Origin: a phage
Reading direction: 5' to 3' (one strand)
DNA: 64,000 nt
Assembly (NCBI GenBank): GCA_033286805.1
Contig: GCA_033286805.1_4727.1
Notes under the pieces: generated by a model
What the model was told of the DNA's origin: nothing
The model's database searches: none
What the model saw: the letters and a program-made list of their open reading frames with translations, nothing else
Made by a program: the position numbers and the translations under genes
In this document: piece by piece, positions 1 through 64,000 of the stretch
Numbering within the stretch: position 1 is the first letter of the stretch
Layout of the letters: each line of letters begins with the position of its first letter

Positions 1-871
1 GCGTATTCATCACACTGAGTTGGAGTACGACAGCTTTACTAACATCCGTACGTACACCAAACGGTAGTGTTTTGAATTGCTCTGGATCGGCTATTACTTG
101 CGCATTCTGCAAGTTGAGCGGTCCAGGCATTGCTGACAATACCCAGCGATCGTTGACCATAAGGCCGTCGATCTCTTCAGAGAGGCCCAATTGCAGTGCG
201 TTCATTTCTGCGATTAGTGCCTCCGATTGCGCATCACCTGAGGTTAACGTATACCCATCGGTAAGTGATGCCAGAACACCAGCAGATACGAACCAGTTGT
301 ACGAAACAATAGCGCCTGGGAGTTTACTGCTATCTCGATCGATGATATAATTCAACCCAGCCAACATATTGTTGCGAACGAGGTTGTTGAGGTCATTACG
401 TCCTGAGGTCAACTCAACAAGTAACTGACCAACCCATACTTGGTTACCGGGTTTAGGTGTTATCACAACCTGTATCGGTGACTTGGACTTATCCAGATCC
501 GCGTCGACAATCTCGGTTTTGTTGAGAAGGATACCGTACGTCGATGCTAAGACAGGTAGGATCTCAGAGACCTTGGTTAATGCATCTAAGGTTTCGATCT
601 CGATGGGCCAGTGGTGCTGTCCGCCAGACCAAGTACCCAGTTTACCAAGATCGATGCGGTTATAATAGATGTCGACAGAGTTCACCAACCCTGAACCCGG
701 TTGGGGATGCACGGTTAACTTGCTGTTACGCTTGTACCCTGTGCTTTCAGAAGCCTCACCGATAACCAGTTTATCCAGCGTTACGCCTCGAGCATCGAAA
801 TCGCTATGCTTTCGAATCAGCCGAAAGAGGATTTCTTTCGATTCTAACCCCAGGATTTCACTGTACTCCAT
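1..871 (-). CDS. hypothetical protein, 3' end outside window (N-terminus MEYSEILGLESKEIL...)
   Basis: ATG at 871-869 with AAGGGG RBS; frame stays open to the window edge on the minus strand; not in the ORF track because no stop lies inside the window. Confidence 0.55.
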   Translation of the reverse strand, partial: MEYSEILGLESKEILFRLIRKHSDFDARGVTLDKLVIGEASESTGYKRNSKLTVHPQPGSGLVNSVDIYYNRIDLGKLGTWSGGQHHWPIEIETLDALTKVSEILPVLASTYGILLNKTEIVDADLDKSKSPIQVVITPKPGNQVWVGQLLVELTSGRNDLNNLVRNNMLAGLNYIIDRDSSKLPGAIVSYNWFVSAGVLASLTDGYTLTSGDAQSEALIAEMNALQLGLSEEIDGLMVNDRWVLSAMPGPLNLQNAQVIADPEQFKTLPFGVRTDVSKAVVLQLSVMNT

Positions 872-886
872 TTAACACCCCTTAGG

Positions 887-1771
887 TTACGGTAGGATTT
901 CTGCGCCCGTCGGGCCTGCCTTACGAGCTTCCAACGCACCAAGGTCGTATTTCAGCGTCAGCGTATCGTTGGTGGTATAAAGGTTGTGGTAAGTCGAAAT
1001 CAGATCGGTAACCTGCGCGCCGACGATTTCGTTCATGTCGAAGGCCGAACCTTGACCATCATCGGCACGAACGATTTTATCGCCAGCAGAGACCATCCCA
1101 ATTTCAGAAATAACCGCGTACTCTTCACCACCTTCGGTGAGTTTAGCCACATTGAGATATTCGTTAATATCCCATGGCGTCCAAACCAAAGAGACTTTAC
1201 AGCTGTAGTCGTAGTACTCTCCGGTCGCTACCAGAATTCCGGTTGTTGGGATATCCGGTCGGGTGGGGTTGAGGTTAGCGTCGGTTGGGTGCCATTCGAT
1301 GGTCTGAGCGACGCCGTCGACGTATTTGGTATAACGCATGGAGCGGACAACGTTATCGAAATCGATGCGACGACCGTAATAACAGATATACTTTTTACCG
1401 CTTTCCAATGTCTCAATACGACGTAACCCAAATTTAGCGCGTTCGTCTGTGGTCAAATCGTTACCAACTTCACGCATCACGAACGGCTTGATCTTCCACG
1501 GTGAAAGATCGCTTGCTTCGTGAGCGATCGGCATCGAGGAAGGGATACCGTTAGCGTTGCGGATGAATTCATGACCTTGGTTGCCGATACAGAAGTAACG
1601 TACAGCAGGATTACCCTCGGGGTAAACCTTTGATTGAATCTGAAGCTTTTCATTCAAGGTGCTATGTTCTTCCCATGCGTGAGGAAGACCGAGCGTAAGG
1701 TTAGTTTGTACTTGACCGCCGATAATCGTACGGACGATACGATCGGTAGCACGGATTTGTGTAGAAGCCAT
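887..1771 (-). CDS. hypothetical protein (294 aa), probable virion or late protein
   Basis: ORF track; ATG at 1771 preceded by AGGAAAAG; tightly packed with flanking minus-strand genes. Confidence 0.65.
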   Translation of the reverse strand: MASTQIRATDRIVRTIIGGQVQTNLTLGLPHAWEEHSTLNEKLQIQSKVYPEGNPAVRYFCIGNQGHEFIRNANGIPSSMPIAHEASDLSPWKIKPFVMREVGNDLTTDERAKFGLRRIETLESGKKYICYYGRRIDFDNVVRSMRYTKYVDGVAQTIEWHPTDANLNPTRPDIPTTGILVATGEYYDYSCKVSLVWTPWDINEYLNVAKLTEGGEEYAVISEIGMVSAGDKIVRADDGQGSAFDMNEIVGAQVTDLISTYHNLYTTNDTLTLKYDLGALEARKAGPTGAEILP

Positions 1772-1787
1772 GTCTTTTCCTATTTAA

Positions 1788-2639
1788 TCAGTTATATTGC
1801 ATCAACAGGATACCGCCGTAGTTCGTGCAGTAATCTTGGCTAAGCGTAACGATAACAGCGTTAGCGAACGCAGGGTTAACAGGATAACCCTGTGCGATAA
1901 GTTCTGTTGTTTTACCGGTTGCAAGCACGGTGGCTCCGTAAAGGTTGTTTTCGTCTTCACGGCCGTTATAAACCCATGGGGTTGGCGCAACGTTGTTGAA
2001 TAAGCTAACCAATGCGCTTAAATTACCACCAACTTTTAACCCGGCGAGATCGGAACGGATAGCTGTACAGTCTATAGCGTAACTGTAGACCAATGCCTGG
2101 ATACGATTTGCGGTGTAGTACGGGAAATTGAGACCGGTCATCACCGAAGTCTTCATCATCCCCGCAATATCGTGGGCACTATCGAGGAGATAGAACGTAA
2201 CACTTCCCGTCCAAGCCAATCCGGTTGTTTTCAACTCTACGGTGTGAGGGAACGGATATTCATCACCTCGTACAATTGGAGAATCGACGCAGCTATCCTG
2301 ATCGATAACGATTCCGTACGTTGATTGAATCAGAGGGATAAGATCATGCGTTGTTTTAACCCCAGCATCGATAGCAAGCTTCGGTTCCATTCCCAAGAAG
2401 AAGTCTTGAATAGGGATACGATCGTACCACACGTAGCTGCTTTCACGGTATTGTGCTGGCGTTACTGTTGCCGAAGGCGATACTTTCGCGCGCGTGTTCC
2501 GTTTATACGCGTGGTTTCCGTTTTCAGCAACATCCGTGATATCAAGTGCATCGAAGTTAAAGTCGAAGTCTGGATTGGCTGCCTGAATAAGTTCAGCGAC
2601 CAGTACTTTAGGACTTTTGTTTAACAATTTCTGACTCAT
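1788..2639 (-). CDS. hypothetical protein (283 aa), paralog of the next gene
   Basis: ORF track; AAGGAA RBS; shares ...AWTGSV... and C-terminal ...YCTNYGGILLMQYN with the 311-aa neighbour. Confidence 0.65.
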   Translation of the reverse strand: MSQKLLNKSPKVLVAELIQAANPDFDFNFDALDITDVAENGNHAYKRNTRAKVSPSATVTPAQYRESSYVWYDRIPIQDFFLGMEPKLAIDAGVKTTHDLIPLIQSTYGIVIDQDSCVDSPIVRGDEYPFPHTVELKTTGLAWTGSVTFYLLDSAHDIAGMMKTSVMTGLNFPYYTANRIQALVYSYAIDCTAIRSDLAGLKVGGNLSALVSLFNNVAPTPWVYNGREDENNLYGATVLATGKTTELIAQGYPVNPAFANAVIVTLSQDYCTNYGGILLMQYN

Positions 2640-2649
2640 TGTTTATTCC

Positions 2650-3585
2650 TTAGCCTTGTTCTTCTGGAGAACGACCCTGGAGGCTTGCGGTATGTCCGTC
2701 GACGTTGTAATAGAAAATCAATGGACCGCCGACGGCAGTACAGTAGTTTTCATCCAGACCGATCTCGATACCGTATTGGTAACCCGCTCGTGCTGGAATA
2801 CGTCCGCCTAACTCGCCGTTGAAAGCCACTTTAGCATTATACAGGTTATACGGTGCGGCGTTGTCGTCTAATACCCAACGATCGGTAGTCATTTCAGCCA
2901 GAAGATCGGCAACCACCACATCGCTAATAACGGTACCTGTTACCAGCGAAGCCAGCAGTTCACCGTAATCAGAAGTATCACGACTGTAACTGTAAATCTC
3001 GCCGCTAGCGCGTACGCCTTGACCGAAGAACTTAAGGCCGTCCAGCTCCTTGATCGCGATAATATCGTCAAGATTCGGCACACGCGATTTCATCAAGATA
3101 CGAACGCTCCCCGTCCAAGCCAGGCAGTTAGATGCGACACGAAGCAATTGTCCGTTAACGGTATCCCAGTTAAGTTCGTCGTTGACGATTTCTTCCGCGG
3201 TAAGACCAAGACCGAAACGTTCTTTGATGATAGGCCAGATATCACGCATCTTGGCGGCGTCTGGCGCATCGATAAGAATAGGAGCTACGTTACGCAGATA
3301 CGCACCGATGTTAATACGATCGTAATACAGTGTCGTCGAACCTTCGTAATCGTCTAACTCAGTAAGCTTAGCGGTTGCTGTCGCCGTAATCTGGGTGTCG
3401 CGCTCATAGGCGCTTTGGTTGGTGGTTGGTGTTCCTAAAACCAATAATTCAGGGGTTAGGATATGCTCTCCGTTCTGAGGTGGGTTATCGTGGTTGATAA
3501 GACCATACACGAGATCGGATGAGGGTAAAGAGACGTCGACCGGGTAAAGTTCGGTGTCGTCAATAGTTGTTACCGTATCACTCAC
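2650..3585 (-). CDS. hypothetical protein (311 aa), paralog of the previous gene
   Basis: ORF track; apparent GTG start at 3585 with strong GAGGAGG RBS 5 nt upstream; C-terminus ...YCTAVGGPLIFYYN matches the neighbour. Confidence 0.6.
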   Translation of the reverse strand: MSDTVTTIDDTELYPVDVSLPSSDLVYGLINHDNPPQNGEHILTPELLVLGTPTTNQSAYERDTQITATATAKLTELDDYEGSTTLYYDRINIGAYLRNVAPILIDAPDAAKMRDIWPIIKERFGLGLTAEEIVNDELNWDTVNGQLLRVASNCLAWTGSVRILMKSRVPNLDDIIAIKELDGLKFFGQGVRASGEIYSYSRDTSDYGELLASLVTGTVISDVVVADLLAEMTTDRWVLDDNAAPYNLYNAKVAFNGELGGRIPARAGYQYGIEIGLDENYCTAVGGPLIFYYNVDGHTASLQGRSPEEQG

Positions 3586-3644
3586 GGTGACCTCCTCGCC
3601 AGGAATTAGATAAAAAAGACTTTACGATTTGCTGCGCTATCACG

Positions 3645-5936
3645 TTAAACGTCCTCGATAGGCAAAGGTTTAACAATCAAACGATTGAGCGGATTCGATA
3701 GACGCATACTGATAGGCTTATACGCAACATGATTCGTCTCACTTAGAGCCACTGATCTGAAACGACCGTTCAACTGTTTGTAAATCGGTTCTATCCAGAG
3801 ACCTCGAAGATCGCGTTTACGGAAACGCTGTTCGAACGGTTTGATGGGGTTCGCGGTCAACCCACGCAACGATTCTGACAGCAGACGCTCACTAAGGTCG
3901 CGTGGTGCCCGACCTGGGAACGGTGCAAGCCACAAACCATCGAGCGGATTTTTACGGAAACGCAACGAGACAGGATCGCTAATGACTTGTGCCCAATATT
4001 GCGTACTGAATCGAACGGTTTGGGTGTTCTCGTAACCACTACAATCACACCAGGTTGGTTTCGGAGGCGCTTCCAAACTTTCAACCGCTGATTCACGCCA
4101 GTTCGTCATCGGGTTGTTATCATGCACGAATTTGATAACTTCCGTAGCCTGGTTATCCGTATCATGAACGTTTGCCTGTGCCCAGTCTTCCCACAGTTCT
4201 TCACGACCACTTACTAAACTCGAACCGAGACGAACGGCAATTTTGTTTAGTGGTTTGATTGGATCGCTGTTGATTGTCTGGATAAAATGGATGGTGTAAC
4301 TGCTCAATGTCTTAAGCAGCTGCAGCATTCCGTATTGAATATCCTTAAGACTGGTGACATCTTCCAAATCTTGGCCGGTGGCCTTTGTGAAGATATCGAG
4401 AGCCAGAATTCCCGCCTCTTCTTGACTGATTGCGTCAAGCTCCCAATCCATCGATAAGAACCATTCCTTGTAAAGCTGCCCAATACCGAAGTCGACGCCA
4501 ACATCCATGTAAAAGTTTTCAACGATGGCTTCAGCCATACCTCGAGCTTGATAATGCTCTTGGAGCTGGTACATGAACTGATGACGACGCCAGCCTTGGT
4601 AAATCTCGGTAACGGCGGTCAGAAACTCTTCAGTGCTGACGACCGGACGCAATGTTACTTGCTTATCCAAACACCACCAGATCAGTTTATCGGGAATGAT
4701 AGCAGGATCGGTAATGCTGCGGAGATGGTCGAATGTCGGTAGCGTTAACACCCTGACGTGGTTAGCATGGATCTTAGGTACTTCAATCAGCGTCATGCCC
4801 ATCGAATAGTTCAGCAAATACAAGAACAGCTTGTATGCATCTTTCATCGACATCGTCATGGTATCACCCGTCACCGGGTTGGTTGTCGTTAACCGTGACT
4901 GATACATGCCTATTGCGCTAAGATGAATCCATTCATTCAGCAGGAAATCATACTTAGGATACAGTTCACTGTCTGTAAGGTCTTCGGCTTCACTTTCCAA
5001 CACCTTGGTCGTTAAGGTATTGTTGTCATGCATCGACATCTTCTCTATCGTACGGTTAAGCTCGGTATAATACTCCGCTTCGTTATCCCGCGCTAGAGGG
5101 AACTGTTGCTGCATCACGGTGGTGACCTTACGTCTTACCGTGCCATTACCGACGATCTCTTGAAGGTTAAGCGGTTTACGCTCCATGTAAACAGCAGGTT
5201 TTAACGTCTGGGGTATCTCGGAAGCGTCTTGTTTGATCGAGAACGCACCGATTGGAATCCCACGATCGGTTAATACCTTTTGAATGAGCTTATCGTAGTT
5301 TTCCGTTCTGCCCATGTTTCTTTCAACGTAAGCGATGTTACGATAGAACCAGAGCATTTGGGATTCGGTCATGTATCGCTTGAATCGATCGAGACCTTGA
5401 TGGCTTGCCAGATAACTCCAGATATGGAAGCTATGGGCATAATGGGTATGACAGTTTTCCCAACGAATACCTTTTATCATCTCAGGTATTTGTGTGAATA
5501 GGATGGCGTATAGCGCAGGCCAATGAAGCATATCGACGCTCTCGTATGCTGGATGTTCCCAGCGTCTGAAGTAATCGTCGATTTCTTGCTGTAAACGCGG
5601 AATAAGATTGGCCTCGCGTGACTCAACCTCTTGTGTATCGTACCAGAGAATCTCATGATTGCGTGCCGCAATTGCTTTCTCGATATCGATGGGGTTAAGG
5701 ATACCCAAGATCAACATACGTTGTTCCGGGTACCGCGTAATTAAACGATTGAAATAATCTCCACCATACGCGTATTCCCTTGCCGTCATGCGATGCCGTA
5801 ACATGTTTTCCTTGGTGAACTCGATCTCTTCGAGCGTATCCAGGGAATTTACGGTCATCATTGTCTGACAAGGATGATACTCGCCAGCGAGATTCATGTA
5901 GTATAACCACGTGCGTGGGTCGTCCCCGACGGCCAT
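3645..5936 (-). CDS. hypothetical large protein (about 760 to 826 aa) with imperfect C-terminal repeats
   Basis: ORF track gives 3645..6125 but that start is TTG; first in-frame ATG is at 5936, so the N-terminus is uncertain; C-terminal repeats GLWLAPFPGRAPRDLSERLL and RDLRGLWIEPIYKQLNGRFRS. Confidence 0.55.
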   Translation of the reverse strand: MAVGDDPRTWLYYMNLAGEYHPCQTMMTVNSLDTLEEIEFTKENMLRHRMTAREYAYGGDYFNRLITRYPEQRMLILGILNPIDIEKAIAARNHEILWYDTQEVESREANLIPRLQQEIDDYFRRWEHPAYESVDMLHWPALYAILFTQIPEMIKGIRWENCHTHYAHSFHIWSYLASHQGLDRFKRYMTESQMLWFYRNIAYVERNMGRTENYDKLIQKVLTDRGIPIGAFSIKQDASEIPQTLKPAVYMERKPLNLQEIVGNGTVRRKVTTVMQQQFPLARDNEAEYYTELNRTIEKMSMHDNNTLTTKVLESEAEDLTDSELYPKYDFLLNEWIHLSAIGMYQSRLTTTNPVTGDTMTMSMKDAYKLFLYLLNYSMGMTLIEVPKIHANHVRVLTLPTFDHLRSITDPAIIPDKLIWWCLDKQVTLRPVVSTEEFLTAVTEIYQGWRRHQFMYQLQEHYQARGMAEAIVENFYMDVGVDFGIGQLYKEWFLSMDWELDAISQEEAGILALDIFTKATGQDLEDVTSLKDIQYGMLQLLKTLSSYTIHFIQTINSDPIKPLNKIAVRLGSSLVSGREELWEDWAQANVHDTDNQATEVIKFVHDNNPMTNWRESAVESLEAPPKPTWCDCSGYENTQTVRFSTQYWAQVISDPVSLRFRKNPLDGLWLAPFPGRAPRDLSERLLSESLRGLTANPIKPFEQRFRKRDLRGLWIEPIYKQLNGRFRSVALSETNHVAYKPISMRLSNPLNRLIVKPLPIEDV

Positions 5937-6083
5937 CTGGTAGACTTCGGAAACCTTGAGGTTTAACCGTTCTGCCGTGATGTCGCTTTTAATAATCAGG
6001 GTGTCCGTTAGACGCTGCACGCTTTCCGAATAAAGCTGATAGTCAGTGTTGGACACGATCGGTCCTCCAAGGAGCCAGTGTAA

Positions 6084-8993
6084 ATGAACGATATAAATAA
6101 AGGGCGCGTCGCCCTCGAACGTCAAATGAGCAATAATGACGTTGCGAAGGCACTCATGAACAAATTTGTCGCTCCTGCTCCGCAGTCACGTCTTTATAAT
6201 ACACGTGATGCGGAAGGAGCGAACGGTCGTTTCGGGTTAGTTGTTCCCGACCAAATGACGATGAACACGGTTACGCGTGCGACCGCGACAAACATCGAGG
6301 ATAATAAAAACATCCTCGAGTTGTTCCCTGAACTTAAACGCGTGATGCAGATCTATGTTGCCGCGTTGACGAACCCTAACGATCTTAAGACGGTCGAGAT
6401 GTTTATCGACAGCGAAGATTTCCCCGGCAGAGTCGCAGAAATCGTTCAGCCGATGATCGATACCATCGACACGCATTTTAAGAATATCTATAAAATAAAG
6501 ACGCTTATCCCTCGTATCATCGAAGACGTCTTCTTTATCAAGGGCAGTTATAACTTCGTTGTTCTGCCGGAAAGCACGCTCGACCGCGCCATTAATGGTA
6601 ACGGTCAACTGAAACTTGAAGAATACGGATTTAAAGACAACCATTTTGCAAGCTGGGGACTTTTAGGTAACGACAGTCGCAAACGCCACGAAAATCAACT
6701 ACCCGCGACGGTTTCGATGGAAGATTATTTCTCGGGTGTTAATGAAACCATACCGTACGATCCTGTTGTTCGCATAGACAGCATTAAGTTTACCAATACC
6801 CTGCTTCGCGATAAGGACGGTAAATTCATTGAAGCGAAGATCGATATTCCGGATATGGTTACGGTTGTCGATAACCCAGACATCCTCCGCATGCCTATTC
6901 TGCATCAACGTCGAGCAGCGACAGCAGTGCAGCGTGCGTTACGCGCAAACACGTTAGGAGGTAGTGGTTTGGTAACGCTGTCAGGCGATCCGACCCTAAC
7001 CGCTAACCGACGTGAGCTGTCGCAAGAACAGGTTAACGAGATCTGGAATAAACTCAACATCCAACGTCACACCAAGGTATCTCCCGTTTACGCGCTGGCA
7101 ACCCCAGATACACTCGATCGTCAAAGCGTCGGTCATCCTGGTGTGATGCACGTACCACCTGAGGCATTAGAACCCGTACATGCGCCTGGCGATCCGGAGA
7201 ACCATATCGGGTATTTGGTTCAGTTGGATGAGTTTGGTTATCCGGTGCGTTTGGTTGAAGATGCTGCGTATTACAAGCAGTTGGAAGGGCGGTTGTCGAA
7301 GATCACCGCAGATATCGCAGGTACGTCAAGCAACGGCATGGCGAGCGAGATGATTGGTGCGGCCAAGAACATGATCCAAGGTACGTCATGTAATCAGGTA
7401 GACATGTCGGCCTTCGTATCGTCGTACGAATCGCTGATGCAACGTTACATCGTTGAACGTATTGTCAACGGTTATCTTGGCAGTGCGGTGGAAATCGGCG
7501 CGACATCATCGTTTTACCTATCGATGCTTGCCCGTAGCCTCGCTCATAAGCAGACCCGTGTTTTGTTTATTCCTCGAGAGATGGTGACTTACATCGCTTA
7601 TGAATACAACAAATACGGTATCGGTCGTTCGCTGCTTGAAAGTACGAAGATGATCTCGTCGCAACGAGCCATGCTCATGGTTCAAGAACTGATGGCGAAA
7701 ATCAAAAGTTCGTTGAACTATACGACGCTAAGCGTAATGCTTGAAGACACCGACAGAAACCCGGTCGATACCGTCGAACAAGCGCTGCATAGTTTCGCTC
7801 GTGTCTACCAGTCTGGTTTCCCTCTGGGTGAAACTAACCCGATGGATATCATCAACGCGTACGAACGAAGCTCGATTCGATTGAAGGTTGAGGGGAATAA
7901 CCCACGCTTCCCGAAATTGAATACAGACGTCAGTGTTGAGCAGCGTAACTATCAGTCTCCTGATAATGAGCTGATGGATCGTTACCGCCGTGACCATTTC
8001 ATGGGTTTGGGAGTTTCTCCAGAGATTATCGATACTTCCTACCAATCTGAATTCGCAGCTTCTGTGATTACAGCTAACGCGATGCAAGAGAAACAGTTCA
8101 CGGTTTGTCGTGAGGTGATCACGAATGGGTTATCGGACCACATCAAGAAATACACGGCATACAGTCCCGTGTTGTTGACGTCGTTACGAAACACGGTTCG
8201 TGCGAACATGTCTAAGCTCTCCCAGGCACAATTGAAGCAGCTTTTTGGTAGCGATTTCGAAAACGGTGTTATCCGTAACGTTAACGCCTATCAGGAGATT
8301 GACGACCAATCAGCAACAATGGATCTGGATTACACTAAACCAGAAGTCCAGGAAGTTATTGCCGATGCTTATGTGTCCATGTTCTTAAACAGCCTGCGTG
8401 TGCGTTTACCGGATAGCAATGCTCGTCGCCTTGAAGATCAGGTACGTGAATATAATCAGTACAAGGAAGCGATTACTGCGCAACTTGATGATTATTTAAC
8501 ACCTGATTACGTCATGGGTCTGGGTGGGGTTGATGAAACAACGCTGCAGATGATCCGCGCATGCATTATTGGTACCGCGATGCGTACGTGGGCAAAAGAG
8601 AACAACTTCAATCAGGAGCTGGCTGATCTCTTCAGTCTTGACGATAAGAAGAATGCCGTGCAAGATTGGAAACGTATGTCCATGGAACATATTGAAGTCA
8701 TGGGTAAATGCATGGGTGATTTTGCATTGTATATTCAGAATCTGACGAAGAAGATTGAAGAGAAGATGGGAGCTCAAGCACAGGACGGCAGCGTTTCATC
8801 TGATGGTTCGTGGTCATCCGATTCAAGTAGCGATACCGGTTCTTCTGATGACTTCGGTGGCGATGACGATTTCGGAGATACCGATTTCGATACCGAAACG
8901 ATGGAGGAAACCTCAACAGAAGAAACAACCACATCTGAGGAAACGACTACCGACACAACGTCAGAAGACGACACTTCAGGTGGCGTTGTCTAA
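6084..8993 (+). CDS. hypothetical large protein (969 aa) with poly-acidic S/D/T/E-rich C-terminal tail
   Basis: ATG at 6084 with AAGGAG RBS 9 nt upstream; no internal stops; last 75 aa are almost entirely S, D, T, E, G. Confidence 0.7.
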   Translation: MNDINKGRVALERQMSNNDVAKALMNKFVAPAPQSRLYNTRDAEGANGRFGLVVPDQMTMNTVTRATATNIEDNKNILELFPELKRVMQIYVAALTNPNDLKTVEMFIDSEDFPGRVAEIVQPMIDTIDTHFKNIYKIKTLIPRIIEDVFFIKGSYNFVVLPESTLDRAINGNGQLKLEEYGFKDNHFASWGLLGNDSRKRHENQLPATVSMEDYFSGVNETIPYDPVVRIDSIKFTNTLLRDKDGKFIEAKIDIPDMVTVVDNPDILRMPILHQRRAATAVQRALRANTLGGSGLVTLSGDPTLTANRRELSQEQVNEIWNKLNIQRHTKVSPVYALATPDTLDRQSVGHPGVMHVPPEALEPVHAPGDPENHIGYLVQLDEFGYPVRLVEDAAYYKQLEGRLSKITADIAGTSSNGMASEMIGAAKNMIQGTSCNQVDMSAFVSSYESLMQRYIVERIVNGYLGSAVEIGATSSFYLSMLARSLAHKQTRVLFIPREMVTYIAYEYNKYGIGRSLLESTKMISSQRAMLMVQELMAKIKSSLNYTTLSVMLEDTDRNPVDTVEQALHSFARVYQSGFPLGETNPMDIINAYERSSIRLKVEGNNPRFPKLNTDVSVEQRNYQSPDNELMDRYRRDHFMGLGVSPEIIDTSYQSEFAASVITANAMQEKQFTVCREVITNGLSDHIKKYTAYSPVLLTSLRNTVRANMSKLSQAQLKQLFGSDFENGVIRNVNAYQEIDDQSATMDLDYTKPEVQEVIADAYVSMFLNSLRVRLPDSNARRLEDQVREYNQYKEAITAQLDDYLTPDYVMGLGGVDETTLQMIRACIIGTAMRTWAKENNFNQELADLFSLDDKKNAVQDWKRMSMEHIEVMGKCMGDFALYIQNLTKKIEEKMGAQAQDGSVSSDGSWSSDSSSDTGSSDDFGGDDDFGDTDFDTETMEETSTEETTTSEETTTDTTSEDDTSGGVV

Positions 8994-9023
8994 ACGGATG
9001 TAAAAAAAATAACACATAGTTAA

Positions 9024-9057
9024 CCTTCTCCCCAACCCGTAAGGGAAGGGGAGAAGG
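9024..9057. terminator. bidirectional GC-rich hairpin between convergent genes (CCTTCTCCCC / AACCCGTAAGGGAA / GGGGAGAAGG)
   Basis: perfect 10-bp stem; A8 run upstream on plus strand, so a T-run follows the hairpin on the minus strand; flanked by CATAG and CTATG. Confidence 0.6.
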
Positions 9058-9074
9058 GCTATGCGCTATTTAAC

Positions 9075-9350
9075 TTATCTCGAGGTTAACCACGATTCAA
9101 TTGTGGTGAGGTTGCTTCGCAATACGCGCCAACTAGGGTGTGGTGGGATCACAGCACCTTGGTCGATTACGGTTAGCTGAGCCTGGTACTTCTGTTGCAT
9201 ACGGGCTACCGTAGCGTTTACCGAAAGGAAAAGCTGGTAACGTTCGTACGCCGTCAGTACAGCATCCATTTGGATTGCTTCGGTTGCTAAAACGATTTCG
9301 CGTAAGTCCTTTGCGTCCATCGGGACAGTAATGAGTTTATAATGACTCAT
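9075..9350 (-). CDS. small hypothetical protein (91 aa)
   Basis: ATG at 9350 with AGGAAA RBS; ends just before the convergent hairpin. Confidence 0.5.
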   Translation of the reverse strand: MSHYKLITVPMDAKDLREIVLATEAIQMDAVLTAYERYQLFLSVNATVARMQQKYQAQLTVIDQGAVIPPHPSWRVLRSNLTTIESWLTSR

Positions 9351-9399
9351 AGGGTTTCCTTATCAACCAGGGTATCGCGTTAACAATACCCATCGTCAA

Positions 9400-11958
9400 T
9401 TACTGTTCGTCGCGTTCCAACAGATACTCGGAAGCGGTAATACCGTTTACCGTACGTACTGCTTTCAGACGAGTATCATCACTCAGAATCACGGTAACAG
9501 ATTGCAGACCTTTTACTTTGGTTTCGAAGGTCTTGAACACCTGATCCAGCATACGAGCAATGCTTGGGTTGGTTGCAGCCGATGCGTGGGTGTAACCGCT
9601 TTGGTTCAGCTTCAGAATCTTGGCGTTGGTCGGTACGCGAACAACAACATGCGGACGCATCGCGAACACGCTATGATTAAACCAGTAAGCATCGTTGCTA
9701 TCTTCGTCGGTAACGATGTCTGGATTAACACGCATATCCTCGACAGCCGCATCCGCCAAACGCCGTTCGATTTCGTCAGCATCCAGAGAGCCATCTTTCT
9801 CCAGTTCTGCACGATACTCACTCATGGCAACCAGATGACGTTCACGATTCGCAGCGGATTTTTCGTGAGCTGCTTTCAGGTAGTCATGCATGTTGTACAG
9901 TTCAGCCATGGAAAGACGAATGTTCCACTGACCTTCGCCATCACGATTGCAGTAGAGGCACTTCAGCATGTTGACCCAGGTATAGTAGCAATTGGAGAAT
10001 TCATCTTCAATGAACTTCTGGTCCATTTTAAGATCGTGAATCAGCCAACCGGACAGTTCTCCGATATCATCAACGAAGCTAGAGATGGTGGTTTCAGAGA
10101 AGTTCTTCGGTACGATACGTTTGATCAGCTTGTTAACGTCTTTGGTCATGCTATCGTTCAGGAAATGCCAGATACGCAGAGGAATGACATCTCGATACTG
10201 TTGCATGATCTGACGATAAGCTTTGATATCGTCGCTACGACCTTTATCAATAGACAACGCATCCAGGAATTCATGGATTGCATCCAGCTCTTTGTCGGTA
10301 TAGGTTCCCAGATAGGAATTGACGGTGGCCAGGAATGCTAATGCGTCGTTTTGGTTGACGTCGGTGTTGGTCTGCTGAATGATCGCTACTGAAGCTTTGG
10401 TTTCAGCATCCTCAACGCTTGACGCTGCGATCGCATCGGTGACGGTAAACAGTTTCATTTCGCGCTGCTCACCGACAACGATTGGCTCACGCTGAACCGG
10501 CTTGTTAAGGCTAACACGAACAACTTCTGCTTGCGCGATACGATCCAGTTTTGCCATTTCCTGCTCTGCCATACGACGAGCGGTTGGATCTGATTCAAGT
10601 TCGATGTATTCCACTTCTTCCTCCGTGAGGGATGTAATGTCAACAATGGTTTCATGAAGAATTCCGTTTTCGTCGATACGTGCTCGACGAGCGAAGTGCC
10701 TGAAGTCATACAACGTCGGCCAACGACTATTAGGTGCAAAGTCTTTGGCTTTCAGACGCATCTGCATAAATTCTTCATGTTGAACAACACGACCGTAACG
10801 CTTAGCATCTTCGGTCGCATCAATTGGATTAACGGTCTTTGTTGCCGTAGCGGAACGAGCCGTACGAACCGGTTCCGGTTTCACCTGCGCAGGTTCAGGT
10901 TGAACGGGTTTCTGCTGCCCAGCCTTAACATGCCATTCTGGCTCTTCGTACTGTTCAGCAAATTGCTCGGCCGCTGCAAAGATATCGTTGATACCACCAA
11001 TATCTCCTTCAGGATTTGTCGAATATACTCGTGGTTGCGGTGCCTCGTAACGCGGCGCTGCGGTAGCAGGCGCGGCATCAACGATAGGATCATCATCACC
11101 AACATCATACAAACGGTTGAACGCACAATCCTTCGAATCAATGTACGATGGTGTTTGTGGTTGGACAACCGTAGGTCGAGGTTGTGTGCCGTATCCTGGT
11201 GTTGTTGGAGCCATACCACGCATAACTGCAGGACTAGGTTGGTATTGCGGTTGTGGGTAGGTTCCACCATACATGGCGTACGCAGGCTGTTGTGGTTGAC
11301 CATACCCGTTGCTAACCATCGCACTTGCTTGCGGCCCACGATAAGTCATCCCCATCTGCATCACCTGCTGCTTCAAACCACGTGACTTCTGAGCGATTTG
11401 CGCTAGGCTTCCGCTTTTATTCAGCTGCGTGTACTTGTTCGCGGCTTCCGGGTTAATGCGTGATAATTCAATCGCGCGATAATATTCCGGGTACTGATTA
11501 GGTTCAAAGAGCCACGTTACAAGATGATACAGCGCAACTGTGCTCACAGCAGCAGAGACGATCTGGTCGTCGGACGCGTTCTGTGGCATCGGGTTGATGT
11601 AAGAGAACACGTTCCAACAACAGTCTTCAACAAGCGATTCCATCATCATATCGTTATTGGTATAACGTGCGACGAACTCGGTTTGTATTTTGTCTTGCTG
11701 AGCGAAGTCTTTCAGGACATTAAAGATGGCTTGACGGATTTTGACGATCGTCGCTTCTTGGGTGATGAAGTTATAGTTCTGCTGATATGAGGGTTGTTGG
11801 TATTGTGGTGGTTGATAGGCGTTATTCGGATATGCACCGTACGGCGATTGCTGATACTGCTGCTGACGAACCTGTTCAGCCGCATAATTAATCGTGCTCG
11901 CATAAGGGTTTTCGCTATAGCCCATTTGCTGATACATGTTGTTACTGCCATTATACAT
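9400..11958 (-). CDS. hypothetical protein (852 aa) with Q/Y/P-rich low-complexity N-terminus and a second Q/P/Y-rich region
   Basis: ORF track; AAGGA RBS; N-terminal about 65 aa and aa 200 to 272 are Q/Y/P/N-rich. Confidence 0.7.
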   Translation of the reverse strand: MYNGSNNMYQQMGYSENPYASTINYAAEQVRQQQYQQSPYGAYPNNAYQPPQYQQPSYQQNYNFITQEATIVKIRQAIFNVLKDFAQQDKIQTEFVARYTNNDMMMESLVEDCCWNVFSYINPMPQNASDDQIVSAAVSTVALYHLVTWLFEPNQYPEYYRAIELSRINPEAANKYTQLNKSGSLAQIAQKSRGLKQQVMQMGMTYRGPQASAMVSNGYGQPQQPAYAMYGGTYPQPQYQPSPAVMRGMAPTTPGYGTQPRPTVVQPQTPSYIDSKDCAFNRLYDVGDDDPIVDAAPATAAPRYEAPQPRVYSTNPEGDIGGINDIFAAAEQFAEQYEEPEWHVKAGQQKPVQPEPAQVKPEPVRTARSATATKTVNPIDATEDAKRYGRVVQHEEFMQMRLKAKDFAPNSRWPTLYDFRHFARRARIDENGILHETIVDITSLTEEEVEYIELESDPTARRMAEQEMAKLDRIAQAEVVRVSLNKPVQREPIVVGEQREMKLFTVTDAIAASSVEDAETKASVAIIQQTNTDVNQNDALAFLATVNSYLGTYTDKELDAIHEFLDALSIDKGRSDDIKAYRQIMQQYRDVIPLRIWHFLNDSMTKDVNKLIKRIVPKNFSETTISSFVDDIGELSGWLIHDLKMDQKFIEDEFSNCYYTWVNMLKCLYCNRDGEGQWNIRLSMAELYNMHDYLKAAHEKSAANRERHLVAMSEYRAELEKDGSLDADEIERRLADAAVEDMRVNPDIVTDEDSNDAYWFNHSVFAMRPHVVVRVPTNAKILKLNQSGYTHASAATNPSIARMLDQVFKTFETKVKGLQSVTVILSDDTRLKAVRTVNGITASEYLLERDEQ

Positions 11959-11992
11959 TTCTTACGATCCTTTTTATTTATTCGGTTATGTG

Positions 11993-13789
11993 TCAATCGA
12001 TTATGTCACGATCGTTAATTTCTACAATTTCTTCATCGAATCGACCGACGTCTTTCTTCAAGCCTGCATTGGTTGCTGCAACGTCATTTGCAATTTGTGG
12101 GGTAATGATTAACCGACCACGTTCGTCGATAGGTGCGTACATACTGAACTTTTGACGTCCGGTTGGTTCGGAGTGTGGAAGATTCAGATAGCTTGCACAG
12201 AACGGGATGGAACCACTAACCAAACGACTCTCGTCAGCCAATGCAGCACCGCCTGCGTTTTGGCTCTGGAGAACAACATGCGTGCTCACTTTGAACAGCA
12301 TGCAATCACCCGGTGACTGAATCGATGTTGCCACTTTCTCACGTTTATCACGATTGCTCTGGATATTGAGAATCGCTTCCGTTGCAACTTGATTTCGCAA
12401 CGCCTTCTGCACATCGCGATTGGTCATCTCTTTACGGTTGTTCTGTCGTTTGCCACGTTCTGTGGTTTTAAGATGGAACCCCAGTTTAAAGATGCTTTTA
12501 CGCACATCCTCCATGACATATTCCAACACCATCAATTCCTTACCGAACATCGTCGTGGTGTCAACACGACTCATTTCGATAGTAACATTGTCAATCAGAT
12601 ACGCCATAAATTCGTAGAAGTCGTCGCAAGGAATATTTTCCTGTTTGAACTTCTTCTGTTGAATTTCGTCAACGTAAAGATCGAGACTGTCGATGTGGTG
12701 GTTTACATCACGCAACAAACGCGCATCCGCATTGTTGTTATTAAAGATAATCAAACCGAGTAATGTACGCCAATGGTCTGGCGCATTTGCGAACTCCTCA
12801 ACCGGATAGTCTTCCGGAAAACGATCGTAATAACGGTCGATGAGATATAGGAACGCACCGACAAGGCCAAGAACAATACGTTCCGTGCCTCCACGTCTTA
12901 CAGCAATTTGAATATCAGGATGTTTGTAACGTACAGCGCTAGCGCTACGGCTTTTACCGCTTTTGCTGATACTAAAGCCTTTAGGAATAACCCCCATGGT
13001 GCGATAGATTACCCATTGGTCACGCGGAAAATCACGTTCAGCAAGGTTCCGTCCGGTTACGGCTTCGACACCTGCAAAACGTCGGAAACACTCACCCACC
13101 CCGTACTTCGCAAAGAGATAGTGACCCAGTGTGGTTACGCTGGTGTGGTTGATGTTGTCACCGTTCACTTTACTTTGTTTGGTAAGATGATAGATTTGCG
13201 ACCAGGGTAATGACAGGTAATGACGATAATCGATACCGGTCGGTGTATCATTGCTCAGGAACTGATACGGTGTACGTTTAACCGTGATTTTATCACGCGG
13301 AAGCATGATGAACGCCATGTCTTTCGTGTAACTGATTACGGGGTCAGCGAGTACCGCACTGAGAATGAAGTTCGCACCACGTAGACGCATTTTACCACCC
13401 TGACCTACCGCGGGTAATAGGAGAGGATGTCGGATAATGCAGTAGTCCTTTCCGGGTTCACGACGGTCGCCTGATTCCATCGCGCCGTACCAGCGGAATT
13501 CCAGCATCACCATAAACACATCGGAAGGCGCAAGGTCGAAGGTCAGCTTACCGCTATCCTTCCCTTTGGTTTTCTTTCCTCCGCTTAAGTAGTGGAACTG
13601 TTCGCGGGCCATACAGCGACGCAGGCCATGATACACCAGATCCTTAGGTAAACTATCTTTGCTGTTCCGCCAAAGACGATCAACATAGGACTCAACATCT
13701 TGCATCTTATCGACGACGATGTTGCGTGCTATCTTCTCGTTCATCTTCGGTGCAAGCTCAGCGACAGCTTTGCAGAATCTAGGATCCAT
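11993..13789 (-). CDS. hypothetical protein (598 aa)
   Basis: ORF track start 13792 is GTG; adjacent ATG at 13789 has AAAGGAG RBS at 6 nt spacing. Confidence 0.65.
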   Translation of the reverse strand: MDPRFCKAVAELAPKMNEKIARNIVVDKMQDVESYVDRLWRNSKDSLPKDLVYHGLRRCMAREQFHYLSGGKKTKGKDSGKLTFDLAPSDVFMVMLEFRWYGAMESGDRREPGKDYCIIRHPLLLPAVGQGGKMRLRGANFILSAVLADPVISYTKDMAFIMLPRDKITVKRTPYQFLSNDTPTGIDYRHYLSLPWSQIYHLTKQSKVNGDNINHTSVTTLGHYLFAKYGVGECFRRFAGVEAVTGRNLAERDFPRDQWVIYRTMGVIPKGFSISKSGKSRSASAVRYKHPDIQIAVRRGGTERIVLGLVGAFLYLIDRYYDRFPEDYPVEEFANAPDHWRTLLGLIIFNNNNADARLLRDVNHHIDSLDLYVDEIQQKKFKQENIPCDDFYEFMAYLIDNVTIEMSRVDTTTMFGKELMVLEYVMEDVRKSIFKLGFHLKTTERGKRQNNRKEMTNRDVQKALRNQVATEAILNIQSNRDKREKVATSIQSPGDCMLFKVSTHVVLQSQNAGGAALADESRLVSGSIPFCASYLNLPHSEPTGRQKFSMYAPIDERGRLIITPQIANDVAATNAGLKKDVGRFDEEIVEINDRDIID

Positions 13790-13828
13790 CACACACTCCT
13801 TTCAGAAAGTTGCTTAAGCAGATTAAAG

Positions 13829-15265
13829 TTACTTTTTCGATGACGCTTTCTCAAGAATCTTGAAAAAGGTCATACCTATACCGACAACAGCCGCGGTTAT
13901 GCTTGCAGCGGCTTTCCAAACATCGACGTTACGTTGACGTCGCGCTTCTTCCGCTTCACGTTGTCTTTTTGCCTCTTCATCACGTCGACGTATCTCAGCA
14001 GCAAACTCGTCGTGCTTACGTTTGGATTCTTCGTCTCGACGACGAAGTTCAGCGACGAATTCTTCATGTTTGCGTTTAGCCTCGTCATCACGACGTTTTA
14101 AATCAGCTTGATAATCTTCGTGTATTTGTTTACGTAGATCATCTTGACGCTTCATTTCGGCTTGGTGTTGTTCCATCCTACGTTTTTGTTCGTCTTTAAG
14201 CTGATCGAGTTCGGCTTTATGTTGTTCATCACGCAGCTTTGCGTCGGCGCGATGCGCCTCATGCATCTGTGCGATAACTGCCTTGTGTTCATCCGCCATA
14301 CGTCGCATTTCAGCCATCACCCCTTTAAGGGTTTCTTCTGATGCCTTACGTTCGTAGCTACGTTGGTCGAAATCATTTTTGTAGGCTTCTTTTTGGATGG
14401 GGTCGCGCCAATGTAATGCCGATTCACGTGTCGGAAAAACATTGTACTTCCACATCTCTTTTTCCAAATCTTCGACCGGTACGAAGATGGAGTCATTATT
14501 ACCGAAGGTAACCAACATACCTGGCGCACCTGCTCCATTCGTTGGTTTTATTTCGAACGCTTTCCCCAGCACGTTAACCCATAAGCTATACGGATTATGA
14601 AAGTCGGGTGGCGTCCAATGGATAGTGAGTTGCGTTCCGAGAATCCGGAAACCCTCTGTTTTTCCCGTCAAGCTCCGCGCGCACGTTGCGATGTAGGGGT
14701 GATCAATCCCTTTCGTAACGTGGTCTGCGCTTTTGTATTCTCCTTTAACTTTTACGATTGCCACGTTGATTTGCGCGACATAAGCGGGTTGATTAAAGTT
14801 CAGCGTGTTGAGGTCAATTTGACATATTTCATCCAGCGTATCGTACCAGTCTTGCTGGTCTAATAGACGCGGCATTTTCTCTGTGTTAACAATACGACGG
14901 ATATGCGGTTTCCTTATCGCGTAACCTGTGCCGTTTTTAACACGGAGTATATCCCGACGTCTACCCGCGTAGACGAAGTTTCTGAATGCACCATTCGCAT
15001 TAGATACGTCATGGCTGTCAACTATTACAGGACTACGAAATTTTGAACGTCGTACGATCCTGAATGTATTGCCGTCCTCAACCCTACCAGGAATGTACTG
15101 GAACATATTGTCGGAGGTGATAACCAACACGGTATGGCCAGATTCATTAATACATGCCCATCCTAATTCCAGGTCATATAACGGTTCGGCATAACCGTCA
15201 ATGCGATATGCGTGCGTACCATCCCACGGTTCGAACGCGGTATCACATATTGGCATGGAGGGCAT
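13829..15265 (-). CDS. hypothetical tail-anchored coiled-coil protein (478 aa)
   Basis: ORF track start is TTG; ATG at 15265 has GGAGG RBS; globular N-terminal region, K/R/E/D-rich heptad-like region with 18-aa repeats, then hydrophobic segment AAASITAAVVGIGMTFFKIL near the C-terminus. Confidence 0.6.
   Translation of the reverse strand: MPSMPICDTAFEPWDGTHAYRIDGYAEPLYDLELGWACINESGHTVLVITSDNMFQYIPGRVEDGNTFRIVRRSKFRSPVIVDSHDVSNANGAFRNFVYAGRRRDILRVKNGTGYAIRKPHIRRIVNTEKMPRLLDQQDWYDTLDEICQIDLNTLNFNQPAYVAQINVAIVKVKGEYKSADHVTKGIDHPYIATCARSLTGKTEGFRILGTQLTIHWTPPDFHNPYSLWVNVLGKAFEIKPTNGAGAPGMLVTFGNNDSIFVPVEDLEKEMWKYNVFPTRESALHWRDPIQKEAYKNDFDQRSYERKASEETLKGVMAEMRRMADEHKAVIAQMHEAHRADAKLRDEQHKAELDQLKDEQKRRMEQHQAEMKRQDDLRKQIHEDYQADLKRRDDEAKRKHEEFVAELRRRDEESKRKHDEFAAEIRRRDEEAKRQREAEEARRQRNVDVWKAAASITAAVVGIGMTFFKILEKASSKK
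13925..14090. repeat. about 2.5 tandem copies of a 54-bp unit inside the coiled-coil gene
   Basis: repeated protein unit RRRDEE(A/S)KRKH(E/D)EF(V/A)AE(L/I); the DNA units are near-identical. Confidence 0.55.
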
Positions 15266-15415
15266 CGTCAACCTCCATCTGATTGAAAACTATCACGCAT
15301 AATACATTTCCCTTTTCTTGTTCTTATCAAGCCGACAGCCGACGGTTTCAGCATCGTTCCTAGCGCGAGAACGACCTTACGTGTTGTCTATGCCTTATTC
15401 ATCGAAGGCGTCTGT

Positions 15416-15473
15416 CACCTAGGTAATGTAAGCGTCAAATTTTTTCTATTCGCAACGATAAACGGCATAGAAA
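15416..15473 (-). promoter_or_regulatory. conserved roughly 60-nt intergenic element, copy 1 (CACCTAGGTAATGTA ... GCATAGAAACC), upstream of gene 13829..15265
   Basis: shares the CACCTAGGTAATGTA box and the CATAGAA box with copies at 21897 and 59195; sits immediately 3' (on the minus strand) of a GC-rich hairpin. Confidence 0.45.
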
Positions 15474-15502
15474 CCTCCCCCAACCCTTACGGGCTGAGGG
15501 AG
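15474..15502 (-). terminator. GC-rich hairpin downstream of the candidate capsid gene (CCTCCC...GGGAGG)
   Basis: inverted repeat with inner CCC-TTAC-GGG; lies between the capsid stop (15603) and the next promoter-like element. Confidence 0.5.
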
Positions 15503-15602
15503 GCTGACTTATGTATCACGGTGCCGGATGAATGTCCGGTGCAATGAAACCATCCGCAACGTTGTCGTCAAGAATATCATCCAACGAAGCAGCTACGGTA
15601 GT

Positions 15603-17825
15603 TCAGTTAGTCTGAACCGGCAGCTTGATGTTTTCAGTGTAGACCTTACGCAGGTTCACAACGTTAATCAGACCCAGCAGCGGGCAGTTGTTAACGAAGC
15701 GGCAGCGCGGCTGAACCATGGTTTCTTTAGAAACCTGACCGTTACGGGTAACCTGAGCAACAGATACCAGTTCCGGTACATACAGGAACATACCGAAGGT
15801 CAGCGGATCCGGAGAACCCTGGATACCACGAGACAGGGTCACGAAGATCTTATCGCGCAGCATGACGTTCGGGTTATCTACAACCACGAAGTTGAAGCTT
15901 ACACCAACGGTACGGAAATCGCCATCGGTCTGCAGGAACTGCGGGATGTAGTTGTCAGTTGCTACTACGCAACGCGGTTTCTCATCAGCGTTGGAAGACA
16001 GCAGCTGCAGAGCTGGCTGATAACCAGACTCAGAGTACATGCGGTATGCCATTTCACGAATCACGTTCATGATCGCAGCAGACACTTCAGCACGACGTTC
16101 TGCGGTGGTGGTACCCTGAACAGATTTCTCCAGGTCCAGGTTGATTTCTTCGAACCACGGACGGATCAGGTAACGACCGAAACCTTCGATCTGGATGTCA
16201 CCGAACTGACGGAAGCGAGAGGTCGCAACCGCTTTCAGTGCGTCTTTGTAGCTGAACAGTTTCTCAACCATCAGGTTGTCGAAACGTGCGTTAGCAGCTT
16301 GGATCAGAACGTCCAGGTCAGCAGCGTTTTCTTCCCAATCCAGCGGACGAGGAATGGAGAACGGAGCCAGCAGGCCGATTGCGTAACGTTCTTGCTTCAT
16401 GTTGAAGTCAAGGTGCTTACCGCGCTCACGACGGTTGCTGTTGTTACGGCGGATACGCAGTTCGTAACCAACCAGTTTGAAGCTCAGGTCTTCAGCCAGT
16501 TGTTTGAACTCTTCGCTCTTACGCGGTTGTTCGATGTTGTCCTGATCAACCAGGCGATACAGTTCAGCGTTAGCGCCGTTAACACGCAGACCCGCTTTCT
16601 CTACGTTGGAAGAACCGTAAACTTCGATCGCCAGCTGAGCAGCAGATTTCGCATCGATGATGTCCTGCAGCGCTTCAGCTTTCGCACCTTTAACGTCTTT
16701 GGTGTTCTCATCAACGAAGATGGAGTGAGTGTCGAACGCCAGGGTCATTTTGCGGAAGTCGCCTTCCAGGGATTTCTGGAAACCGTTGGTGATCAGACCA
16801 GATACGTCGAACGGTACGTAAGAGGTTTTGCTGTGCTTGGTAGATTTGATTTCCACCAGGATTTTGGTCAGCGTGATCTGGGCGTCCAGCGCGTCGGTGT
16901 TGTCGCTGTAACCGTTAGCCAGGATGCTATCGTCTTCAGCGATACCGATCATGTCGATCAGTTTATCAACAGCCAGGTAAGACGTTTTATAAGTTACGCC
17001 TTTAATTTCGATGTCACGCGGAGCAACGATAGTTTTGTCAACGAAGTACTGCGCGTTAGCATCGTCAGCACGATAGATCGGATGCAGATCGGTCACGTCG
17101 TTGGACAGAACGTCGTTGTACATGAACGCATCCAGCAGCGGACGACGTACCCAATCAGCCGGAGTACCGTCAGCGTTACGACGCAGGTGGTTGAACACCA
17201 GCGGACGACGGAAAGATACATCATAACCGATCTGGTTCGGAGCCAGAACGATGGTGTTGTACAGTTCGTTACCCATGCGGCTCAGACGAGAAGCCTTCAC
17301 GTTGAACACAACGGAGTACGGCATCATGTCACGCAGTTCTTTCTGGTCGTAGGACAGCTGAACCAGTTCTTCAGATTCGCAACCGCAGGAATCAGCAGCC
17401 ATCATGACGAAGTTAGAGCTATCGACTTCACGGCCAGACGGAGTGGTGCTGATGTTCATGGAACGTGCTTGTTTAGCATATTCCACCGGGTTGCCATGAG
17501 CCAGCATGATCAGTGCTGCTGCACGAGCCTGCTGTGCGTTCATGGTGAACAGCTGTTCTTCAATACGCTGCTTCTCTTCCGGAGTGGTGGTTTCGAAGCC
17601 CAGCATGGACAGAACCGGTTCTTCGGCTTTACGGATGTCGCTGCTGAAGCTCTTAACATCCATTTCGTTAACCAGTTTGTCCATGGATTTGAAATCAACC
17701 TTAGAAGCAGATTCCATAGACAGGAAGGTGTTCTCCAGACCTTTGTCTGCTGGTTTGCTACCATTAGCGGTCAGGAACTGGCGAGTGGCCGCGACCTGTT
17801 GGCTAAGAAGGGTTTTATCATTCAT
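15603..17825 (-). CDS. candidate major capsid protein (740 aa); alternative is tail sheath
   Basis: strongest codon bias in the window (CTG, CGT, GGT, GAA, AAA) indicating very high expression; the 740-aa size is in the range I recall for phiKZ-like major capsid proteins; AAAGGA RBS; hairpin immediately downstream; N-terminal region contains S/A/G-x-E sites compatible with prohead-protease processing. Confidence 0.55.
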   Translation of the reverse strand: MNDKTLLSQQVAATRQFLTANGSKPADKGLENTFLSMESASKVDFKSMDKLVNEMDVKSFSSDIRKAEEPVLSMLGFETTTPEEKQRIEEQLFTMNAQQARAAALIMLAHGNPVEYAKQARSMNISTTPSGREVDSSNFVMMAADSCGCESEELVQLSYDQKELRDMMPYSVVFNVKASRLSRMGNELYNTIVLAPNQIGYDVSFRRPLVFNHLRRNADGTPADWVRRPLLDAFMYNDVLSNDVTDLHPIYRADDANAQYFVDKTIVAPRDIEIKGVTYKTSYLAVDKLIDMIGIAEDDSILANGYSDNTDALDAQITLTKILVEIKSTKHSKTSYVPFDVSGLITNGFQKSLEGDFRKMTLAFDTHSIFVDENTKDVKGAKAEALQDIIDAKSAAQLAIEVYGSSNVEKAGLRVNGANAELYRLVDQDNIEQPRKSEEFKQLAEDLSFKLVGYELRIRRNNSNRRERGKHLDFNMKQERYAIGLLAPFSIPRPLDWEENAADLDVLIQAANARFDNLMVEKLFSYKDALKAVATSRFRQFGDIQIEGFGRYLIRPWFEEINLDLEKSVQGTTTAERRAEVSAAIMNVIREMAYRMYSESGYQPALQLLSSNADEKPRCVVATDNYIPQFLQTDGDFRTVGVSFNFVVVDNPNVMLRDKIFVTLSRGIQGSPDPLTFGMFLYVPELVSVAQVTRNGQVSKETMVQPRCRFVNNCPLLGLINVVNLRKVYTENIKLPVQTN

Positions 17826-17974
17826 TGAAAGTATCCTTTACAGAATTAACTTATATAAGTCGGTCGATAGACCATAGCGTACACGCGTGCATGCGCCACT
17901 ATAGTATCAGTAAACACTTACCGTTGTTTAGGCTGTGATACAACACTAAAAATGCCGCATAACTTTTCCCTACG

Positions 17975-18595
17975 TCATAAACGACGCAGGCGATAATGGA
18001 TGGAACGATTGGTGCAATATGAACGGAACAGCGGCAATTGCGCAACTTCCGCAAGACTCATATTAATTCGCAGGTGTTCAATAACGGCGCTGTAGTTATC
18101 AGCAATACGATCGCTCAATAACTCTTCTGCCAATAAAGGAAGACAATCGACAACAATCGCGATCACATCCTCATTAACATAACGCACCCGAACACTCAAC
18201 GGACGTTTGTCTGGGCTGTAAGTTGGATCCGCCAAACGACGTTCAATATCACGCGGATAGCTCGTCAGTAAATGGTAATAACCATTGTCATAACGATTGA
18301 TGTACTCACACAGCACATCAACATTCTTCTCTGGCGGCAAACCTGTTTCGTCATAGTGATACGCAAACATACCACCAAGCAGGTTGTTAAGATGAACTGC
18401 AGGGTTCGCTTGTTCGTGTTCTTTCGTGATGAAGAAAGGCACGTTTTGAGCTGCGAAATAAAAACCTACATCATTGGGCGATAGTATGCCGAAAAGACTT
18501 TTAGGGTCTAATAACACCTGTAAGTCATCACGCGCATTTCGAATAATCGCGTGTTCTACCCAATTCGGAACGACGAGATATCGGAGTTCCTTCAT
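17975..18595 (-). CDS. hypothetical protein (206 aa)
   Basis: ATG at 18595 with AGAGGT RBS; divergent from the helicase-like gene. Confidence 0.6.
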   Translation of the reverse strand: MKELRYLVVPNWVEHAIIRNARDDLQVLLDPKSLFGILSPNDVGFYFAAQNVPFFITKEHEQANPAVHLNNLLGGMFAYHYDETGLPPEKNVDVLCEYINRYDNGYYHLLTSYPRDIERRLADPTYSPDKRPLSVRVRYVNEDVIAIVVDCLPLLAEELLSDRIADNYSAVIEHLRINMSLAEVAQLPLFRSYCTNRSIHYRLRRL

Positions 18596-18634
18596 TATGA
18601 TTACCTCTTTGCAAGTATCGAAAGGATTGAGTCG

Positions 18635-20245
18635 ATGGACCCAAAACAGATAGCCATTAAGATTATTACGTTACTGTTTCGTAATGCACAATTGAACCAT
18701 CCCGATCCCAGTACGATCGAACATGTTAAATCCGTCTTAGATAAAGTCGAACCCCCGAAAAACCATCTCGCTACAGACGTAGATAGAGAGGTTTTCAGCA
18801 ACCTGATGAACACCATTCATTGGATGCTGGAACAACCGTTATCGGAACCTTTCGATAAACAACAGTTGTTACAAAGGATACGTTTAGATTGCCTTGAACA
18901 AAGCAATCTTTACGAGATTCTTGCCGACGGACTGTACGATATCGAAGACGACGCTCATATCAGTAAGGTCTGTTCGCTCTATTACAACGAATTACGTAAT
19001 CTGATTACCCGTCGTCGTGTTTTCGAAACCTTTAGAAACACGTACATGGATATCAGTAACGGGCGACTTGGGGATAAAGAATTTTTCGATGCGATGGCGA
19101 ATCTGAAATTATCGCTAGACAGTATCGAAATGGATACCGAAAATCCCGAAGAGATGGCGTGTATGATTGACGGCTTTATCGCTGACAGCGAAGACGATAT
19201 CGAGAAAGTCGAACGTATGTTCGTCAAAGCGATGGAACGTAACAGTCCTGAAGGTGGATTTGTAACCGGCTGGCAAGGCTTTAATAAAATGTTGGGGTCG
19301 GTCGGTGTTTTACGTCGCGGTACCTTAGGACTGATTGGTGCAATGCAGCACCGGAACAAGTCAGGCGTGTTGTTAAAACTGTTCACACATCTGGCATTGT
19401 ACAACAAACCCCATTTCTTTTTCCCGGAGCGAGCAAAGAAAGCATTACTGATTCATTTGTCGACAGAAAACGAAGTGGAAGAAAACACGCTTCAGATATA
19501 CAAGAACATGCGAGAACAGGAAACAGGCGAATATGTCGATATTCGTAAGATTGACCCTCGCGAGGCATCACGTTATGTGTTGAAGGTGTTCAACGATGCG
19601 GGTTTCTCTGTTTGTATGCGTCGTGTTGATGGGATGAGTTACAAACAACTCGCTAATCTCATCGACCATTTCGAACGCATGGGTTATGAGGTCATGGCGT
19701 TGTTCATCGACTATCTGAAAATGTTCTCATCGGAAGGGCTGGATAGAAATGGACCGACCGGCGCATGGCTCCAAGAACTCTTTAACAAAGTCCGTAACCT
19801 CTGCAGCGTTAAACGTATTTTAGGTATGACCGTACACCAGCTGTCATCCGATGCGAAGATGCGTGCACGTGATGGCAACGATGAAGAGTTCGTTGACCAA
19901 GTCGCAGGTTTAAGTTACTGGGATGGTTGTAAAGGGATTGACCGTGAGATTGACCTCGAAGTGATTGTTGATATCGTTAAGGAACCGGGCAAACGTCAAA
20001 GCTGGCAGGTCTTTGCGTTAGGGAAAGACCGTCAACCGGATAACGGTTCAACGAAACCTGAAGACAAACATTTCGCGATGCCATTCCAAACCATCGGGAT
20101 GCTTCCTGATGATTACGGTAAGAAAGCAGTATATTGCCGCAAGGTTGGCGGACAACCTGTCTCCGAGGGAGGTAAAGGTCCGTGGAACAAGTTCGATGAA
20201 AACGCAGCACCGAGTAATGAATTACAATTTGATTTAGAATTTTAA
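18635..20245 (+). CDS. putative DnaB-like (SF4) replicative helicase with degenerate P-loop
   Basis: ORF track start 18551 is GTG and overlaps the divergent gene; ATG at 18635 has AAGGA RBS; motifs MALFIDYL (Walker B / H2-like), VHQLSSDAKMR (H3-like SQLNR), GAMQHRNKSG in the Walker A position. Confidence 0.45.
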   Translation: MDPKQIAIKIITLLFRNAQLNHPDPSTIEHVKSVLDKVEPPKNHLATDVDREVFSNLMNTIHWMLEQPLSEPFDKQQLLQRIRLDCLEQSNLYEILADGLYDIEDDAHISKVCSLYYNELRNLITRRRVFETFRNTYMDISNGRLGDKEFFDAMANLKLSLDSIEMDTENPEEMACMIDGFIADSEDDIEKVERMFVKAMERNSPEGGFVTGWQGFNKMLGSVGVLRRGTLGLIGAMQHRNKSGVLLKLFTHLALYNKPHFFFPERAKKALLIHLSTENEVEENTLQIYKNMREQETGEYVDIRKIDPREASRYVLKVFNDAGFSVCMRRVDGMSYKQLANLIDHFERMGYEVMALFIDYLKMFSSEGLDRNGPTGAWLQELFNKVRNLCSVKRILGMTVHQLSSDAKMRARDGNDEEFVDQVAGLSYWDGCKGIDREIDLEVIVDIVKEPGKRQSWQVFALGKDRQPDNGSTKPEDKHFAMPFQTIGMLPDDYGKKAVYCRKVGGQPVSEGGKGPWNKFDENAAPSNELQFDLEF

Positions 20246-20270
20246 ACGCAAAAAAAAAGATTGTGCGGTT

Positions 20271-20302
20271 CCCTCCTCCAACCCGTAAGGGAAGGAGGAG
20301 GG
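20271..20302. terminator. bidirectional GC-rich hairpin between convergent genes (CCCTCCTCC / AACCCGTAAGGGAA / GGAGGAGGG)
   Basis: perfect 9-bp stem; A9 run upstream on plus strand (T-run after the hairpin for the minus-strand transcript); GTTATGACC follows on plus strand. Confidence 0.6.
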
Positions 20303-20318
20303 GTTATGACCGCTTTGA

Positions 20319-20645
20319 TTAACTTATTGTCATGAATTCATTAGGTGAAAATTTCCAGCCGTTCTCAGTGAGAAGCGTGTTGAGTTTCGCTGCAACGATA
20401 AGCCACGCATGCATGGCTGTTACATCGTATTGGCGATTCACTCGACGTTGGTTTTCGATATTGATTTGCTCCTGTTCAGTGATGTTTGGATAAAGTGCGA
20501 TAGCGCTAGGTTTACCCAGCGCGCTAGTCATCACCGCCGTACATTCACTGATAATGTTGTTTAAGTGGTAGTTATACACCGTTCCACGCATGACGCGATG
20601 ACGGCATTCGATAATAGCGTCGTAAATGATTTCTCGAGTAATCAT
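20319..20645 (-). CDS. hypothetical protein (108 aa)
   Basis: ORF track; ATG; 6-nt gap from the upstream gene (operon). Confidence 0.5.
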   Translation of the reverse strand: MITREIIYDAIIECRHRVMRGTVYNYHLNNIISECTAVMTSALGKPSAIALYPNITEQEQINIENQRRVNRQYDVTAMHAWLIVAAKLNTLLTENGWKFSPNEFMTIS

Positions 20646-20651
20646 GATAAT

Positions 20652-21053
20652 TTAAAACATACGGTCGTTTTTAGCACGGGCGTTCATTACCAGATCGTAG
20701 ATGCCTGCGGTTCGTAAGCACTCTTCGTAGTAACGATGTGCGCCTTCATCAGCCATCCACGATAACCCACGGCTATCCGCAACAATAACCAGTTTGTTAT
20801 TGTTGAACGCACACACCACACGGTAGGTCGCGTTGTTATTCGGGTCGCGAGTGATAAGTTCGTAGACGCCGTTAACAGGTTTACTGAATTCGCCATTTAA
20901 CGGAACGAGTTCGGTAGTACCTTCAGCAAACGTTACGTTGATCGGTGATGGATCTTTAGCGATAACAGTATATTCCACATTGTGTTCTTTACTGGTCATA
21001 ATACCGAAGTAAGAACTGACAGGGGAACGTGGTACACTAAGAATATTAAACAT
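20652..21053 (-). CDS. hypothetical protein (133 aa)
   Basis: ORF track; AAGAGGA RBS. Confidence 0.55.
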   Translation of the reverse strand: MFNILSVPRSPVSSYFGIMTSKEHNVEYTVIAKDPSPINVTFAEGTTELVPLNGEFSKPVNGVYELITRDPNNNATYRVVCAFNNNKLVIVADSRGLSWMADEGAHRYYEECLRTAGIYDLVMNARAKNDRMF

Positions 21054-21123
21054 AGATGTTGTCCTCTTAATTGGATTTAGATTGTTGGGTGTGTAATTGA
21101 GAAATGAAAACGTTGTTTCGGTT

Positions 21124-21693
21124 TTAGACGATGAGTGACCAGGTGGTAAGCACCCCGCTTGCGAATTCGAGCTTAAGACGTTTACCGATAAGTTGTTGTT
21201 GGATCATCTTCTCAGTGATACGTCGATCTTGCTGAACCGCTTTATCAAACGCTTCTTTTGCTTCAGCTTGGTAGAAGTTCGTTTCTTCGTTTTCGTCGAT
21301 CTCTTCGAGAGCATCCTCGTCGATGTCAGCAAGTTTCACTCGACCGTTTTCATCAGGTTGTTCTGCAGGTTCATTGTCATACGGCGTGTCTTTTGTTGGT
21401 GCGACACGATGTTGCAACTCGACCTGTGTTAACATGATCTCCATCTCACCATCGATAGGAATGATTTCATCGGCGCTGCCGTTTTCGGTCAGCTCTCGAC
21501 TTTCCAGTAATGTCGTCGTAACAGAGAACACCTCTTCAACAGGAACCTCATCATCGTCGATGGTGTTAACCGTGTTGCTGGTAACTTCGGCAACAACCAT
21601 CAAATCAAATGCGTGAGGGTCACCTGGCATTTTGATGCCTGGAAGTTTGTTGAGGTACCAAGGATCAAGAATCATGATTTCTGGATTAAACAT
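21124..21693 (-). CDS. hypothetical highly acidic protein (189 aa)
   Basis: ORF track; D/E about 24% of residues with few K/R; first gene downstream of a conserved promoter-like element. Confidence 0.6.
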   Translation of the reverse strand: MFNPEIMILDPWYLNKLPGIKMPGDPHAFDLMVVAEVTSNTVNTIDDDEVPVEEVFSVTTTLLESRELTENGSADEIIPIDGEMEIMLTQVELQHRVAPTKDTPYDNEPAEQPDENGRVKLADIDEDALEEIDENEETNFYQAEAKEAFDKAVQQDRRITEKMIQQQLIGKRLKLEFASGVLTTWSLIV

Positions 21694-21875
21694 CGTATTT
21701 TACCTTTCTATGTTAGGTGGATTGCGGATAGAAGAATCAATGCATAGATTGATCGTTCTATGTTAGAAATTATTGCCGAACTGGTTATGGTTATAACGCG
21801 TGTTTTCGTATGCTGACGGGTCGCGTATTAATAAGGTCATGACTGTATCCTCGATTATTAAGAGAAATTTACAAC

Positions 21876-21955
21876 GATAACAGTAACCGCTGTTATCACC
21901 TAGGTAATGTAGTCGCGAAATAAACTGGAGTAATGCGAAATAAGACAGCATAGAA
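21876..21955 (-). promoter_or_regulatory. conserved roughly 60-nt intergenic element, copy 2, with abutting 8-bp palindrome GATAACAG-N6-CTGTTATC
   Basis: near-identical to the copy at 59174..59253 (CACCTAGGTAATGTAGTCGCGAAATAAACTG...CGAAATAAGACAGCATAGAACC). Confidence 0.5.
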
Positions 21956-21987
21956 CCCTCTCCCAACCCAGCAGGGAAGGGAGAGGG
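21956..21987 (-). terminator. GC-rich hairpin (CCCTCTCCC / AACCCAGCAGGGAA / GGGAGAGGG)
   Basis: perfect 9-bp stem immediately after the stop of gene 21994..22626; followed on the minus strand by TTCTATGCTGTCTTATTTCG. Confidence 0.55.
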
Positions 21988-21993
21988 AATATA

Positions 21994-22626
21994 TCACCAA
22001 TGATCGAAGGAACCAGGAGTGTTACGAACGATCTCAACTTGGAAGGTTATTGGTACTGATGGCAATGAAACATATTCGCGTTGCGATAGCAGGACGTTGT
22101 CTTCTCGCTCATCGATGCGAGTAGAACCCGTCAGAAATTGGAACATAGCGACTTGAAGCTCATCGGTGAAACGGAGGTACTCACCGATGTGTGGTGTTGC
22201 ATCATATCGAATAAGTACGTTGCCAAACCGTCGTGCGATATTTGGAGTATCTGTGAACGAAACAGGGAAATCCAAAGTCATTCCCATCGTTTCACCTGGC
22301 TTCATTTTCCGAATCGACGCAATTGGCGCGTCGAAGATATTCCATTCTTCTTTCATCGTGTCTGGAAACACACCGCGATACAAGATGGTCTTTTGATGAC
22401 GATGAACGGGTTGTAAACGGTCAACCAATATTTTCAAAGGTTTAAGTTCTTCAGCCAATTCATAATCTGCTTGGATGTTCCACTTTGCCGCAAGTTCCAT
22501 TAGGTTGGGATACGCGCTATATTTATTGACGATAGCCCAGTTAACATTACGCAAATCGATAGGAAGGAATTTGATAATTTCCTTGTTGAATATCCATTGG
22601 TTTAATTTCTTAATCTTCGAAAGCAT
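21994..22626 (-). CDS. hypothetical protein (about 210 aa)
   Basis: ORF track 21994..22815 would overlap the upstream gene by 170 nt; internal ATG at 22626 lies 16 nt after the upstream stop; start uncertain. Confidence 0.5.
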   Translation of the reverse strand: MLSKIKKLNQWIFNKEIIKFLPIDLRNVNWAIVNKYSAYPNLMELAAKWNIQADYELAEELKPLKILVDRLQPVHRHQKTILYRGVFPDTMKEEWNIFDAPIASIRKMKPGETMGMTLDFPVSFTDTPNIARRFGNVLIRYDATPHIGEYLRFTDELQVAMFQFLTGSTRIDEREDNVLLSQREYVSLPSVPITFQVEIVRNTPGSFDHW

Positions 22627-22642
22627 GATGTACTCACTACAG

Positions 22643-24010
22643 CTAAACGGTTGGACGAACGGTGTTGTCTTTTTCTGGTGCAAGCCATAACGTGACCGTA
22701 CCATGACATGTCCACTGTGGCTCACGTACAGAAGAACCTGCCATCGTAACAGCACAATCGGTACGCATGATAACCCCGTATGCTTCGCAGAGATTGTTAT
22801 CCTGCATCCACACAACTTTAGCAGGCATGCCGGGATACAACAAATCCATGTTTGCGTATTCCCACACCAACTGCATTGTTCTACCGCGTAATCCAGCAGT
22901 ATTGCTTAATTCACGCCATCGGTTATCGGTTACGCGTCCCATCCCTTTCGCCACCTTCACGTTATCGCTACGTTCTTCAGTTACGTACTCGCTAACGTTT
23001 ACGGTACGACTGATTATCGTATCACCCCCTTTTGATAATGTCATTCCCTGACTCATCTGACTTGCCGAAACAAAACGCCCGCCCGCATTACCTAACAACG
23101 AAGCCGCGTTATTGATGTCGCTTACCGACGCCCCTCTCGTACAGGCAATTTCCACGTATTTGTCACGATTGATCCAGGTCTTGTCCATGCCCGGAAACAT
23201 ATCGGCAGGATAGTTGTAAAAGATAGCCGTGCGCCGACCGTCAGAGAAACGGGTTTCGTCATAGAGAGGATAAATATACAGATACGGAGATTGGTAATAA
23301 CAACCGACATCCGCTGAATAAATACCGACCTGGTTCTGGATTTTGTCTACGAGATCCATTGCGTTGGTACCGTGCGGAAGAATAAGCAACTTGAACAGGT
23401 TGTCGTTATTCGGTGCAACAATATCCACACCCTGCATTTTGAATCCGGTGTCGGCTTCAACCGCAGAAAGTATTTTGCTGAATTCGAGCCGTAACACATC
23501 CAGAACTTTCGACCCGGTATAGTTTTCACCGGTTTCTGATTGCATGAAGCTTTCAAGAACAGGATCGAACAGTTGAAATTGAAGATCGACCATTTGCTCG
23601 TAGTCTTTCTTCGAAGAATCGGTTGCGGTACGTTCGTCGGTAGCAGACATACGACTGTCTACGGTTGTTAAACAAACCGCTCGGTAGACGTAAGCTTGTG
23701 CGGCATCGTCTACGGTTTGGCGTTGTCCGCGCATCAGGCTGTACGCCTGCACGATGATGCGCATTTTAAGTTGTTGTTGGTATGGTAGAATGTATTTTCC
23801 GTAACTGCCCGGTGGGAACTTTACAGAAATATAAAGTTCATCCCCTGCGTTACGTTCATAGTCTCGATACGTGTGGACTTGAGTCACTAAAGGAACAGAC
23901 ACCGTCATTGACGGCGTGATTAATTCCGCGGTGACTTTATACGCAACAGCAACTGCTTCCTGCGCAAATGTACCGATATACCGTCCTAACGGCGTCTGTT
24001 TGTAATCCAT
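22643..24010 (-). CDS. hypothetical virion-module protein (455 aa)
   Basis: ORF track; part of a tightly packed or overlapping minus-strand operon 21994..27859. Confidence 0.65.
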   Translation of the reverse strand: MDYKQTPLGRYIGTFAQEAVAVAYKVTAELITPSMTVSVPLVTQVHTYRDYERNAGDELYISVKFPPGSYGKYILPYQQQLKMRIIVQAYSLMRGQRQTVDDAAQAYVYRAVCLTTVDSRMSATDERTATDSSKKDYEQMVDLQFQLFDPVLESFMQSETGENYTGSKVLDVLRLEFSKILSAVEADTGFKMQGVDIVAPNNDNLFKLLILPHGTNAMDLVDKIQNQVGIYSADVGCYYQSPYLYIYPLYDETRFSDGRRTAIFYNYPADMFPGMDKTWINRDKYVEIACTRGASVSDINNAASLLGNAGGRFVSASQMSQGMTLSKGGDTIISRTVNVSEYVTEERSDNVKVAKGMGRVTDNRWRELSNTAGLRGRTMQLVWEYANMDLLYPGMPAKVVWMQDNNLCEAYGVIMRTDCAVTMAGSSVREPQWTCHGTVTLWLAPEKDNTVRPTV

Positions 24011-24012
24011 GT

Positions 24013-24618
24013 TTAACGACCCCGTTGCTGTTGTTGAATGATGAATTCTTCGATCTTCGTACCACGGAATTCGCTGTGACGAACTGCTTGCAGTTGCTCT
24101 TCAACGGTTGGGCCTGCATTGAGACCACCACGACGTGCGCGGTTGATGCCGATTTTACGACGCTGGCCGATTTCACGTAAACGTGAAGATAATCCGCTCA
24201 TTTCGGTTGGGTCTTTAATGCGACCGCGTGCAACGTTCCACAGACCACCCATGAACTCTTCGAGAATACGACTGGCTTCGAGAGACGGTACGCGTGCGTT
24301 AGGATCGTTTTCGAGATTGTATTTAACGTATTCCGTGTGTTCCAGAAGAAGCATGAACATCTTCATGGCGTTCACGTCAGGATTTGCAATACGCATAGGA
24401 ACACCACGAGAATGTTTTTCAGCAGCCTGCGGTACGGTAAGCTGTGCGGGCACCTCTTCGTTCATGGCCATATCGTCGATTTCTGCAACCCCTGAAGAGT
24501 AGACGCCGCTGACCTCATTGGTGTAATTGTCCACCATGAATTTACGGGGAATCCAGAATTCGAATTTACGTTCAAATAGACGTTTGGTTGGGGTATCTTT
24601 AACGTGTTGTAGACTCAT
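24013..24618 (-). CDS. hypothetical protein (201 aa)
   Basis: ORF track; AGGAG RBS; ATGA start/stop overlap with the upstream gene. Confidence 0.6.
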   Translation of the reverse strand: MSLQHVKDTPTKRLFERKFEFWIPRKFMVDNYTNEVSGVYSSGVAEIDDMAMNEEVPAQLTVPQAAEKHSRGVPMRIANPDVNAMKMFMLLLEHTEYVKYNLENDPNARVPSLEASRILEEFMGGLWNVARGRIKDPTEMSGLSSRLREIGQRRKIGINRARRGGLNAGPTVEEQLQAVRHSEFRGTKIEEFIIQQQQRGR

Positions 24619-25931
24619 GGTTCAATAGCTCCTGCTCGTAACAGCATAATAACGAACGGTGTGAAATAATAACGATCTAGCGGAGAAAGCAACGGTATTG
24701 CGTCAACCATCTGTTTCAGTGCCGGATGGCTGATCGCTTTCTCATCGACCATATCACGTACCATACTCTCAATAATCGTCATTGGGGCTTGATTGCGGTA
24801 GAAAGCCTCTGTGAAAACATAGTACGGATCGTCCGCTACAGATGGAAACAACGGAACGCCGTCATACTCCATCGATGTAAGGTTGGTCACCAACGGGTTT
24901 GTCGGTGGTGTGTTTTCAGGTACAGCCAACTCTTTACCGACGTCTTCACCGAGCGATGTGGTCGCAGGCCACATACAGAATCGCGCCCCGCTAAAACGAA
25001 TCCCACCTGCAGCCGGGTACTGATAGAAACGCTTTGTTGACAACAGTGTGAATTTCACCGTCAACCGCGCCTCGTCTTCCCGACGTCCGTCCATGACCCA
25101 TTCAAAGACAGAAATCGCGTTCGCTTCCTGGTTATCATCTACGTTAAGGCGTCCGAAGTTCCAAGACGGTTTTCCTTCAAGCGACGACCATAATTTCGTA
25201 AACGCGTTAACACACCAGGGATCGTAGGTTGCAGCATCCTGACCAGGAACAAGCAGTGTGTTGAGTTCACGGCTGTAGAATTCATGGTAATACGCGTGAC
25301 AAAGTCCTAGTGCACGACGGAGATAATCATACTTACGATTGTATTTCTCCGTTGCCATTACGGGATGTTTTCCGTGCTTTAACTGGTCTTGGTCGTATAG
25401 CGTATCCTCAACGATTTTTGCTTCCAGTTCGATAAGCTGTTTTTCGTCAAGAATACGTTGGAAGGAAATGTCGCATTCGTAAGCCGGTGCTAAGCTGATG
25501 TTCTTCGGCGTGATTCGGGTGATTGTGTACACCGCGATACGATGATCGAGACCGGAGATTAACAGCATGTTACCTAAAAGAGGAACCGATACCGCCGGAA
25601 GTATACACGTACCCTCGGATTGAAAACGTGCGGTACCGTTGTCGTACGACGGCGTCAATGACGACATTAACTTGATAGGGTAATGTCTGATGCGACGGTA
25701 CTGCTGTTCAGCGATGTCTCGGTTAGCTTGAAAACTGCTTTGTTCATCATCGCGACCGAGAATCTGTTCGTAATAATCACATTCTACGGAATAACCGGAT
25801 GCGTAATTCACTAACCCGATTTGACTATTGTATTGCTCATCCACCACCGCAGAACGATAAACGTCGTCGCGAGCCTTCGCGGGTTGTTGGGGGTTGATGA
25901 TGGGTTTCGCGGGCTTCTTAGCGAGCGCCAT
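24615..25931 (-). CDS. hypothetical virion-module protein (438 aa)
   Basis: ORF track; ATG start; overlaps the upstream gene end. Confidence 0.65.
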   Translation of the reverse strand: MALAKKPAKPIINPQQPAKARDDVYRSAVVDEQYNSQIGLVNYASGYSVECDYYEQILGRDDEQSSFQANRDIAEQQYRRIRHYPIKLMSSLTPSYDNGTARFQSEGTCILPAVSVPLLGNMLLISGLDHRIAVYTITRITPKNISLAPAYECDISFQRILDEKQLIELEAKIVEDTLYDQDQLKHGKHPVMATEKYNRKYDYLRRALGLCHAYYHEFYSRELNTLLVPGQDAATYDPWCVNAFTKLWSSLEGKPSWNFGRLNVDDNQEANAISVFEWVMDGRREDEARLTVKFTLLSTKRFYQYPAAGGIRFSGARFCMWPATTSLGEDVGKELAVPENTPPTNPLVTNLTSMEYDGVPLFPSVADDPYYVFTEAFYRNQAPMTIIESMVRDMVDEKAISHPALKQMVDAIPLLSPLDRYYFTPFVIMLLRAGAIEP

Positions 25932-27483
25932 AGCGTTTCACTCCTACGATGGTACCGACAAGAATTCTCGGTACAAATAAACTACGATGTTTGAACCACG
26001 AAGCGGTTGTTGGGATACGTTTGATGGCTTCGATAAGCCCGATTAGCGTATAGCACCCCCGACTGTTCTTTTTAGGCCAGTACTTTTTATCTAAACCTAA
26101 TACCGCAAACAGTTCATCCACCAGATTGGGATAACAACACAACGCTTCAAGTGTTTCAACCTGTAACTGACTTAAATCTAACAGTATCGCTAGACGAACG
26201 TGGTAATCACTCCGTAAGTCTAACGGATCTTTCGCTTCAAGATCACCAACGTCGGTTAATGTCCACGCGTCTCTTGCGTAGCGGTATTTGCCCTTCCAAA
26301 CCTCAAGGAAAAAAGGAGATTGGTAATGACATTTTGACCATTCTGGGTACTCGCGGAACCACCGAACAAGATCGGGATGGAATTCACCTTCTTCGGCTAA
26401 CGAGTCCAACGTCACCAATAGGTTAGGTTGTTCAGGATCGATAGCGAGCAGCGCGGTGAAAAGCGTGCTTGATGGAAGCTCGGTCTCTACGCTCGATGGA
26501 GGCAGCCATTCATCCAGATCAGGATACCGATACGCTTGAATCGATGCACCCTGTTCCGGCAAGAACGAATCACGAAGAATGTCCTGATACTGCACCACCA
26601 TACCGCCACGACGTGCACGGGATTTATCGCGCACTGAGAGGCTCGGTTTGTAAAGGTACTCTTCGGGGAGTATCTGTTGGTGTACTTGAACCGGATACCG
26701 TGCTACGATGTGTGTTGGCGTGTCGTACGTGTAACGGTAAGAGAAGGTTGCGTTGTACGAAGAACTGTTCTCATTCTTCTCTGGCTTCGGAGCGTCGGTG
26801 AAATCAAATTGACCAGAGATCTCTTCTTGCATTTCCCTGATAACCAATTTAACGCTCTTACCGTCACCTGCAACTGTCGTCATGGTGGTTGCGCGGTTGT
26901 CGAACCCGTCTCTAAGGTATTCGCTGAACTTAACCCCGTAACCCGCTATTGCTTCTCGGTGTGTGTGGATAACTTTTAACAACATGAGAAACTGTGTTGG
27001 GATCGCATAGCTGTATTCAGCGCTAAGGAAGGCAGCGACGTGCTGACTTGTCAGCAAACGTTTCATGTCGTACCACCAACGTTCGGCAGTGACCTGATCT
27101 TCGAACCGTTTGGTGATCTGCATGGTCGCGACCATCGTACTGTAAACAGGTACTAGCGATACGCCAAGGTTACGGTCTTCAAATACGGGAAGACTGTTTC
27201 GTTTGTAAACGGTATCGTACATAGAGGCCTGTTCTTCAGGGACAATATTAAGCTCAATTTGGATAAACCCGTCAGCAGGCCCTTTCACATCCTGATCAAC
27301 AACTTGCGGTGGTTGCTCGTTCGCAGCACTCATTTTAGCGTGAAGAGCTTCCCCTCGAAAAAGAATGTTCTCCCGACTATAATCCCACCCGCAAAGCTCG
27401 CTGATCTGCCGTAACACCGCGATTGCAACCGGACGTGTTACCGTCGCGTATACGTCATTGATTTTTCGATCAAGTTTAGGCAT
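25918..27483 (-). CDS. hypothetical virion-module protein (about 521 aa)
   Basis: ORF track start 27510 is GTG with no usable spacing to an RBS; ATG at 27483 has GAGGA RBS 8 nt upstream. Confidence 0.6.
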   Translation of the reverse strand: MPKLDRKINDVYATVTRPVAIAVLRQISELCGWDYSRENILFRGEALHAKMSAANEQPPQVVDQDVKGPADGFIQIELNIVPEEQASMYDTVYKRNSLPVFEDRNLGVSLVPVYSTMVATMQITKRFEDQVTAERWWYDMKRLLTSQHVAAFLSAEYSYAIPTQFLMLLKVIHTHREAIAGYGVKFSEYLRDGFDNRATTMTTVAGDGKSVKLVIREMQEEISGQFDFTDAPKPEKNENSSSYNATFSYRYTYDTPTHIVARYPVQVHQQILPEEYLYKPSLSVRDKSRARRGGMVVQYQDILRDSFLPEQGASIQAYRYPDLDEWLPPSSVETELPSSTLFTALLAIDPEQPNLLVTLDSLAEEGEFHPDLVRWFREYPEWSKCHYQSPFFLEVWKGKYRYARDAWTLTDVGDLEAKDPLDLRSDYHVRLAILLDLSQLQVETLEALCCYPNLVDELFAVLGLDKKYWPKKNSRGCYTLIGLIEAIKRIPTTASWFKHRSLFVPRILVGTIVGVKRYGAR

Positions 27484-27859
27484 CGATGTCGTCCTCGCTA
27501 ATTTCCTCACCTCCTTGTTGTCGATATCCGGTATAATGAATCAGACTGCTCTGTAGAAGCTCTTTAACGAGCCCTAGACGCGTTTTATCTGTTTCATTGG
27601 ACGTTTCCATTAATGTTTCTATTTCGTTGTTTAAAACAGCGTATAGCGCTTCTAACGGCAATCCTTGGATGATTGGTTTGTTGGTACCTTCCGGTAGTGC
27701 CGCAACAGGAATCTGCACGACGGTTTCATGTGAGGTATGTGGGTTGATACGGCAAATATACATACCGGGTACTGAATGTCGCGGGCACGCCGCTACCAAG
27801 CATGTCTGTTGCTGCGCACCGTTAAGTGCGAGTGAAAGAAATTTTGCTTCACGTGTCAT
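27476..27859 (-). CDS. hypothetical protein (127 aa)
   Basis: ORF track; AGGAA RBS; preceded by hairpin plus TTTATGCTGTC. Confidence 0.5.
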   Translation of the reverse strand: MTREAKFLSLALNGAQQQTCLVAACPRHSVPGMYICRINPHTSHETVVQIPVAALPEGTNKPIIQGLPLEALYAVLNNEIETLMETSNETDKTRLGLVKELLQSSLIHYTGYRQQGGEEISEDDIDA

Positions 27860-27910
27860 CGCAGATTCCTGTTTGAAAGATAAGATATCACATGATGGTC
27901 GACAGCATAA

Positions 27911-27932
27911 AGCCCACCCCGAAGGGCGGGCT
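27911..27932 (-). terminator. GC-rich hairpin (AGCCCACCC / CGAA / GGGCGGGCT) after the 1128-aa gene
   Basis: imperfect 9-bp stem with CGAA loop; followed on the minus strand by TTATGCTGTC. Confidence 0.5.
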
Positions 27933-27947
27933 GTTTATGCGTACGGA

Positions 27948-30900
27948 TTACTTGTAGGCACCGCAATGGGCTTTGATGAGGAAAAGCACCGCTTGCATCG
28001 GTTTATTGAACTGTTGCCATAACGTCAATGCCGGATGGAACAGCCAATCTTCCAGGCCGAGAACAATACCGTAGTTAACGACATTATTAACATCGTTCTC
28101 AACGTTGAGTTCGCTATCCAGGAATTTATCGATTGAACGCAGGGTCTGCATGGCGTTGTCAGCAATAAGCCAAGCTTCATGTGCTTCACGAGCCGCACGC
28201 AGCACTGCCTCCAGTTCGCTGATAGTAGCTACCGGTAATTCCTCACTGGTGAGGTCGTCAGAAACCGTAAACTGGCGATTGATACCGGTGTAGATCCACT
28301 GCATCAGTTTCGCTGCTTCCTCGTTCGGGTTGTTACGCGTTGTCGCATAAGTCGCGCTCACCTTCACGATGTGCGTTTCACCAAGATACGCTTTGGAACC
28401 AACACCTTTACGATCACTGTCTTTCCACGGTTGTACGGTAGCGACCATGAGCTTATCCCATTTCTGAATAGGAATACGCTTCAGACCAACAACCGATCCA
28501 GCGGATGTTTCGGACTGGTTGCTCTTCCGCACGTCACTGAGTTCACGATCGATAGCAACGATTAATTCACGCGTCATGTTACCAAGCATTTTGATTTCAC
28601 CCAACGCAGCGATGAGCTTCTTCACATCGGTAACAGGTTCACCACCGATGGTAAGATGACGGATGAAACGTTTCAGAATAATCCGTTCTGCTGCTGGGTT
28701 ACCGCGACGCGCTTTAGCCAACGCTTGCTGTGTTTCGGCGAACAGCTTATCCCATGGAGCCGTAGCGGCGGTATAGTAACGATGGTTGGTTTCAATCCAG
28801 TTACCGATACGGTTGACCGCGGTCTTAACGGTATCCATGAATCCTTCCATCGCAATTTCGGTAGCTTCGACGTTACCCTGGAAGTTATCAGGACCGATCT
28901 CGCGTGCCGCTACCAGAATACCTTCCACTGCACTCACCGCATGACGACCGATAGCCAGATTTCGCTGCGCTTCTTCAGCACGCTCAACGAATTCCACCAC
29001 CGCAGGATCGTCGACGATTTCCGCCTCGGCAACAGCACGCGTACCCGCATCACCTTCCAGCGTTTCGATGGTGACAACCGGATCGTTTTCACCAGCAACA
29101 TCCTGGTACTCTTCCTGTTTGAGTTCGCCGTTATCGACCGCAGCGACAGCGGTGAGTATACGGACGGTAACATCACCGAGTTCTTTCGCAGCGAATCCGT
29201 AGACGGTACATGCTGTTGTCGCAAAGTTCATCAGTGTGCGTGTGCGTTTAACGATGTAACCAACATCGTAATCGTTGCCGCTCTTATCGATGTCGCGGAT
29301 TAACCGTTCAGCTGTCTCCTGAAGCTGTGTAGCTGCTTTCAGAAGGTCCTCATCAAACAGTTTCGTTGACGCATCGATCAGCATATCAACACTAACGTTA
29401 GACGGCACAGCATCATCCTGCTGTTTCATGGCGCTAAGTTCGTCGCGGAACTTACGAATACCGTCTAAAGCGGCGTCGGCGCTATGTCCGAACGCGGCCA
29501 CGCCAGACATTGTTGTTGCTGTCAGCATGTCCGTATCAGCGTTTGGACTTTCGCCTTCTTTAAGATCCTTCAGCTGGTCGAAGAACTTACGGGATGCTTC
29601 AGCGATACGTTTGCTGTCTTTTACCGCGTTTACGATTTTATCGACGGATTTAGCGTCGTTTGCAAGCAGCGTATCGAGTTTGTTCCATTCGACATCGACT
29701 TTCGTCGCATCCTTAGTATCGCTTGGCGGAGGAAGCAGTTTCATCACTGGGGTTGTGCGTTGTTCTTTGGTCAGCTTGTTGGCCTTCCCTTCGATTTTTT
29801 TCTTATTAACACCAAAGAGATTTTTCAAACGCGCCACGATGGCTTTTAAGAACTTCACAACCGCTTCGTAAACCGATTTCAGAATCTGTTTAAAGCGACC
29901 CGGCTGCTTTTCCCCGTCTTCCAGATTAAGATCGCTGTTCAGTGCGACATCAAGCTGTTTGTACGATTCCATGATGTATTCGTCTTTGATTTCAGGACGA
30001 ATCTCGAAGCTTTCCATCGGACCTTCAGCCGGACGGAATTCCATTTTCAGTTCGCCTTGCAGAGTAGGGTCGACAATGGCGATCGCTTCACCCTGACCAT
30101 CAGCGTTAAAGCGTTCAGCGTAACGAGTACGGCGAACAATAACACTCTTATCCCCATCAAGACGACGTACCACCATGGTGCCAGGAATGTACGGTTGTTC
30201 TGTTTCAATGACGGTTACATCTGTCTCACCTTCACCGAGAATAACAGAAGCGCGCTGTTCAACAACAGGAACATCTAATACGCCACGGGCTTCCAGCTCT
30301 TGATGAATTTCGAACGACTCTTGTTTCAGATCTTCATCTTCTTCGTTTTCGTCGTCTTCATCATCGTCACCTTTGGTGTTTTCATCACCCTTGGTGGTTG
30401 TGTCGTCGGTGGCACCAGCGTCAGCGTCGGTGTTAGCAGGTTCTTCGGACGCAGGTTCGGTGGTGTTGTCCTCCGTGGACGACCCGTCAGTGTTATCGAC
30501 CTCAACATCGCCTTGCAGTTCTGTTTCCTGAGCAACTGCTTCGGCTTTCTGCTCACCGGTATTACCATCATTAGCGTCGACAACAGGTTGTTCGTCAGCG
30601 ACGGTATCTTCAACCTTTTCTACTTTCTCTACGACACGTTTAATCACGGTGACTTTGATGGGTTCTTCCGTTGTTTTGGTTTCTGGCGTCACCTCGGCTG
30701 CCGCAGCCACTGTTTCAGCAACAGGTTCTGCTTTTTCCGGTTCGACGACATTACCTTTAACCCCTTGGGTGGTTTCTGCAGGTTGTGCTGCCTGTTCGAT
30801 TTGCGCCGGATTGGTTGGATCGATGGCGTTAGCCGCATCCTGAATCTTGTTCTTCAGGTTGTCGCGGTCAGCGTTAACGGTCGGGTCGTTGGTCACTTTC

Positions 30901-31334
30901 GGTGCCGGTGTTTCGGTCGGTGCGTTTGCCGGATACGGGTTCTTCGGCTCTTCGCCAGGTGCGGTCGGTACCGCGATCAGAACGAACGGTTGAACATCGT
31001 TACCGTCTTCCATGGTTACGCCACCGTTGCTCGGTGTGAAACGAATTCGTAAACTGCCATCAATAGGACGGGTCACAATAACAGCACGTACGACATCCTC
31101 GCCGTTCTCATCCGTGCTACGAATCACACGAACAGCGTCATCAACGGTAGCCCCTTCCTCGAGCGTATCTGATTCGATCGTCGCTTCGATGCTGTCTGGC
31201 CGTGCCGCTGTAGGTAATGCGATCACTTGCTCTTCTTTATCAGTAGAAAGCGTTGCTTTGACTTCGATAGGTGTATCGCCGCTTTCCAGGTTAAGATGCG
31301 ACTTACGCATCAGATCAGCTAACGATTTTTTCAT
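27948..31334 (-). CDS. very large hypothetical protein (1128 aa) with about 180-aa acidic T/E/D-rich low-complexity region; inner-body or ejection-protein-like
   Basis: ORF track; AAGAGGAA RBS; acidic low-complexity region at about aa 150 to 330; alanine-rich helical remainder. Confidence 0.6.
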   Translation of the reverse strand: MKKSLADLMRKSHLNLESGDTPIEVKATLSTDKEEQVIALPTAARPDSIEATIESDTLEEGATVDDAVRVIRSTDENGEDVVRAVIVTRPIDGSLRIRFTPSNGGVTMEDGNDVQPFVLIAVPTAPGEEPKNPYPANAPTETPAPKVTNDPTVNADRDNLKNKIQDAANAIDPTNPAQIEQAAQPAETTQGVKGNVVEPEKAEPVAETVAAAAEVTPETKTTEEPIKVTVIKRVVEKVEKVEDTVADEQPVVDANDGNTGEQKAEAVAQETELQGDVEVDNTDGSSTEDNTTEPASEEPANTDADAGATDDTTTKGDENTKGDDDEDDENEEDEDLKQESFEIHQELEARGVLDVPVVEQRASVILGEGETDVTVIETEQPYIPGTMVVRRLDGDKSVIVRRTRYAERFNADGQGEAIAIVDPTLQGELKMEFRPAEGPMESFEIRPEIKDEYIMESYKQLDVALNSDLNLEDGEKQPGRFKQILKSVYEAVVKFLKAIVARLKNLFGVNKKKIEGKANKLTKEQRTTPVMKLLPPPSDTKDATKVDVEWNKLDTLLANDAKSVDKIVNAVKDSKRIAEASRKFFDQLKDLKEGESPNADTDMLTATTMSGVAAFGHSADAALDGIRKFRDELSAMKQQDDAVPSNVSVDMLIDASTKLFDEDLLKAATQLQETAERLIRDIDKSGNDYDVGYIVKRTRTLMNFATTACTVYGFAAKELGDVTVRILTAVAAVDNGELKQEEYQDVAGENDPVVTIETLEGDAGTRAVAEAEIVDDPAVVEFVERAEEAQRNLAIGRHAVSAVEGILVAAREIGPDNFQGNVEATEIAMEGFMDTVKTAVNRIGNWIETNHRYYTAATAPWDKLFAETQQALAKARRGNPAAERIILKRFIRHLTIGGEPVTDVKKLIAALGEIKMLGNMTRELIVAIDRELSDVRKSNQSETSAGSVVGLKRIPIQKWDKLMVATVQPWKDSDRKGVGSKAYLGETHIVKVSATYATTRNNPNEEAAKLMQWIYTGINRQFTVSDDLTSEELPVATISELEAVLRAAREAHEAWLIADNAMQTLRSIDKFLDSELNVENDVNNVVNYGIVLGLEDWLFHPALTLWQQFNKPMQAVLFLIKAHCGAYK

Positions 31335-31349
31335 AAAGCGTTATTCCTC

Positions 31350-32456
31350 TTAAAAGTAATATTTCAGCGCCTCGCGAGAGACATCAAGCATAGCCGCTGT
31401 TGAATTCGTAAAGAACTCGGCATAGCCCACAAGCGGCACCTTGATCCACGCGGTATACGCTGTAAGGTATCGAGAAAGGGCTACCATAGCATCATCAGAA
31501 GCAGTAGTAACTGACAACTGACCTTGTTGACGATAAACGTCGTTAAGTTTTGCTTGTAGATTCCCTGCGATTTCGAGTAACTCGTTGGCGTACTTTTTAC
31601 GATGGTAACTAACCAGTAAATCAACACCCGTATTTACCGACTCGAGTAGCACACCAACTTGTTCTAATGTTGGCATTGTAACCACCATATCCCGTTCAAC
31701 TGACGGTACATCCTGGACTTCAAACCGTGCGGATTGAATGGTGAGGGACTGTTGAATTGAACCAGAACCTGAGGCGGTAACCTGATCGAGTCGTAGCGTA
31801 CGGTTACCCAGTAACGTTACATTGACGAGTCTCGATTCGTTCAGCGTACTGTAGACTTTGTGCAATAACGTATACGCGTCACGGTTAATCACATCGATTA
31901 ATGCGGTATCCGTCTGTTTTAAGATAATGTCGAGCGCTCTATCTAACGTATTAGCGAACTGCTTGAAATCATCACGGAACGACGAAGACAAGAGATATTC
32001 AGCGATTGCCAAATTCTGTTTGTATAACGTATTCCCAGTTGTGAAGTCGAATCCAAAACTGTTCCCATACCGTAGGTGCGGTGCCAGCGTTGACGAAGCT
32101 TCGAAGCTTTGCGCGATGGGTTTACGACCAACGGCTTTTGTGTAGTGACGGCGGATGTTGCTGAGTTCGAGCTGTAGTGCGCGACTACGATCGATAAACC
32201 GTGCGATAAACGCGGTAATGTTCCGCAACGTTGTCCAGATCGCATCGATGATGGCTTTGATGATTTTCATCGCAAGCTGATTGTACGATTCCATCGTGAG
32301 GAGATCAGCACTTTCTGTGGTATAACCGGTTGCCGGAATACCGCCTGCTTGCTGATAAATAAGCTGGTGAATTTGTCGTTGCGTTGCTGTCTCTGGCACA
32401 GGTAATGTTTTTAACAAGCTTAACGCTTGAATCTGTCCGTCATAGGTCTGCAGCAT
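31350..32456 (-). CDS. head/inner-body-like paralog family member 1 (about 368 aa)
   Basis: ORF track start 32498 lacks an RBS and overlaps the upstream gene by 59 nt; ATG at 32456 has GAGGAAA RBS; architecture shared with the next four genes. Confidence 0.55.
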   Translation of the reverse strand: MLQTYDGQIQALSLLKTLPVPETATQRQIHQLIYQQAGGIPATGYTTESADLLTMESYNQLAMKIIKAIIDAIWTTLRNITAFIARFIDRSRALQLELSNIRRHYTKAVGRKPIAQSFEASSTLAPHLRYGNSFGFDFTTGNTLYKQNLAIAEYLLSSSFRDDFKQFANTLDRALDIILKQTDTALIDVINRDAYTLLHKVYSTLNESRLVNVTLLGNRTLRLDQVTASGSGSIQQSLTIQSARFEVQDVPSVERDMVVTMPTLEQVGVLLESVNTGVDLLVSYHRKKYANELLEIAGNLQAKLNDVYRQQGQLSVTTASDDAMVALSRYLTAYTAWIKVPLVGYAEFFTNSTAAMLDVSREALKYYF

Positions 32457-33741
32457 TGCTGGTTTCCTCAAGTTCGAGATGCGCGTCAAGATAATCATTA
32501 AGACCGTCGATGACGTCGCAGACAGTTAACAGGAATCGGGCAAAAGCAACCGCCTGGAAGCCGACGACGTTACGCGCGATACCCACACGTTGAACGATAG
32601 CGGATGCGGTGGTATCGTCGTTGTCCATCTGTTGTAGCAAACGCTCGTAAGGTTGAATCCATTCGTCCTGGTCGGCAAGGCTTGTTTCAAGACAACGTTT
32701 AAATTCCAACTGTCGTAGCGTAGACCATAACGTACTTAATGCGTTGATGATCGCGTTGGTTCCGTCGATAACATCGTTTAACGGTAAGAAACGGAATCCG
32801 TCTTTTGCTGATTGGAAAGGTACAGCCTCCCACACAACACTGAACTGCGTTCCTGATGCGTCTTCGATGTTGTGTAATTTAAGGTAGGAAGCACCAACAG
32901 GAACGTCAACGACCAGATCGTCTGTTCCGGTAGGTGTTAACGGTTTCTCGCATAACGCATCGTTGATGACTTCGAGGATATTCTCCCAACAGGCTTCGTT
33001 TTCTGCAGCGATACCTTCTTTGTTATCCGCTGATGGTGCTTTTAGTAGCTGCATTAATAACGGATCGAGTTGACGATGCCATGCTGCGAGGATTCCTGTG
33101 TTCGTTACGATGTTTTCTGCGGTTTGTCGTAAATCAGCAATGCTGCTCACCGCACCGCCTTTCGGATGAAGATATCGCCAGTTGTAAGGAAAGTTCTCCC
33201 AGAATGCGTTATCTTCATTAACATCGTATTCGGAAATAGTTTTCAACGCAGCCGCTTTCTTTAATAACGGCTTCACCTGACGAACGAATCGACGATAACA
33301 ACGATTGCAGATATCGATCGCGTAGCGGTATAATTCGTTCATGTAAAGCCATAACGCTCGGGTTGCTTCTTTTGCGGTCTTGTCAAAACTTTCCATGTTC
33401 AAGCTCATCCCGCTGGAAGTTTCCTCTTCCATACCTTCGATGATGTGGTTTGGATCCATCCCCATCCCGGCTGCTGCGGTCGATGCGATATGTTTGATGG
33501 TGTTGATATCGCGTTCCTCGACTTCAGCCATGTTTGGGACAATATCCAGCCTGAGTTTATTTAATGTTTGAAGGTGTTGTTCACCTTCTTTCATCACCGT
33601 GTTTGTTTCGTCGATTGAGTGAAACTGATTCTCAATATTACTGGCATCGAGAATGTTGCCAGCGATACCGAACGATTCTACAGGTTCATCATCAATCCCT
33701 TGAAACAACGATGTCATGGGTTGTTGTAACACGTTTTCCAT
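32440..33741 (-). CDS. head/inner-body-like paralog family member 2 (433 aa)
   Basis: ORF track; AGGAG RBS; ...IKHIASTAAAGMGMDPNHIIEG... aligns with ...IRQIASTSAANLGMSDEDMFQ... in the 429-aa paralog. Confidence 0.6.
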   Translation of the reverse strand: MENVLQQPMTSLFQGIDDEPVESFGIAGNILDASNIENQFHSIDETNTVMKEGEQHLQTLNKLRLDIVPNMAEVEERDINTIKHIASTAAAGMGMDPNHIIEGMEEETSSGMSLNMESFDKTAKEATRALWLYMNELYRYAIDICNRCYRRFVRQVKPLLKKAAALKTISEYDVNEDNAFWENFPYNWRYLHPKGGAVSSIADLRQTAENIVTNTGILAAWHRQLDPLLMQLLKAPSADNKEGIAAENEACWENILEVINDALCEKPLTPTGTDDLVVDVPVGASYLKLHNIEDASGTQFSVVWEAVPFQSAKDGFRFLPLNDVIDGTNAIINALSTLWSTLRQLEFKRCLETSLADQDEWIQPYERLLQQMDNDDTTASAIVQRVGIARNVVGFQAVAFARFLLTVCDVIDGLNDYLDAHLELEETSNAADL

Positions 33742-33848
33742 TTGGGACTCCTACGTAGGAAAATCTTGGCGGGTGATCATGTCCGCCATTTACCTTCTGA
33801 ACCGTTGATTCAGAAGTCAAAAGATAACCGGATACCAACGTCATAAAA

Positions 33849-33880
33849 CCTTCCTCCAACCCAACAGGGAAGGAGGAAGG
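33849..33880 (-). terminator. GC-rich hairpin (CCTTCCTCC / AACCCAACAGGGAA / GGAGGAAGG)
   Basis: perfect 9-bp stem after the stop of gene 33891..35180; followed on the minus strand by TTTTATGACG. Confidence 0.55.
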
Positions 33881-33890
33881 GATATAGTGG

Positions 33891-35180
33891 TTATGCTTTT
33901 TCGGTTACAGCGTCGAAGTATTTCGCTGCAGCAAATACAGCATCTGCATATTGACGGTTAGCAACACGGAGGATCTTAGCTGCTAATACTGCACTCAAGC
34001 GTGCCATTTCAGAAATGGCGCTTATATAAGGGCGAACGGTTTCACGATCTGCTTCCGGTAGATTGTCGAGCATACCGTCCCATTTAGTTTTAATTTTCAT
34101 ACCGTTTAGTTTAGCAGTACGTTCGACAGTACTCGTTAAACTTTCGGTCTGGCGGAAATATGCAGGGTCAACAATACGAAATACGTTAAGATACGAAGTC
34201 AGTGCGGCTTTCAATTCGTCGTCGTTATTGAAAATGTTCGCGTTTTCGATATTACCGGTCGCGGTTTCTTCAACTTCGATCTGAATATTCTTCACGAGCG
34301 CGCAGGCCTTAATGGTATCTTTCTCAGCCAAAAGAGCGTCAAGACCTTTAACAACATATCGTTTCCCACCGCTTTCTGGTATTTTGAGTCCTTTTAACGC
34401 AGGCTTGATAGCGTAAATATAATCGTCCAGAATATCGGCAAGTGTCGTCAAATCGGTTAGTTTATTAACTTTCTTGTTAATGTCGTCAGTTTGGAGTAGT
34501 AAAAAAGTGGATGCTTGTGTGGATGCCGCTAACTGCTCAATATGTTTACGAATCTCCAACGCGTTAACCGTTTTTGCGTTAGGGAACATGCTAATCATAT
34601 TCCCGGTCGGTTTATTTAGTTGTTTGATGTGACGCTCGCCTTTATTTACAGCGGTTGCAACATCAGTAATTTTTTTATACGCTACAGCAAGGTTTTTGAA
34701 AAGCAGCTGAATCAGTTTACATAACTGTTCAGCCATGTTCGCAATGATTACCCAAACTGCGTATAACGCTTGCGCAGCGCGTTCTTTAAAGCCTTCCAGT
34801 ACGATAGCTTGCCCTTCCACCAAACGATCGTCAGCTTGGAACATGTCTTCATCAGACATCCCCAGGTTTGCTGCTGACGTCGAAGCAATCTGACGGATAA
34901 GGGCGATGTCGCTCGCACGTGCTTCAGGGATCGTAGGTGCGATCATGTACGCGGTATCTTCCAGCGTTGCTGAGGTACGCACCGCAATTTCAGCCAGTTC
35001 GCTGGATTCATCGATTGTCTCGTCGGTACGTCGAATCACCAACTCAACTTCGTCCTCTTCGATTTCTGCGTTGGGATCATTTTGCTCCGCTGGAATTGCC
35101 GCAAGAAGATCTTCGGCGCTGAGCAGTGCGAGTTCGAATGCGTTTTTATTGACGTTATCAAAAAGAGAGATGCGGGCCAT
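33891..35180 (-). CDS. head/inner-body-like paralog family member 3 (429 aa)
   Basis: ORF track; AAGGAA RBS; acidic N-terminal region then ...LVEGQAIVLEGFKERA..., matching ...VEVGEALVVEGFKDTV... in the 438-aa paralog. Confidence 0.6.
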   Translation of the reverse strand: MARISLFDNVNKNAFELALLSAEDLLAAIPAEQNDPNAEIEEDEVELVIRRTDETIDESSELAEIAVRTSATLEDTAYMIAPTIPEARASDIALIRQIASTSAANLGMSDEDMFQADDRLVEGQAIVLEGFKERAAQALYAVWVIIANMAEQLCKLIQLLFKNLAVAYKKITDVATAVNKGERHIKQLNKPTGNMISMFPNAKTVNALEIRKHIEQLAASTQASTFLLLQTDDINKKVNKLTDLTTLADILDDYIYAIKPALKGLKIPESGGKRYVVKGLDALLAEKDTIKACALVKNIQIEVEETATGNIENANIFNNDDELKAALTSYLNVFRIVDPAYFRQTESLTSTVERTAKLNGMKIKTKWDGMLDNLPEADRETVRPYISAISEMARLSAVLAAKILRVANRQYADAVFAAAKYFDAVTEKA

Positions 35181-35189
35181 GTTAGTTCC

Positions 35190-36506
35190 TTAACCTTTGG
35201 TATAAGCTTTAACGAGAGTGTTGATAAATGAGGTCAATGCACGAAGATATTGGTAAGCGAATTGGTTTTCAATACGGTTCTCTTTACCGCAAAGCAGAAT
35301 CGCGCGCTTAACGAGCTTAGGATAGATCTCAACGTACGGTTGGTAGCTTGCATCAAAATTCTGTTCGTTGAAGCGTTTCATGGTGATTTCCTGGATGCGC
35401 TCCATGGTACGAATTTTATTGCGAGAGAACATCTCAGAGAAAGCACGTCCGCGTTTTGTTACCATCAACAGATCTTTCGCGAACGTCAGTTGTCGAACGC
35501 TACGCAAATCGTCAGGTGTCGGCAGGACGTACGTTTCCGGGTCACTATCCCATTCAACATCTTCAACGACAATATCCAAGTCGAGGTAACGTTTAACCGC
35601 ATCGACGATATTGTCTTTTGATGCGTCGAATTCTTTCAAGAAGACCGCGCCGTTGATGTAACGAATGCGTTTTCCGGAAACCGTTGGAGTGATAACGTCA
35701 GTACCTTCCACGGAACCGCGATTTTCCAGCGTTGATTTGACAGCGTTCAAGAAAGACAGGTAATCAACGGGAAGTTTTTCAACCTTATCTAAATGGAAGT
35801 CGATGATGTTTAACCCCAACCCATCAATAACCGAATAGCCGTCCGATTTAAGGAACATCTGATTGAAGGTATCAATGTTGCTTTTCAGCGTGTCTACACC
35901 ACCAACGTTGTTACGGTTAGGGAAAAGTGTCCGCCACTCCGCTTTAAACGCAACTTCTTTATTTTCCTTGTATTTGCCTTTAGGCATTTGTTCGAGGTCT
36001 GCAACGGCTTTCTGAAAATTGCGCGTCTCGTCGTAAACAAGACGGGTAAGCTTCTCGAAGGCTGCTGCCAAGGTCAGGGCAATATCAACAATGATATCCC
36101 AGATCTTTTTCATGGCTTTTACAACGGTGTCCTTAAACCCTTCAACAACCAAAGCTTCTCCAACTTCAACACGATCGGTTGGAGTCAGCAATGCTTCGGA
36201 GGGTAGACCCAGAGCAATCGATGCGGATTCTTGCACATTACGAACTAATGCAACGTCACTGTAGTTAGCCGATTCGATAGTCGGAGCAACATCAAAACTG
36301 ATTTCCCGTAATGCGGCAACAGCAGGGAAAGCACGATCAAGTGCATCTTCATGTTCGTCGATTGTCGCCAAACGTAATTCAACGCCATCAGCATCGATGA
36401 CATCGGCTGTAGGCTCCACAGCAAGCGCCTCAGCAACAATAGGATCTTTTTCAAACGCCTCAAGGCTGATATCGCCTTGGGTCGCAAATAGCGGTATGTG
36501 TACCAT
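35190..36506 (-). CDS. head/inner-body-like paralog family member 4 (about 438 aa)
   Basis: ORF track start 36530 is TTG; ATG at 36506 has GGAGA RBS; preceded by hairpin plus TTCTATGCC about 43 nt upstream. Confidence 0.6.
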   Translation of the reverse strand: MVHIPLFATQGDISLEAFEKDPIVAEALAVEPTADVIDADGVELRLATIDEHEDALDRAFPAVAALREISFDVAPTIESANYSDVALVRNVQESASIALGLPSEALLTPTDRVEVGEALVVEGFKDTVVKAMKKIWDIIVDIALTLAAAFEKLTRLVYDETRNFQKAVADLEQMPKGKYKENKEVAFKAEWRTLFPNRNNVGGVDTLKSNIDTFNQMFLKSDGYSVIDGLGLNIIDFHLDKVEKLPVDYLSFLNAVKSTLENRGSVEGTDVITPTVSGKRIRYINGAVFLKEFDASKDNIVDAVKRYLDLDIVVEDVEWDSDPETYVLPTPDDLRSVRQLTFAKDLLMVTKRGRAFSEMFSRNKIRTMERIQEITMKRFNEQNFDASYQPYVEIYPKLVKRAILLCGKENRIENQFAYQYLRALTSFINTLVKAYTKG

Positions 36507-36554
36507 GTGTTGTCTCCAGTAATGATTCAAAAGATAAACCTGAGCGGCATAGAA

Positions 36555-36586
36555 CCCTCTCCCAACCCGTCAGGGAAGGGAGAGGG
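36555..36586 (-). terminator. GC-rich hairpin (CCCTCTCCC / AACCCGTCAGGGAA / GGGAGAGGG)
   Basis: perfect 9-bp stem immediately after the stop of the highly biased 440-aa gene; TATG on both flanks. Confidence 0.6.
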
Positions 36587-36608
36587 AATATGTCAGTTTA
36601 TTAACTGA

Positions 36609-37931
36609 TTACTGCTGTGCTGCGTCAGCCGGTTTCTCAGCCGCCTGGCCGCCGTACTCTTTCAGCATTTTAGCAACGCCATCCAGGACAGCGTTACCTG
36701 CCTGAACACCGTATTTCATCAGACCGGTCTGCGGGTTCACGTAGCAGGAACGTGCGTCTTTCAGCGCAGACAGTACAGCTTGAACACGCTGTTTTTCCTG
36801 AGCGGAAACTTCGCCTTTCTTAGACAGATCGGCTTCCATATCGTCACCGAATTTAACAGCGTCTTTGAAGCCCTGGGATTTCTTACCGATGTTGCCTTTC
36901 AGCGCCAGCAGTTTGTCAGCCAGTACTTCAACACCGCTAACCGCAGCAGCCAGCTGGTTCAGGGACAGGACGGTAGCTTCAACTTCTTTTGCTTCGCCGG
37001 TGCGTTCCCAGGTTACTTTACCATCGTTGGCTTTGAAACCCCAACCTGCCGGACCAGCAACGTCAGCAATCGCCGGAGCGTTCAGTTTATCAGCGTACTC
37101 GGTGTGAGATTTAGCAACAACGGTACCAACGAATTTATCAGCGCGATCGTCAGCAGCCTTCATTGCTTTCTCGAAGGTGTCAGCGATTTTGGTCGCGCCG
37201 GTAACCAGATCGTCGCCACCGATGTAGCCAGAAACGCCGCTACCCAGTTTAACTTTGGTATTTTTAGCAGCGCCTTTACGTTTGGCGATCATTTCTTTCA
37301 GTTTAGCGGCACGTGCTTTCAGCTTGGTTGCGCCGTCGAAGATACGATCCATGAACTTCACGAAGGTTTCCCAGGAAGTCTTCAGGAAGTTCTTGATGGT
37401 TGCCCACAGTTTCTGCCACCATTTTTGTTCTTCCAGGAAGATCATGTTGGTTGCATCGTAGCGGGAAGCGGAACCACCGAAGCTTTCGAAGGACGGCATG
37501 GTTTCCGGCAGTTTGAAACCGATAGTACCGCACAGACGTTTCAGATTACGCATGTGTTCCTGAGCGGTTTGTGCAGACATACCACCGTCTTTCAGGTAGC
37601 TTTCGGTTGCAACAACGGTTTCCGTCAGTTCATCCATGGCTTCGTCCATGGCTTCTGCGGTTTCGTCGTCTTTTGCAATTTCGATAACAACAGCATCAAC
37701 CTGCTCGATATCACCACGAACTTCGATAGCCAGTTCGGTTTCAGCTGCGGTATCTTCAGCGATTTCAGCACGTTCGGTCAGTTCAGCCACAACGGTTTCA
37801 TCCGCTGGTGCAGCATCAGCTGCCGGTTCTGCTTCAACGGTTGCCGCTGCATCCGGATCGATCTCAGCAGCCAGTTGAACCAGCTGTGCGTTAGATGGAT
37901 TTGCGACAAGACGATCAAAAATAGAAGGCAT
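36609..37931 (-). CDS. abundant head/inner-body-like paralog family member 5 (440 aa)
   Basis: second strongest codon bias in the window; AAAGGAAA RBS; acidic A/E/D/T-rich N-terminal about 110 aa with A-x-E sites, then K/A-rich helical region. Confidence 0.65.
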   Translation of the reverse strand: MPSIFDRLVANPSNAQLVQLAAEIDPDAAATVEAEPAADAAPADETVVAELTERAEIAEDTAAETELAIEVRGDIEQVDAVVIEIAKDDETAEAMDEAMDELTETVVATESYLKDGGMSAQTAQEHMRNLKRLCGTIGFKLPETMPSFESFGGSASRYDATNMIFLEEQKWWQKLWATIKNFLKTSWETFVKFMDRIFDGATKLKARAAKLKEMIAKRKGAAKNTKVKLGSGVSGYIGGDDLVTGATKIADTFEKAMKAADDRADKFVGTVVAKSHTEYADKLNAPAIADVAGPAGWGFKANDGKVTWERTGEAKEVEATVLSLNQLAAAVSGVEVLADKLLALKGNIGKKSQGFKDAVKFGDDMEADLSKKGEVSAQEKQRVQAVLSALKDARSCYVNPQTGLMKYGVQAGNAVLDGVAKMLKEYGGQAAEKPADAAQQ

Positions 37932-37995
37932 AATTTGTTTCCTTTACAATAAATTGCACATTAGCTAATGCGGCTTAAGTGAACCATCAGCCCAC

Positions 37996-38526
37996 TTAAA
38001 AGCCCTTAAAACCCGGTGCCATAGGTTGCCCAAACACCGCATTCAAAGTACATATGATGTCCTGGATGCCATTGTCCCAATGGAGCCAAGTACGCACCAT
38101 CTCTTCGTCTGACAACGTGATATAACTCATAAGTTTACCGCTGCTTTCCAGACGTTGGTGTGAACTTAACGACTGACGATCTGACCAGTTATCAATCAGT
38201 TGACCAGCAATCTGAACGTTCGTGTCTCGTCTACCCGTGTGAATGAATCGTAGCGTATCACGGATAAACTCCAGACTGGTGAAGTTCAGATTTGGGTTAT
38301 GGCTGTTCATTTCCACCCAATCGGTGATGGGGTACATCAAACGATAAAGGGTAGAAAGAACCTGACGTTCATATTTCCAGTCATCGAGAGGAGTACCGTC
38401 GACCAGACGCTGATACAAACTAACAACGTCACGATCGTAGTTCTCCTGGCGTTTTACGCCGTTAACCGGAAAACCAAAGAACCCGGTACCGTATAATGTT
38501 AAAGGGACGTCACGAAGTGCATTCAT
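37996..38526 (-). CDS. hypothetical protein (176 aa)
   Basis: ORF track; ATGA overlap with the upstream gene. Confidence 0.55.
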   Translation of the reverse strand: MNALRDVPLTLYGTGFFGFPVNGVKRQENYDRDVVSLYQRLVDGTPLDDWKYERQVLSTLYRLMYPITDWVEMNSHNPNLNFTSLEFIRDTLRFIHTGRRDTNVQIAGQLIDNWSDRQSLSSHQRLESSGKLMSYITLSDEEMVRTWLHWDNGIQDIICTLNAVFGQPMAPGFKGF

Positions 38527-39425
38527 ACAGCCGCCTCTTCTTTTCGTTTAATATCGTAACGAAGTTTCTTCAGTCGCTCTTCGTGATATTCGATCTGCTG
38601 CTGGATTTTTGGATCGTTGCCCGCATTCTGTTGCTTTTGCTTCAGTGACAAAATCCAATACTCCAACGCTTGGGCTTCTTCTTTGGCTGCTTGTAATGAT
38701 GCTTCTTCACGTTCGCTACGCCAGATGCGATAACGGTAAATAAGCGTGCTGGTCATTTGAGTGTCGGACCATGAGCCCATACGCATCGGGTCAGTATTAC
38801 CCGCGTTGTATAAGCCATTACCAACACCGTCTTCATCAGAAACCACAACATCCGGGATTTTATCCAACCCAGCAAGGATCTGTTGTTTCTGTCCGCACAG
38901 CACCTCGGTGGCAATGGCAAAACCGTACATGTTGGCGGTCAGGTAAGCAATCTCGTTTTTGGTGAAGAACTCACCAAGTGCTTTATCACCACCTGGCATG
39001 CTTTCGCAGATGACCGTTGCACGAAGCAGCGTACGAGCATAGCTAACGTAGAAGCCCAGGGACTCAACAAGACGTACCAGAGCAGCTTCTTTGAAACTTA
39101 GGCCGTCAGCGGCAACATCGATTTCCAGGTTTTTGTTAACACGTTTAACAATTTCTGGAATCAGGTCAACAGCATTACGTAGCGCTAAGTGAACGTTTTC
39201 TACCCAGCTTCCGGAGCGAACGCGGGTTAAACGCTGGTGCAGATCCTTATCAGCAAGTTTCCATAAGGCGCTTTCTCCCTTTTGGAGAAGCGAAGCGGAT
39301 GTCTCGTAGTAAGGAATCGCGGTGTTGTTGATTTCGTCACGGATTGATTCGAGTGCGTCAGCAACACCGGTGCGTTTAAAAAGCGGCTTCAAACCGCGAA
39401 TGAATTCTTTAAAATCGATTGCCAT
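38523..39425 (-). CDS. hypothetical protein (300 aa)
   Basis: ORF track; ATG start. Confidence 0.6.
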   Translation of the reverse strand: MAIDFKEFIRGLKPLFKRTGVADALESIRDEINNTAIPYYETSASLLQKGESALWKLADKDLHQRLTRVRSGSWVENVHLALRNAVDLIPEIVKRVNKNLEIDVAADGLSFKEAALVRLVESLGFYVSYARTLLRATVICESMPGGDKALGEFFTKNEIAYLTANMYGFAIATEVLCGQKQQILAGLDKIPDVVVSDEDGVGNGLYNAGNTDPMRMGSWSDTQMTSTLIYRYRIWRSEREEASLQAAKEEAQALEYWILSLKQKQQNAGNDPKIQQQIEYHEERLKKLRYDIKRKEEAAV

Positions 39426-39464
39426 GAGTGAGCACCTATGCTATTTCGAAACAGGTTGCGTGTA

Positions 39465-40571
39465 TTAACGAATCTGTGGGACGTTTCCGGTACGGAGCGC
39501 CTGGAGGATCGTCAGGAGATCGGAACCCGAAGTTGACGAACTGTTGGATTTTTCCAGTTGCTTGAAGCTTACGGTGGTCCCTTGATCCAAGCTGTGGAAA
39601 TAGAAGGTCACCATCTCTTCAGCTTCGTCGATGATGATCAACTGCATTGCGAGGGCTTCAGCCATGACTTTCTGACGTGTGGTATAGTCAGATAAACGAC
39701 GTCCGATCTTACGCTCGATGGCTTCCTGGTTAGCCTTAGAGATGATATAGGTGGAGGCGATGGCTCCAGAAGAAGGGATCTTTGTGCTCGCTGCAGCTTT
39801 TGCGGCATTGATGCGCGCAGCGTTAACAGCCTTACGGATACCCTCTTTATCCATGCGTGAGATTCGTTTATGTTCACGAACCAGATCGCTAAGCAGGATC
39901 ATATCGCTCCAGAAAGATAGCTCACCTGCCATCATGCGATGCCAACGTGCTCGCCAGGTGTTCTGTGGGCCACCGATCGCTAAAATCGATGCAAGCACTT
40001 CCGCCGGTGAACTTGCGATACGCATGCTGATGTTCAACGGCATTTTCATCGTTGCCTGACCATCGGTCAGCGTCACGGTTAAGAACTTGCCGGTAACCGC
40101 GTTCGCATCTTTGTTCAGCAATTCGATCGCAGCGTCGCTGGCTCCAACATCGGCGATATTTTTTTGTTTCCCCTGCAGGTTGAATCCTTTGTCATCAAGG
40201 AAAACAAGGCTTTTGCTATCCGCACTTTCCAGCGCTAATTTAACAGCCTTATCCATCAGGTTAGCGTTACGATTTGGGTTCACACGACCCAGCGTTTTAT
40301 CGACACTGATGTTACCCACCTGCATGATGGTATTCAACGCCAGTAAATAGAACCCGGTATACATGTTTTCAGCGGTGCGCATGCAGTTGCCTAACGCATT
40401 GCGTGCGTCGCTATAATACAACTCACGTTCAAAGATCAACGGCGCGATAACGCGTGAAGGTTGTGAGAGTTCAACCAGCGAACCTGGCTGGATAAGTTTA
40501 TTAACTTCGTAGACTTTAGCGATACCGGACGCAACAACGTTAACAGCGTCGGCAATTTCTGATGCTACCAT
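39465..40571 (-). CDS. hypothetical protein (368 aa)
   Basis: ORF track; AAGGA RBS; divergent from the plus-strand gene at 40606. Confidence 0.6.
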   Translation of the reverse strand: MVASEIADAVNVVASGIAKVYEVNKLIQPGSLVELSQPSRVIAPLIFERELYYSDARNALGNCMRTAENMYTGFYLLALNTIMQVGNISVDKTLGRVNPNRNANLMDKAVKLALESADSKSLVFLDDKGFNLQGKQKNIADVGASDAAIELLNKDANAVTGKFLTVTLTDGQATMKMPLNISMRIASSPAEVLASILAIGGPQNTWRARWHRMMAGELSFWSDMILLSDLVREHKRISRMDKEGIRKAVNAARINAAKAAASTKIPSSGAIASTYIISKANQEAIERKIGRRLSDYTTRQKVMAEALAMQLIIIDEAEEMVTFYFHSLDQGTTVSFKQLEKSNSSSTSGSDLLTILQALRTGNVPQIR

Positions 40572-40605
40572 ATTGAAATCCTTATTTACAAATAAAGGAA
40601 AGAAA

Positions 40606-41811
40606 ATGTCTAATTACTACGACCAAGCTATTCAAACCATTCAGGAGAATAATGCGTCGTTAACACCCGAAGCTGTGGAGGCAGCGGGTAATGCGGTGTT
40701 ATTCACTGATTCGGATTGGGCAATAGCGCGGAAGAATATTCGTACCAGTGTCGGTCAAGGGACATACGAGGACAGTATCGCCAGACGGTATCGGAATGTC
40801 TCACCTATTCCGGGTAACAGTCCGATTCCGATTAACCGCGATCATGCCGGTATTACCTTCTTCACACGACCTAATTTACATCTTACCGACGCGAACTTAA
40901 AACGAGATCGACGTTTGTGGTCGTTACGCACGGATAACCCTAACAGTATTCAGGCTGTTGTCCGCGACTACTTGGACCCTGTGGGTGCCAGAAAGCGGAA
41001 CCATCGAGGACGTGCCATCGTCGATGAGCGCAATCCATTCATAAGTATACTGACGGACAACCTAACGGATATCAGTGGCTTCAACGACATGGAAATGCAG
41101 GTCTATCAGGGCAAACCGGGATTACGCCAAGAAACCGTTGTGATGGCTGACGGTTCGGTGGATATGTTTCAACCCTATAACCTGAACGCGACGTTCAAGA
41201 ACATCATGGGTAACCCCATCATGTTCCTTCATTATATTTGGTTGATTTACATCGCGGGCGTGCATAATGGCGAACTGACGCCAAGCCCTCAGGCCATCAT
41301 TGATAATGAAATGGATTACTGGACAAGATGTTATCGTATCATCTTGGATCCGACTGGGATGTATGTTCGTTATATCTTCGCACCGACCGCGATGTTTCCT
41401 GTCGGACTACCGATTGGTAATATGGCTAACTACAGCATCGATAAACCCTTCACGCAAGATAACGAACGTATCACTATTCCATATCAGGCGGTTGGTAACA
41501 ACGCATTCGATGAGATTCTGAAGGATGAATTCAATCGACTTGTCCTGATGTTCTATTACGGTGAGAACGATACCCGTACGTTCCTTGAAGATGAGGAGCT
41601 GGTACCTATCTCACCCTACGAGCGTCGAATCATGTCGTATCGTGTCGATATGTATCCATTTATTCATCCGTTGACCTCAGAGCTTCTTTGGTTCGTACCC
41701 GCTGATGATTACAACGAATTCTATCTGGATCTTGAGCCGTCGGCGTTACCACCGGATACGTTCAGTCGCGACCTTGTCCGTACCACCATTCCGCAAAATT
41801 ACGAGGGATAA
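40606..41811 (+). CDS. hypothetical protein (about 401 aa)
   Basis: ORF track start 40573 is TTG; ATG at 40606 has AAAGGAAAG RBS. Confidence 0.6.
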   Translation: MSNYYDQAIQTIQENNASLTPEAVEAAGNAVLFTDSDWAIARKNIRTSVGQGTYEDSIARRYRNVSPIPGNSPIPINRDHAGITFFTRPNLHLTDANLKRDRRLWSLRTDNPNSIQAVVRDYLDPVGARKRNHRGRAIVDERNPFISILTDNLTDISGFNDMEMQVYQGKPGLRQETVVMADGSVDMFQPYNLNATFKNIMGNPIMFLHYIWLIYIAGVHNGELTPSPQAIIDNEMDYWTRCYRIILDPTGMYVRYIFAPTAMFPVGLPIGNMANYSIDKPFTQDNERITIPYQAVGNNAFDEILKDEFNRLVLMFYYGENDTRTFLEDEELVPISPYERRIMSYRVDMYPFIHPLTSELLWFVPADDYNEFYLDLEPSALPPDTFSRDLVRTTIPQNYEG

Positions 41812-41814
41812 TAA

Positions 41815-44808
41815 ATGAGCGTAACCAACAAAGATCTTGCTGAACAGCTCAATCGCTATATGCTTTCACCTATTGAAATGCAGGCTGTTGCAAGCGATAT
41901 GATCCGTTTGGCTTCTGATGGTGAATTAACCCTGGTTGACCCCAGCTGTCCGTTTGTTTATCTGCTGGAGGTTGCAACGGCGACGGCGGCGAACCAGAAC
42001 GCACGGGATGAGTCCCGTGTTCGCGAACTGTATCCAAAACTTGCAACGAACTGGAACCAGCTCTATCGTTGGATGTATGATGAGTCGTACGTCGGACGTT
42101 TCGCAATGCCGGGTAAAACGGAAATCATTTATTCGTTAGGGTATCAGGAAATCCTCGATCGTGCGGTAGAGATTCCCAACACCATCGCCTCCGATGATTT
42201 AAGCCGTTCTTACAGCCGTAAGTTAGTGATACCGCGTACGACGGCGTTTACGGTGGCCGGGATGGATTTCGGGTTGCATTATCCCATCGAAATCCAAGTG
42301 CAAGCGCACGACCAGATACGCGTCGTTTATAACACTGATAACATCAGCCCATTGCAAACCTTGGAGAGTAACCAAGTTGAGTACGGGGTCGTTCGTGTAA
42401 AAGCGGGTAAAGTGTTGGTTATGCGTATCCCGCTGTTCCAGTTTAAAACACTGGTAAAAGATGTGCCGTTTAACAGCGTTCATGGGATGAACAGCAGCAT
42501 TACCTTCGAAGATCAGTTTTACCATTGTCGTGCATACATGTCGTCGGATAACGATACCTGGACGGAGATAGCGACAACACACAGTCAGCAGATTTACGAT
42601 CCGTTAACACCAACCATCGCGTTACAAGTAGAAGGGAACAAACTTAACTGGCGTGTTCCTGAAATTTATTTGTCTCAAGGTACGATGGATAAAAGCACCA
42701 TTCGACTTGAGGTGTTGACGACGAAAGGGAAAATCAGCGTCGACCCGTCTGATTACGACGTGACCGATTGGAAAGATAACTACATCGATCTGTCGCCAAA
42801 AGCCGAACAGAAATACAGTGCGCCGCTAAGTGCATTCAACATTAAAGGGATTTATAGCGAAGGGGCATTGTCGGGTGGACGATCTGCGTTAACGTTCGAG
42901 GAACAACGTGAACGTGTTATGGCGGGTGTGAACAAAACCAAGGTACCAATCACAGGAACGCAGGTCGAGCTGGTGCTTCAAGATGCGGGCTATGGGATGG
43001 TGACCACCATCGACAACGTAACTAATCGTTCGTTCCTGGCAACCCGAGATTTACCGCAATTGAGCGACAGCGTGCCGCAAGCCGGTTCGTTGATGGGGTC
43101 TTTCTATACGTCAGCCGCAGCATTGGTGAAAAGTAAGTTTGTCGCCGATAACGGCGATCGTATTACGATTAAACCTGATTGCTTGTATCGTGACAGTAAC
43201 GGAAGTATCGCGCTGTTGTCAGACGATGAAATTGACCGTATTAATGCAGGCAACTCCGATGCGAAGTTGAATGCGGTAAACAACGCCATGTTGTTCTACA
43301 GTCCGTTTCATTACGTATTAGATGCAACAAGCGATTTCGACATCCATGCTTATTACCTGGATGCCCCTAAGATCGGCACGCAAGCATTCCTCGACGCGAA
43401 CGAGACGATCCCGTTAACCGCTATGGTGACCGGATACCGTCTGGATCGTATCGCTGAAGGATATCGTCTAAGCCTCATTGTAGAAGGTAACGACGCATGG
43501 AAGGCGCTCGACGATAAAAACGTGCATATCCAGCTGGGGTTCAATCCGCGGGGTGAGGGTGATTATGCGACGATGCTAGCATCACCGACAACCGATGAAC
43601 AAGGTCGTCGTTTGTTCACCTTCGATATCACCACGAATTATGATTTTACGCGAATCCTGGCTGATGATTCCACGGCGTATGAACCGTATATCGCATTGAC
43701 GTCGTTCTCGATGTATGAATCAACACCGCGGGATTATTGGGCATCACTGCAGCAGTATTTGGAAATCTTCCATGTGGTGACGGATTACGCACCGGAAGAT
43801 GTCGACGGTATTTTACACAGTGCTTCCGATAATTACCTGGTTAAGAAACTCACGCTTCAAAATGGGTATTGTTTCTACCGTGAACGTCTCACCGCAACCT
43901 TTGGTTACGATCTGGACGGTCTTTGGATGCGCTCACGTACGGTGGCCTCGGAGATTACGTATAAACGTTACACCGAGAACATCCCGTGGGTGTATGACGA
44001 AGATATTCCAGCGACGGATGAGACCGGTTCGGTTATCATCGAACAAGGTGATGATGGTACGTTGTCGGTTAAATACCTGCATCGTAAAGGAGACCCGAAA
44101 TTAAACAGTGATGGAAGCCAAGCCTATCGTTATCTGAAAGGCGACATCATGAAAGATAATTACGGTAATCCGATCCCCGTTGATGAACGTGAGGTTCTGC
44201 GTAACCTGGACATGTTCTTTATCGATGCGTCGTATCTGCTCGCGAACGATACGGACGTGATTGACTATCGTAATGCGATTCCTACGCAGCTTATTGAGTG
44301 GATCCAGAACGATATCAGCACGTTCAGGAATTTCTGTTATGAGGAAACAGAGATTTCATTGTATCCTAAGCAATCGCTGGGGTATGTGGATGTTATTGTG
44401 GAAAACGGATTGGAAACAACGCTTCCTGCTGCCTTATCGTTCAACGTGACGCTTTACTTACCGGCTAAGCAGTACGCAGACTTGGATTTACGTCAAGTCC
44501 TTCAAGCGATGGTATCGAAAGTCATCAATGAATGCTTAACATCACGTACAGTGGCTAAAGCAGAAATGATCGCGATGATTCGTGAGGAGGGCGGTGACGA
44601 CATCCTTAACGTTGAAATCGATGATTTTGGACCAGGTAAGAACCTCAGTGTTTATACCGCGAAGAACGACGGTGTTCGTTGTGCGGTGAAGAAAGAGCTA
44701 TATGTGAAAGCGGATGGTATCTTGTCCGTACGCGAAGCGATTGATGTGAGTTTTGTGAAACACGCACAAAGCAACAGTTCAGCGCTAGCGCAAGGCCTTC
44801 GTGTCTAA
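41815..44808 (+). CDS. hypothetical large protein (997 aa)
   Basis: ORF track; GAGGGA RBS; starts 3 nt after the upstream stop; no diagnostic motif recognised. Confidence 0.65.
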   Translation: MSVTNKDLAEQLNRYMLSPIEMQAVASDMIRLASDGELTLVDPSCPFVYLLEVATATAANQNARDESRVRELYPKLATNWNQLYRWMYDESYVGRFAMPGKTEIIYSLGYQEILDRAVEIPNTIASDDLSRSYSRKLVIPRTTAFTVAGMDFGLHYPIEIQVQAHDQIRVVYNTDNISPLQTLESNQVEYGVVRVKAGKVLVMRIPLFQFKTLVKDVPFNSVHGMNSSITFEDQFYHCRAYMSSDNDTWTEIATTHSQQIYDPLTPTIALQVEGNKLNWRVPEIYLSQGTMDKSTIRLEVLTTKGKISVDPSDYDVTDWKDNYIDLSPKAEQKYSAPLSAFNIKGIYSEGALSGGRSALTFEEQRERVMAGVNKTKVPITGTQVELVLQDAGYGMVTTIDNVTNRSFLATRDLPQLSDSVPQAGSLMGSFYTSAAALVKSKFVADNGDRITIKPDCLYRDSNGSIALLSDDEIDRINAGNSDAKLNAVNNAMLFYSPFHYVLDATSDFDIHAYYLDAPKIGTQAFLDANETIPLTAMVTGYRLDRIAEGYRLSLIVEGNDAWKALDDKNVHIQLGFNPRGEGDYATMLASPTTDEQGRRLFTFDITTNYDFTRILADDSTAYEPYIALTSFSMYESTPRDYWASLQQYLEIFHVVTDYAPEDVDGILHSASDNYLVKKLTLQNGYCFYRERLTATFGYDLDGLWMRSRTVASEITYKRYTENIPWVYDEDIPATDETGSVIIEQGDDGTLSVKYLHRKGDPKLNSDGSQAYRYLKGDIMKDNYGNPIPVDEREVLRNLDMFFIDASYLLANDTDVIDYRNAIPTQLIEWIQNDISTFRNFCYEETEISLYPKQSLGYVDVIVENGLETTLPAALSFNVTLYLPAKQYADLDLRQVLQAMVSKVINECLTSRTVAKAEMIAMIREEGGDDILNVEIDDFGPGKNLSVYTAKNDGVRCAVKKELYVKADGILSVREAIDVSFVKHAQSNSSALAQGLRV

Positions 44809-44830
44809 AACAAAAATAGCATGAGCATAA

Positions 44831-44862
44831 CCCTCCTCCAACCCGTCAGGGAAGGAGGAGGG
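44831..44862. terminator. bidirectional GC-rich hairpin between convergent genes (CCCTCCTCC / AACCCGTCAGGGAA / GGAGGAGGG)
   Basis: perfect 9-bp stem between the plus-strand stop (44808) and minus-strand stop (44872); TATG on both flanks. Confidence 0.6.
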
Positions 44863-44871
44863 AATATGTTG

Positions 44872-47800
44872 TTATCTTACGTTACTGCTATTCTGCTGTT
44901 CGCTGAACCAACCGTACACCTTGAGATCGGTACCATATCTCAGTGCGATATACGCATTCAGCGCAGCACAGAACAAAGACGCGAATGCCCATATCAGCGA
45001 AGGATCAACATCTTCCGTTACCACTGGGAGAGTATTATCCGGTTCCCATGATGGAGAACTGTCCATGAACGTCGTGTACCATTCCCGCCGTTGTTCTTCA
45101 GTGGTAAAGTCGCTATGGGGTTCCAATGCTTCTTTTGCCAGACGTCGATATTCGAACATATGCGTTGCTAAAGCCGATGAGTTACCAGATTCGCCTTCAT
45201 AGTTCGGATCCACCGCATAACAGAGTTCTGTGGAATCTAACAAAGCGACCGCCTGTGTGATGCTGTCGGCAGTGCCTGCACCATAGAGCTCGATAGACCG
45301 CGAGAGCTTCTCACAGAACGCATTTAACGCGGCAGGATTGGACACCTGAAGGTCAAGGCCTAATGTCCACGGATAGTTACTGAATACACCCGTAAACCGC
45401 GGCATAACACCCAACAGATGTTGTCCGATTACAGCACGGTTATAAACAGCCCGGTTATAGACTTGAAACGCAGCCTCCAGGGCTTGGTTATAATGACGAC
45501 GAAGTTCATCACGCGTGTTGCGGAACCTGTTTGCCGCGAGACTTGTGGCTGCAACGCTACAAACATCGTAATTGGTGGACGAGAGCACAACCTCGTTAAG
45601 ATCGAACGATTCCTGTTTCAATGTTCCGCTAACAGCTGCCGCTTCGCTGTTCGCTTTATCGACAACTGTACTCAAAGCGTTGATGTAACGTTTAGCTCGG
45701 ACCTCCAACCATTGTGCGATGCCGAGAATATCCACCGCAGCTTTAGCAAGATCGCGTGCATTCACGATTTCGTTCTTCAACGCCCCTAAACCTTTATTTT
45801 CAGGCGATGAGGCTTGTTGACGAATCATGCTGTTCAACATGGTAAGCAGATTATCCAACTCATGTCCGCTGACCTTGTTACGCGCATCGGTAATCGGCCC
45901 TTGCAGGAATTTACGGCAACCATCGTTGTATCGAATCAGTTTATCCACATCGATAGATTCGTTCGTAGATTCCTTGAACTGATCCTTCAATTCTTCACGG
46001 TAGTCGTGGATTTCACTTGCGAGATTATCGATAGTGATACCGTCATGTCCAAGAAGAACTTTATTGAAGTTACCTTTCTCGAATGCCAGAGCAAGACCTT
46101 CACGAATCTTAGCGAGTTTATCCTGATCGAGTTCACGACCGTTCGATAGCTCTTTCACTTCCGAGCTGATTAATGCCGAAACGTTACCCAGATTGTCGGT
46201 AACTCCTTTGAACGCTCCCGACCAAATCGTTCCTACTTCAGCATATTTCGCAATGGTCTGAATACCGACGGTGTGTAGCGACGCTAAACGTTTCTTCGTG
46301 CCTTCGGTAAGCAGAGCGTCTTTAGCTCGCGTAAGCTGACTGTTATTAGCTTCCGCCTGCTGAATCGCTGCTTTCGCACTTCCATTACGCCAGCTCTTAA
46401 CCAGCCAATCAACCAAACGTTTTAGGATATTGACGGTGTATTCCATTGTCCGCCGTAACGTTTCCCACGCGCTTTCTGCGGTATAGATGCCGTACCCTTC
46501 CATCTTCAACGCTTTCAAGCTTGTTTGACGTGCCAACCATTCTACCGTTGCAGAGCAAACGTTTACTAATGCTTCCAGGTAGTTGTAATAGACGTCTGTT
46601 GCAGTTGTTTCGTTGAACTTTGAATGCAGATAGAACTGATCGTAAAGTTCGTCGTCATCGCCGAAGGCATCATAGTTCCACAGTTCTGTATCACAACCTG
46701 TACCGCAGAAGACGTCAGCTGTCGTAAACTCTTTAAGCGCTTTAGCTGCGTCATTTGTCAGGAATTTACCTGTTTCAACTACATCGTCAACATTAAGCTT
46801 GGGGAGTTCGTCGGTGACTGGCTCTTCCAACATCAGCATATTGAAGAATGTGCTGTACTTGTATCCGAGCCATTTTGGATAACTGCTTTCAGGGATCGTA
46901 GACAGCGGCTTGATTTTCTTGGCTTCAGCCAATGTGTCTTTTGCGACCTGATATTGGTTTTCCCCAGCCTTGACGCGACGTAATGCTTTTTCTTCCAACT
47001 GCTTAAGCTTGGCATGGCGTGCTTGTGCTGGAGCTTCAACAAGTTTTTGTACCGACCGCATTGCAGAAATCGCTTCTTTTAATACGATCATCGGCATACG
47101 AACTTTACCGTCGTCGAAACTAAGAGCGCGAGCGACACGTTTACTTACGACCGGCTTATCATGGATATTTCGTTCCACCCACGATTTGTTTGCGTAAGTT
47201 TGAGCGATCTGCTGTTGGATATTTTCAAGGTATTTCCAGCTGCTGGATGCTTTATTATCCAAAAGCGGATTCGGTCCCTTCTTATCGAAAAGTTTCAGAA
47301 TCGGACCAAAGAAACCTTCCTGTACGAGTTCGATACGCGTGTATCCGTCAGCCGCTTCGATTTCTTCTTGGGTTTTGTCCCAGAGCTGTTCACTACGGAC
47401 AGCAGTAGCTGTTTCAGATACCGACATAACAAGCTCGGCAACAACTTCAGCGCAGGTCAGTACGGTACGCACGCATTGCAGTAGCATACGCTGGTAAACG
47501 ATACGGGCGTTTTGTAAACGTGCGATAACCGCTAAATAACCGATATTGTCAAGACGTTCGTCGGCTTGAGCAGAGTCAACACGTTCTATCAGTTGTTTAA
47601 CCAGCGCGGCTGTTTCCGGATAATCGTTCACGACGTCACGCATAATTCGTGATGCGAAAACCGCGGTACCTAAAACAGTGAGGAGTGTTTTACTATCCCA
47701 TTCTTTTGGTGTCGCTACCGATTCAGTAGGGATGAGATTTCCCGCCTGGTCGAAGTACGGCATAAGGACATTGATATCAGTAGACGGAACAGCAGTAATT

Positions 47801-48477
47801 GCGTTATACTCTTCATCCGCACCATCGTTGCCAGACGGCTGTAATGCAAGTGCTTGTTCAAGGATTTTGCGGTCAGCGGCATAAAGCGCCGACAGAGCTT
47901 GCGTTGCCGCAACCAAATCAACGATCGGCGACCAGAGCTGTGCGAGCTTACCTTCGTATTTCCGTACAGCGATAGCAAGGTCTTCTTTTACGTCTGGATG
48001 ATTGATTAAACCACCCAATGTTTCATGGATGGCAGAAAAACGTTCGGAATGTGCTTGTGTCAACGCGGTAAAATCGTCAACGTACGACGCATTTTCTTCA
48101 AGGCGTGTAAGTTCCTGCTCCAGGAGATCTTTTACTTGCGTAGCAGATGCGTTTCTCAACTGTTCACCGATAATCGCGATGGCTTTATCGACAACGCGAC
48201 AAGCTTCATTGAAGCCGGTTGTTGAAGGTAACTCGGTCCATAATGCCAGCGGCTTACCTTCCATTGCGTCAGGAAGGGAATATGACAACATTGCTAGTTG
48301 TTGACGTGATACCTGTTTGTCACGATGTAATGTTTCTTTCAACGCCAGAAGCTCATCAAGACCCACACTGCTAGGGATCGTGGGATGTGATACAGCGTTG
48401 ATGTTTTCTGCTAATGACTCAAGAACCAATAAACCATTTTCAGCGGAAGATAACCCTGCTTTAAGGTATTTGTTCAT
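44872..48477 (-). CDS. very large hypothetical protein (1201 aa), alanine/leucine-rich and helical; virion internal protein-like
   Basis: ORF track; GGAG RBS; composition similar to the 932-aa and 1128-aa proteins. Confidence 0.65.
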   Translation of the reverse strand: MNKYLKAGLSSAENGLLVLESLAENINAVSHPTIPSSVGLDELLALKETLHRDKQVSRQQLAMLSYSLPDAMEGKPLALWTELPSTTGFNEACRVVDKAIAIIGEQLRNASATQVKDLLEQELTRLEENASYVDDFTALTQAHSERFSAIHETLGGLINHPDVKEDLAIAVRKYEGKLAQLWSPIVDLVAATQALSALYAADRKILEQALALQPSGNDGADEEYNAITAVPSTDINVLMPYFDQAGNLIPTESVATPKEWDSKTLLTVLGTAVFASRIMRDVVNDYPETAALVKQLIERVDSAQADERLDNIGYLAVIARLQNARIVYQRMLLQCVRTVLTCAEVVAELVMSVSETATAVRSEQLWDKTQEEIEAADGYTRIELVQEGFFGPILKLFDKKGPNPLLDNKASSSWKYLENIQQQIAQTYANKSWVERNIHDKPVVSKRVARALSFDDGKVRMPMIVLKEAISAMRSVQKLVEAPAQARHAKLKQLEEKALRRVKAGENQYQVAKDTLAEAKKIKPLSTIPESSYPKWLGYKYSTFFNMLMLEEPVTDELPKLNVDDVVETGKFLTNDAAKALKEFTTADVFCGTGCDTELWNYDAFGDDDELYDQFYLHSKFNETTATDVYYNYLEALVNVCSATVEWLARQTSLKALKMEGYGIYTAESAWETLRRTMEYTVNILKRLVDWLVKSWRNGSAKAAIQQAEANNSQLTRAKDALLTEGTKKRLASLHTVGIQTIAKYAEVGTIWSGAFKGVTDNLGNVSALISSEVKELSNGRELDQDKLAKIREGLALAFEKGNFNKVLLGHDGITIDNLASEIHDYREELKDQFKESTNESIDVDKLIRYNDGCRKFLQGPITDARNKVSGHELDNLLTMLNSMIRQQASSPENKGLGALKNEIVNARDLAKAAVDILGIAQWLEVRAKRYINALSTVVDKANSEAAAVSGTLKQESFDLNEVVLSSTNYDVCSVAATSLAANRFRNTRDELRRHYNQALEAAFQVYNRAVYNRAVIGQHLLGVMPRFTGVFSNYPWTLGLDLQVSNPAALNAFCEKLSRSIELYGAGTADSITQAVALLDSTELCYAVDPNYEGESGNSSALATHMFEYRRLAKEALEPHSDFTTEEQRREWYTTFMDSSPSWEPDNTLPVVTEDVDPSLIWAFASLFCAALNAYIALRYGTDLKVYGWFSEQQNSSNVR

Positions 48478-48492
48478 AAAACACTCCGTTGA

Positions 48493-48523
48493 CCTAGGTG
48501 GAGGCCAATAACCTCCACCTAGG
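48493..48523 (-). terminator. perfect 12-bp stem hairpin (CCTAGGTGGAGG / CCAATAA / CCTCCACCTAGG)
   Basis: between the stop of the 932-aa gene and the RBS of the 1201-aa gene; lacks the TATG box. Confidence 0.5.
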
Positions 48524-48558
48524 GTTGAACAACGCGTACGGTTATACGGTACGCACGA

Positions 48559-51357
48559 TTACGCTAATTTACCGAAACCGGCTTTCTGTAGTTTCTCGTT
48601 GATCAGTTTTGCTTCCGCGAAAACATAATCACGATACGCGGTCACTAACCCGTCCACCCGTGAACGCAAGGCTTCTTCGAAGCTATACCACGCAGCGATT
48701 TCACGAATCTGTGCGTTGATATAATCAACGGTTGAGCGAAGCTCGGTTGCGTTTTCTTGCGGGATGGCTTTCACCTGGCGAGCAACGTCATTTAAACGAC
48801 GGAACTGTGTTTCGATTTCTTTAAACTTACTGTCGGCAAGTTTGCTGAATTCGTCACCAGAACGGGTAAATAACAGATAGCTGTTGCCGTCAAGTGCGGT
48901 CGCTAACTGCTGAAGTACGTTGGTGTCCGGATACACAGGAGTACCGCTTTGCAATACTTTCTCACCGAATTCCGCGAAGTCCTTCGGCGGTAAGTGCGCA
49001 GACGTTGTCAATTCGTTGAAACGGAAAGTCAGCGAATTATCATACAGCATCCGGTACGCTTCCATACCCTGTTTCATGGTACCGGCCAGGTTAGCCAGAC
49101 GCGGAGCAATCTCACCCTCTTTAGCGCGTTTCTGATCTTCTAACGCCCCTTCCAGTTCTTTACATTGGTCGTTCAGATACACGATACGATCGGGACGCAG
49201 ACGACGCATCTCACGAAGAATAGTATCCAGCTTGCCTTCCTGGAAATAACCTAACGTTAAAGACGTACACGCTTGCTGAAGACGATCGAAGACCGGTAAA
49301 GTCACCATCTCCTTACGGATACCATCAACAATCGCAGAGACAGCCGAAAGTTTCTGTTCTGTCGTTAATGGAACATCAGAGGCCGACTTGCTGGGTGCAC
49401 CAACAACGTTACGCATTGCGTCGGTATCCTCGGTTTTATCAACCTCTTTACGAACATGCTCATCAGGAACATAAACGTTAGCATTACGTTTCGCCTGCTT
49501 GATGGCGTCGTTGGCCGCTTTTTCGGTGGCTGCTACGCTATCAGCACGTTTCTTCAAGAGTTCAATAATCCAGAGCAACAGACGACGAATCGCAGTATAG
49601 GCCGTCGTGATGATGACACCGATAACAGCCATCTTCATGATACCGAACGATTCCATGGTCGGCTCTAATGCCTGGTCTGGCATATACCGTTCACGCAGTT
49701 CCAGATAGATCTGCTCATCTGGTTTGCTGACCTCACCACGATGCGAAGTACGATAGATGGCTTCGTCAATCTCAACAAGATCTTTGCGGGCCTGACGGTC
49801 TGTTTCGGTCAGATAAGCGCAGCCAGATACGTCGTCTTCAAAACTTTCGAACTTAAAGAAATCGACAACCATCTGGGCAAGCATCTCCTTCTTAGCAGGA
49901 TCGAGTGTCTTCGCATCTTCTTTTTGCTTAGCCGCTGCTTTATCGAATTTCTCTTTGTAATCATTCAGGGGTTTCACTGCTCTTGCTTTCAGTGCCTGAT
50001 AAATGATTTTCCAATCATCGTCACGTTCGAGGATGATGAAATGGTTTTTGAGTTCGAAAGCGCGATAGCGTGCAACGAGCTGTTCCACCTGAATGTGGGC
50101 GAGTTGGATATCCATTAGCCAACGGGACATCGCTGAAATCAAACGACTAAAAGCAAACAGCGCTTGATACGCGAGTTTCATATGCGTCTCGTACAGCTCT
50201 ATATCGCCGCTCCGGATATCGGCTGTTGGATTCATTTCTTTCGTTGCTTTGAAGATCTGCTCTGCTTCTTTCAGCGTCTTTTCGAACTTAACGTCATTAA
50301 ACGCGGTGAATGGTTCAGCGAGCTCATGCATTTTATCATGGAGTTCACGAACCCAAGCTTCCTTGTTGTTGCGGATGACGCTTCCATCGTGAAGTTCGGT
50401 TTGGTGTTTCTGTACCCATTCTTCGACGATATCTGCTGCGGCGACAACACCGACGTTTTTACCAACGAGAGGAACAATGGCTTCAAGTGTGCCGCGTCGG
50501 ACACCCCATAACCGATTTACCGAATCGTAGAATTCTCTGATCTCGGCTATATGTGGAACAATATTTAAGAAGGTGTTCCCGTTATGGCTCATCGATGAAG
50601 CCATTTCCGAGAATTGCTGGAACTTAATGACGACATCAGGGATCGTGTCCATCAGCCATTCTGCAGTATACTTCGCTTTCTCTTTCAGATTTTTGTCAGC
50701 GATTTCTTTAAGGTTAATCGCGCTACCGTATCCTGCAAGTTCGTTGTAGACGTCGTTAACCGTCATCTCTTTATCCAGCATTTCTTTAAAACGTGGATAA
50801 TCTGCACCTAACGCATCGATGACTTCTTGGATGATGTCGTCTGTGGTGGCGATAAATTTATTCGTACCCCCGTAATGTTTCCAGATTTTCTGTAGCGTCT
50901 TCTTAAAGAATTCGAAGACGAATGTCCAGATACGCTTAATGAGTTCCCAGACTTTCTTCGCACCATCGACAAACAGTTTAGAGACCTTGGCAACGAATCC
51001 TTCCTGTACCAACTCAACGCCGTTACGTGATGGGATTTCGGTGAAGAAAGCATCCGGTAGTTGTTTCGGGAACGCATCACCAAGTCGCATACGCAATTCG
51101 GGTACATCGGCACGAGAAATACCACGCGTCGTTAGCTGCTCGTGAAGACGAACGTTTTCTTCACCAGAGGCTACGAATTCGTTAACGTCAAATGAAACCA
51201 GTTCTTGATCTTCGGTGGTAACGACGCTTGAACCGTCACTGGTTTGGATGTCTTCGTCAGGGAATGCCATGAGCATACCGTGACGCATTTCAACCACTCC
51301 GTAATCGGTTGCTAAACCGAATTCGTTGTGGTCTGGGGTAATAACTGGGATACTCAT
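48559..51357 (-). CDS. very large hypothetical protein (932 aa), helical; virion internal protein-like
   Basis: ORF track; ATGA overlap with the upstream gene. Confidence 0.65.
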   Translation of the reverse strand: MSIPVITPDHNEFGLATDYGVVEMRHGMLMAFPDEDIQTSDGSSVVTTEDQELVSFDVNEFVASGEENVRLHEQLTTRGISRADVPELRMRLGDAFPKQLPDAFFTEIPSRNGVELVQEGFVAKVSKLFVDGAKKVWELIKRIWTFVFEFFKKTLQKIWKHYGGTNKFIATTDDIIQEVIDALGADYPRFKEMLDKEMTVNDVYNELAGYGSAINLKEIADKNLKEKAKYTAEWLMDTIPDVVIKFQQFSEMASSMSHNGNTFLNIVPHIAEIREFYDSVNRLWGVRRGTLEAIVPLVGKNVGVVAAADIVEEWVQKHQTELHDGSVIRNNKEAWVRELHDKMHELAEPFTAFNDVKFEKTLKEAEQIFKATKEMNPTADIRSGDIELYETHMKLAYQALFAFSRLISAMSRWLMDIQLAHIQVEQLVARYRAFELKNHFIILERDDDWKIIYQALKARAVKPLNDYKEKFDKAAAKQKEDAKTLDPAKKEMLAQMVVDFFKFESFEDDVSGCAYLTETDRQARKDLVEIDEAIYRTSHRGEVSKPDEQIYLELRERYMPDQALEPTMESFGIMKMAVIGVIITTAYTAIRRLLLWIIELLKKRADSVAATEKAANDAIKQAKRNANVYVPDEHVRKEVDKTEDTDAMRNVVGAPSKSASDVPLTTEQKLSAVSAIVDGIRKEMVTLPVFDRLQQACTSLTLGYFQEGKLDTILREMRRLRPDRIVYLNDQCKELEGALEDQKRAKEGEIAPRLANLAGTMKQGMEAYRMLYDNSLTFRFNELTTSAHLPPKDFAEFGEKVLQSGTPVYPDTNVLQQLATALDGNSYLLFTRSGDEFSKLADSKFKEIETQFRRLNDVARQVKAIPQENATELRSTVDYINAQIREIAAWYSFEEALRSRVDGLVTAYRDYVFAEAKLINEKLQKAGFGKLA

Positions 51358-51794
51358 GCATTCTCTCCTTGCAGTGCGTTAGCGAAAGCCGTTGCGAGTT
51401 GCGCAACCAGTTTCGGATCAACACCTTCGATAACGTCAGGCAGCCCTGCGGTTTCCTGGTCACGAACGGCGGAGGCTAATAACAGCATGGTTTCAGGCGC
51501 GGTTGGCTCATGCACCATGCGGTAACGCAGGCACCAGAAGTAGCGAGCAACGTCTAACGCATCAGCCAGCCCGATAACCAGCACCTTGTTCAGCTTATCC
51601 AACCCTTCACGGATTTTAGGGAGATGTTCACGAACGAAGATGCTGTCCGCAGTCAGATCTTCTTTTTCAGCGAATACCGGCATGCTGTAACCGGCGATGT
51701 AACCAGCGGCAATACTTAATGCGCGGGTCTGTTGTTCGGCTGGGAAGTCACGTACCAGGTCTTTCAGCTGAACGGCGAAATCAGAAATATTCAT
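51354..51794 (-). CDS. hypothetical protein (146 aa)
   Basis: ORF track; AAAGGAA RBS. Confidence 0.55.
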   Translation of the reverse strand: MNISDFAVQLKDLVRDFPAEQQTRALSIAAGYIAGYSMPVFAEKEDLTADSIFVREHLPKIREGLDKLNKVLVIGLADALDVARYFWCLRYRMVHEPTAPETMLLLASAVRDQETAGLPDVIEGVDPKLVAQLATAFANALQGENA

Positions 51795-51826
51795 GTTAAA
51801 TTCCTTTATAGTAAAAATAGAAGAGA

Positions 51827-53137
51827 TTAGGCGATAATGGAATCAAGAGTCGCTGCGGTTTTGAACAGATCGCTGTTCATTGTAGAAGAAAGGACTTGCT
51901 GAATTTCTTCCTGTTTAACCGCTTTACGAACCCCAGGACGAAGGATAAGCGTAACCATCTGTGAAAAGGTACGATTATTGTTCATCGCACTCAGCGTTTC
52001 ATCGATTGTTTTGATGGCATCCAGCGTCATGGAACGAACATCGCTTGGGATATCACGATCTTTCAAGCGTATAATTAAATCTTGTTTGATTTTACGGAAT
52101 CGTTCCATGTCGTTATCGTAAATGCTGTATGTCGGATCTAACCAAACAGAAAGCGCGGTTACAGCGACAACAACCAACACGCCGATAGCACCAACAGAAG
52201 CTAAACCTATCGCCATCATAGAAGCTATAGTAGCATCCATGATGAAGGAGAGCCAGAACATCGTTTTGGACTTCACGGAGTCTTTGCTATAAAGCCGATA
52301 CATTTTAGCAAGCCCGCTAACGAGATACTCCCCACCACCATGACGCGTAGCGAACTGATCGGCCATGAATTCGGAAGCAACGTCGGTATATCGTCCAGCG
52401 TTGTTTACATTTCGTAACTGCATTGCTCTGTTAGACACGTAAACCGTGTACCAGACACTACCATCGTCTGAATCACTGATTTTGTCTACGTCGACGTTGG
52501 TATCCAACGTTTTGTTTAACGCTTTCGCCAGTTCGATACGTTTTACCTTATCGGTTGTCCCCAACAGTTCACGCTGTACGGTCATGATTGAGGCTTCGAC
52601 ACGAACCGTTTCCGACAATGTTTCAAGGAAGGTAAATGCGTGCCCGATTTCATGCAGCATTATGGCTGCTTTTTCTTCCGGAAGAAAGGGTTCTGTCGCT
52701 GTTAGCAATTCATACGTGATGGCAGAACGAATCTTCAATTCTTCAAAGATACCGTAAACACGACCTTTTTCTAAATCGACGTAACCGACAGGCGTATCTT
52801 TAATCTTCTTAAGGAGCGTAACGCCATCAGCACCGCGCATCCATAACCGATGATAGTCTGCCAGAATTGTGTTGTTTGTCGAAATATCCGGTGGGTACAC
52901 GTAGGCATTCATTTGGCCCATTTTCACGTCGACCGAGAATTCGATGTTCAACCCCGTATAGCGTTTAACCATCTCGGTTAAACGACCGTCCTTGAAAACG
53001 TTTAAAACCTCTTTTTTATCCAGTCCCTGTTTGCTTCTGAAGAACTCGGTCATTTCCTTGAACAAGGAACCATCTTGAAACTTGATGGCCTCCATCGTTA
53101 ATTCGTCATGACCGTACACGCGTTGTAGTAATGACAT
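51827..53137 (-). CDS. putative membrane-anchored M48-like (HtpX/Ste24-type) zinc metalloprotease (436 aa)
   Basis: HEIGH at aa 162-166; EFMADQFA at aa 256-263 resembling the M48 third-ligand motif; hydrophobic segment of about 35 aa at aa 295-333. Confidence 0.5.
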   Translation of the reverse strand: MSLLQRVYGHDELTMEAIKFQDGSLFKEMTEFFRSKQGLDKKEVLNVFKDGRLTEMVKRYTGLNIEFSVDVKMGQMNAYVYPPDISTNNTILADYHRLWMRGADGVTLLKKIKDTPVGYVDLEKGRVYGIFEELKIRSAITYELLTATEPFLPEEKAAIMLHEIGHAFTFLETLSETVRVEASIMTVQRELLGTTDKVKRIELAKALNKTLDTNVDVDKISDSDDGSVWYTVYVSNRAMQLRNVNNAGRYTDVASEFMADQFATRHGGGEYLVSGLAKMYRLYSKDSVKSKTMFWLSFIMDATIASMMAIGLASVGAIGVLVVVAVTALSVWLDPTYSIYDNDMERFRKIKQDLIIRLKDRDIPSDVRSMTLDAIKTIDETLSAMNNNRTFSQMVTLILRPGVRKAVKQEEIQQVLSSTMNSDLFKTAATLDSIIA

Positions 53138-53358
53138 TGTACACTCTCTAAATTTACGTAAATTTAAGGGCTAATGGATCGGCTGGCCGCACCAATCACA
53201 ATGTGTCCGCTGCTATGCAACGGCATTCATAGAAATACCTTTTGACGGTAACATCACCGTTCATAGCCCAAGCAATAAGAGTGGTCGGTTAAAAACAACA
53301 GAACGTGGGGATGATATAGAAAATCACCTTTTAACACTTATTACGAGTTTATCAAGCC

Positions 53359-55110
53359 ATGAGCGAACAAGAACGAAAACCTAAGAAGAAACTGCTCGGT
53401 ATTCAATGTCGACACATCAGCTATAACGAAGCGAACGATGGCAGCAAGAACGACCTCATGATCGCAAAAGAGATCATGTTCTTCGATGATAATACGCAAG
53501 CGACGAATCTTCGCTTCTTCGAGAATTACAAACGTCCGTTTTGGGTGACGGTAGAGAGTAAACGTAAGAACAAATATAAAAAGGAAAGCGAGAAGCTCTC
53601 GCATGTGCGTCGCTATGATGTCCGCCAAAGTGAACTGGTTGAAAAGATCAGTTCGGTGCTTTATAAAAGACGTGCTGATGACAACACCCGTCTACAGCAG
53701 CTTGCACGGAGTCCATACCTCTATGGCACGGACGTTAGCGCCAGCTGTTATTTAAAAACCCAGTACAACACAAAATGGCCGGAATACGTCGATAAATTAC
53801 CCGCTTCCATTGCCTGTTTCGATATCGAAACCGACGTTGTCCACGGGCACGGTAAGATCGTCTGTATGTCTATTACAATGGGATACAATGCGATACTTTG
53901 CTATACCAAGGACTTCGTTGGTCATATTCCGAATGCGATTGAGAAAACCCATGAGAAGATTCGATATTACCTGGCCGAACGTCTGAATACCAAAGAAGAT
54001 CCTCATGCGTTCGAAAAATATCATTACGATGTGCGAATCGTAGAAAGTCCGGCGCAAGCAGTCATCCAGTGCATGCAGAAGGTTCACGAATGGCAGCCGG
54101 ATTATCTCCTTGGCTGGAATATCGCGTTCGATATTCCGCGCATGCTCCAGGCACTGAACGAGGAAGGGTATCGTCCCGAGGATGTTTTCTCCGATCCTCG
54201 TGTACCACCTAAATATCGTATTGCTCGCTGGGTACCACCGAAGACAGACAAGGTATCTGCTTCAGGTCGTAAAACCAACCTTACCCTTGAGCAGACCTGG
54301 CCGATGTTTTATACGATGGCCACATACCAGGTTATGGATGCGATGTGCGGTTATAAGTTCGTTCGTTTAGGAAGACCGGATGAAGGACGCTATTCACTCG
54401 ATGCGGTGTTAGAGCGAAATAAATGCCATACGAAATTAAAAGCGATTCCTGGTACAGAGGGGTTCACGGAGCTTGCGTGGCACGAAGAGATGCAAACGAA
54501 CCATCAAATCGACTACGGCGTATATAACCTTTGGGATAACCAGGGTATCGAGGCGTTGGACCAGAAAACAAAAGACTATTCGATGACCATCCCTATTCGT
54601 TTGGCGGCGTCGGATTTGAAAGATTTCAGTTCTAACCCTAAACGTATCTGTGACAAACTTTTCTTCGTTTATCTTAACCGTGGGGAAGTCATGGGATGCA
54701 CTGCCGACGACATGACCCAGGAAGAAGATAAGTGGGTTATCTCACGAACCGGACATATCGTCACATTACCGTGCGATCTCATGGCGGACAACGGCATTCA
54801 TCTCTTCTGGGATATGCCGAACCTGAGAAGTTATATCCGTCTATTCGTTGCAGACCTCGACATTAGCAGTTCATACCCAAACGGGCAGATCCTGTTGAAT
54901 TTATCCAGAGCATGTGTTTTTCGTGAGCTCTCGCGCATTGAAGGCGTCTCTGACTATCAATTCAGGAAGTTAGGTATCAACTTTATTACCGGAGGTAAAA
55001 CGAACGCTGTAGACTTCTGTAGAATCGTTTATAAAGCACCATCGATGTTCGAACTCTTAGAACATTTCGATGCAACGCGTCCAAAAGGGGAAGCGCGGAC
55101 CATCGAATGA
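53359..55110 (+). CDS. family-B DNA polymerase, N-terminal fragment (3'-5' exonuclease domain plus palm motif A) of a split polymerase
   Basis: Exo I FDIETD (aa 154-159), Exo II GWNIAFDIP (aa 252-260), Exo III YNLWD (aa 389-393), motif A DISSSYPNGQILLNLS (aa 501-516); gene ends about 80 aa after motif A with no motif B or C. Confidence 0.6.
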   Translation: MSEQERKPKKKLLGIQCRHISYNEANDGSKNDLMIAKEIMFFDDNTQATNLRFFENYKRPFWVTVESKRKNKYKKESEKLSHVRRYDVRQSELVEKISSVLYKRRADDNTRLQQLARSPYLYGTDVSASCYLKTQYNTKWPEYVDKLPASIACFDIETDVVHGHGKIVCMSITMGYNAILCYTKDFVGHIPNAIEKTHEKIRYYLAERLNTKEDPHAFEKYHYDVRIVESPAQAVIQCMQKVHEWQPDYLLGWNIAFDIPRMLQALNEEGYRPEDVFSDPRVPPKYRIARWVPPKTDKVSASGRKTNLTLEQTWPMFYTMATYQVMDAMCGYKFVRLGRPDEGRYSLDAVLERNKCHTKLKAIPGTEGFTELAWHEEMQTNHQIDYGVYNLWDNQGIEALDQKTKDYSMTIPIRLAASDLKDFSSNPKRICDKLFFVYLNRGEVMGCTADDMTQEEDKWVISRTGHIVTLPCDLMADNGIHLFWDMPNLRSYIRLFVADLDISSSYPNGQILLNLSRACVFRELSRIEGVSDYQFRKLGINFITGGKTNAVDFCRIVYKAPSMFELLEHFDATRPKGEARTIE

Positions 55111-55157
55111 ATCAAGTATGTTGATCCTCGTTTAACAAAAAAGAAAACGCATGCGAA

Positions 55158-55196
55158 GCCCCTCCCCCTGGCGGAAGCCGGAGGGAGGGGTGGAGG
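55158..55196. terminator. GC-rich imperfect hairpin with T-run, shared terminator for the polymerase fragment (plus) and gene 55209..55682 (minus)
   Basis: CCTCCC...GGGAGG arms followed by TTTTATGTGTTTTT on the plus strand. Confidence 0.5.
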
Positions 55197-55208
55197 TTTT
55201 ATGTGTTT

Positions 55209-55682
55209 TTAATTATTGTTGGTGGGGTTATCGTCCGGTTTATATTCAATGCCGTAGGCGACGTAACGGTCTGTTGTATGGACGACAAGCGAGATAGGGA
55301 AATCATAATGCATAGTTTTGTCTCGAACGAGCTGAGTAAAGAGATCCATATAACGTATTAAGTCTTCACTGGTGTAATCAGAAGGGAAGAAGACATCGAT
55401 GGTTATTGAATCTTCATAGAGGCGTATGACCAACTTATCCAGAAGGTCGGCATATTGGTTAGCCGGGGTGACGTCCAGCTGACAGATGTCACGATCTCCT
55501 TCGTCTCGCGATACCCACATCGTGGTATCCTGTAATGAGGTTTCAAGGATCTCGAAAACACATTTTGCTGTAAGTCTTAGTTTATTTGTTACGTCATGGT
55601 TAGGTGAATAATGGTCACGGATGTTTTTCACTGCGTCTTTGATAGAGAAAGTCATTGTTGCTGTTCCTGTTATAGTCAACAT
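55209..55682 (-). CDS. small hypothetical protein (157 aa), member of a small paralog family
   Basis: ORF track; C-terminal motif ...DFPISL...YGIEYKPDDN shared with the 152-aa and 164-aa genes. Confidence 0.55.
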   Translation of the reverse strand: MLTITGTATMTFSIKDAVKNIRDHYSPNHDVTNKLRLTAKCVFEILETSLQDTTMWVSRDEGDRDICQLDVTPANQYADLLDKLVIRLYEDSITIDVFFPSDYTSEDLIRYMDLFTQLVRDKTMHYDFPISLVVHTTDRYVAYGIEYKPDDNPTNNN

Positions 55683-55685
55683 ATA

Positions 55686-55716
55686 GCCCTTCCCTAGCCG
55701 TCAAGGCCGGGGAAGG
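55686..55716 (-). terminator. GC-rich hairpin (CCTTCCC...GGGAAGG)
   Basis: inverted repeat between the small genes; followed on the plus strand by GGTATGTTT. Confidence 0.45.
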
Positions 55717-55732
55717 GTATGTTTACGTGTAA

Positions 55733-56128
55733 TTACTTTTTGGCGTCCGTTGGTGATTCAGTATGTTTCTCGCTGCTGGTGTACCAGAGTAGGTATGTCG
55801 GGAAAAGATTAACCTCTAAGCTAAACGGGATATTATATTTTTCTTCCATTTTGCAGAGATGTTCTTTAAGTAAATCCCTTGCTTCTTTGTTACGGCGAGC
55901 GGAGTGCCAATGTAGTTCTTCGTTCTCCTTTACCAGTACTTCTACAATGATACGCTGCTCGTGAACCTCGGTTTTCACAATAGCAAGTAAATCGTTACTA
56001 TCGAAACGGGTAAAACGAATGTACGAACCAGGCGTTTTTTCTTGTTTAACGATATCGATCATAGTAGAAATGTGTGGGTGATCGATGTTGTCGTTAACTG
56101 CTTTAACGATGGAATCTACAACGCTCAT
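55733..56128 (-). CDS. small hypothetical protein (131 aa)
   Basis: ORF track; ATG start. Confidence 0.5.
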   Translation of the reverse strand: MSVVDSIVKAVNDNIDHPHISTMIDIVKQEKTPGSYIRFTRFDSNDLLAIVKTEVHEQRIIVEVLVKENEELHWHSARRNKEARDLLKEHLCKMEEKYNIPFSLEVNLFPTYLLWYTSSEKHTESPTDAKK

Positions 56129-56168
56129 TTTTTTTTATCCTTAATGTTATCGGTTTAGAAATAATATT

Positions 56169-56933
56169 TTATTTGCTGTTATCTTTATCGACAGTTGTTA
56201 CCCATGATGGGAAAGCCGGATGGAAACAGAGCGTGAACGTAACCTTCGTATCGTATTTAAACGCACGGTCCACTAGCCGAGTATCGAACGTTTCCCTTAG
56301 ACCGTCATCATCGTTATCGATGACAGCCATATCCCTTAATATCCCAAGCACGTTAACGCCATCTGGTGTCTGGGTTACAACAAGTCGTCGTAATGGTCCG
56401 CATGTATAATCACGTACGTATCCTTTCTTCGGGTCCGATACTCTATTTAACGCATCGTGATTTTCGATGAATTCATCGGCAATACGAGTGATGTGTTCCC
56501 TTGCTTTATCTGGATCGTATTCTGCTAATAGTTCCTTCGTGTCGAATGTTATCGCGTTATTAGCATTCGATTCAGAAGGGAAACATAAAACTAAACGAAC
56601 AGGGTATTCGTATTGATCTGTTCTTGTTTCGAAAGCATTAGCTAAACACGGCTTGTATGCCTTTGCGTCGACATTGTCCAAACACGGATGCAATAATGCA
56701 TGAATAACGGCACCATCATCAGTTAAACCGAATTCCATAAATTGTGTTTCATCGGTGTCTGTTACGGTTTTCTGAAGGTACGCTTTACCGTTAACAATAT
56801 CGGTATCCCACATATCGTCGTTTAACGATTCTTCAAACTTATCGAATATATGGTTTACGAGATTGACGAGTTCATCAATACGGCACTGTTGGTTGAATTC
56901 GATTAATCGTTGAACTTTATCTTTGATAGACAT
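56169..56933 (-). CDS. hypothetical protein (254 aa), possibly a duplicated form of the small paralog fold
   Basis: ORF track; contains ...YEYPVRLVLCFP... and ...VTFTLCFHP... resembling the DFPI(S/T)L motif twice. Confidence 0.5.
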   Translation of the reverse strand: MSIKDKVQRLIEFNQQCRIDELVNLVNHIFDKFEESLNDDMWDTDIVNGKAYLQKTVTDTDETQFMEFGLTDDGAVIHALLHPCLDNVDAKAYKPCLANAFETRTDQYEYPVRLVLCFPSESNANNAITFDTKELLAEYDPDKAREHITRIADEFIENHDALNRVSDPKKGYVRDYTCGPLRRLVVTQTPDGVNVLGILRDMAVIDNDDDGLRETFDTRLVDRAFKYDTKVTFTLCFHPAFPSWVTTVDKDNSK

Positions 56934-56935
56934 GA

Positions 56936-57394
56936 TTACCCATTAGCTCCTTCTTCGTCTGGAGAGTATTCCATCGTGTAGAATTCATAACCGTCGGAAA
57001 ACTTGAGTGTTAATGTAATAGGGAAATCGCACGGCATAGCTGATTTCGTAAATGCGTTATTAGCAACATCAGCCAACCGACGTATAGCATCAGTCCCGCT
57101 GACGCTGAATGGTAGTTGTATGTTGATAAGGATGCGGTGCTTGTAAACATAGAAAACAACGGTGCTGTCAAGATAAACGCTATGGAACGGTATTGTTGGG
57201 ATGCGTTCCACGATGGTAAAATACGTCCCGTCATTATCGCTATGTCCCACCGACCAAATATCGGATTTGCGTAGATTTTGTTTGAGAGATTCGATACTTC
57301 GAGTGACGGTATCAGCAACAGGTGCGACGTAAGCGTCTTTATGCGAGTCGAAAAGTTCGTTGACGTTAGATTCGAATGAATACATTGTTGCCAT
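56936..57394 (-). CDS. small hypothetical protein (152 aa), small paralog family
   Basis: ORF track; C-terminal ...CDFPITLTLKFSDGYEFYTMEYSPDEE. Confidence 0.55.
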   Translation of the reverse strand: MATMYSFESNVNELFDSHKDAYVAPVADTVTRSIESLKQNLRKSDIWSVGHSDNDGTYFTIVERIPTIPFHSVYLDSTVVFYVYKHRILINIQLPFSVSGTDAIRRLADVANNAFTKSAMPCDFPITLTLKFSDGYEFYTMEYSPDEEGANG

Positions 57395-57460
57395 TATTCT
57401 ACCTCAATGGTTTAACCGATACGTGCCCCACCTAACAAGGGACACGTTATCGTTGATTAA

Positions 57461-57955
57461 TTACTCTTCTGTGTTTTCATTGTCTGGATCGTAGTGGAAT
57501 TCGAACAGCCCTGAACCGTCGTGCCCGTTGATTGTTAGTATAACGGGCATATCGAATCCTCGGACACGCGAATGAAAACACTGTGCTAATTTTAGTTTGG
57601 CATATGCCGCTATTTCATTGATGGCAATACACGACTCACCTGTTATACTCAGTATAACGTCGATACTAATGATGTTATCATGCAACGCAAAACGCCAGCG
57701 ATCGATACGATTATTATCTTTATCGGTTGTCTCGTTTACGAGATAGACTTTATCATCAACCGACAAAGCGGGACTCCAGCAACGTTCGTTTATTAAATTC
57801 GCCTGGAGTTTTAGTATCGTCTGATCGATAATATCCCAACACGTAACCAGCGTGGTGTCAGGCACTGAGTAGAGAAGGGCGTGCACTTTATCCTTTATTT
57901 TAAGTGCTTCCGCAGGACGTCCGCAAATACCATGCATTTCAACTTTCTTATTCAT
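57461..57955 (-). CDS. small hypothetical protein (about 164 aa), small paralog family
   Basis: ORF track start 57961 is GTG; ATG at 57955; C-terminal ...FDMPVILTINGHDGSGLFEFHYDPDNEN. Confidence 0.5.
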   Translation of the reverse strand: MNKKVEMHGICGRPAEALKIKDKVHALLYSVPDTTLVTCWDIIDQTILKLQANLINERCWSPALSVDDKVYLVNETTDKDNNRIDRWRFALHDNIISIDVILSITGESCIAINEIAAYAKLKLAQCFHSRVRGFDMPVILTINGHDGSGLFEFHYDPDNENTEE

Positions 57956-57998
57956 ATTCACTTCTTTCTTAATCTAAATGTTAGTTGGGGTGGGATGC

Positions 57999-58601
57999 TT
58001 ACATGCTTTCTAGCATATTGACGATCATGGAACCCATACCGAAACTCGGTCTTTCACCGATGTACTCAGCAAGCTGGCGATGGACGTCTTTTGGATTTCC
58101 TTCTTCACCATCGGCATCGATGTAAACCGAAAAAGAAACCGAATCGGAATCCACGCTGATAACCAGACGACGTTCATTGCGTTCCTTGAGCGTGTCGACG
58201 ATAGATGCTTTCAGTACCGGGATCGCATTCATCGCGTGCAAGATATCTCCATCGGGTTTCGGCAGATCGATCTTTTCTTTCAGGTCGATATTGATGTTGG
58301 TTACAATTGGGTTGAGGTCGACCTTGACGTAATCGTTAGGGTACATGCGAATAATCGCACGATCAATATCTGAACCGTAAAAGTCAACACGTGGCTTTAA
58401 CACTTCTTTGTTTGGATCCATGTTTTCATCCATACCTGCCTGCAAGAAACGTTCTACGTTATCCAGTTCACGATAAACTGACGCTTCGATTTCTTTCAGA
58501 TAGTTGGCTGCGGTTTCATGTTCTTTGCGCAGCTCGTCTTTAAGGAGCTGTACGGTGGTTTCACTGGAACGGATGCTGTTCGCGAATTGGGTAATTGACA
58601 T
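57999..58601 (-). CDS. hypothetical protein (200 aa)
   Basis: ORF track; ATG start. Confidence 0.55.
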   Translation of the reverse strand: MSITQFANSIRSSETTVQLLKDELRKEHETAANYLKEIEASVYRELDNVERFLQAGMDENMDPNKEVLKPRVDFYGSDIDRAIIRMYPNDYVKVDLNPIVTNINIDLKEKIDLPKPDGDILHAMNAIPVLKASIVDTLKERNERRLVISVDSDSVSFSVYIDADGEEGNPKDVHRQLAEYIGERPSFGMGSMIVNMLESM

Positions 58602-58657
58602 ATCGAATTCCTTAAATTATCTTGAGTTCAATTAATGATGAAAAGCTGTAAAAAAAA

Positions 58658-58675
58658 GGTGGGGCGAACCCCACC
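58658..58675. terminator. rho-independent-type terminator (GGTGGGG / CGAA / CCCCACC) flanked by A/T runs on both sides
   Basis: 7-bp GC stem with tetraloop; A8 upstream and A4 downstream on plus strand, giving a T8 run after the hairpin on the minus strand. Confidence 0.65.
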
Positions 58676-58700
58676 AAAACGTCAGACACACGCAGGAAAA

Positions 58701-59126
58701 TTAATTCAGTGATGCATATAACGCGTAACGACTGTAGATCTCAACCGCCGGTCCGTTATGCGTTAACAGACCATCCTGGTTGTAATATTGGAAAAATGAA
58801 TAACGTTTGTCGAAGTGATAAACAAAAGCAATGTCTTTGCTGCCAAGACCTGTGATGCGTGGTCTGTTTTTATCTAGCAGAGCTTTGACTTTTAACAGTG
58901 TTGCCGCACGTGCTTTAACGTTAGGGATCAAGCCATCACAATCGATATAAACTGTGTAACCTGTTTCAGATGTTGCGACGGTTGTATTACGATTGACGCG
59001 GAAGATTTTTGTTTCGTATGTACTATCTTCAAGAATTGGGTTTTGTTTTTCGTATTTTCGTTTACGTAGAAATTCTACAACGGTGATATAGTTAGCGGTG
59101 ATATGTCCGGTTATAGCTTGTAACAT
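58701..59126 (-). CDS. hypothetical protein (141 aa)
   Basis: ORF track; first gene downstream of the conserved element copy 3. Confidence 0.55.
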   Translation of the reverse strand: MLQAITGHITANYITVVEFLRKRKYEKQNPILEDSTYETKIFRVNRNTTVATSETGYTVYIDCDGLIPNVKARAATLLKVKALLDKNRPRITGLGSKDIAFVYHFDKRYSFFQYYNQDGLLTHNGPAVEIYSRYALYASLN

Positions 59127-59173
59127 CTTGACATCCTCTTATATCGGATTGATTACAGTTATCTTAAATAGGC

Positions 59174-59253
59174 GATAAGATATTTTGCTCTTATCACTAA
59201 GGTAATGTAGTCGCGAAATAAACTGCGTTAAAACGAAATAAAACAGCATAGAA
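59174..59253 (-). promoter_or_regulatory. conserved roughly 60-nt intergenic element, copy 3, with abutting 7-bp palindrome GATAAGA-N8-TCTTATC
   Basis: near-identical to copy 2 (CACTAAGGTAATGTAGTCGCGAAATAAACTG...CGAAATAAAACAGCATAGAAACC); 68 nt upstream of the ATG at 59126. Confidence 0.5.
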
Positions 59254-59296
59254 ACCTCCTCCCCCATCCTTCAAGAGGACGGTGGGAAGAGGGAGA
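59254..59296 (-). terminator. GC-rich variant hairpin after gene 59299..59700
   Basis: CCTCCTCCCCC...GGGAAGAGGGAGAG imperfect inverted repeat with inner TCCT-TCAA-GAGGA. Confidence 0.4.
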
Positions 59297-59298
59297 GA

Positions 59299-59700
59299 TT
59301 AAATGTCGTGGACGGCAATGCCGTTTAACCAGCAATACAGCTTAACGCGACAGGAATACCGCTTCGTTGCGGCAACCATTTCATCGCGTAAACGCTGGTA
59401 GATTTCATCCTGGTGTTCACGATCAATGGGGTAATCAGCCCAACATTCGATCATGACGTCACCATTCGTCAGAATCGTCGTACGCATCCTGTCCTGGATA
59501 CGGCGGTCTTTCCCGGCATTAGGGAAATACATTCCTTCAGTACGAATAAGGTCGCCGCAGGGCATGACTAACCATTCGTTCGTTTTGCCGGTATTCTTAT
59601 AATCCATTACAGCTTGCATTGCGGTGTCAACGCTAAAAGAAACATAATTCCAAACGGATGTCCAACGATAGATTGCGGGTTGTTCGAGTGTTTCGTTCAT
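59299..59700 (-). CDS. hypothetical protein (133 aa)
   Basis: ORF track; ATG start. Confidence 0.55.
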   Translation of the reverse strand: MNETLEQPAIYRWTSVWNYVSFSVDTAMQAVMDYKNTGKTNEWLVMPCGDLIRTEGMYFPNAGKDRRIQDRMRTTILTNGDVMIECWADYPIDREHQDEIYQRLRDEMVAATKRYSCRVKLYCWLNGIAVHDI

Positions 59701-59754
59701 GGAGTGCTTGTCCTATTTTTATTTTCTGCACAGGATAAATTCAACGGCATAAAG

Positions 59755-59786
59755 CCCTTCCCTGCCCTTATATGGGGCGGGAAGAG
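59755..59786 (-). terminator. GC-rich hairpin (CCCTTCCCTGCCC / TTATAT / GGGGCGGGAAG)
   Basis: imperfect inverted repeat in a 214-bp non-coding gap; GTTTATGACC follows on the plus strand. Confidence 0.4.
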
Positions 59787-59914
59787 TTTATGACCGCAAT
59801 GAGAATCTCTCACGACAAGCTCACGACGATTATCGCATCACCCCGCGAGTGAGGGAGATCAGGATCACCTCCTACGTCGTAACGACAGCAATCCCGTTAA
59901 CGCCACCTTAGGCA

Positions 59915-60541
59915 TTATGCAAAGCGACGCATGTAACCTGCCAGATAGTTACGCGTATCGAAGTAGGCAATTTCAGGAATTGCGATATTAAGGTCGATAG
60001 CACGGATTTCAACTTGGCGACGGCTTTCATCATAGATCGCATCCATCAGACGCAGTACTGTCAGGAAAGCCATGCGGGTATGGTAGTCCAGCGGCATGTT
60101 ATCGATACCGCGATACAGATAACGGTTTGCGTTAAATGCCCCTTCGCTGTTATCTTTCCAGATCTTCAGAATATCAGCAAAGGCGGTGCGGAAAACCTCA
60201 GGATTATCCACATCCAGTAACGCACGGAAAGCAGACATTAAAGACCGCTGATGACGGATCAACGACTGCGGCGTTTGCGGCATGGTCGGACCCATTTCTT
60301 CCGCATATTTCTGGAACGGAGCAACCAGGGTTGCGGCACGAGAAGCCACGATAGAAATAACAGGCGATTCTTTCACCACCGGTTTCGCAGGCTTTTCTTC
60401 AACAACGGTTTCCTTCTTCTCAACAGCGACCGTTTCCGGCTGTGCTACAACATCACTAACCGGAGCATCGGCAACGGTGGTTTCTACCGCAGTAATCTCC
60501 TCGTCCATTTTTGCAGAACGTTGGTCTTTATTCTTGCTCAT
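59915..60541 (-). CDS. hypothetical protein (208 aa)
   Basis: ORF track; ATG start; operonic with the upstream gene. Confidence 0.55.
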   Translation of the reverse strand: MSKNKDQRSAKMDEEITAVETTVADAPVSDVVAQPETVAVEKKETVVEEKPAKPVVKESPVISIVASRAATLVAPFQKYAEEMGPTMPQTPQSLIRHQRSLMSAFRALLDVDNPEVFRTAFADILKIWKDNSEGAFNANRYLYRGIDNMPLDYHTRMAFLTVLRLMDAIYDESRRQVEIRAIDLNIAIPEIAYFDTRNYLAGYMRRFA

Positions 60542-60566
60542 GTTTATTTCCTTTCATTTAACAAGG

Positions 60567-61868
60567 TTAACTAATATAAAGTTCAGGATCGTAAGGCGCT
60601 AACGATACACTGGCGTTATGCATTGCTTTCATCATAGTGTTCATGAAAACGTTGTTTACACCGGTGATCTCTGCCCCGATCGCGTCTGGGGTTGGAGCCA
60701 TCGCGTTACCGCAACAGGTAGCACAGTATTCCAATGGGCCTGCTTTACAACGTTGAGGATCACGTAACTTGATGGTTTGTCCTTCCAAGGAAGCAAGTAA
60801 TTCAGCATCAATAAGTTTAAGCGCCGCGCCGTCGATCATGTAACGACCGACAAGCAGCTTATCTTTGACATGATCGCGGTTTACCGTGAACAGAATATGT
60901 TCGTGGGTACCACAGTCGTCCATCGTGATTTTAAGGTTCTGTGTCGCACGCTGTGATTCTTTCGCCGTCTGTCCCGCTAAAGCGGTCAGTGCGCCACGTG
61001 AGAACGAACCTGCACGTGCACTGTTGTTGTACTCCGCCCAATGGTCGACACGCATCCCTTCAGCCAGGCTGTGTGTGATAACGTTACGTTTACCAGGGTC
61101 AACGAAGTCGGCTTCAACCCCCATCATGATGTGCGTTTTCTTTCGAGTATTACCGAAACTCTTGCCAGGGTTAATATAAAACCCTTCCGATTCATCACCC
61201 TTAAAGGATTCCTTATCCATTTTGGTTAGCGTGGCTTCGAGTTTGATCAGTTCTTCAGGTGTGAACTTACCTTCCTCTTGTAAGCGTGCTAACTCTTTAT
61301 CACGATAGGCAATAATATCATCATCGACCGTTAACGCTTTATCGCTCATCGATGGGACAATTAAACGGTTGATAGCGGTTAACGCACTGATATTGTTGGT
61401 GAATTTCTTCACTTCGCTTGCGTACAGCGGGCCAATAGGACGTTCGTTAGGATCGGGTATCCCCTCTTCGGGATCGTCCGCTACGCGTGGCGCAATCAGT
61501 GATTCCAGTGTACCGCTGGTCAACCGCCCTGCCTGATATTCAATCTGAATACCAAAAGCATCATAAAGGACGTACATATTGAACAACGCTTCACCGAAGG
61601 TTGTGGTGGTCGTATTCTTAACCGACGGTAGATCACCAGGTGCAAGCTCCAATGGCTCCCAGAAACTCAACAGGGGTTTTGTTGGCTCGGTTTCCCATTG
61701 GTGTTCTTCACCGTCGATGGTAACCGTAACGACGTTACCTTGACGACGTAATTTAGGCTGATACTTCTCAGCGCCGCCTTCCGTAAAAGCAAATGCGTCG
61801 TTAATCCATTCAAGATAACGGTAGTGCCCTTCACGCATCGCGTAAAGGAAATATTCACGAGGTGTCAT
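60567..61868 (-). CDS. possible multisubunit RNA polymerase beta-prime-like fragment (433 aa)
   Basis: AAGGAG RBS; segment ...ARAGSFSRGALTALAGQTAKESQRATQNLKITMDDCGTHEH... loosely resembles beta-prime region G (AAQSIGEPGTQLTMRTFH); Cys cluster CKAGPLEYCATCCGN near the C-terminus; weak motif-level evidence only. Confidence 0.35.
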   Translation of the reverse strand: MTPREYFLYAMREGHYRYLEWINDAFAFTEGGAEKYQPKLRRQGNVVTVTIDGEEHQWETEPTKPLLSFWEPLELAPGDLPSVKNTTTTTFGEALFNMYVLYDAFGIQIEYQAGRLTSGTLESLIAPRVADDPEEGIPDPNERPIGPLYASEVKKFTNNISALTAINRLIVPSMSDKALTVDDDIIAYRDKELARLQEEGKFTPEELIKLEATLTKMDKESFKGDESEGFYINPGKSFGNTRKKTHIMMGVEADFVDPGKRNVITHSLAEGMRVDHWAEYNNSARAGSFSRGALTALAGQTAKESQRATQNLKITMDDCGTHEHILFTVNRDHVKDKLLVGRYMIDGAALKLIDAELLASLEGQTIKLRDPQRCKAGPLEYCATCCGNAMAPTPDAIGAEITGVNNVFMNTMMKAMHNASVSLAPYDPELYIS

Positions 61869-61881
61869 GTAACAACTCCTT

Positions 61882-62754
61882 TTAAACCCGGGTCAGGTCA
61901 CCGTGACATGAAACGAACTCTGATAGCGCTCGGGTTGCTTCTTTGGATTCTTCAGCCATCGGGAAGTTTGCGGTAATAAGTTCTCGTAAGACAGGGACGA
62001 GTTCATTATCTTCGAGATCGGAAGCTAAGGCGAATGCAATCAGTTCTTGGGTGTATGCATACGGTTGCTGACGTAATGCAGTAAGCTGATCCCGACACTG
62101 CGACATTAGCAGGTCCAGTGGAACCGCTATCGTACCCCCTTCATCAATATACTGGCTGAACACCGGTGGGAACGCATCGCTGATGACACGAATACGTCGA
62201 CGAATATGATCCGGAATCTGGACGTTTTCTTCGTCAGCGACGTTTTCGCTATCTTTCTCCAGCTTCTTGGTCAGTACCTGTTGGATGCGTGGGAGCAAGC
62301 TTGAATGCACGAAACCGATTAATGGGGTTACGTTAACAGCATCAACGCCGTAAATATGACGCACGCATTCCGCCAGCGCTTCAGCTGTGGTGTAGTCTTC
62401 ATCTTCAACGATAGCGAGTAGAAAAGCGGTATCGTCGTGTGTTTCCAGGTCTAATAACGTAGACGCTAGTGCATGAAGATATTTCAGGCTATCCAGAGTT
62501 AGCTGTCCTTCGTTAATTCGGATCCCGAAGGCAAGCAATTGTTGTTTATAAAGTTCGATACATCCGTTTGTTAAAATGATATCTAATTCGTTTAAATCGT
62601 ATTGTTCCCCAGCACCTGATAACATCGTACTGCAGAACGTTTCCAGTTGTTCACATTTAAAATCTTGGTATAAACGATGCATGCAGTGCTGTAACAGCGT
62701 ACGCCTTGTTTCAGGGATCTTACCTTCTAACAAAGCCAAGACGGAATCAATCAT
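61882..62754 (-). CDS. hypothetical protein (about 290 aa)
   Basis: ORF track start 62760 is GTG; ATG at 62754 with GGAG RBS. Confidence 0.55.
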   Translation of the reverse strand: MIDSVLALLEGKIPETRRTLLQHCMHRLYQDFKCEQLETFCSTMLSGAGEQYDLNELDIILTNGCIELYKQQLLAFGIRINEGQLTLDSLKYLHALASTLLDLETHDDTAFLLAIVEDEDYTTAEALAECVRHIYGVDAVNVTPLIGFVHSSLLPRIQQVLTKKLEKDSENVADEENVQIPDHIRRRIRVISDAFPPVFSQYIDEGGTIAVPLDLLMSQCRDQLTALRQQPYAYTQELIAFALASDLEDNELVPVLRELITANFPMAEESKEATRALSEFVSCHGDLTRV

Positions 62755-62850
62755 ATCCACTCCGATGCGGTAAATGTCTACTAGCTCTCATAATCTATTG
62801 AAGAAACTACCAGCTTACGCCAACTTAGATTAATCAGGAGTAACCATCCC

Positions 62851-63324
62851 ATGCCAGTTTCATCCAAACCAAGAAAAAAATCCGTAGGAAACCCTAAAGC
62901 TCAGGAAACAACAGCGATTCGTTGGGACGAGTTACGTGAACCTATCGAAAACTGCGAATTGTTGTTGGGCACCCTGGGTGCGGCTATTTACCAAGCGACG
63001 CAACCCTGTCGTTTACGATTAACCCAAAACAAACGTGATGAGTTCGTTGCGTTATCAACAAGCACGAATAAAGATCTGACCGAACTTCAAACCGAGTTGA
63101 CGACGATCAAGAACTCCATTACGCCGATGTACGGTAAAGAAGTTGATGAACAAAGTATTCTGTTACAGTACAACTACGGGATGTCGTTAATGAACATCCT
63201 GGAACGCGCATCCGATATTCTGCGTCCTGACGTTGCACGCCTAAGCCAACTGCGTGTCGAAGGGATGGAGAACCAGATCCGATTCGCTAACAGTGTTAAA
63301 TCTCAAGGAGCCACCGAAGCATGA
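62851..63324 (+). CDS. hypothetical protein (157 aa)
   Basis: ORF track; AGGAG RBS; divergent from the minus-strand block. Confidence 0.55.
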   Translation: MPVSSKPRKKSVGNPKAQETTAIRWDELREPIENCELLLGTLGAAIYQATQPCRLRLTQNKRDEFVALSTSTNKDLTELQTELTTIKNSITPMYGKEVDEQSILLQYNYGMSLMNILERASDILRPDVARLSQLRVEGMENQIRFANSVKSQGATEA

Positions 63325-64000
63325 GCGAACAAGAAAAAGAAGTCGTGACGAATCAGGAAGCCGTCGAGCGTTCAGAGTCGTCCGTTGAAACCACGATTCC
63401 GGCAAGTTCCGAGCCTGTTGGTTCCACACAGCAGGAAAGTAAAGACGAAGTCAGCACGACTAAAGAAGATGTAGCGGCTCCAGAAGCAACCCGTGAAGAA
63501 GAACCATCACATCCACCGCTGGTTGATTTCTCGAAAGCAACGATACGTTTCCAATGCGAAGACATTCGTCCTAAGAGCCCGAAGAAAACAAAACGCCAGC
63601 CGCTGGTGTTACCGCTGTATTCTCCGCGTGTACAAACAGCGTATTACAAGGAATACATCAACGAAGCAATGGATACCGTACAAGCCATTGTCGCTCAACG
63701 CGGTAAACCTTCGGACGAGCAATTTGATAAATTCAGTAAAGCGGTAGTGCAATCGGTTGCTGATGGGCAATACCAACCGCGTGGCCCAGCTCACGATCGC
63801 GCCTTGGAACGTAAGGGCAGTCAGTGGACTAACGTACCCGTAGACTCATCGGGTGTTGGTCGCGTTATTCCTGGCATTCCACAACCGAATCATATTCCTG
63901 ATGATGTCGAAGCGCCGCTGACAGGAACCGATGCGATCTATTTTGCAATCCGCAATACGAAATCGGGCGCACCTGCGGTAATGCCGTTATGGCATAGCGG
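63321..64000 (+). CDS. hypothetical protein, 3' end outside window (N-terminus MSEQEKEVVTNQEAVERSE...)
   Basis: ATG at 63321 overlapping the upstream TGA (ATGA); frame open to the window end; acidic S/T/E-rich N-terminus. Confidence 0.5.
   Translation, partial: MSEQEKEVVTNQEAVERSESSVETTIPASSEPVGSTQQESKDEVSTTKEDVAAPEATREEEPSHPPLVDFSKATIRFQCEDIRPKSPKKTKRQPLVLPLYSPRVQTAYYKEYINEAMDTVQAIVAQRGKPSDEQFDKFSKAVVQSVADGQYQPRGPAHDRALERKGSQWTNVPVDSSGVGRVIPGIPQPNHIPDDVEAPLTGTDAIYFAIRNTKSGAPAVMPLWHS

What the first reader, a model, noticed from the sequence alone, without database searches (positions are those of the whole stretch)
51827..53137. Membrane-anchored M48-like zinc metalloprotease in a phage genome
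HEIGH (aa 162-166) is followed 94 residues later by EFMADQFA, matching the HExxH...E(F/Y)xAD arrangement of M48 peptidases (HtpX/Ste24/Oma1 type), and then by a hydrophobic segment of about 35 residues (one or two transmembrane helices). A membrane metalloprotease is unusual for a phage and is distinct from prohead proteases. Candidate roles include processing host or phage membrane proteins, lysis regulation, or countering a host defence; the gene is followed in the same operon by a 146-aa gene of unknown function.
Basis: partly seen in the sequence, partly recalled or inferred. Interest (0 to 1): 0.55.

Follow-up and report, generated by a model that had tools for sequence, protein, structure and literature searches.

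The report
Capsid-packaged M48-like zinc protease, jumbo phage
This gene encodes a probable zinc protease with a greasy membrane-type hairpin that giant "nucleus-forming" phages (the phiKZ/Goslar family) all carry and pack in tens of copies inside the virus head; the protein family is already catalogued, but what the enzyme cuts is unknown.

Summary
ORF 51827-53137 (-) encodes 436 aa with HEIGH at 162-166, EFMAD at 256-260 and a hydrophobic helical hairpin at about 291-333.

The window is a close relative of E. coli jumbo phage Goslar (94% nt). The protein is the ortholog of Goslar gp067, phiKZ gp84, SPN3US gp45 and Chimalliviridae core gene cg22 (PHROG 2767, "unknown function").

- Goslar virions contain about 48 copies, including the active-site peptide.
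- SPN3US gp45 loses a 20-residue propeptide to the prohead protease, at a Glu that aligns with the conserved E16 here.
- The two downstream genes encode the capsid's inner vertex-binding complex.
- phiKZ orf84 tolerates no transposon insertions.

Best guess (about 0.35): it is delivered or exposed at infection and acts at the host inner membrane or early-infection vesicle. Its substrate and its location in the head are unknown. It is a new variant of a known kind, of moderate interest.

The parts
51827..53137 (-). Gene for the 436-aa M48-like metallopeptidase. It is the ortholog of Goslar gp067, phiKZ gp84, SPN3US gp45 and Chimalliviridae core gene cg22 (PHROG 2767).
   Evidence: ORF list. 91.5% aa identity to Goslar gp067. 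PHROG 2767 at E 2.6e-82. tblastn finds 243 phage records, including PHIKZ084. Core genome table.
53090..53137 (-). Predicted N-terminal propeptide (aa 1-16, MSLLQRVYGHDELTME). It ends at the conserved Glu16, the probable prohead-protease cleavage site.
   Evidence: E16 is present in 185/188 relatives. P3 is S, A, G or T in 177 of the 183 counted. E16 aligns with E20 of SPN3US gp45, whose 20-residue propeptide is removed by prohead protease gp245. pLDDT is below 50 for aa 1-15. P3 is Thr here, so cleavage in this phage is inferred.
52640..52654 (-). HEIGH (aa 162-166): two zinc-ligand histidines and the catalytic glutamate, on the active-site helix.
   Evidence: H162, E163, G165 and H166 are invariant in 188/188. 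The motif aligns to HELGH of ZMPSTE24. The tryptic peptide containing it was detected in Goslar virions.
52358..52372 (-). EFMAD (aa 256-260): the predicted third zinc ligand, Glu256, within the M48-type ExxAD..FA...G motif.
   Evidence: E256 and D260 are 188/188 invariant. The motif aligns to [12 protein letters not shown] of ZMPSTE24.
52139..52267 (-). Hydrophobic helical hairpin (aa 291-333). It is a predicted membrane-insertable segment and a local hot spot of divergence.
   Evidence: Hydropathy and AF2 helices 291-313/317-333. A hydrophobic stretch sits at the same position in all 28 homologs tested, with no sequence conservation. 20 of the 37 differences from Goslar gp067 lie in aa 300-330, where nt identity is 57%.
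51830..52120 (-). Conserved C-terminal helical domain (aa 340-436) of unknown role. Y340, R346, K359, Q413, L424 and F425 are invariant or nearly so.
51354..51794 (-). Downstream gene 1 (146 aa): ortholog of Goslar gp66 (structural homolog of phiKZ gp85), a vertex-binding-complex protein on the inner capsid surface.
   Evidence: 99.3% aa identity to Goslar gp066. Role from the Goslar cryoEM preprint. A gene carrying Pfam PhiKZ_gp85 sits at this position in a distant relative.
48559..51357 (-). Downstream gene 2 (932 aa): ortholog of Goslar gp65 (structural homolog of phiKZ gp86), also a vertex-binding-complex protein. Its start overlaps the stop of the 146-aa gene by 4 nt. It has its own hydrophobic helix near aa 572-597.
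   Evidence: 90.9% aa identity to Goslar gp065. Role. Hydropathy. Pfam PhiKZ_gp86 genes sit at this position in a distant relative.
53138..53358 (.). 221-nt divergent intergenic region between the protease operon and the DNA polymerase gene. It presumably holds the phage promoters; none was identified.
   Evidence: The sigma-70 scan was uninformative. The same divergent arrangement occurs in Goslar, phiKZ and SPN3US.

Best explanation
Identity (confidence about 0.9). The gene encodes the Goslar gp067 / phiKZ gp84 / SPN3US gp45 protein, a core protein of phiKZ-like (Chimalliviridae) jumbo phages. It is a divergent M48-like gluzincin. Zinc is predicted to be held by H162, H166 and E256, with E163 as the catalytic base.

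The protein is made with the head proteins and enters the prohead. It probably loses its first 16 residues to the prohead protease. It stays in the mature head in tens of copies. It is co-transcribed with the two vertex-binding-complex proteins (gp66, gp65).

Mechanism (inferred, confidence about 0.35). The enzyme is carried in the head as cargo. At infection it is released with the DNA and other internal proteins. Its hydrophobic hairpin then inserts into the host inner membrane, which becomes the early-infection (EPI) vesicle. Both soluble domains would sit on the same face of the membrane. There the enzyme would cleave membrane-associated host or co-injected phage proteins, as cellular M48 enzymes (HtpX, Ste24, Oma1, BepA) act on membrane or envelope substrates.

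What is shown, and for which protein:
- For this protein and its family: homology, motif invariance, M48-like fold, conserved hydrophobic hairpin, conserved operon.
- For orthologs: presence in virions (Goslar, phiKZ), propeptide cleavage (SPN3US), absence of transposon insertions (phiKZ).

What is inferred: catalytic activity, membrane insertion, ejection and substrates.
For: M48-like enzyme:
- The family profile hits ZMPSTE24 at E 0.007 and aligns both motifs.
- 16 of 26 relatives hit Pfam Peptidase_M48 at E<=1. P0043 passes the gathering score, 24.6 vs 20.3 bits.
- H162, E163, G165, H166, E256 and D260 are invariant in 188/188.
- Viral structure matches include entries named 'Peptidase M48 domain-containing protein' and AR9 'Zincin protease'.

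Head cargo:
- Goslar gp067 was found in CsCl-purified virions with 19 peptides and 46.8% coverage. The estimate is 32/48/76 copies, and the active-site peptide was seen.
- PHIKZ084 is annotated 'structural head protein'.
- SPN3US gp45 is a prohead-protease substrate with a 20-residue propeptide, which its authors compare in length with T4 capsid-targeting sequences. The matching Glu is conserved in 185/188.

Importance:
- It is Chimalliviridae core gene cg22.
- phiKZ orf84 has 0 filtered transposon insertions in 1242 bp, while deletions of orf85-86 are tolerated.

Membrane action:
- A hydrophobic stretch lies at the same position in all 28 homologs tested, although the sequence is not conserved. 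This is the behaviour expected of a lipid-facing segment.
- The flanks are basic on both sides.
- The genome of these phages is injected into a vesicle thought to derive from the inner membrane, together with many head proteins.
- The catalytic site is retained intact in the mature virion, which argues for a job after assembly.
Against: - No experiment shows protease activity, zinc binding, membrane insertion or ejection for any member of the family.
- gp84 is not among the virion proteins named as co-injected interactors of phiKZ gp93.
- Some phiKZ head proteins (gp89, gp162) stay in the head, so packaging does not imply ejection.
- The copy estimate (about 48) and the operon partners fit a fixed position at the 55 vertex-binding complexes as well as they fit free cargo.
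- The window protein itself scores below the Pfam M48 threshold, 10.7 vs 20.3 bits.
- Foldseek against the PDB found nothing significant.
- The model is only moderately confident (pLDDT 74).
- The TnSeq result may include polar effects.
Confidence: 0.35

Rival explanations
1. Assembly-stage role. The hairpin tethers nascent procapsid vertices (with gp65/gp66) to the cytoplasmic membrane, where chimallivirus capsids assemble. The protease acts during head morphogenesis, for example by releasing the procapsid from the membrane or processing vertex or inner proteins. The copies found in virions would be leftovers.
For: - Capsids of the Pseudomonas chimalliviruses assemble on the membrane.
- The gene is co-transcribed with the vertex-binding-complex genes in Goslar, phiKZ, SPN3US and distant metagenomic relatives.
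- The protein enters the prohead early enough to be cut by the prohead protease in SPN3US.
- The copy estimate of 32-76 brackets 55, the number of vertex-binding complexes per head.
- The partner gp65 and the SPN3US protein at the same operon position (gp47) also carry a hydrophobic helix.
Against: - In SPN3US every mapped processing site follows a Glu in an A-X-E motif cut by the prohead protease, and the phiKZ gp93 site also follows a Glu. No second cleavage specificity has been reported.
- A protein enclosed in the prohead cannot easily remain embedded in the cell membrane.
- phiKZ gp85 and gp86 are dispensable while gp84 shows no insertions, so its key role is unlikely to be only as their partner.
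Confidence: 0.25
2. Fixed capsid component. The protein is a peripheral subunit of the inner vertex-binding complex, possibly the unassigned density next to gp65. Its hydrophobic hairpin is buried against gp65's hydrophobic helix rather than in lipid. The zinc site acts inside the head, or serves a structural role.
For: - Unassigned density lies beside gp65 in the Goslar vertex map.
- The operon is shared with gp65 and gp66.
- The copy number is in the range of 55-copy proteins: gp65 is estimated at 76 and gp42 at 79 by the same method.
- The protein was not modelled in the Goslar structure and is not mentioned in either phiKZ structure paper, consistent with a flexible or sub-stoichiometric subunit.
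Against: - The hairpin sequence is the least conserved part of the protein, and 20 of its 31 residues differ between two 94%-identical phages. Meanwhile gp65's hydrophobic helix is identical in both. This is unlike a specific protein-protein interface.
- Strict invariance of all catalytic residues in 188 sequences argues for catalysis, not only structure.
Confidence: 0.2
3. The M48 resemblance is misleading. The protein is a non-catalytic helical structural protein with a fortuitous or degenerate HExxH.
Against: - Both motifs align to ZMPSTE24 in the right order and spacing.
- One relative passes the Pfam cutoff.
- All three predicted zinc ligands, the catalytic Glu and the ExxAD Asp are 188/188 invariant, and the HExxH-to-E spacing stays at 94-98 residues.
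Confidence: 0.04

Closest known systems
SPN3US gp45 / phiKZ gp84 / Goslar gp067 (PHROG 2767; Chimalliviridae core gene cg22)
   Same: Full-length homologs (91.5% identity to Goslar gp067; 24-27% to SPN3US gp45 and phiKZ gp84). They share the motifs, the position of the hairpin and the operon. All are virion head proteins. SPN3US gp45 has a 20-residue propeptide cut at the Glu that aligns with E16.
   Different: Nothing essential; this is a new allele of the same protein. The hairpin cassette differs from Goslar's. No function has been published for any member in the library searched. Most records say 'hypothetical' or 'virion structural protein', and a few say 'M48 family' or 'peptidase'.
Ste24 / ZMPSTE24 (MEROPS M48A, integral-membrane CAAX protease)
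   Different: Ste24 has seven transmembrane helices that enclose a chamber. The phage protein has one hairpin, a distinct alpha/beta N-terminal region and a roughly 95-residue C-terminal helical domain. Identity is only 17-18% over about 170 residues. The phage protein is packaged in a capsid.
BepA/YfgC, HtpX and soluble M48 peptidases (e.g. PDB 3c37)
   Different: HtpX has its hydrophobic segments before, and between, HExxH and the third ligand (from memory, not tested here). BepA has a TPR domain. None is a virion protein or has a prohead-protease propeptide.
T4 internal head proteins with capsid-targeting sequences (IPI-III, Alt)
   Same: Short N-terminal propeptide removed after a Glu by the prohead protease, and low-to-moderate copy cargo of the head. 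The SPN3US authors themselves make the length comparison. That the T4 proteins are ejected is from general knowledge.
   Different: There is no sequence relationship. The T4 proteins are not metalloproteases and have no hydrophobic hairpin. Ejection of the phage M48-like protein is unproven.
phiKZ gp175 / SPN3US gp245 prohead (maturation) protease
   Same: Both are proteases found in the head.
   Different: It is an unrelated enzyme that cleaves after Glu in S/A/G-X-E or A-X-E motifs. The M48-like protein is one of its substrates, not a paralog.

Membership tests
Peptidase family M48 (MEROPS M48 / Pfam PF01435) | HExxH zinc-binding and catalytic motif on the active-site helix | tested here: met
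   HEIGH at 162-166. It is invariant in 188/188 relatives and aligns to HELGH of ZMPSTE24.
Peptidase family M48 (MEROPS M48 / Pfam PF01435) | Third zinc ligand is a Glu in an ExxAD motif about 75-95 residues downstream (gluzincin) | tested here: met
   E256 in EFMAD. The spacing is 94-98 residues in all 28 homologs checked. E256 and D260 are 188/188 invariant. The motif aligns to EFQAD of ZMPSTE24.
Peptidase family M48 (MEROPS M48 / Pfam PF01435) | Score above the Pfam gathering threshold (20.3 bits) | tested here: not met
   The window protein scores 10.7 bits, E 0.47. Among relatives, 16 of 26 hit at E<=1. Of the relatives whose bit scores were read, P0043 passes at 24.6 bits, P0176 gives 19.0 and P0039 gives 16.3. 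Membership is therefore at clan or remote-homolog level only.
Peptidase family M48 (MEROPS M48 / Pfam PF01435) | Fold similarity to solved M48 structures | tested here: inconclusive
Peptidase family M48 (MEROPS M48 / Pfam PF01435) | Zinc-dependent peptidase activity | not testable with these tools
   No biochemical data for any member were found in the literature searched.
phiKZ gp84 / SPN3US gp45 head-protein family (PHROG 2767, Chimalliviridae cg22) | Full-length sequence homology | tested here: met
   PHROG 2767 at E 2.6e-82 over 12-432. phiKZ gp84 E 6e-24 and SPN3US gp45 E 3e-25 over the full length. Goslar gp067 91.5% identity. Core-genome table.
phiKZ gp84 / SPN3US gp45 head-protein family (PHROG 2767, Chimalliviridae cg22) | Conserved operon: protease gene, then gp85-like gene, then gp86-like gene, divergent from the DNA polymerase gene | tested here: met
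   Seen in the window, Goslar, phiKZ, SPN3US and SPFM4 and metagenomic loci carrying the Pfam PhiKZ_gp85 and PhiKZ_gp86 domains.
phiKZ gp84 / SPN3US gp45 head-protein family (PHROG 2767, Chimalliviridae cg22) | Incorporation into the virion head | not testable with these tools
   Shown for orthologs only: Goslar virion LC-MS/MS, the phiKZ annotation 'structural head protein', and SPN3US head proteomics.
phiKZ gp84 / SPN3US gp45 head-protein family (PHROG 2767, Chimalliviridae cg22) | N-terminal propeptide removed by the prohead protease at S/A/G-x-E | tested here: inconclusive
   E16 is conserved in 185/188 and aligns with the SPN3US cleavage site. Here P3 is Thr (T-M-E), as in 34 of 183 relatives. 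No N-terminal peptide data for Goslar could be retrieved.
Prohead maturation protease (T4 gp21 / phiKZ gp175 type) | Homology to the serine prohead-protease family | tested here: not met
   No such Pfam or PHROG hit. The family is a substrate of that protease in SPN3US.
Capsid vertex-binding complex (Goslar gp42/59/65/66/192; phiKZ gp28/85/86/91/119/162/184) | Resolved position in the complex on the inner capsid surface | not testable with these tools
   gp67 is absent from the Goslar preprint's text and atomic model (0 occurrences), and gp84 is not mentioned in either phiKZ structure paper. Unassigned density exists next to gp65. No multimer prediction tool was available.
Integral membrane protein (helical hairpin) | Two adjacent hydrophobic helices long enough to span or dip into a bilayer, conserved in position | tested here: met
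   The maximum 19-residue Kyte-Doolittle mean is 1.5-2.9 in 28/28 homologs, always downstream of ExxAD. Charge-free stretches are mostly 19-50 residues long, and as short as 14-16 in two homologs. AF2 models helices 291-313 and 317-333. Actual membrane insertion is untested.

The most novel reading that the evidence does not exclude
The M48-like protein would be a virion-delivered, membrane-inserting metalloprotease that takes part in making, maintaining or opening the early-infection (EPI) vesicle. It could do this by cutting inner-membrane or co-injected proteins at the entry site, or its roughly 50 hairpins could help bend or pinch the membrane. That would make it one of the first phage-encoded factors tied to this membrane organelle, and the first capsid-borne M48-type enzyme with a defined role.
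Probability: 0.15. Interest if true: 0.8.

Novelty: new variant of a known kind. Interest (0 to 1): 0.45.

Why it matters
Chimalliviruses are studied intensively for their phage nucleus and the lipid vesicle that receives the injected genome. The phage factors that act on membranes at entry, or at membrane-bound capsid assembly, are not known.

This protein is one of the few core virion proteins of the family with a clear enzyme prediction. Its catalytic residues are invariant, it has a membrane-type hairpin, it is present in virions, and phiKZ tolerates no transposon insertions in its gene. Even so, it is labelled 'hypothetical' or 'structural' and is absent from the text and atomic model of the Goslar structure preprint and unmentioned in the two phiKZ structure papers.

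It is therefore a specific, testable candidate, using catalytic-dead alleles, tagging and vertex-map refinement. For this window itself the gene is an ordinary ortholog of a catalogued family.

Tried and rejected
- **Direct Pfam scan of the protein.** Only sub-threshold hits were found. The SCAMP and CASP hits cover only the hydrophobic stretch and are compositional.
- **phmmer against PDB sequences.** No hit.
- **Foldseek against the PDB.** Nothing significant. The afdb50 library was unavailable.
- **NCBIfam and PADLOC.** No hit, so there is no support for a defence or anti-defence assignment.
- **Literature searches for gp84, PHIKZ084 and 'jumbo phage M48'.** No functional study was found. 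Thomas et al. 2012, the phiKZ head proteome (PMC3323674), is not held. I therefore could not check gp84's copy number or processing in phiKZ.
- **BLASTP of the window's gp66 and gp65 against phiKZ gp85/gp86 and the SPN3US neighbours.** No detectable similarity. Equivalence rests on 99% and 91% identity to Goslar gp66 and gp65, on the structural homology stated in the Goslar preprint, and on position.
- **Two long fusion relatives (P0164 at 1237 aa, P0176 at 839 aa).** I examined them for a Rosetta-stone clue. Their N-terminal extensions match no Pfam family and nothing in the window.
- **Sigma-70 promoter and terminator scan.** Counts were near shuffle expectation for promoters and modestly above it for terminator-like sites, and nothing usable emerged. 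These phages use their own RNA polymerases.
- **Prohead-protease identity.** Rejected (see the membership test).
- **Lysis-regulator idea.** Rejected for lack of any support. The gene sits in the head module and the protein is in virions.
Full report
**1. The observation**

The minus-strand ORF 51827-53137 encodes 436 aa. HEIGH is at aa 162-166 and EFMAD at 256-260, 94 residues apart. A hydrophobic stretch runs from about aa 292 to 339, with a peak 19-residue Kyte-Doolittle mean of 2.57 and no charged residue between 302 and 333. Window coordinates for each element were verified by translation.

A chance HExxH is expected 0.003 times in a protein of this composition. The 146-aa ORF follows after 32 nt. 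It overlaps by 4 nt the start of a 932-aa ORF, so the unit has three genes.

**2. Where the window comes from**

The region is 94% identical in DNA to Escherichia phage vB_EcoM_Goslar, a 237-kb jumbo phage. The three ORFs are orthologs of Goslar gp067, gp066 and gp065, at 91.5%, 99.3% and 90.9% aa identity. The divergent neighbour is the DNA polymerase gene (PHROG 3011).

**3. Which family it is**

- The protein matches PHROG 2767 ('unknown function') over its whole length at E 2.6e-82.
- tblastn finds it in 243 phage records: Pseudomonas, Erwinia, Salmonella, Serratia, Ralstonia, Vibrio, Klebsiella, Aeromonas and others. These include PHIKZ084, PhiPA3 086 and 201phi2-1.
- Most records say 'hypothetical' or 'virion structural protein'. 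A few say 'putative M48 family lipoprotein protease' (Serratia phage Yaphecito) or 'peptidase' (Erwinia phage AH04).
- The Chimalliviridae core-genome table lists cg22 = Goslar gp067 = phiKZ gp084 = RAY gp286.
- A profile search of 1.84 billion cluster representatives finds 3,817 relatives at E<=1e-3 and 1,744 at E<=1e-30. Nearly all of the best 150 are 410-460 aa long.

So this is a large and uniform family, not an oddity.

**4. Is it an M48-like metallopeptidase?**

*Sequence.* In 26 relatives at 21-92% identity, H162, E163, G165, H166, E256, D260, F262, G267 and R346 are invariant. In 188 relatives, H162, E163, G165, H166, E256, D260, G129 and R346 are 188/188 invariant. The HExxH-to-E spacing stays at 94-98 residues.

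The window protein alone is below the Pfam Peptidase_M48 cutoff, 10.7 vs 20.3 bits. However, 16 of 26 relatives hit that model at E<=1, and P0043 passes it at 24.6 bits.

A family profile searched against PDB sequences hits ZMPSTE24 at E 0.007. Both motifs align: 'eEiaAilLHEiGHa' with the HELGH region, and 'EflADqFAtRhGaGrdLvtaLdKl' with '[24 protein letters not shown]'.

Against viral predicted structures, the model matches the same family. More distantly it matches entries named 'Peptidase M48 domain-containing protein', 'Beta-barrel assembly-enhancing protease' and two Bacillus phage AR9 'Zincin protease' proteins.

*Negatives.* phmmer against the PDB and Foldseek against the PDB found nothing.

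*Conclusion.* This is a divergent M48-like gluzincin with an intact catalytic site. Formal Pfam membership is not met for this sequence.

**5. It is a head protein**

The Goslar cryoEM preprint (10.64898/2026.04.21.720040) reports LC-MS/MS of CsCl-purified virions. Its Table S4 lists YP_009820752.1 (gp067) with 19 peptides and 46.8% coverage. The estimated copy number is 32/48/76 (low/median/high). The peptide AAIMLHEIGHAFTFLETLSETVR, which spans the active site, was detected. The protein does not appear in the preprint's main text or its atomic model (0 occurrences), and gp84 is not mentioned in either phiKZ structure paper.

RefSeq annotates PHIKZ084 as 'structural head protein'.

SPN3US gp45 (450 aa) is a full-length homolog (24% identity, E 3e-25). 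Its E20 aligns with E16 of the window protein. Two SPN3US studies show that gp45 is a substrate of the prohead protease gp245. It has a 20-residue N-terminal propeptide, which the authors compare in length with T4 capsid-targeting sequences. The cleavage motif is A-X-E.

Across 188 relatives this Glu is present in 185. Among the 183 counted, P3 is S (60), A (56), T (34) or G (27). Residues 1-15 are disordered in the model.

The protein therefore enters the prohead and is very probably trimmed there. For this phage (T-M-E16) that step is inferred.

**6. Operon partners**

[quoted passage not shown] It also shows unassigned density next to gp65. The phiKZ capsid structure describes the equivalent complex.

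The gene order is protease, then gp85-like, then gp86-like, divergent from the DNA polymerase gene and convergent with a gp87-like baseplate gene. This order holds in Goslar, phiKZ, SPN3US and SPFM4. It also holds in metagenomic relatives at only 23-28% identity, where the neighbours carry the Pfam PhiKZ_gp85 and PhiKZ_gp86 domains.

By the same mass-spectrometry method, 55-copy vertex proteins are estimated at 16 to 194 copies. The value of about 48 for gp67 is compatible with one per vertex-complex unit but does not prove it.

**7. Importance**

In the phiKZ TnSeq study, the filtered table shows 0 insertions in PHIKZ084 (1242 bp; the genome average is one insertion per 42 bp). PHIKZ085-087 also show 0. 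The authors obtained deletions of orf85-86, so the lack of insertions in orf84 is not explained by polarity on those genes. Polar or other artefacts remain possible.

**8. The hairpin**

Every homolog tested (28/28) has a hydrophobic stretch at the same place. Charge-free runs are mostly 19-50 residues long. The sequence is not conserved.

Between the window protein and Goslar gp067, 20 of the 37 differences fall in aa 300-330 (Fisher p = 5e-17). Nucleotide identity there is 57%, against 79-100% elsewhere in the gene. In the hairpin dS is 1.42 and dN 0.51, against dS 0.24 and dN 0.018 for aa 1-299.

Goslar-like phages carry at least two distinct hairpin alleles between conserved flanks. This fits a lipid-facing segment under weak sequence constraint, possibly exchanged by recombination. 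It fits a specific protein interface poorly, because gp65's own hydrophobic helix is identical in the two phages.

Both flanks of the hairpin are basic. If it inserts in a membrane, both soluble domains would lie on the same face.

**9. Mechanism**

*Shown for this protein and its family:*
- homology, motif invariance, M48-like fold, conserved hairpin and conserved operon.

*Shown for orthologs:*
- presence in virions, propeptide cleavage in the prohead, and absence of transposon insertions.

*Inferred:*
- catalysis, membrane insertion, ejection and substrates.

I favour the entry-stage model at about 0.35. In it, the enzyme is head cargo released at infection, inserts into the inner membrane or EPI vesicle, and cuts membrane-associated host or co-injected proteins. 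The reasons are as follows.
- The mature virion keeps an intact active site.
- M48 enzymes characteristically act on membrane or envelope proteins (general knowledge).
- A short propeptide cut after Glu is also the hallmark of T4's ejected internal proteins (general knowledge).
- The only membrane a mature head protein can meet is the host's. In these phages the genome and many head proteins enter a vesicle thought to derive from the inner membrane.

Against this model, gp84 is not among the named co-injected interactors of phiKZ gp93, and some head proteins are known to stay behind.

The rivals are:
- An assembly-stage membrane tether or processing enzyme (0.25). Capsids assemble on the membrane in the Pseudomonas chimalliviruses.
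- A fixed peripheral subunit of the vertex complex with a buried hairpin (0.2).
- A non-catalytic look-alike (0.04).

**10. Comparison and novelty**

The closest relatives are its own orthologs, for which no function has been published in the library I could search. The closest characterised enzymes are Ste24/ZMPSTE24, BepA and HtpX. It shares their catalytic core and motifs.

It differs in four respects:
- a single hairpin after the ExxAD helix, instead of a multi-helix chamber;
- its own N-terminal and C-terminal domains;
- a prohead-protease propeptide;
- packaging in a capsid.

I rate it a new variant of a known kind. The family is catalogued, and a few database records already say 'M48'.

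Interest is moderate at 0.45. The gene in this window is an ordinary ortholog, but the family is a good, testable lead in an active field.

Noticed in passing
window 53359-55110 (+) compared with L001 (Goslar) 10361-13964: The DNA polymerase ORF is uninterrupted here (583 aa). In Goslar the same gene is annotated as 499 aa (100% identical) and is followed by a 1.78-kb insertion carrying a NUMOD1/HNH homing-endonuclease gene (gp069). The last 85 codons resume after the insertion at 97.6% aa identity. This phage therefore has the insertion-free (intron- or intein-less) allele.
   Followed up: partly
window 52139-52267 (-), aa 300-330 of the protease: The hydrophobic hairpin is a sharp divergence hot spot relative to Goslar: 57% nt identity against 79-100% elsewhere, with dS 1.42 against 0.24. 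At least two discrete alleles circulate among Goslar-like phages. This looks like a swapped cassette rather than gradual drift.
   Followed up: partly
window 44872-48477 (-): The ORF downstream of gp65 is 1201 aa, against 930 aa for Goslar gp064. The C-terminal 544 aa are 98% identical, the N-terminal 392 aa only 48% identical, and about 265 aa are extra in between. It is a mosaic gene with no Pfam hit, and its function is unknown.
   Followed up: partly
window 48559-51357 (-), aa ~572-597 of the gp65 ortholog: This vertex-binding-complex protein has its own hydrophobic helix (GIMKMAVIGVIITTAYTAIRRLLLWII). SPN3US gp47, at the same position in the operon, has a predicted transmembrane helix that its authors linked to host-membrane interaction. 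So two proteins of one operon, both inside a lipid-free capsid, carry membrane-like helices.
   Followed up: partly
proteins P0164 (1237 aa) and P0176 (839 aa) from the representative search: Two metagenomic relatives have the whole M48-like protein fused behind long N-terminal extensions (about 810 and 408 aa). The extensions have hydrophobic segments but match no recognisable domain and nothing in the window. They could be real fusions or gene-calling artefacts.
   Followed up: partly
window 40573-41811 (+): A 412-aa ORF matches Pfam Phage_TTP_15 (putative tail tube protein) at E 2e-79. It sits where Goslar has gp62, which the Goslar preprint assigns to the tail tube initiator complex. The same domain flanks the protease operon in distant metagenomic relatives (L004, L005).
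   Followed up: no

Follow-up and report, generated by a model that had tools for sequence, protein, structure and literature searches.

The polymerase gene and its flanks

The window, that is, the whole 64-kb stretch of phage DNA analysed here, carries on its plus strand an open reading frame that opens with an ATG, comprises 583 codons and is flanked on both sides by minus-strand genes (Table 1). The window is colinear with positions 27822-91489 of the genome of Escherichia phage vB_EcoM_Goslar, an E. coli jumbo phage of the phiKZ-like, nucleus-forming kind, at 94-98% nucleotide identity bar four local differences, and the gene itself is 96% nucleotide-identical to that of Goslar. The features described below point to one half of a split family B DNA polymerase (PolB), and we refer to the gene product as subunit 1.

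Table 1. Positions in the window of the polymerase gene and of the features discussed in the text
Feature	Coordinates	Strand	Remarks
Subunit 1 gene, split family B DNA polymerase	53359..55110	+	583 aa; PHROG 3011, Foldseek, hhalign, tblastn
Exo I motif FDIETD	53818..53835	+	aa 154-159; D155 and E157 invariant
Exo II motif GWNIAFDIP	54112..54138	+	aa 252-260; N254 and D258 invariant; T4 counterpart GWNIEGFDVP
Exo III motif YNLWD	54523..54537	+	aa 389-393; Y389 and D393 invariant; T4 counterpart YNIID
Polymerase motif A, ADLDISSSYPNGQILLNLS	54850..54906	+	D499 and D501 invariant; Y506 and P507 conserved at 90% or above
Cluster of synonymous differences from Goslar	54799..54918	+	29 in 120 nt (ORF nt 1441-1560); the rest of the gene has about 2 per 60 nt
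Empty intron site	54855..54856	+	between codons D499 and L500; the 1762-nt group I intron of Goslar inserts here
GC-rich hairpin followed by U-rich tract	55158..55190		between the convergent ends of the polymerase gene and ORF 55209..55682 (-)

The hairpin downstream of the gene is a probable two-way terminator, and the stretch in which it lies (55140-55215) has a folding energy of -40.8 kcal/mol (z -5.6). It was missed by a simple terminator scan, and around the subunit 1 gene a scan for sigma-70 promoters and simple terminators returned nothing above chance; phiKZ-like phages use RNA polymerases of their own. The next genes, described in a first-pass annotation as small and on the opposite strand, are just that in the list of open reading frames. 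These small minus-strand genes (55204-56949; 55209-57961) differ from the set found in Goslar, and blastp reveals weak paralogy among ORFs 55209, 56936 and 57461 (E 1e-9 to 6e-4), a relationship that suggests a variable multigene family.

Two further segments of the window depart from Goslar. A 651-nt segment at 21993-22643 is without counterpart there; the minus-strand ORF that it contains (21994..22626, about 210 aa) draws no match from Pfam and no more than a weak one from a PHROG of unknown function. Inspected by eye, the ORF's sequence seems to hold a YRG / SFTDT / QRE pattern reminiscent of R-S-E ADP-ribosyltransferases. [quoted passage not shown]

Motif content and completeness of the first half

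The first-pass annotation had assigned to the 583-aa product the exonuclease motifs Exo I, II and III together with motif A of the polymerase palm, and all four are present as it had quoted them. We aligned 41 relatives of the window protein, ranging from 33 to 66% identity, and found the key residues of each motif to be invariant or, for Y506 and P507, nearly so (Table 1); given this invariance, the motifs are not chance look-alikes. The exonuclease residues conform to the patterns DxE (Exo I), Nx2-3[FY]D (Exo II) and Yx3D (Exo III). The motif A pattern Dx2SLYPS is represented by D501-ISSS-Y506-P507, which aligns with FDLTSLYPS of T4, and residues 501-516 (nt 54859-54906) read DISSSYPNGQILLNLS. 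Conservation across the family is not confined to the exonuclease, as about 120 residues past it are conserved in the same alignment. The protein ends 82 aa after D501, in agreement with the roughly 80 aa estimated at first, and neither motif B (Kx3NSxYG) nor motif C (DTDS) is found in the protein or anywhere in the 64-kb window.

The absence of motifs B and C is the one observation that would favour an artefact or a pseudogene, in which decay, a frameshift or faulty assembly had shortened a full-length PolB. However, the protein matches the profile of PHROG 3011 ('DNA polymerase', 576 positions) from end to end, residues 8-574 falling on profile positions 5-568 at an E-value of 5e-178. Its length is also typical of the family: among the 209 relatives found in a large protein collection, 120 were listed, most of them at about 555-640 aa (range 457-703), and none of these 120 is long enough to be a fused polymerase. 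The identical 583-aa protein is encoded on three independent contigs, it agrees at 582 of 583 positions with the spliced product of Goslar gp068 (see below), and no frame downstream or elsewhere in the window has coding potential for motifs B and C. The end-to-end profile match, the family-typical length and the three identical copies together establish that ORF 53359..55110 is no product of sequencing truncation and no truncation artefact, and we regard a decayed or misassembled full-length gene as practically negligible. The split PolB proposed in the first-pass annotation thus stands against the sequencing error that had been considered as its alternative.

Fold of the first half

The match of subunit 1 to the Pfam family DNA_pol_B_exo1 (PF03104) is sub-threshold (15.6 bits against a gathering cut-off of 23, E 0.011), because the subunit 1 family has diverged beyond the reach of the Pfam model; NCBIfam holds no model for either polymerase half, and a sequence search of the PDB found no relative of either. 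The single-chain AlphaFold2 model of the window protein has a mean pLDDT of 83 and is confident over residues 7-450. Searching the PDB with this model by Foldseek retrieved RB69/T4 gp43, Pol epsilon and E. coli Pol II at E-values of 1e-12 to 1e-10, with about 455 aligned columns and a TMq of about 0.46 that cover the N-terminal and exonuclease part only.

Profile comparison extends the relationship to motif A. When the alignment of 41 relatives was compared with T4 gp43 by hhalign, T4 residues 138-431 were matched at a probability of 95.8% and an E-value of 7e-9, with Exo II, Exo III and motif A in register (ADLDISSSYPNGQILLNLS in subunit 1 against SFDLTSLYPSIIRQVNIS in T4). In the motif A pairing, ADLDISSSYPNGQILLNLSRAC of subunit 1 stands opposite SFDLTSLYPSIIRQVNISPET of T4 gp43, and D501 pairs with the motif A aspartate of the T4 enzyme. 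The only poorly folded part of the subunit 1 model, residues 461-545 with a pLDDT below 50, surrounds motif A, which would be expected if the motif A strand needs the motif C hairpin of a partner.

A second half at a distant locus in Goslar

That the remaining half of the polymerase must be encoded elsewhere had been proposed from the window sequence, and the full annotation of Goslar contains one further 'DNA polymerase', gp244 (NC_048170 174314-176467, minus strand, 717 aa), which adjoins the chimallin gene and lies about 95 kb from gp068, the Goslar orthologue of the window gene. This protein, to which the search for an ORF with motifs B and C and KKRY leads, is assigned to PF20286 of Pfam ('Divergent Family B DNA polymerase') with an E-value of 2e-204. 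All of its 112 relatives measure about 690-800 aa, many of them also match PF00136, and none is a fused polymerase. In the gp244 family, motif B (KLDNNSLSG) has K152, N156 and G160 as invariant residues and also includes S157; motif C, S404-D-T-D-S408, is invariant, as are K484 and Y486 of the KxY motif. gp244 has no motif A, nor does its family have any invariant acidic residue upstream of the finger helices.

The predicted structure of gp244 (pLDDT 90) consists of two long finger helices (residues 110-163), a helical insert of about 220 residues, a motif C hairpin and a thumb. All top Foldseek matches of this model are RB69/T4 gp43, with scores that are marginal (E about 1e-3, TM 0.2-0.27). 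Similarly, hhalign places SDTDS and KHY of the gp244 family on GDTDS and KKRY of T4 gp43 with an E-value of 0.002 and a probability of only 14%.

Both half-profiles were searched against all stop-to-stop frames of at least 60 aa in Goslar and in the window. The first-half profile matches only the window ORF and the two exons of Goslar, and the second-half profile matches only gp244, with nothing in any frame of the 64-kb window. A tblastn search with T4 gp43 finds nothing significant that would represent another PolB in either sequence. The division into two genes is thus not offset by a full-length PolB elsewhere in Goslar or in the window, the other circumstance that the first-pass annotation had weighed against it. 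The window is the equivalent of Goslar 27.8-91.5 kb, and the partner locus at Goslar 174-176 kb falls outside it, so we infer the presence of the second half in this phage's own genome from Goslar and from the matching numbers of phage records given below.

Another ORF of the window, 11993..13792 (minus strand, 599 aa), was considered as the missing half and rejected, since it is homologous to phiKZ gp123, which belongs to the non-virion RNA polymerase as one of its subunits (PDB 7ogp_E, E 6e-41; PHROG 2943). Its Goslar orthologue, gp039, is annotated merely as 'polymerase'. In Goslar-like contigs a small PF20287 (SH3DP) gene (L009 2290-2703) is located upstream of the PF20286 gene, and an SH3 protein has been proposed as a possible further subunit of the polymerase (Iyer et al.; PMC7824862).

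Intron polymorphism at motif A

The window allele is intron-less. In Goslar, the orthologous gene has the same flanking genes and is interrupted after D499, so that it is annotated as a 499-aa protein (gp068) followed by an HNH/NUMOD1 endonuclease (gp069). An Rfam group I intron core lies just past gp068 (E 1.8e-9, 44.7 bits), and excising Goslar 81187-82948 (L001 7498-9259; 1762 nt) yields a 583-aa product. At the boundaries so defined, the last base of the 5' exon is U and the last base of the intron is G. The intron is located two codons ahead of the catalytic D501 and is without annotation in the record, which is why gp068 is listed as a truncated protein. The window, in keeping with the first-pass annotation, which saw no sign of an intron or a homing endonuclease downstream of the gene, has no Rfam match to an intron RNA at any position and no endonuclease ORF within or after the subunit 1 gene. 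Around the empty site, synonymous differences from Goslar are clustered (Table 1), a pattern that would be expected of co-conversion or of escape from a homing endonuclease and that may have arisen in either way.

Goslar is not the only relative with an intron here. In PhiPA3 (HQ630627), a group I intron that scores 71.7 bits, above the Rfam gathering score, lies between gp085 and gp084 (L013 4794-5099); the intron begins at the end of gp085, and the match of gp085 to the window protein ends at motif A (aa 501). Moreover, about one fifth of the listed metagenomic relatives are short proteins of about 457-545 aa, with a query coverage of only about 77-87%, and the two short relatives shown in the alignment end just past DLDVxS. 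These short relatives and the PhiPA3 gene suggest that introns may have been inserted recurrently in or beside motif A among the relatives. With one group I intron inside motif A (Goslar) and another at or beside it (PhiPA3), the motif A site appears to be constrained.

Introns in the subunit 1 gene of relatives, along with the existence of intein-split PolBs such as that of jumbo phage MIJ3 (PMC6892783), raise the question of whether a split intein or RNA trans-splicing unites the separately expressed halves into a full-length polymerase. However, Pfam searches up to an E-value of 1 reveal no Hint or intein domain in either half, the sole intein match being non-significant (E 0.51) and located inside the exonuclease domain. 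In both alignments and models, the C-terminus of the first half and the N-terminus of the second are ordinary conserved helical sequence. In addition, the ORF closes with a stop codon that is followed by a strong hairpin. With no intein or Hint domain, ordinary termini and no intron RNA in the window, covalent joining of the halves is highly improbable.

Distribution of the two halves across phages

Searches of 50,697 phage records by tblastn located each of the two halves in 291 of them, with equal counts per genus for the two (Pseudomonas 81, Erwinia 62, Salmonella 24, Vibrio 23, and others), and the host counts of the two halves are likewise equal. The two genes are far apart in Goslar and in those records that have positions in both sampled lists; in phiKZ, for instance, gp082 lies at 78 kb and gp050 at 41 kb, and in OBP the corresponding positions are 79 kb and 42 kb. 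RefSeq names phiKZ gp050 and gp082 alike 'DNA polymerase'.

The split arrangement is in fact already known for phiKZ-like phages, and the window copy is an intron-less, Goslar-like allele of it. A passage of PMC5105663 that refers to Cornelissen et al. 2012 uses the term 'split subunit DNA polymerase' for phiKZ. Iyer et al. 2021 (PMC7824862) defined the divergent PolB clade, treated the second half as the polymerase and described the exonuclease as separately encoded, possibly a protein of its own that associates with it. A 2024 preprint that regards phiKZ gp50 and gp82 alike as DNA polymerase localizes the two within or beside the phage nucleus at 40 min (bioRxiv 10.1101/2024.03.24.586471).

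Discussion

We conclude that the gene very probably encodes subunit 1 of a two-subunit replicative family B polymerase typical of phiKZ-like (Chimalliviridae) jumbo phages, in which the active site is contributed by both chains. From subunit 1 would come an active 3'-5' exonuclease for proofreading, together with the N-terminal domain and the palm's first segment, which bears motif A (D501, Y506). Subunit 2 (gp244 in Goslar, gp050 in phiKZ), encoded far off, would provide the fingers with motif B, the long helical insert, the remainder of the palm with motif C (SDTDS), the KxY motif and the thumb. The two subunits would be made separately and associate non-covalently, and the two-metal site would be assembled from the motif A aspartate of subunit 1 and the motif C aspartates of subunit 2. 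This picture is based on domain content, motif conservation, similarity of fold, the matching distribution of the two halves and the lack of fusion or splicing signals, from which association of the chains and a shared active site would follow. In particular, the presence of motif A on what might be called the 'exonuclease' subunit implies a shared active site. Since subunit 1 keeps the motif A aspartate without exception and subunit 2 offers no substitute, an obligate two-subunit polymerase is the best reading of these data.

The main alternative regards the window protein as a stand-alone proofreading exonuclease, loosely tied to a PF20286 polymerase that is sufficient by itself, with the motif A stretch as a non-catalytic relic. 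Such a division of labour would be in line with Iyer et al. 2021 (PMC7824862), who describe a group 1 polymerase without fused exonuclease and 'such a protein encoded elsewhere', an arrangement for which a shared active site is not required; the poor modelling of the motif A region in subunit 1 would fit it as well. However, the pattern of conservation argues against it. D499, D501, Y506 and P507 are invariant or nearly so even among relatives at 33-41% identity, the alignment with T4 motif A includes the NISxET extension, and the roughly 120 residues beyond the exonuclease are kept family-wide. Furthermore, the PF20286 family does not offer an invariant acidic residue before the fingers that could replace the motif A aspartate, and group I introns have settled in or at this very stretch in two genera. 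Judged from these comparisons, a mere accessory exonuclease is improbable, and a polymerase whose active site is shared between the subunits is favoured.

The enzyme is the replicase of the nucleus-forming jumbo phages, and the window gene deserves the name DNA polymerase subunit 1 (exonuclease and motif A) rather than 'hypothetical protein' or truncated polymerase. One may further speculate that the split itself is functional, so that activity is licensed only in the phage nucleus, and that the intron-less, recoded allele of the window is resistant to the HNH endonuclease of Goslar. We consider this combined proposal rather unlikely. Were it true, then with motif A and motifs B and C on separate chains there would be no polymerase activity before both subunits had been imported from the cytoplasm, thus restricting synthesis and proofreading to the phage nucleus. 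The intron-less allele would in turn bear witness to competition, by way of the intron, among Goslar-like phages infecting the same cell.

Comparison with known systems places the enzyme of the window closest to hand in phiKZ, whose gp082, the orthologue of the window protein, and gp050 (NC_004629) belong to the same two protein families (39% and 32% identity by tblastn, at near full coverage), show the same division of motifs and are encoded tens of kb apart, as are the Goslar genes. phiKZ gp082 has 638 aa compared with the 583 aa found here, the differences being those of sequence divergence only. Equivalent pairs are present in OBP, 201phi2-1, SPN3US and the RAY-like phages of Erwinia. Relative to the single-chain enzymes of T4 and RB69 (gp43), the two proteins divide between them what is otherwise one polypeptide: subunit 1 has the same fold over the N-terminal and exonuclease part, and Exo II, Exo III and motif A of gp43 align with subunit 1, whereas its motif C and KKRY align with the partner. 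The second protein differs from gp43 in having about 110 extra N-terminal residues and the helical insert of about 220 residues, which lies between the fingers and motif C (PMC7824862). Where gp43 is a single chain of about 900 aa, the phiKZ-type enzyme has its break past motif A and ahead of the fingers. In the divided PolBs of archaea and magroviruses, the break falls later in the catalytic domain than this gap between motifs A and B. The PolB pieces of Nanoarchaeum equitans carry split-intein halves and are ligated. Both N. equitans and phage MIJ3 (PMC6892783) likewise use two genes for PolB, but theirs are intein-split, and the MIJ3 pieces, too, are split-intein halves that become ligated, in contrast to the window protein and gp244, neither of which contains an intein. 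In the PolBs of Methanothermobacter thermautotrophicus and of the group B magroviruses (PMC5434244), the catalytic domain is likewise divided between two genes, as it is in the phages described here.

Follow-up and report, generated by a model that had tools for sequence, protein, structure and literature searches.

The open reading frame (ORF) at 60567..61868 on the minus strand of the window, the whole 64-kb stretch of phage DNA analyzed here, is almost certainly the gene for beta'M, one of the subunits of the virion RNA polymerase (vRNAP) in a Goslar-like, nucleus-forming jumbo phage. The homology, domain content, and orthology on which this assignment rests were computed in this work; the location in the virion and the membership of the complex are taken from the literature. 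The part that individual residues play in catalysis, judged from cellular RNA polymerases, and the precise C-terminal end of the protein are inferred. A first-pass annotation, made from the DNA letters alone, had seen a possible beta'-like fragment of a split multisubunit RNA polymerase of the kind encoded by phiKZ-like phages, and profile, fold, orthology, and literature evidence all agree with that proposal. The beta'M gene is already known, both as a family and in Goslar, and the added value of our analysis lies only in a residue-level map, namely the bridge helix, what we predict to be the true set of Zn2 ligands, and the probable end of the protein within the trigger loop.

Orthologs, virion polymerase subunits, and gene neighborhood

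The ORF listing of the 64-kb window gave a 433-aa ORF with an ATG start and a Shine-Dalgarno sequence (AAAGGAG) 7 nt 5' of that codon. A 4.5-kb stretch around the gene is 96.3% identical at the DNA level to Escherichia phage vB_EcoM_Goslar, and window positions 1-64000 align to Goslar 27822-91489. The window phage is a close relative of Goslar and a Goslar-type nucleus-forming jumbo phage (Chimalliviridae). At the protein level, identity to Goslar gp078 (YP_009820763, annotated as “RNA polymerase beta subunit”) is 99.5%, with only two of the 433 positions differing (H322Q and V334I) and nothing functional among them. In PHROGs, residues 1-432 matched the 433-position profile of phrog_2962 (“RNA polymerase beta subunit”) with E = 4e-106, and phiKZ gp80, a vRNAP member, was matched over residues 1-419 (31% identity, E = 9e-50), so that the homology to the beta'M family runs from end to end in both cases.

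Word-seeded protein searches gave only 9, then 14 relatives. The tblastn search picked up homologs in 311 phage records, almost all from jumbo phages (200-320 kb), and at least 80% of the query was covered in 275 of these records; the hosts include Pseudomonas, Erwinia, Salmonella, Vibrio, Serratia, Aeromonas, Klebsiella, Ralstonia, Bacillus, and Staphylococcus. The named orthologs are Goslar gp078, SPN3US gp42, OBP gp090 (annotated as “virion-associated RNA polymerase beta′ subunit”), and phiKZ gp80 (annotated as a structural head protein). Over the full length, the SPN3US, OBP, and phiKZ proteins are ~30%, ~31%, and 31% identical to the window protein, respectively. All four orthologs are similar to it in length (431-449 aa) and have in common with it the invariant Cys, Met, and His positions as well as an upstream neighbor of the gp79/gp41/gp091 family.

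The core of the vRNAP is made of five polypeptides, which are the N-, M-, and C-parts of beta' and the N- and C-parts of beta (Sokolova et al. 2020, PMC7598289). The first cut in beta' follows the double-psi barrel and coincides with the cyanobacterial split, not with the archaeal one, the archaeal A'/A'' cut being located elsewhere than the jumbo-phage beta' split (PMC7598289). In SPN3US, the subunits are gp42 (beta'M), gp240 (beta'N), gp244 (beta'C), gp241 (betaN), and gp218 (betaC) (Thomas et al. 2016, PMC5105663), and an amber mutant of gp241 loses gp42 and all the other vRNAP subunits from its virions (PMC5105663). The phiKZ enzyme consists of GP178, GP149, GP180, GP80, and GP176 (PMC7618050), and Gp80 co-immunoprecipitates with Gp180 (PMC10612078). 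In Goslar, gp78, gp196, gp205, gp207, and gp210 form the vRNAP and all were detected in purified virions by LC-MS/MS (bioRxiv 10.64898/2026.04.21.720040). The beta'M family has been found by mass spectrometry in the virions of Goslar, SPN3US, and phiKZ according to the literature. In the Goslar set, gp205 is beta'N, gp78 beta'M, gp210 beta'C, gp207 betaN, and gp196 betaC, and the four partner genes lie at 204-230 kb and match in PHROG families and sizes. The partner subunits lie outside the 64-kb window, and we assume from the 96% identity to Goslar that the window phage has them.

The beta'M gene sits in the middle of three tightly spaced, co-oriented genes, with gaps of 13 nt upstream and 25 nt downstream:

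61882..62760, minus strand: upstream co-oriented gene, homolog of phiKZ gp79 (BLASTP, phrog_5038, synteny)
60567..61868, minus strand: complete gene, 433 aa, almost certainly vRNAP beta'M (ORF, phrog_2962, orthology, literature assignment)
59915..60541, minus strand: downstream co-oriented gene, homolog of Goslar gp077 (ORF, phrog_18957, Goslar annotation)

The product of the downstream gene matched phrog_18957 (E = 7e-19), and this gene is probably co-transcribed with the beta'M gene. The upstream product, ~290 aa long, matched phiKZ gp79, a head protein (BLASTP E = 3e-7), and phrog_5038 (E = 3e-25); its homologs are phiKZ gp79, SPN3US gp41, and OBP gp091. A gp79-family gene is found directly 5' of the beta'M gene in Goslar, phiKZ, SPN3US, and OBP, and because this synteny is so widely kept, it hints at a functional link between the gp79 family and the vRNAP, for example in packaging or assembly.

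Our search for terminators inside the three-gene block uncovered no convincing one. Sigma-70-type promoters around the beta'M gene numbered 5, no more than chance would give (6.7 ± 2.5 expected), in keeping with a phage that makes no use of the host RNA polymerase. A scan of the seven large ORFs of the 64-kb window detected no further RNA polymerase family. Goslar gp039, labeled “polymerase” (window 11993..13792), was considered as a paralog of the beta'C found in non-virion RNA polymerase (nvRNAP) and discarded, as it belongs to the phrog_2943 family and has no similarity to the 433-aa ORF.

Other parts of the window were also compared with Goslar. Goslar gp069, a NUMOD1/HNH homing endonuclease located just after the DNA polymerase piece gp068 (NC_048170 81183-82966), lies on a ~1.8-kb segment that is absent from the window phage, where the junction is at ~54852-54873; the two phages, 96% identical, thus differ by a presence/absence polymorphism affecting a mobile endonuclease. 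A 651-bp segment (21993-22643) is present in the window and not in Goslar. At 46508-48178, megablast matched nothing to the N-terminal ~270 aa of the 1201-aa ORF 44872..48477, and the length of Goslar gp064 is only 930 aa. The block of small genes at 55204-56949 is diverged or replaced relative to Goslar. Downstream of the RNA polymerase gene, three tandem genes of ~150-170 aa on the minus strand (55209..55682, 56936..57394, and 57461..57961) encode weak paralogs (BLASTP E 9e-9 to 6e-4) with a common acidic C-terminal tail (…Y-x-P-D-[DEN]…).

Homology to beta' and domain map

Pfam-A gave no match to the 433-aa ORF even at E ≤ 10, no RpoC domain being detected, and was equally blind to the Goslar partner subunits. 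With the single sequence, phmmer against the PDB aligned residues 263-329 to E. coli beta' 758-824 (E = 0.003). A 9-sequence family profile placed positions 179-396 on AR9 nvRNAP beta'C 141-365 (E = 4.9e-7) and positions 269-401 on Francisella beta' 753-904 (E = 3e-6). A profile check against RpoC, one of those suggested in the first-pass annotation, recovered the beta' similarity: a 14-sequence profile, from an alignment that takes in phiKZ, OBP, PBS1, and a Staphylococcus phage, matched residues 736-903 of E. coli RpoC by hmmsearch (E = 2e-10), and hhalign placed query residues 82-428 on E. coli beta' 600-950 with a probability of 93.5%. The RpoC target in these profile tests, for the beta'M and the beta'C families alike, was a single E. 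coli sequence.

Structure prediction, also suggested at the outset, led to the same result. The AF2 model was built on a 10-sequence alignment, shallow because the word-seeded searches gave few relatives, and was of moderate confidence (mean pLDDT 66, pTM 0.44), with the bridge and C-terminal helices below 50. When this model was compared with the PDB by Foldseek, the best 50 matches were all beta' chains (probability 1.00), aligned over 320-460 columns, and no unrelated fold was present among them. AR9 nvRNAP beta'C came first, with 437 aligned columns (E = 8e-8); the structural matches included beta' chains of cyanobacteria and plastids, and the identity to cellular beta' was 15-19%. These searches confirmed that the 433-aa protein is homologous to beta'.

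The AR9 protein (gp154; PDB 7S00/7S01/7UM0 chain D) is both the best structural and the best profile match, with a collinear bridge helix and Zn2 site. That the closest solved structure is an nvRNAP subunit, together with a partial match of residues 261-389 to phrog_3015 (a 653-position RNA polymerase family, E = 2e-11), could suggest that the ORF encodes a beta'C of the phiKZ gp74/AR9 gp154 type, part of the polymerase that transcribes middle and late genes in the phage nucleus. We regard this as very unlikely. The match to phrog_2962 is full-length and far stronger, the orthologous gp78, gp42, and gp80 belong to the vRNAP and are virion proteins, and the three-way split of beta' is specific to the vRNAP. 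An nvRNAP-type beta'C is also a single chain of ~600-650 aa that extends from beyond the double-psi barrel to region H. At 631 aa, AR9 beta'C continues through the whole trigger loop and region H, whereas the window protein has 433 aa, stops ~37 residues past the aligned stretch, and ends ~270 residues before the AR9 protein does (query 396 falls on residue 365 of 631). The remaining part of beta' in the window phage would be on a separate polypeptide, beta'C, as in Goslar gp210 and phiKZ gp176, and AR9 beta'C comes from a different enzyme, a late polymerase that is not packaged. A vRNAP beta'M is the reading that we retain. Its N-terminal boundary is close to that of AR9 beta'C (query 179 on AR9 residue 141), in agreement with the published cut after the double-psi barrel.

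The protein can be divided as follows:

61626..61868, minus strand: residues 1-81, phage-family N-terminal segment (alignments A1/A2, hhalign coverage starting at 82)
61131..61625, minus strand: residues 82-246, collinear with E. coli beta' ~600-735 (hhalign, weak here; family profile, AF2, Foldseek)
61050..61130, minus strand: residues 247-273, F-loop-like by comparison with E. coli, IMMGVEADFVDPGKRNVITHSLAEGMR (hmmsearch against RpoC 736-903, phmmer)
60939..61049, minus strand: residues 274-310, bridge helix, region F (alignment to E. coli beta' 758-824, AF2)
60714..60914, minus strand: residues 319-385, Zn2 module (invariant Cys, profile alignment)
60606..60689, minus strand: residues 394-421, predicted helix, collinear with E. 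coli ~911-940, the first trigger helix (hhalign, invariant columns, AF2)

Residues 1-81 lie outside every cellular beta' alignment, M1, W21, and F26 are invariant in the phage family, and AF2 gave a pLDDT of 80-85 for residues 1-20. This segment is either a phage-specific extension or a diverged counterpart of E. coli beta' ~520-600. Residues 82-246 are mostly helical and have the highest model confidence (AF2 pLDDT 80-90); the collinear E. coli region, ~600-735, lies between the catalytic double-psi barrel and the F-loop. In the AF2 model, residues 274-310 form one unbroken 37-residue helix, the bridge helix, in which N282, R285, S288, R291, T295, and G299 are invariant in the family.

The two peptides quoted in the first-pass annotation are both present in the protein, ARAGSF...CGTHEH at residues 284-324 (60897..61019) and CKAGPLEYCATCCGN at residues 374-388 (60705..60749). 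The first of them, most of which falls in the bridge helix, had been likened to the trigger-loop region G, a placement that did not hold, since ARAGSFSRGALTALAGQTAKESQRATQNLKITMDDCGTHEH aligns instead to E. coli beta' 758-824, a segment that is the F-loop/bridge helix (region F) and not the trigger loop (region G). The His of CGTHEH, seemingly an E. coli-like match, is a Gln in Goslar. Any likeness to region G would have to be at the extreme C-terminus, in residues ~394-421.

The second peptide had been put forward as a four-Cys cluster. The protein contains exactly five Cys (319, 374, 382, 385, and 386), of which C319 (in DDCG), C374, C382, and C385 do not vary in alignments A1/A2 or in the 14-sequence alignment; a small beta-rich insert lies between them. 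In the profile alignment, these four fall on the bacterial DCGT … P-x-x-C-x(6-8)-C-x-x-C-y-G and on AR9 beta'C. The four bacterial Cys aligned there (E. coli C814, C888, C895, and C898) are the Zn2 ligands of beta', and C319, C374, C382, and C385 are accordingly placed as the predicted Zn2 ligands of the phage protein. Three members of the cluster (C374, C382, and C385) are thereby kept as probable ligands; C386 is not conserved, the family having C, V, L, A, M, or S at this position, and the fourth ligand would be C319 of DDCGTHEH.

Compared with E. coli RpoC, the F-loop, bridge helix, and Zn2 site of the window protein are collinear with the ~600-950 region, and only the equivalent of that region is present; the clamp, the N-terminal zinc finger, the NADFDGD motif, and region H are all absent. 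No DFDGD-type catalytic motif was found anywhere in the 433-aa protein. The presence of the bridge helix and Zn2 Cys and the absence of the DFDGD motif and region H are the content of a beta'M-type subunit. In archaea, the bridge helix is in A', and it is past this helix that A'' begins, with the trigger loop and regions G/H. The window protein, which has a bridge helix and is devoid of region H, is therefore not like A'', against which the first-pass annotation had proposed to compare it.

The annotation of phiKZ gp80 as a “structural head protein,” the blindness of the Pfam models to the 433-aa protein, and an identity of only 15-19% to cellular beta' would also suit a degenerate beta' remnant, kept as a structural protein of the head or inner body with no catalytic role. 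This is less likely still. The predicted Zn ligands, the bridge-helix residues, and M413/H417 have stayed invariant though the family has diverged to 25-30% identity, the incorporation of beta'M into SPN3US virions depends on other RNA polymerase subunits, and phiKZ infection does not depend on the host RNA polymerase and needs an injected one. As for the idea that short motifs of an unrelated Cys-containing protein resemble beta' by chance, a caveat of the first-pass annotation itself that could draw on the single-sequence E-value to E. coli beta' of only 0.003, its probability is negligible and the reading is already refuted, as profile, profile-to-sequence, and fold searches converge on beta', collinear over 170-350 residues, and the top 50 structural matches hold no other fold.

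The C-terminal boundary and the trigger loop

The vRNAP beta'M assigned here probably ends within the counterpart of the E. coli trigger loop. In the full-length hhalign alignment, MKAMH (413-417) falls on E. coli MRTFH (932-936), so the possible first trigger helix of the window protein has Met and His equivalents of E. coli M932 and H936. M409, M413, and H417 are invariant in the family, with PBS1 reading LKAFH and the Staphylococcus-phage member MKSFH. H417 is found 32 residues after the CxxC, compared with 38 in E. coli, and the protein ends 16 residues past H417. AF2 predicted a helix at 394-421 with low pLDDT. Taken in isolation, a 46-column C-terminal sub-HMM retrieved nothing relevant from E. 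coli RpoC. When the C-terminal block was aligned globally to E. coli 899-955 by hhalign, the score was 1.02, which was reached or exceeded in 184 of 200 shuffles and in all 44 of the other RpoC windows. Because these isolated tests are not significant, it is from collinearity that we infer residues 394-421 to be the probable first trigger helix.

The other half of the trigger loop might be carried by the next subunit. The beta'C family (eight members, including Goslar gp210 and phiKZ gp176) starts with a conserved L-x-R-[ND]-x-x-x-[VIF], possibly the second trigger helix, which reads L-P-R-V-x-x-L-F in cellular enzymes. The resemblance of this family to region H is collinear only: aligned by hhalign to the C-terminus of E. 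coli beta', the eight members (Goslar gp210, phiKZ gp176, and six others) gave a probability of 0.1%, and phmmer of Goslar gp210 against the PDB returned no match. A weak similarity of beta'C to cellular beta' (E = 0.05) was reported from SPN3US, and the region map in the same study implies a split of the trigger loop (Thomas et al. 2016, PMC5105663).

Judging from these alignments, we lean slightly toward a second vRNAP beta' cut located at the trigger-loop tip, the site of SI3 (beta'In6) in E. coli, with a trigger loop assembled from two polypeptides. If this is true, the first trigger helix (M413, H417) would end beta'M and the second would be the extreme N-terminus of beta'C. Such a cut near the trigger-loop tip has no counterpart in cyanobacteria, whose beta' is naturally split (RpoC1/RpoC2), as is that of plastids. 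The literature searched contained no explicit statement or test of a trigger-loop split and no vRNAP structure, which appears unsolved.

Proposed role of beta'M in the virion RNA polymerase

In the proposed mechanism, beta'M would supply the stretch of beta' beyond the catalytic double-psi barrel, made up of the helical region, the F-loop, the bridge helix, and the Zn2 module, and would probably also give the first helix of the trigger loop. Its contribution to the enzyme would be the mobile elements of the active site, which drive translocation and nucleotide addition, and the catalytic Asp triad would be located on beta'N.

The annotated Goslar beta'N, gp205, ends in …YLAGLGGD-QGKANK… and has no DFDGD (NC_048170 204000-237307; the region concerned comprises loci ~7572-7760 and 9757-11265, minus strand). 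Past the HNH gene gp206 and an annotated group I intron, there is an unannotated frame, RFDGDTVSVNVLYS. Splicing of gp205 would give GGD|FDGD and with it a complete Asp triad. The intron appears to break gp205 at its catalytic motif, with exon 2 apparently left out of the RefSeq annotation. Directly after Goslar gp247 (NC_048170 165000-205000, locus 4270-5911), there is another group I intron, with an HNH endonuclease. Gp247, a 423-aa protein similar to RNA polymerase beta'N with a zinc ribbon and a weak match to Rpb1 domain 2, presumably belongs to the non-virion polymerase, and its C-terminus as annotated (…GYNADFSFFN) likewise stops within the catalytic motif.

The five-chain enzyme, lacking alpha and omega, would be assembled late in infection, packaged in the capsid, and injected with the DNA. 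According to the literature, at the level of the complex, the injected vRNAP would then be required for rifampicin-resistant early transcription and would transcribe the early genes without the host RNA polymerase. As the protein is a virion component, the beta'M gene itself would be expected to be expressed late, by the second, non-virion polymerase. The finding confirms a Goslar-type nucleus-forming jumbo phage as the source of the window and labels, almost certainly, one of its five vRNAP genes. The vRNAP is a minimal multisubunit RNA polymerase without alpha or omega, which is packaged in the capsid, passes through the tail, and is reassembled to start the infection.
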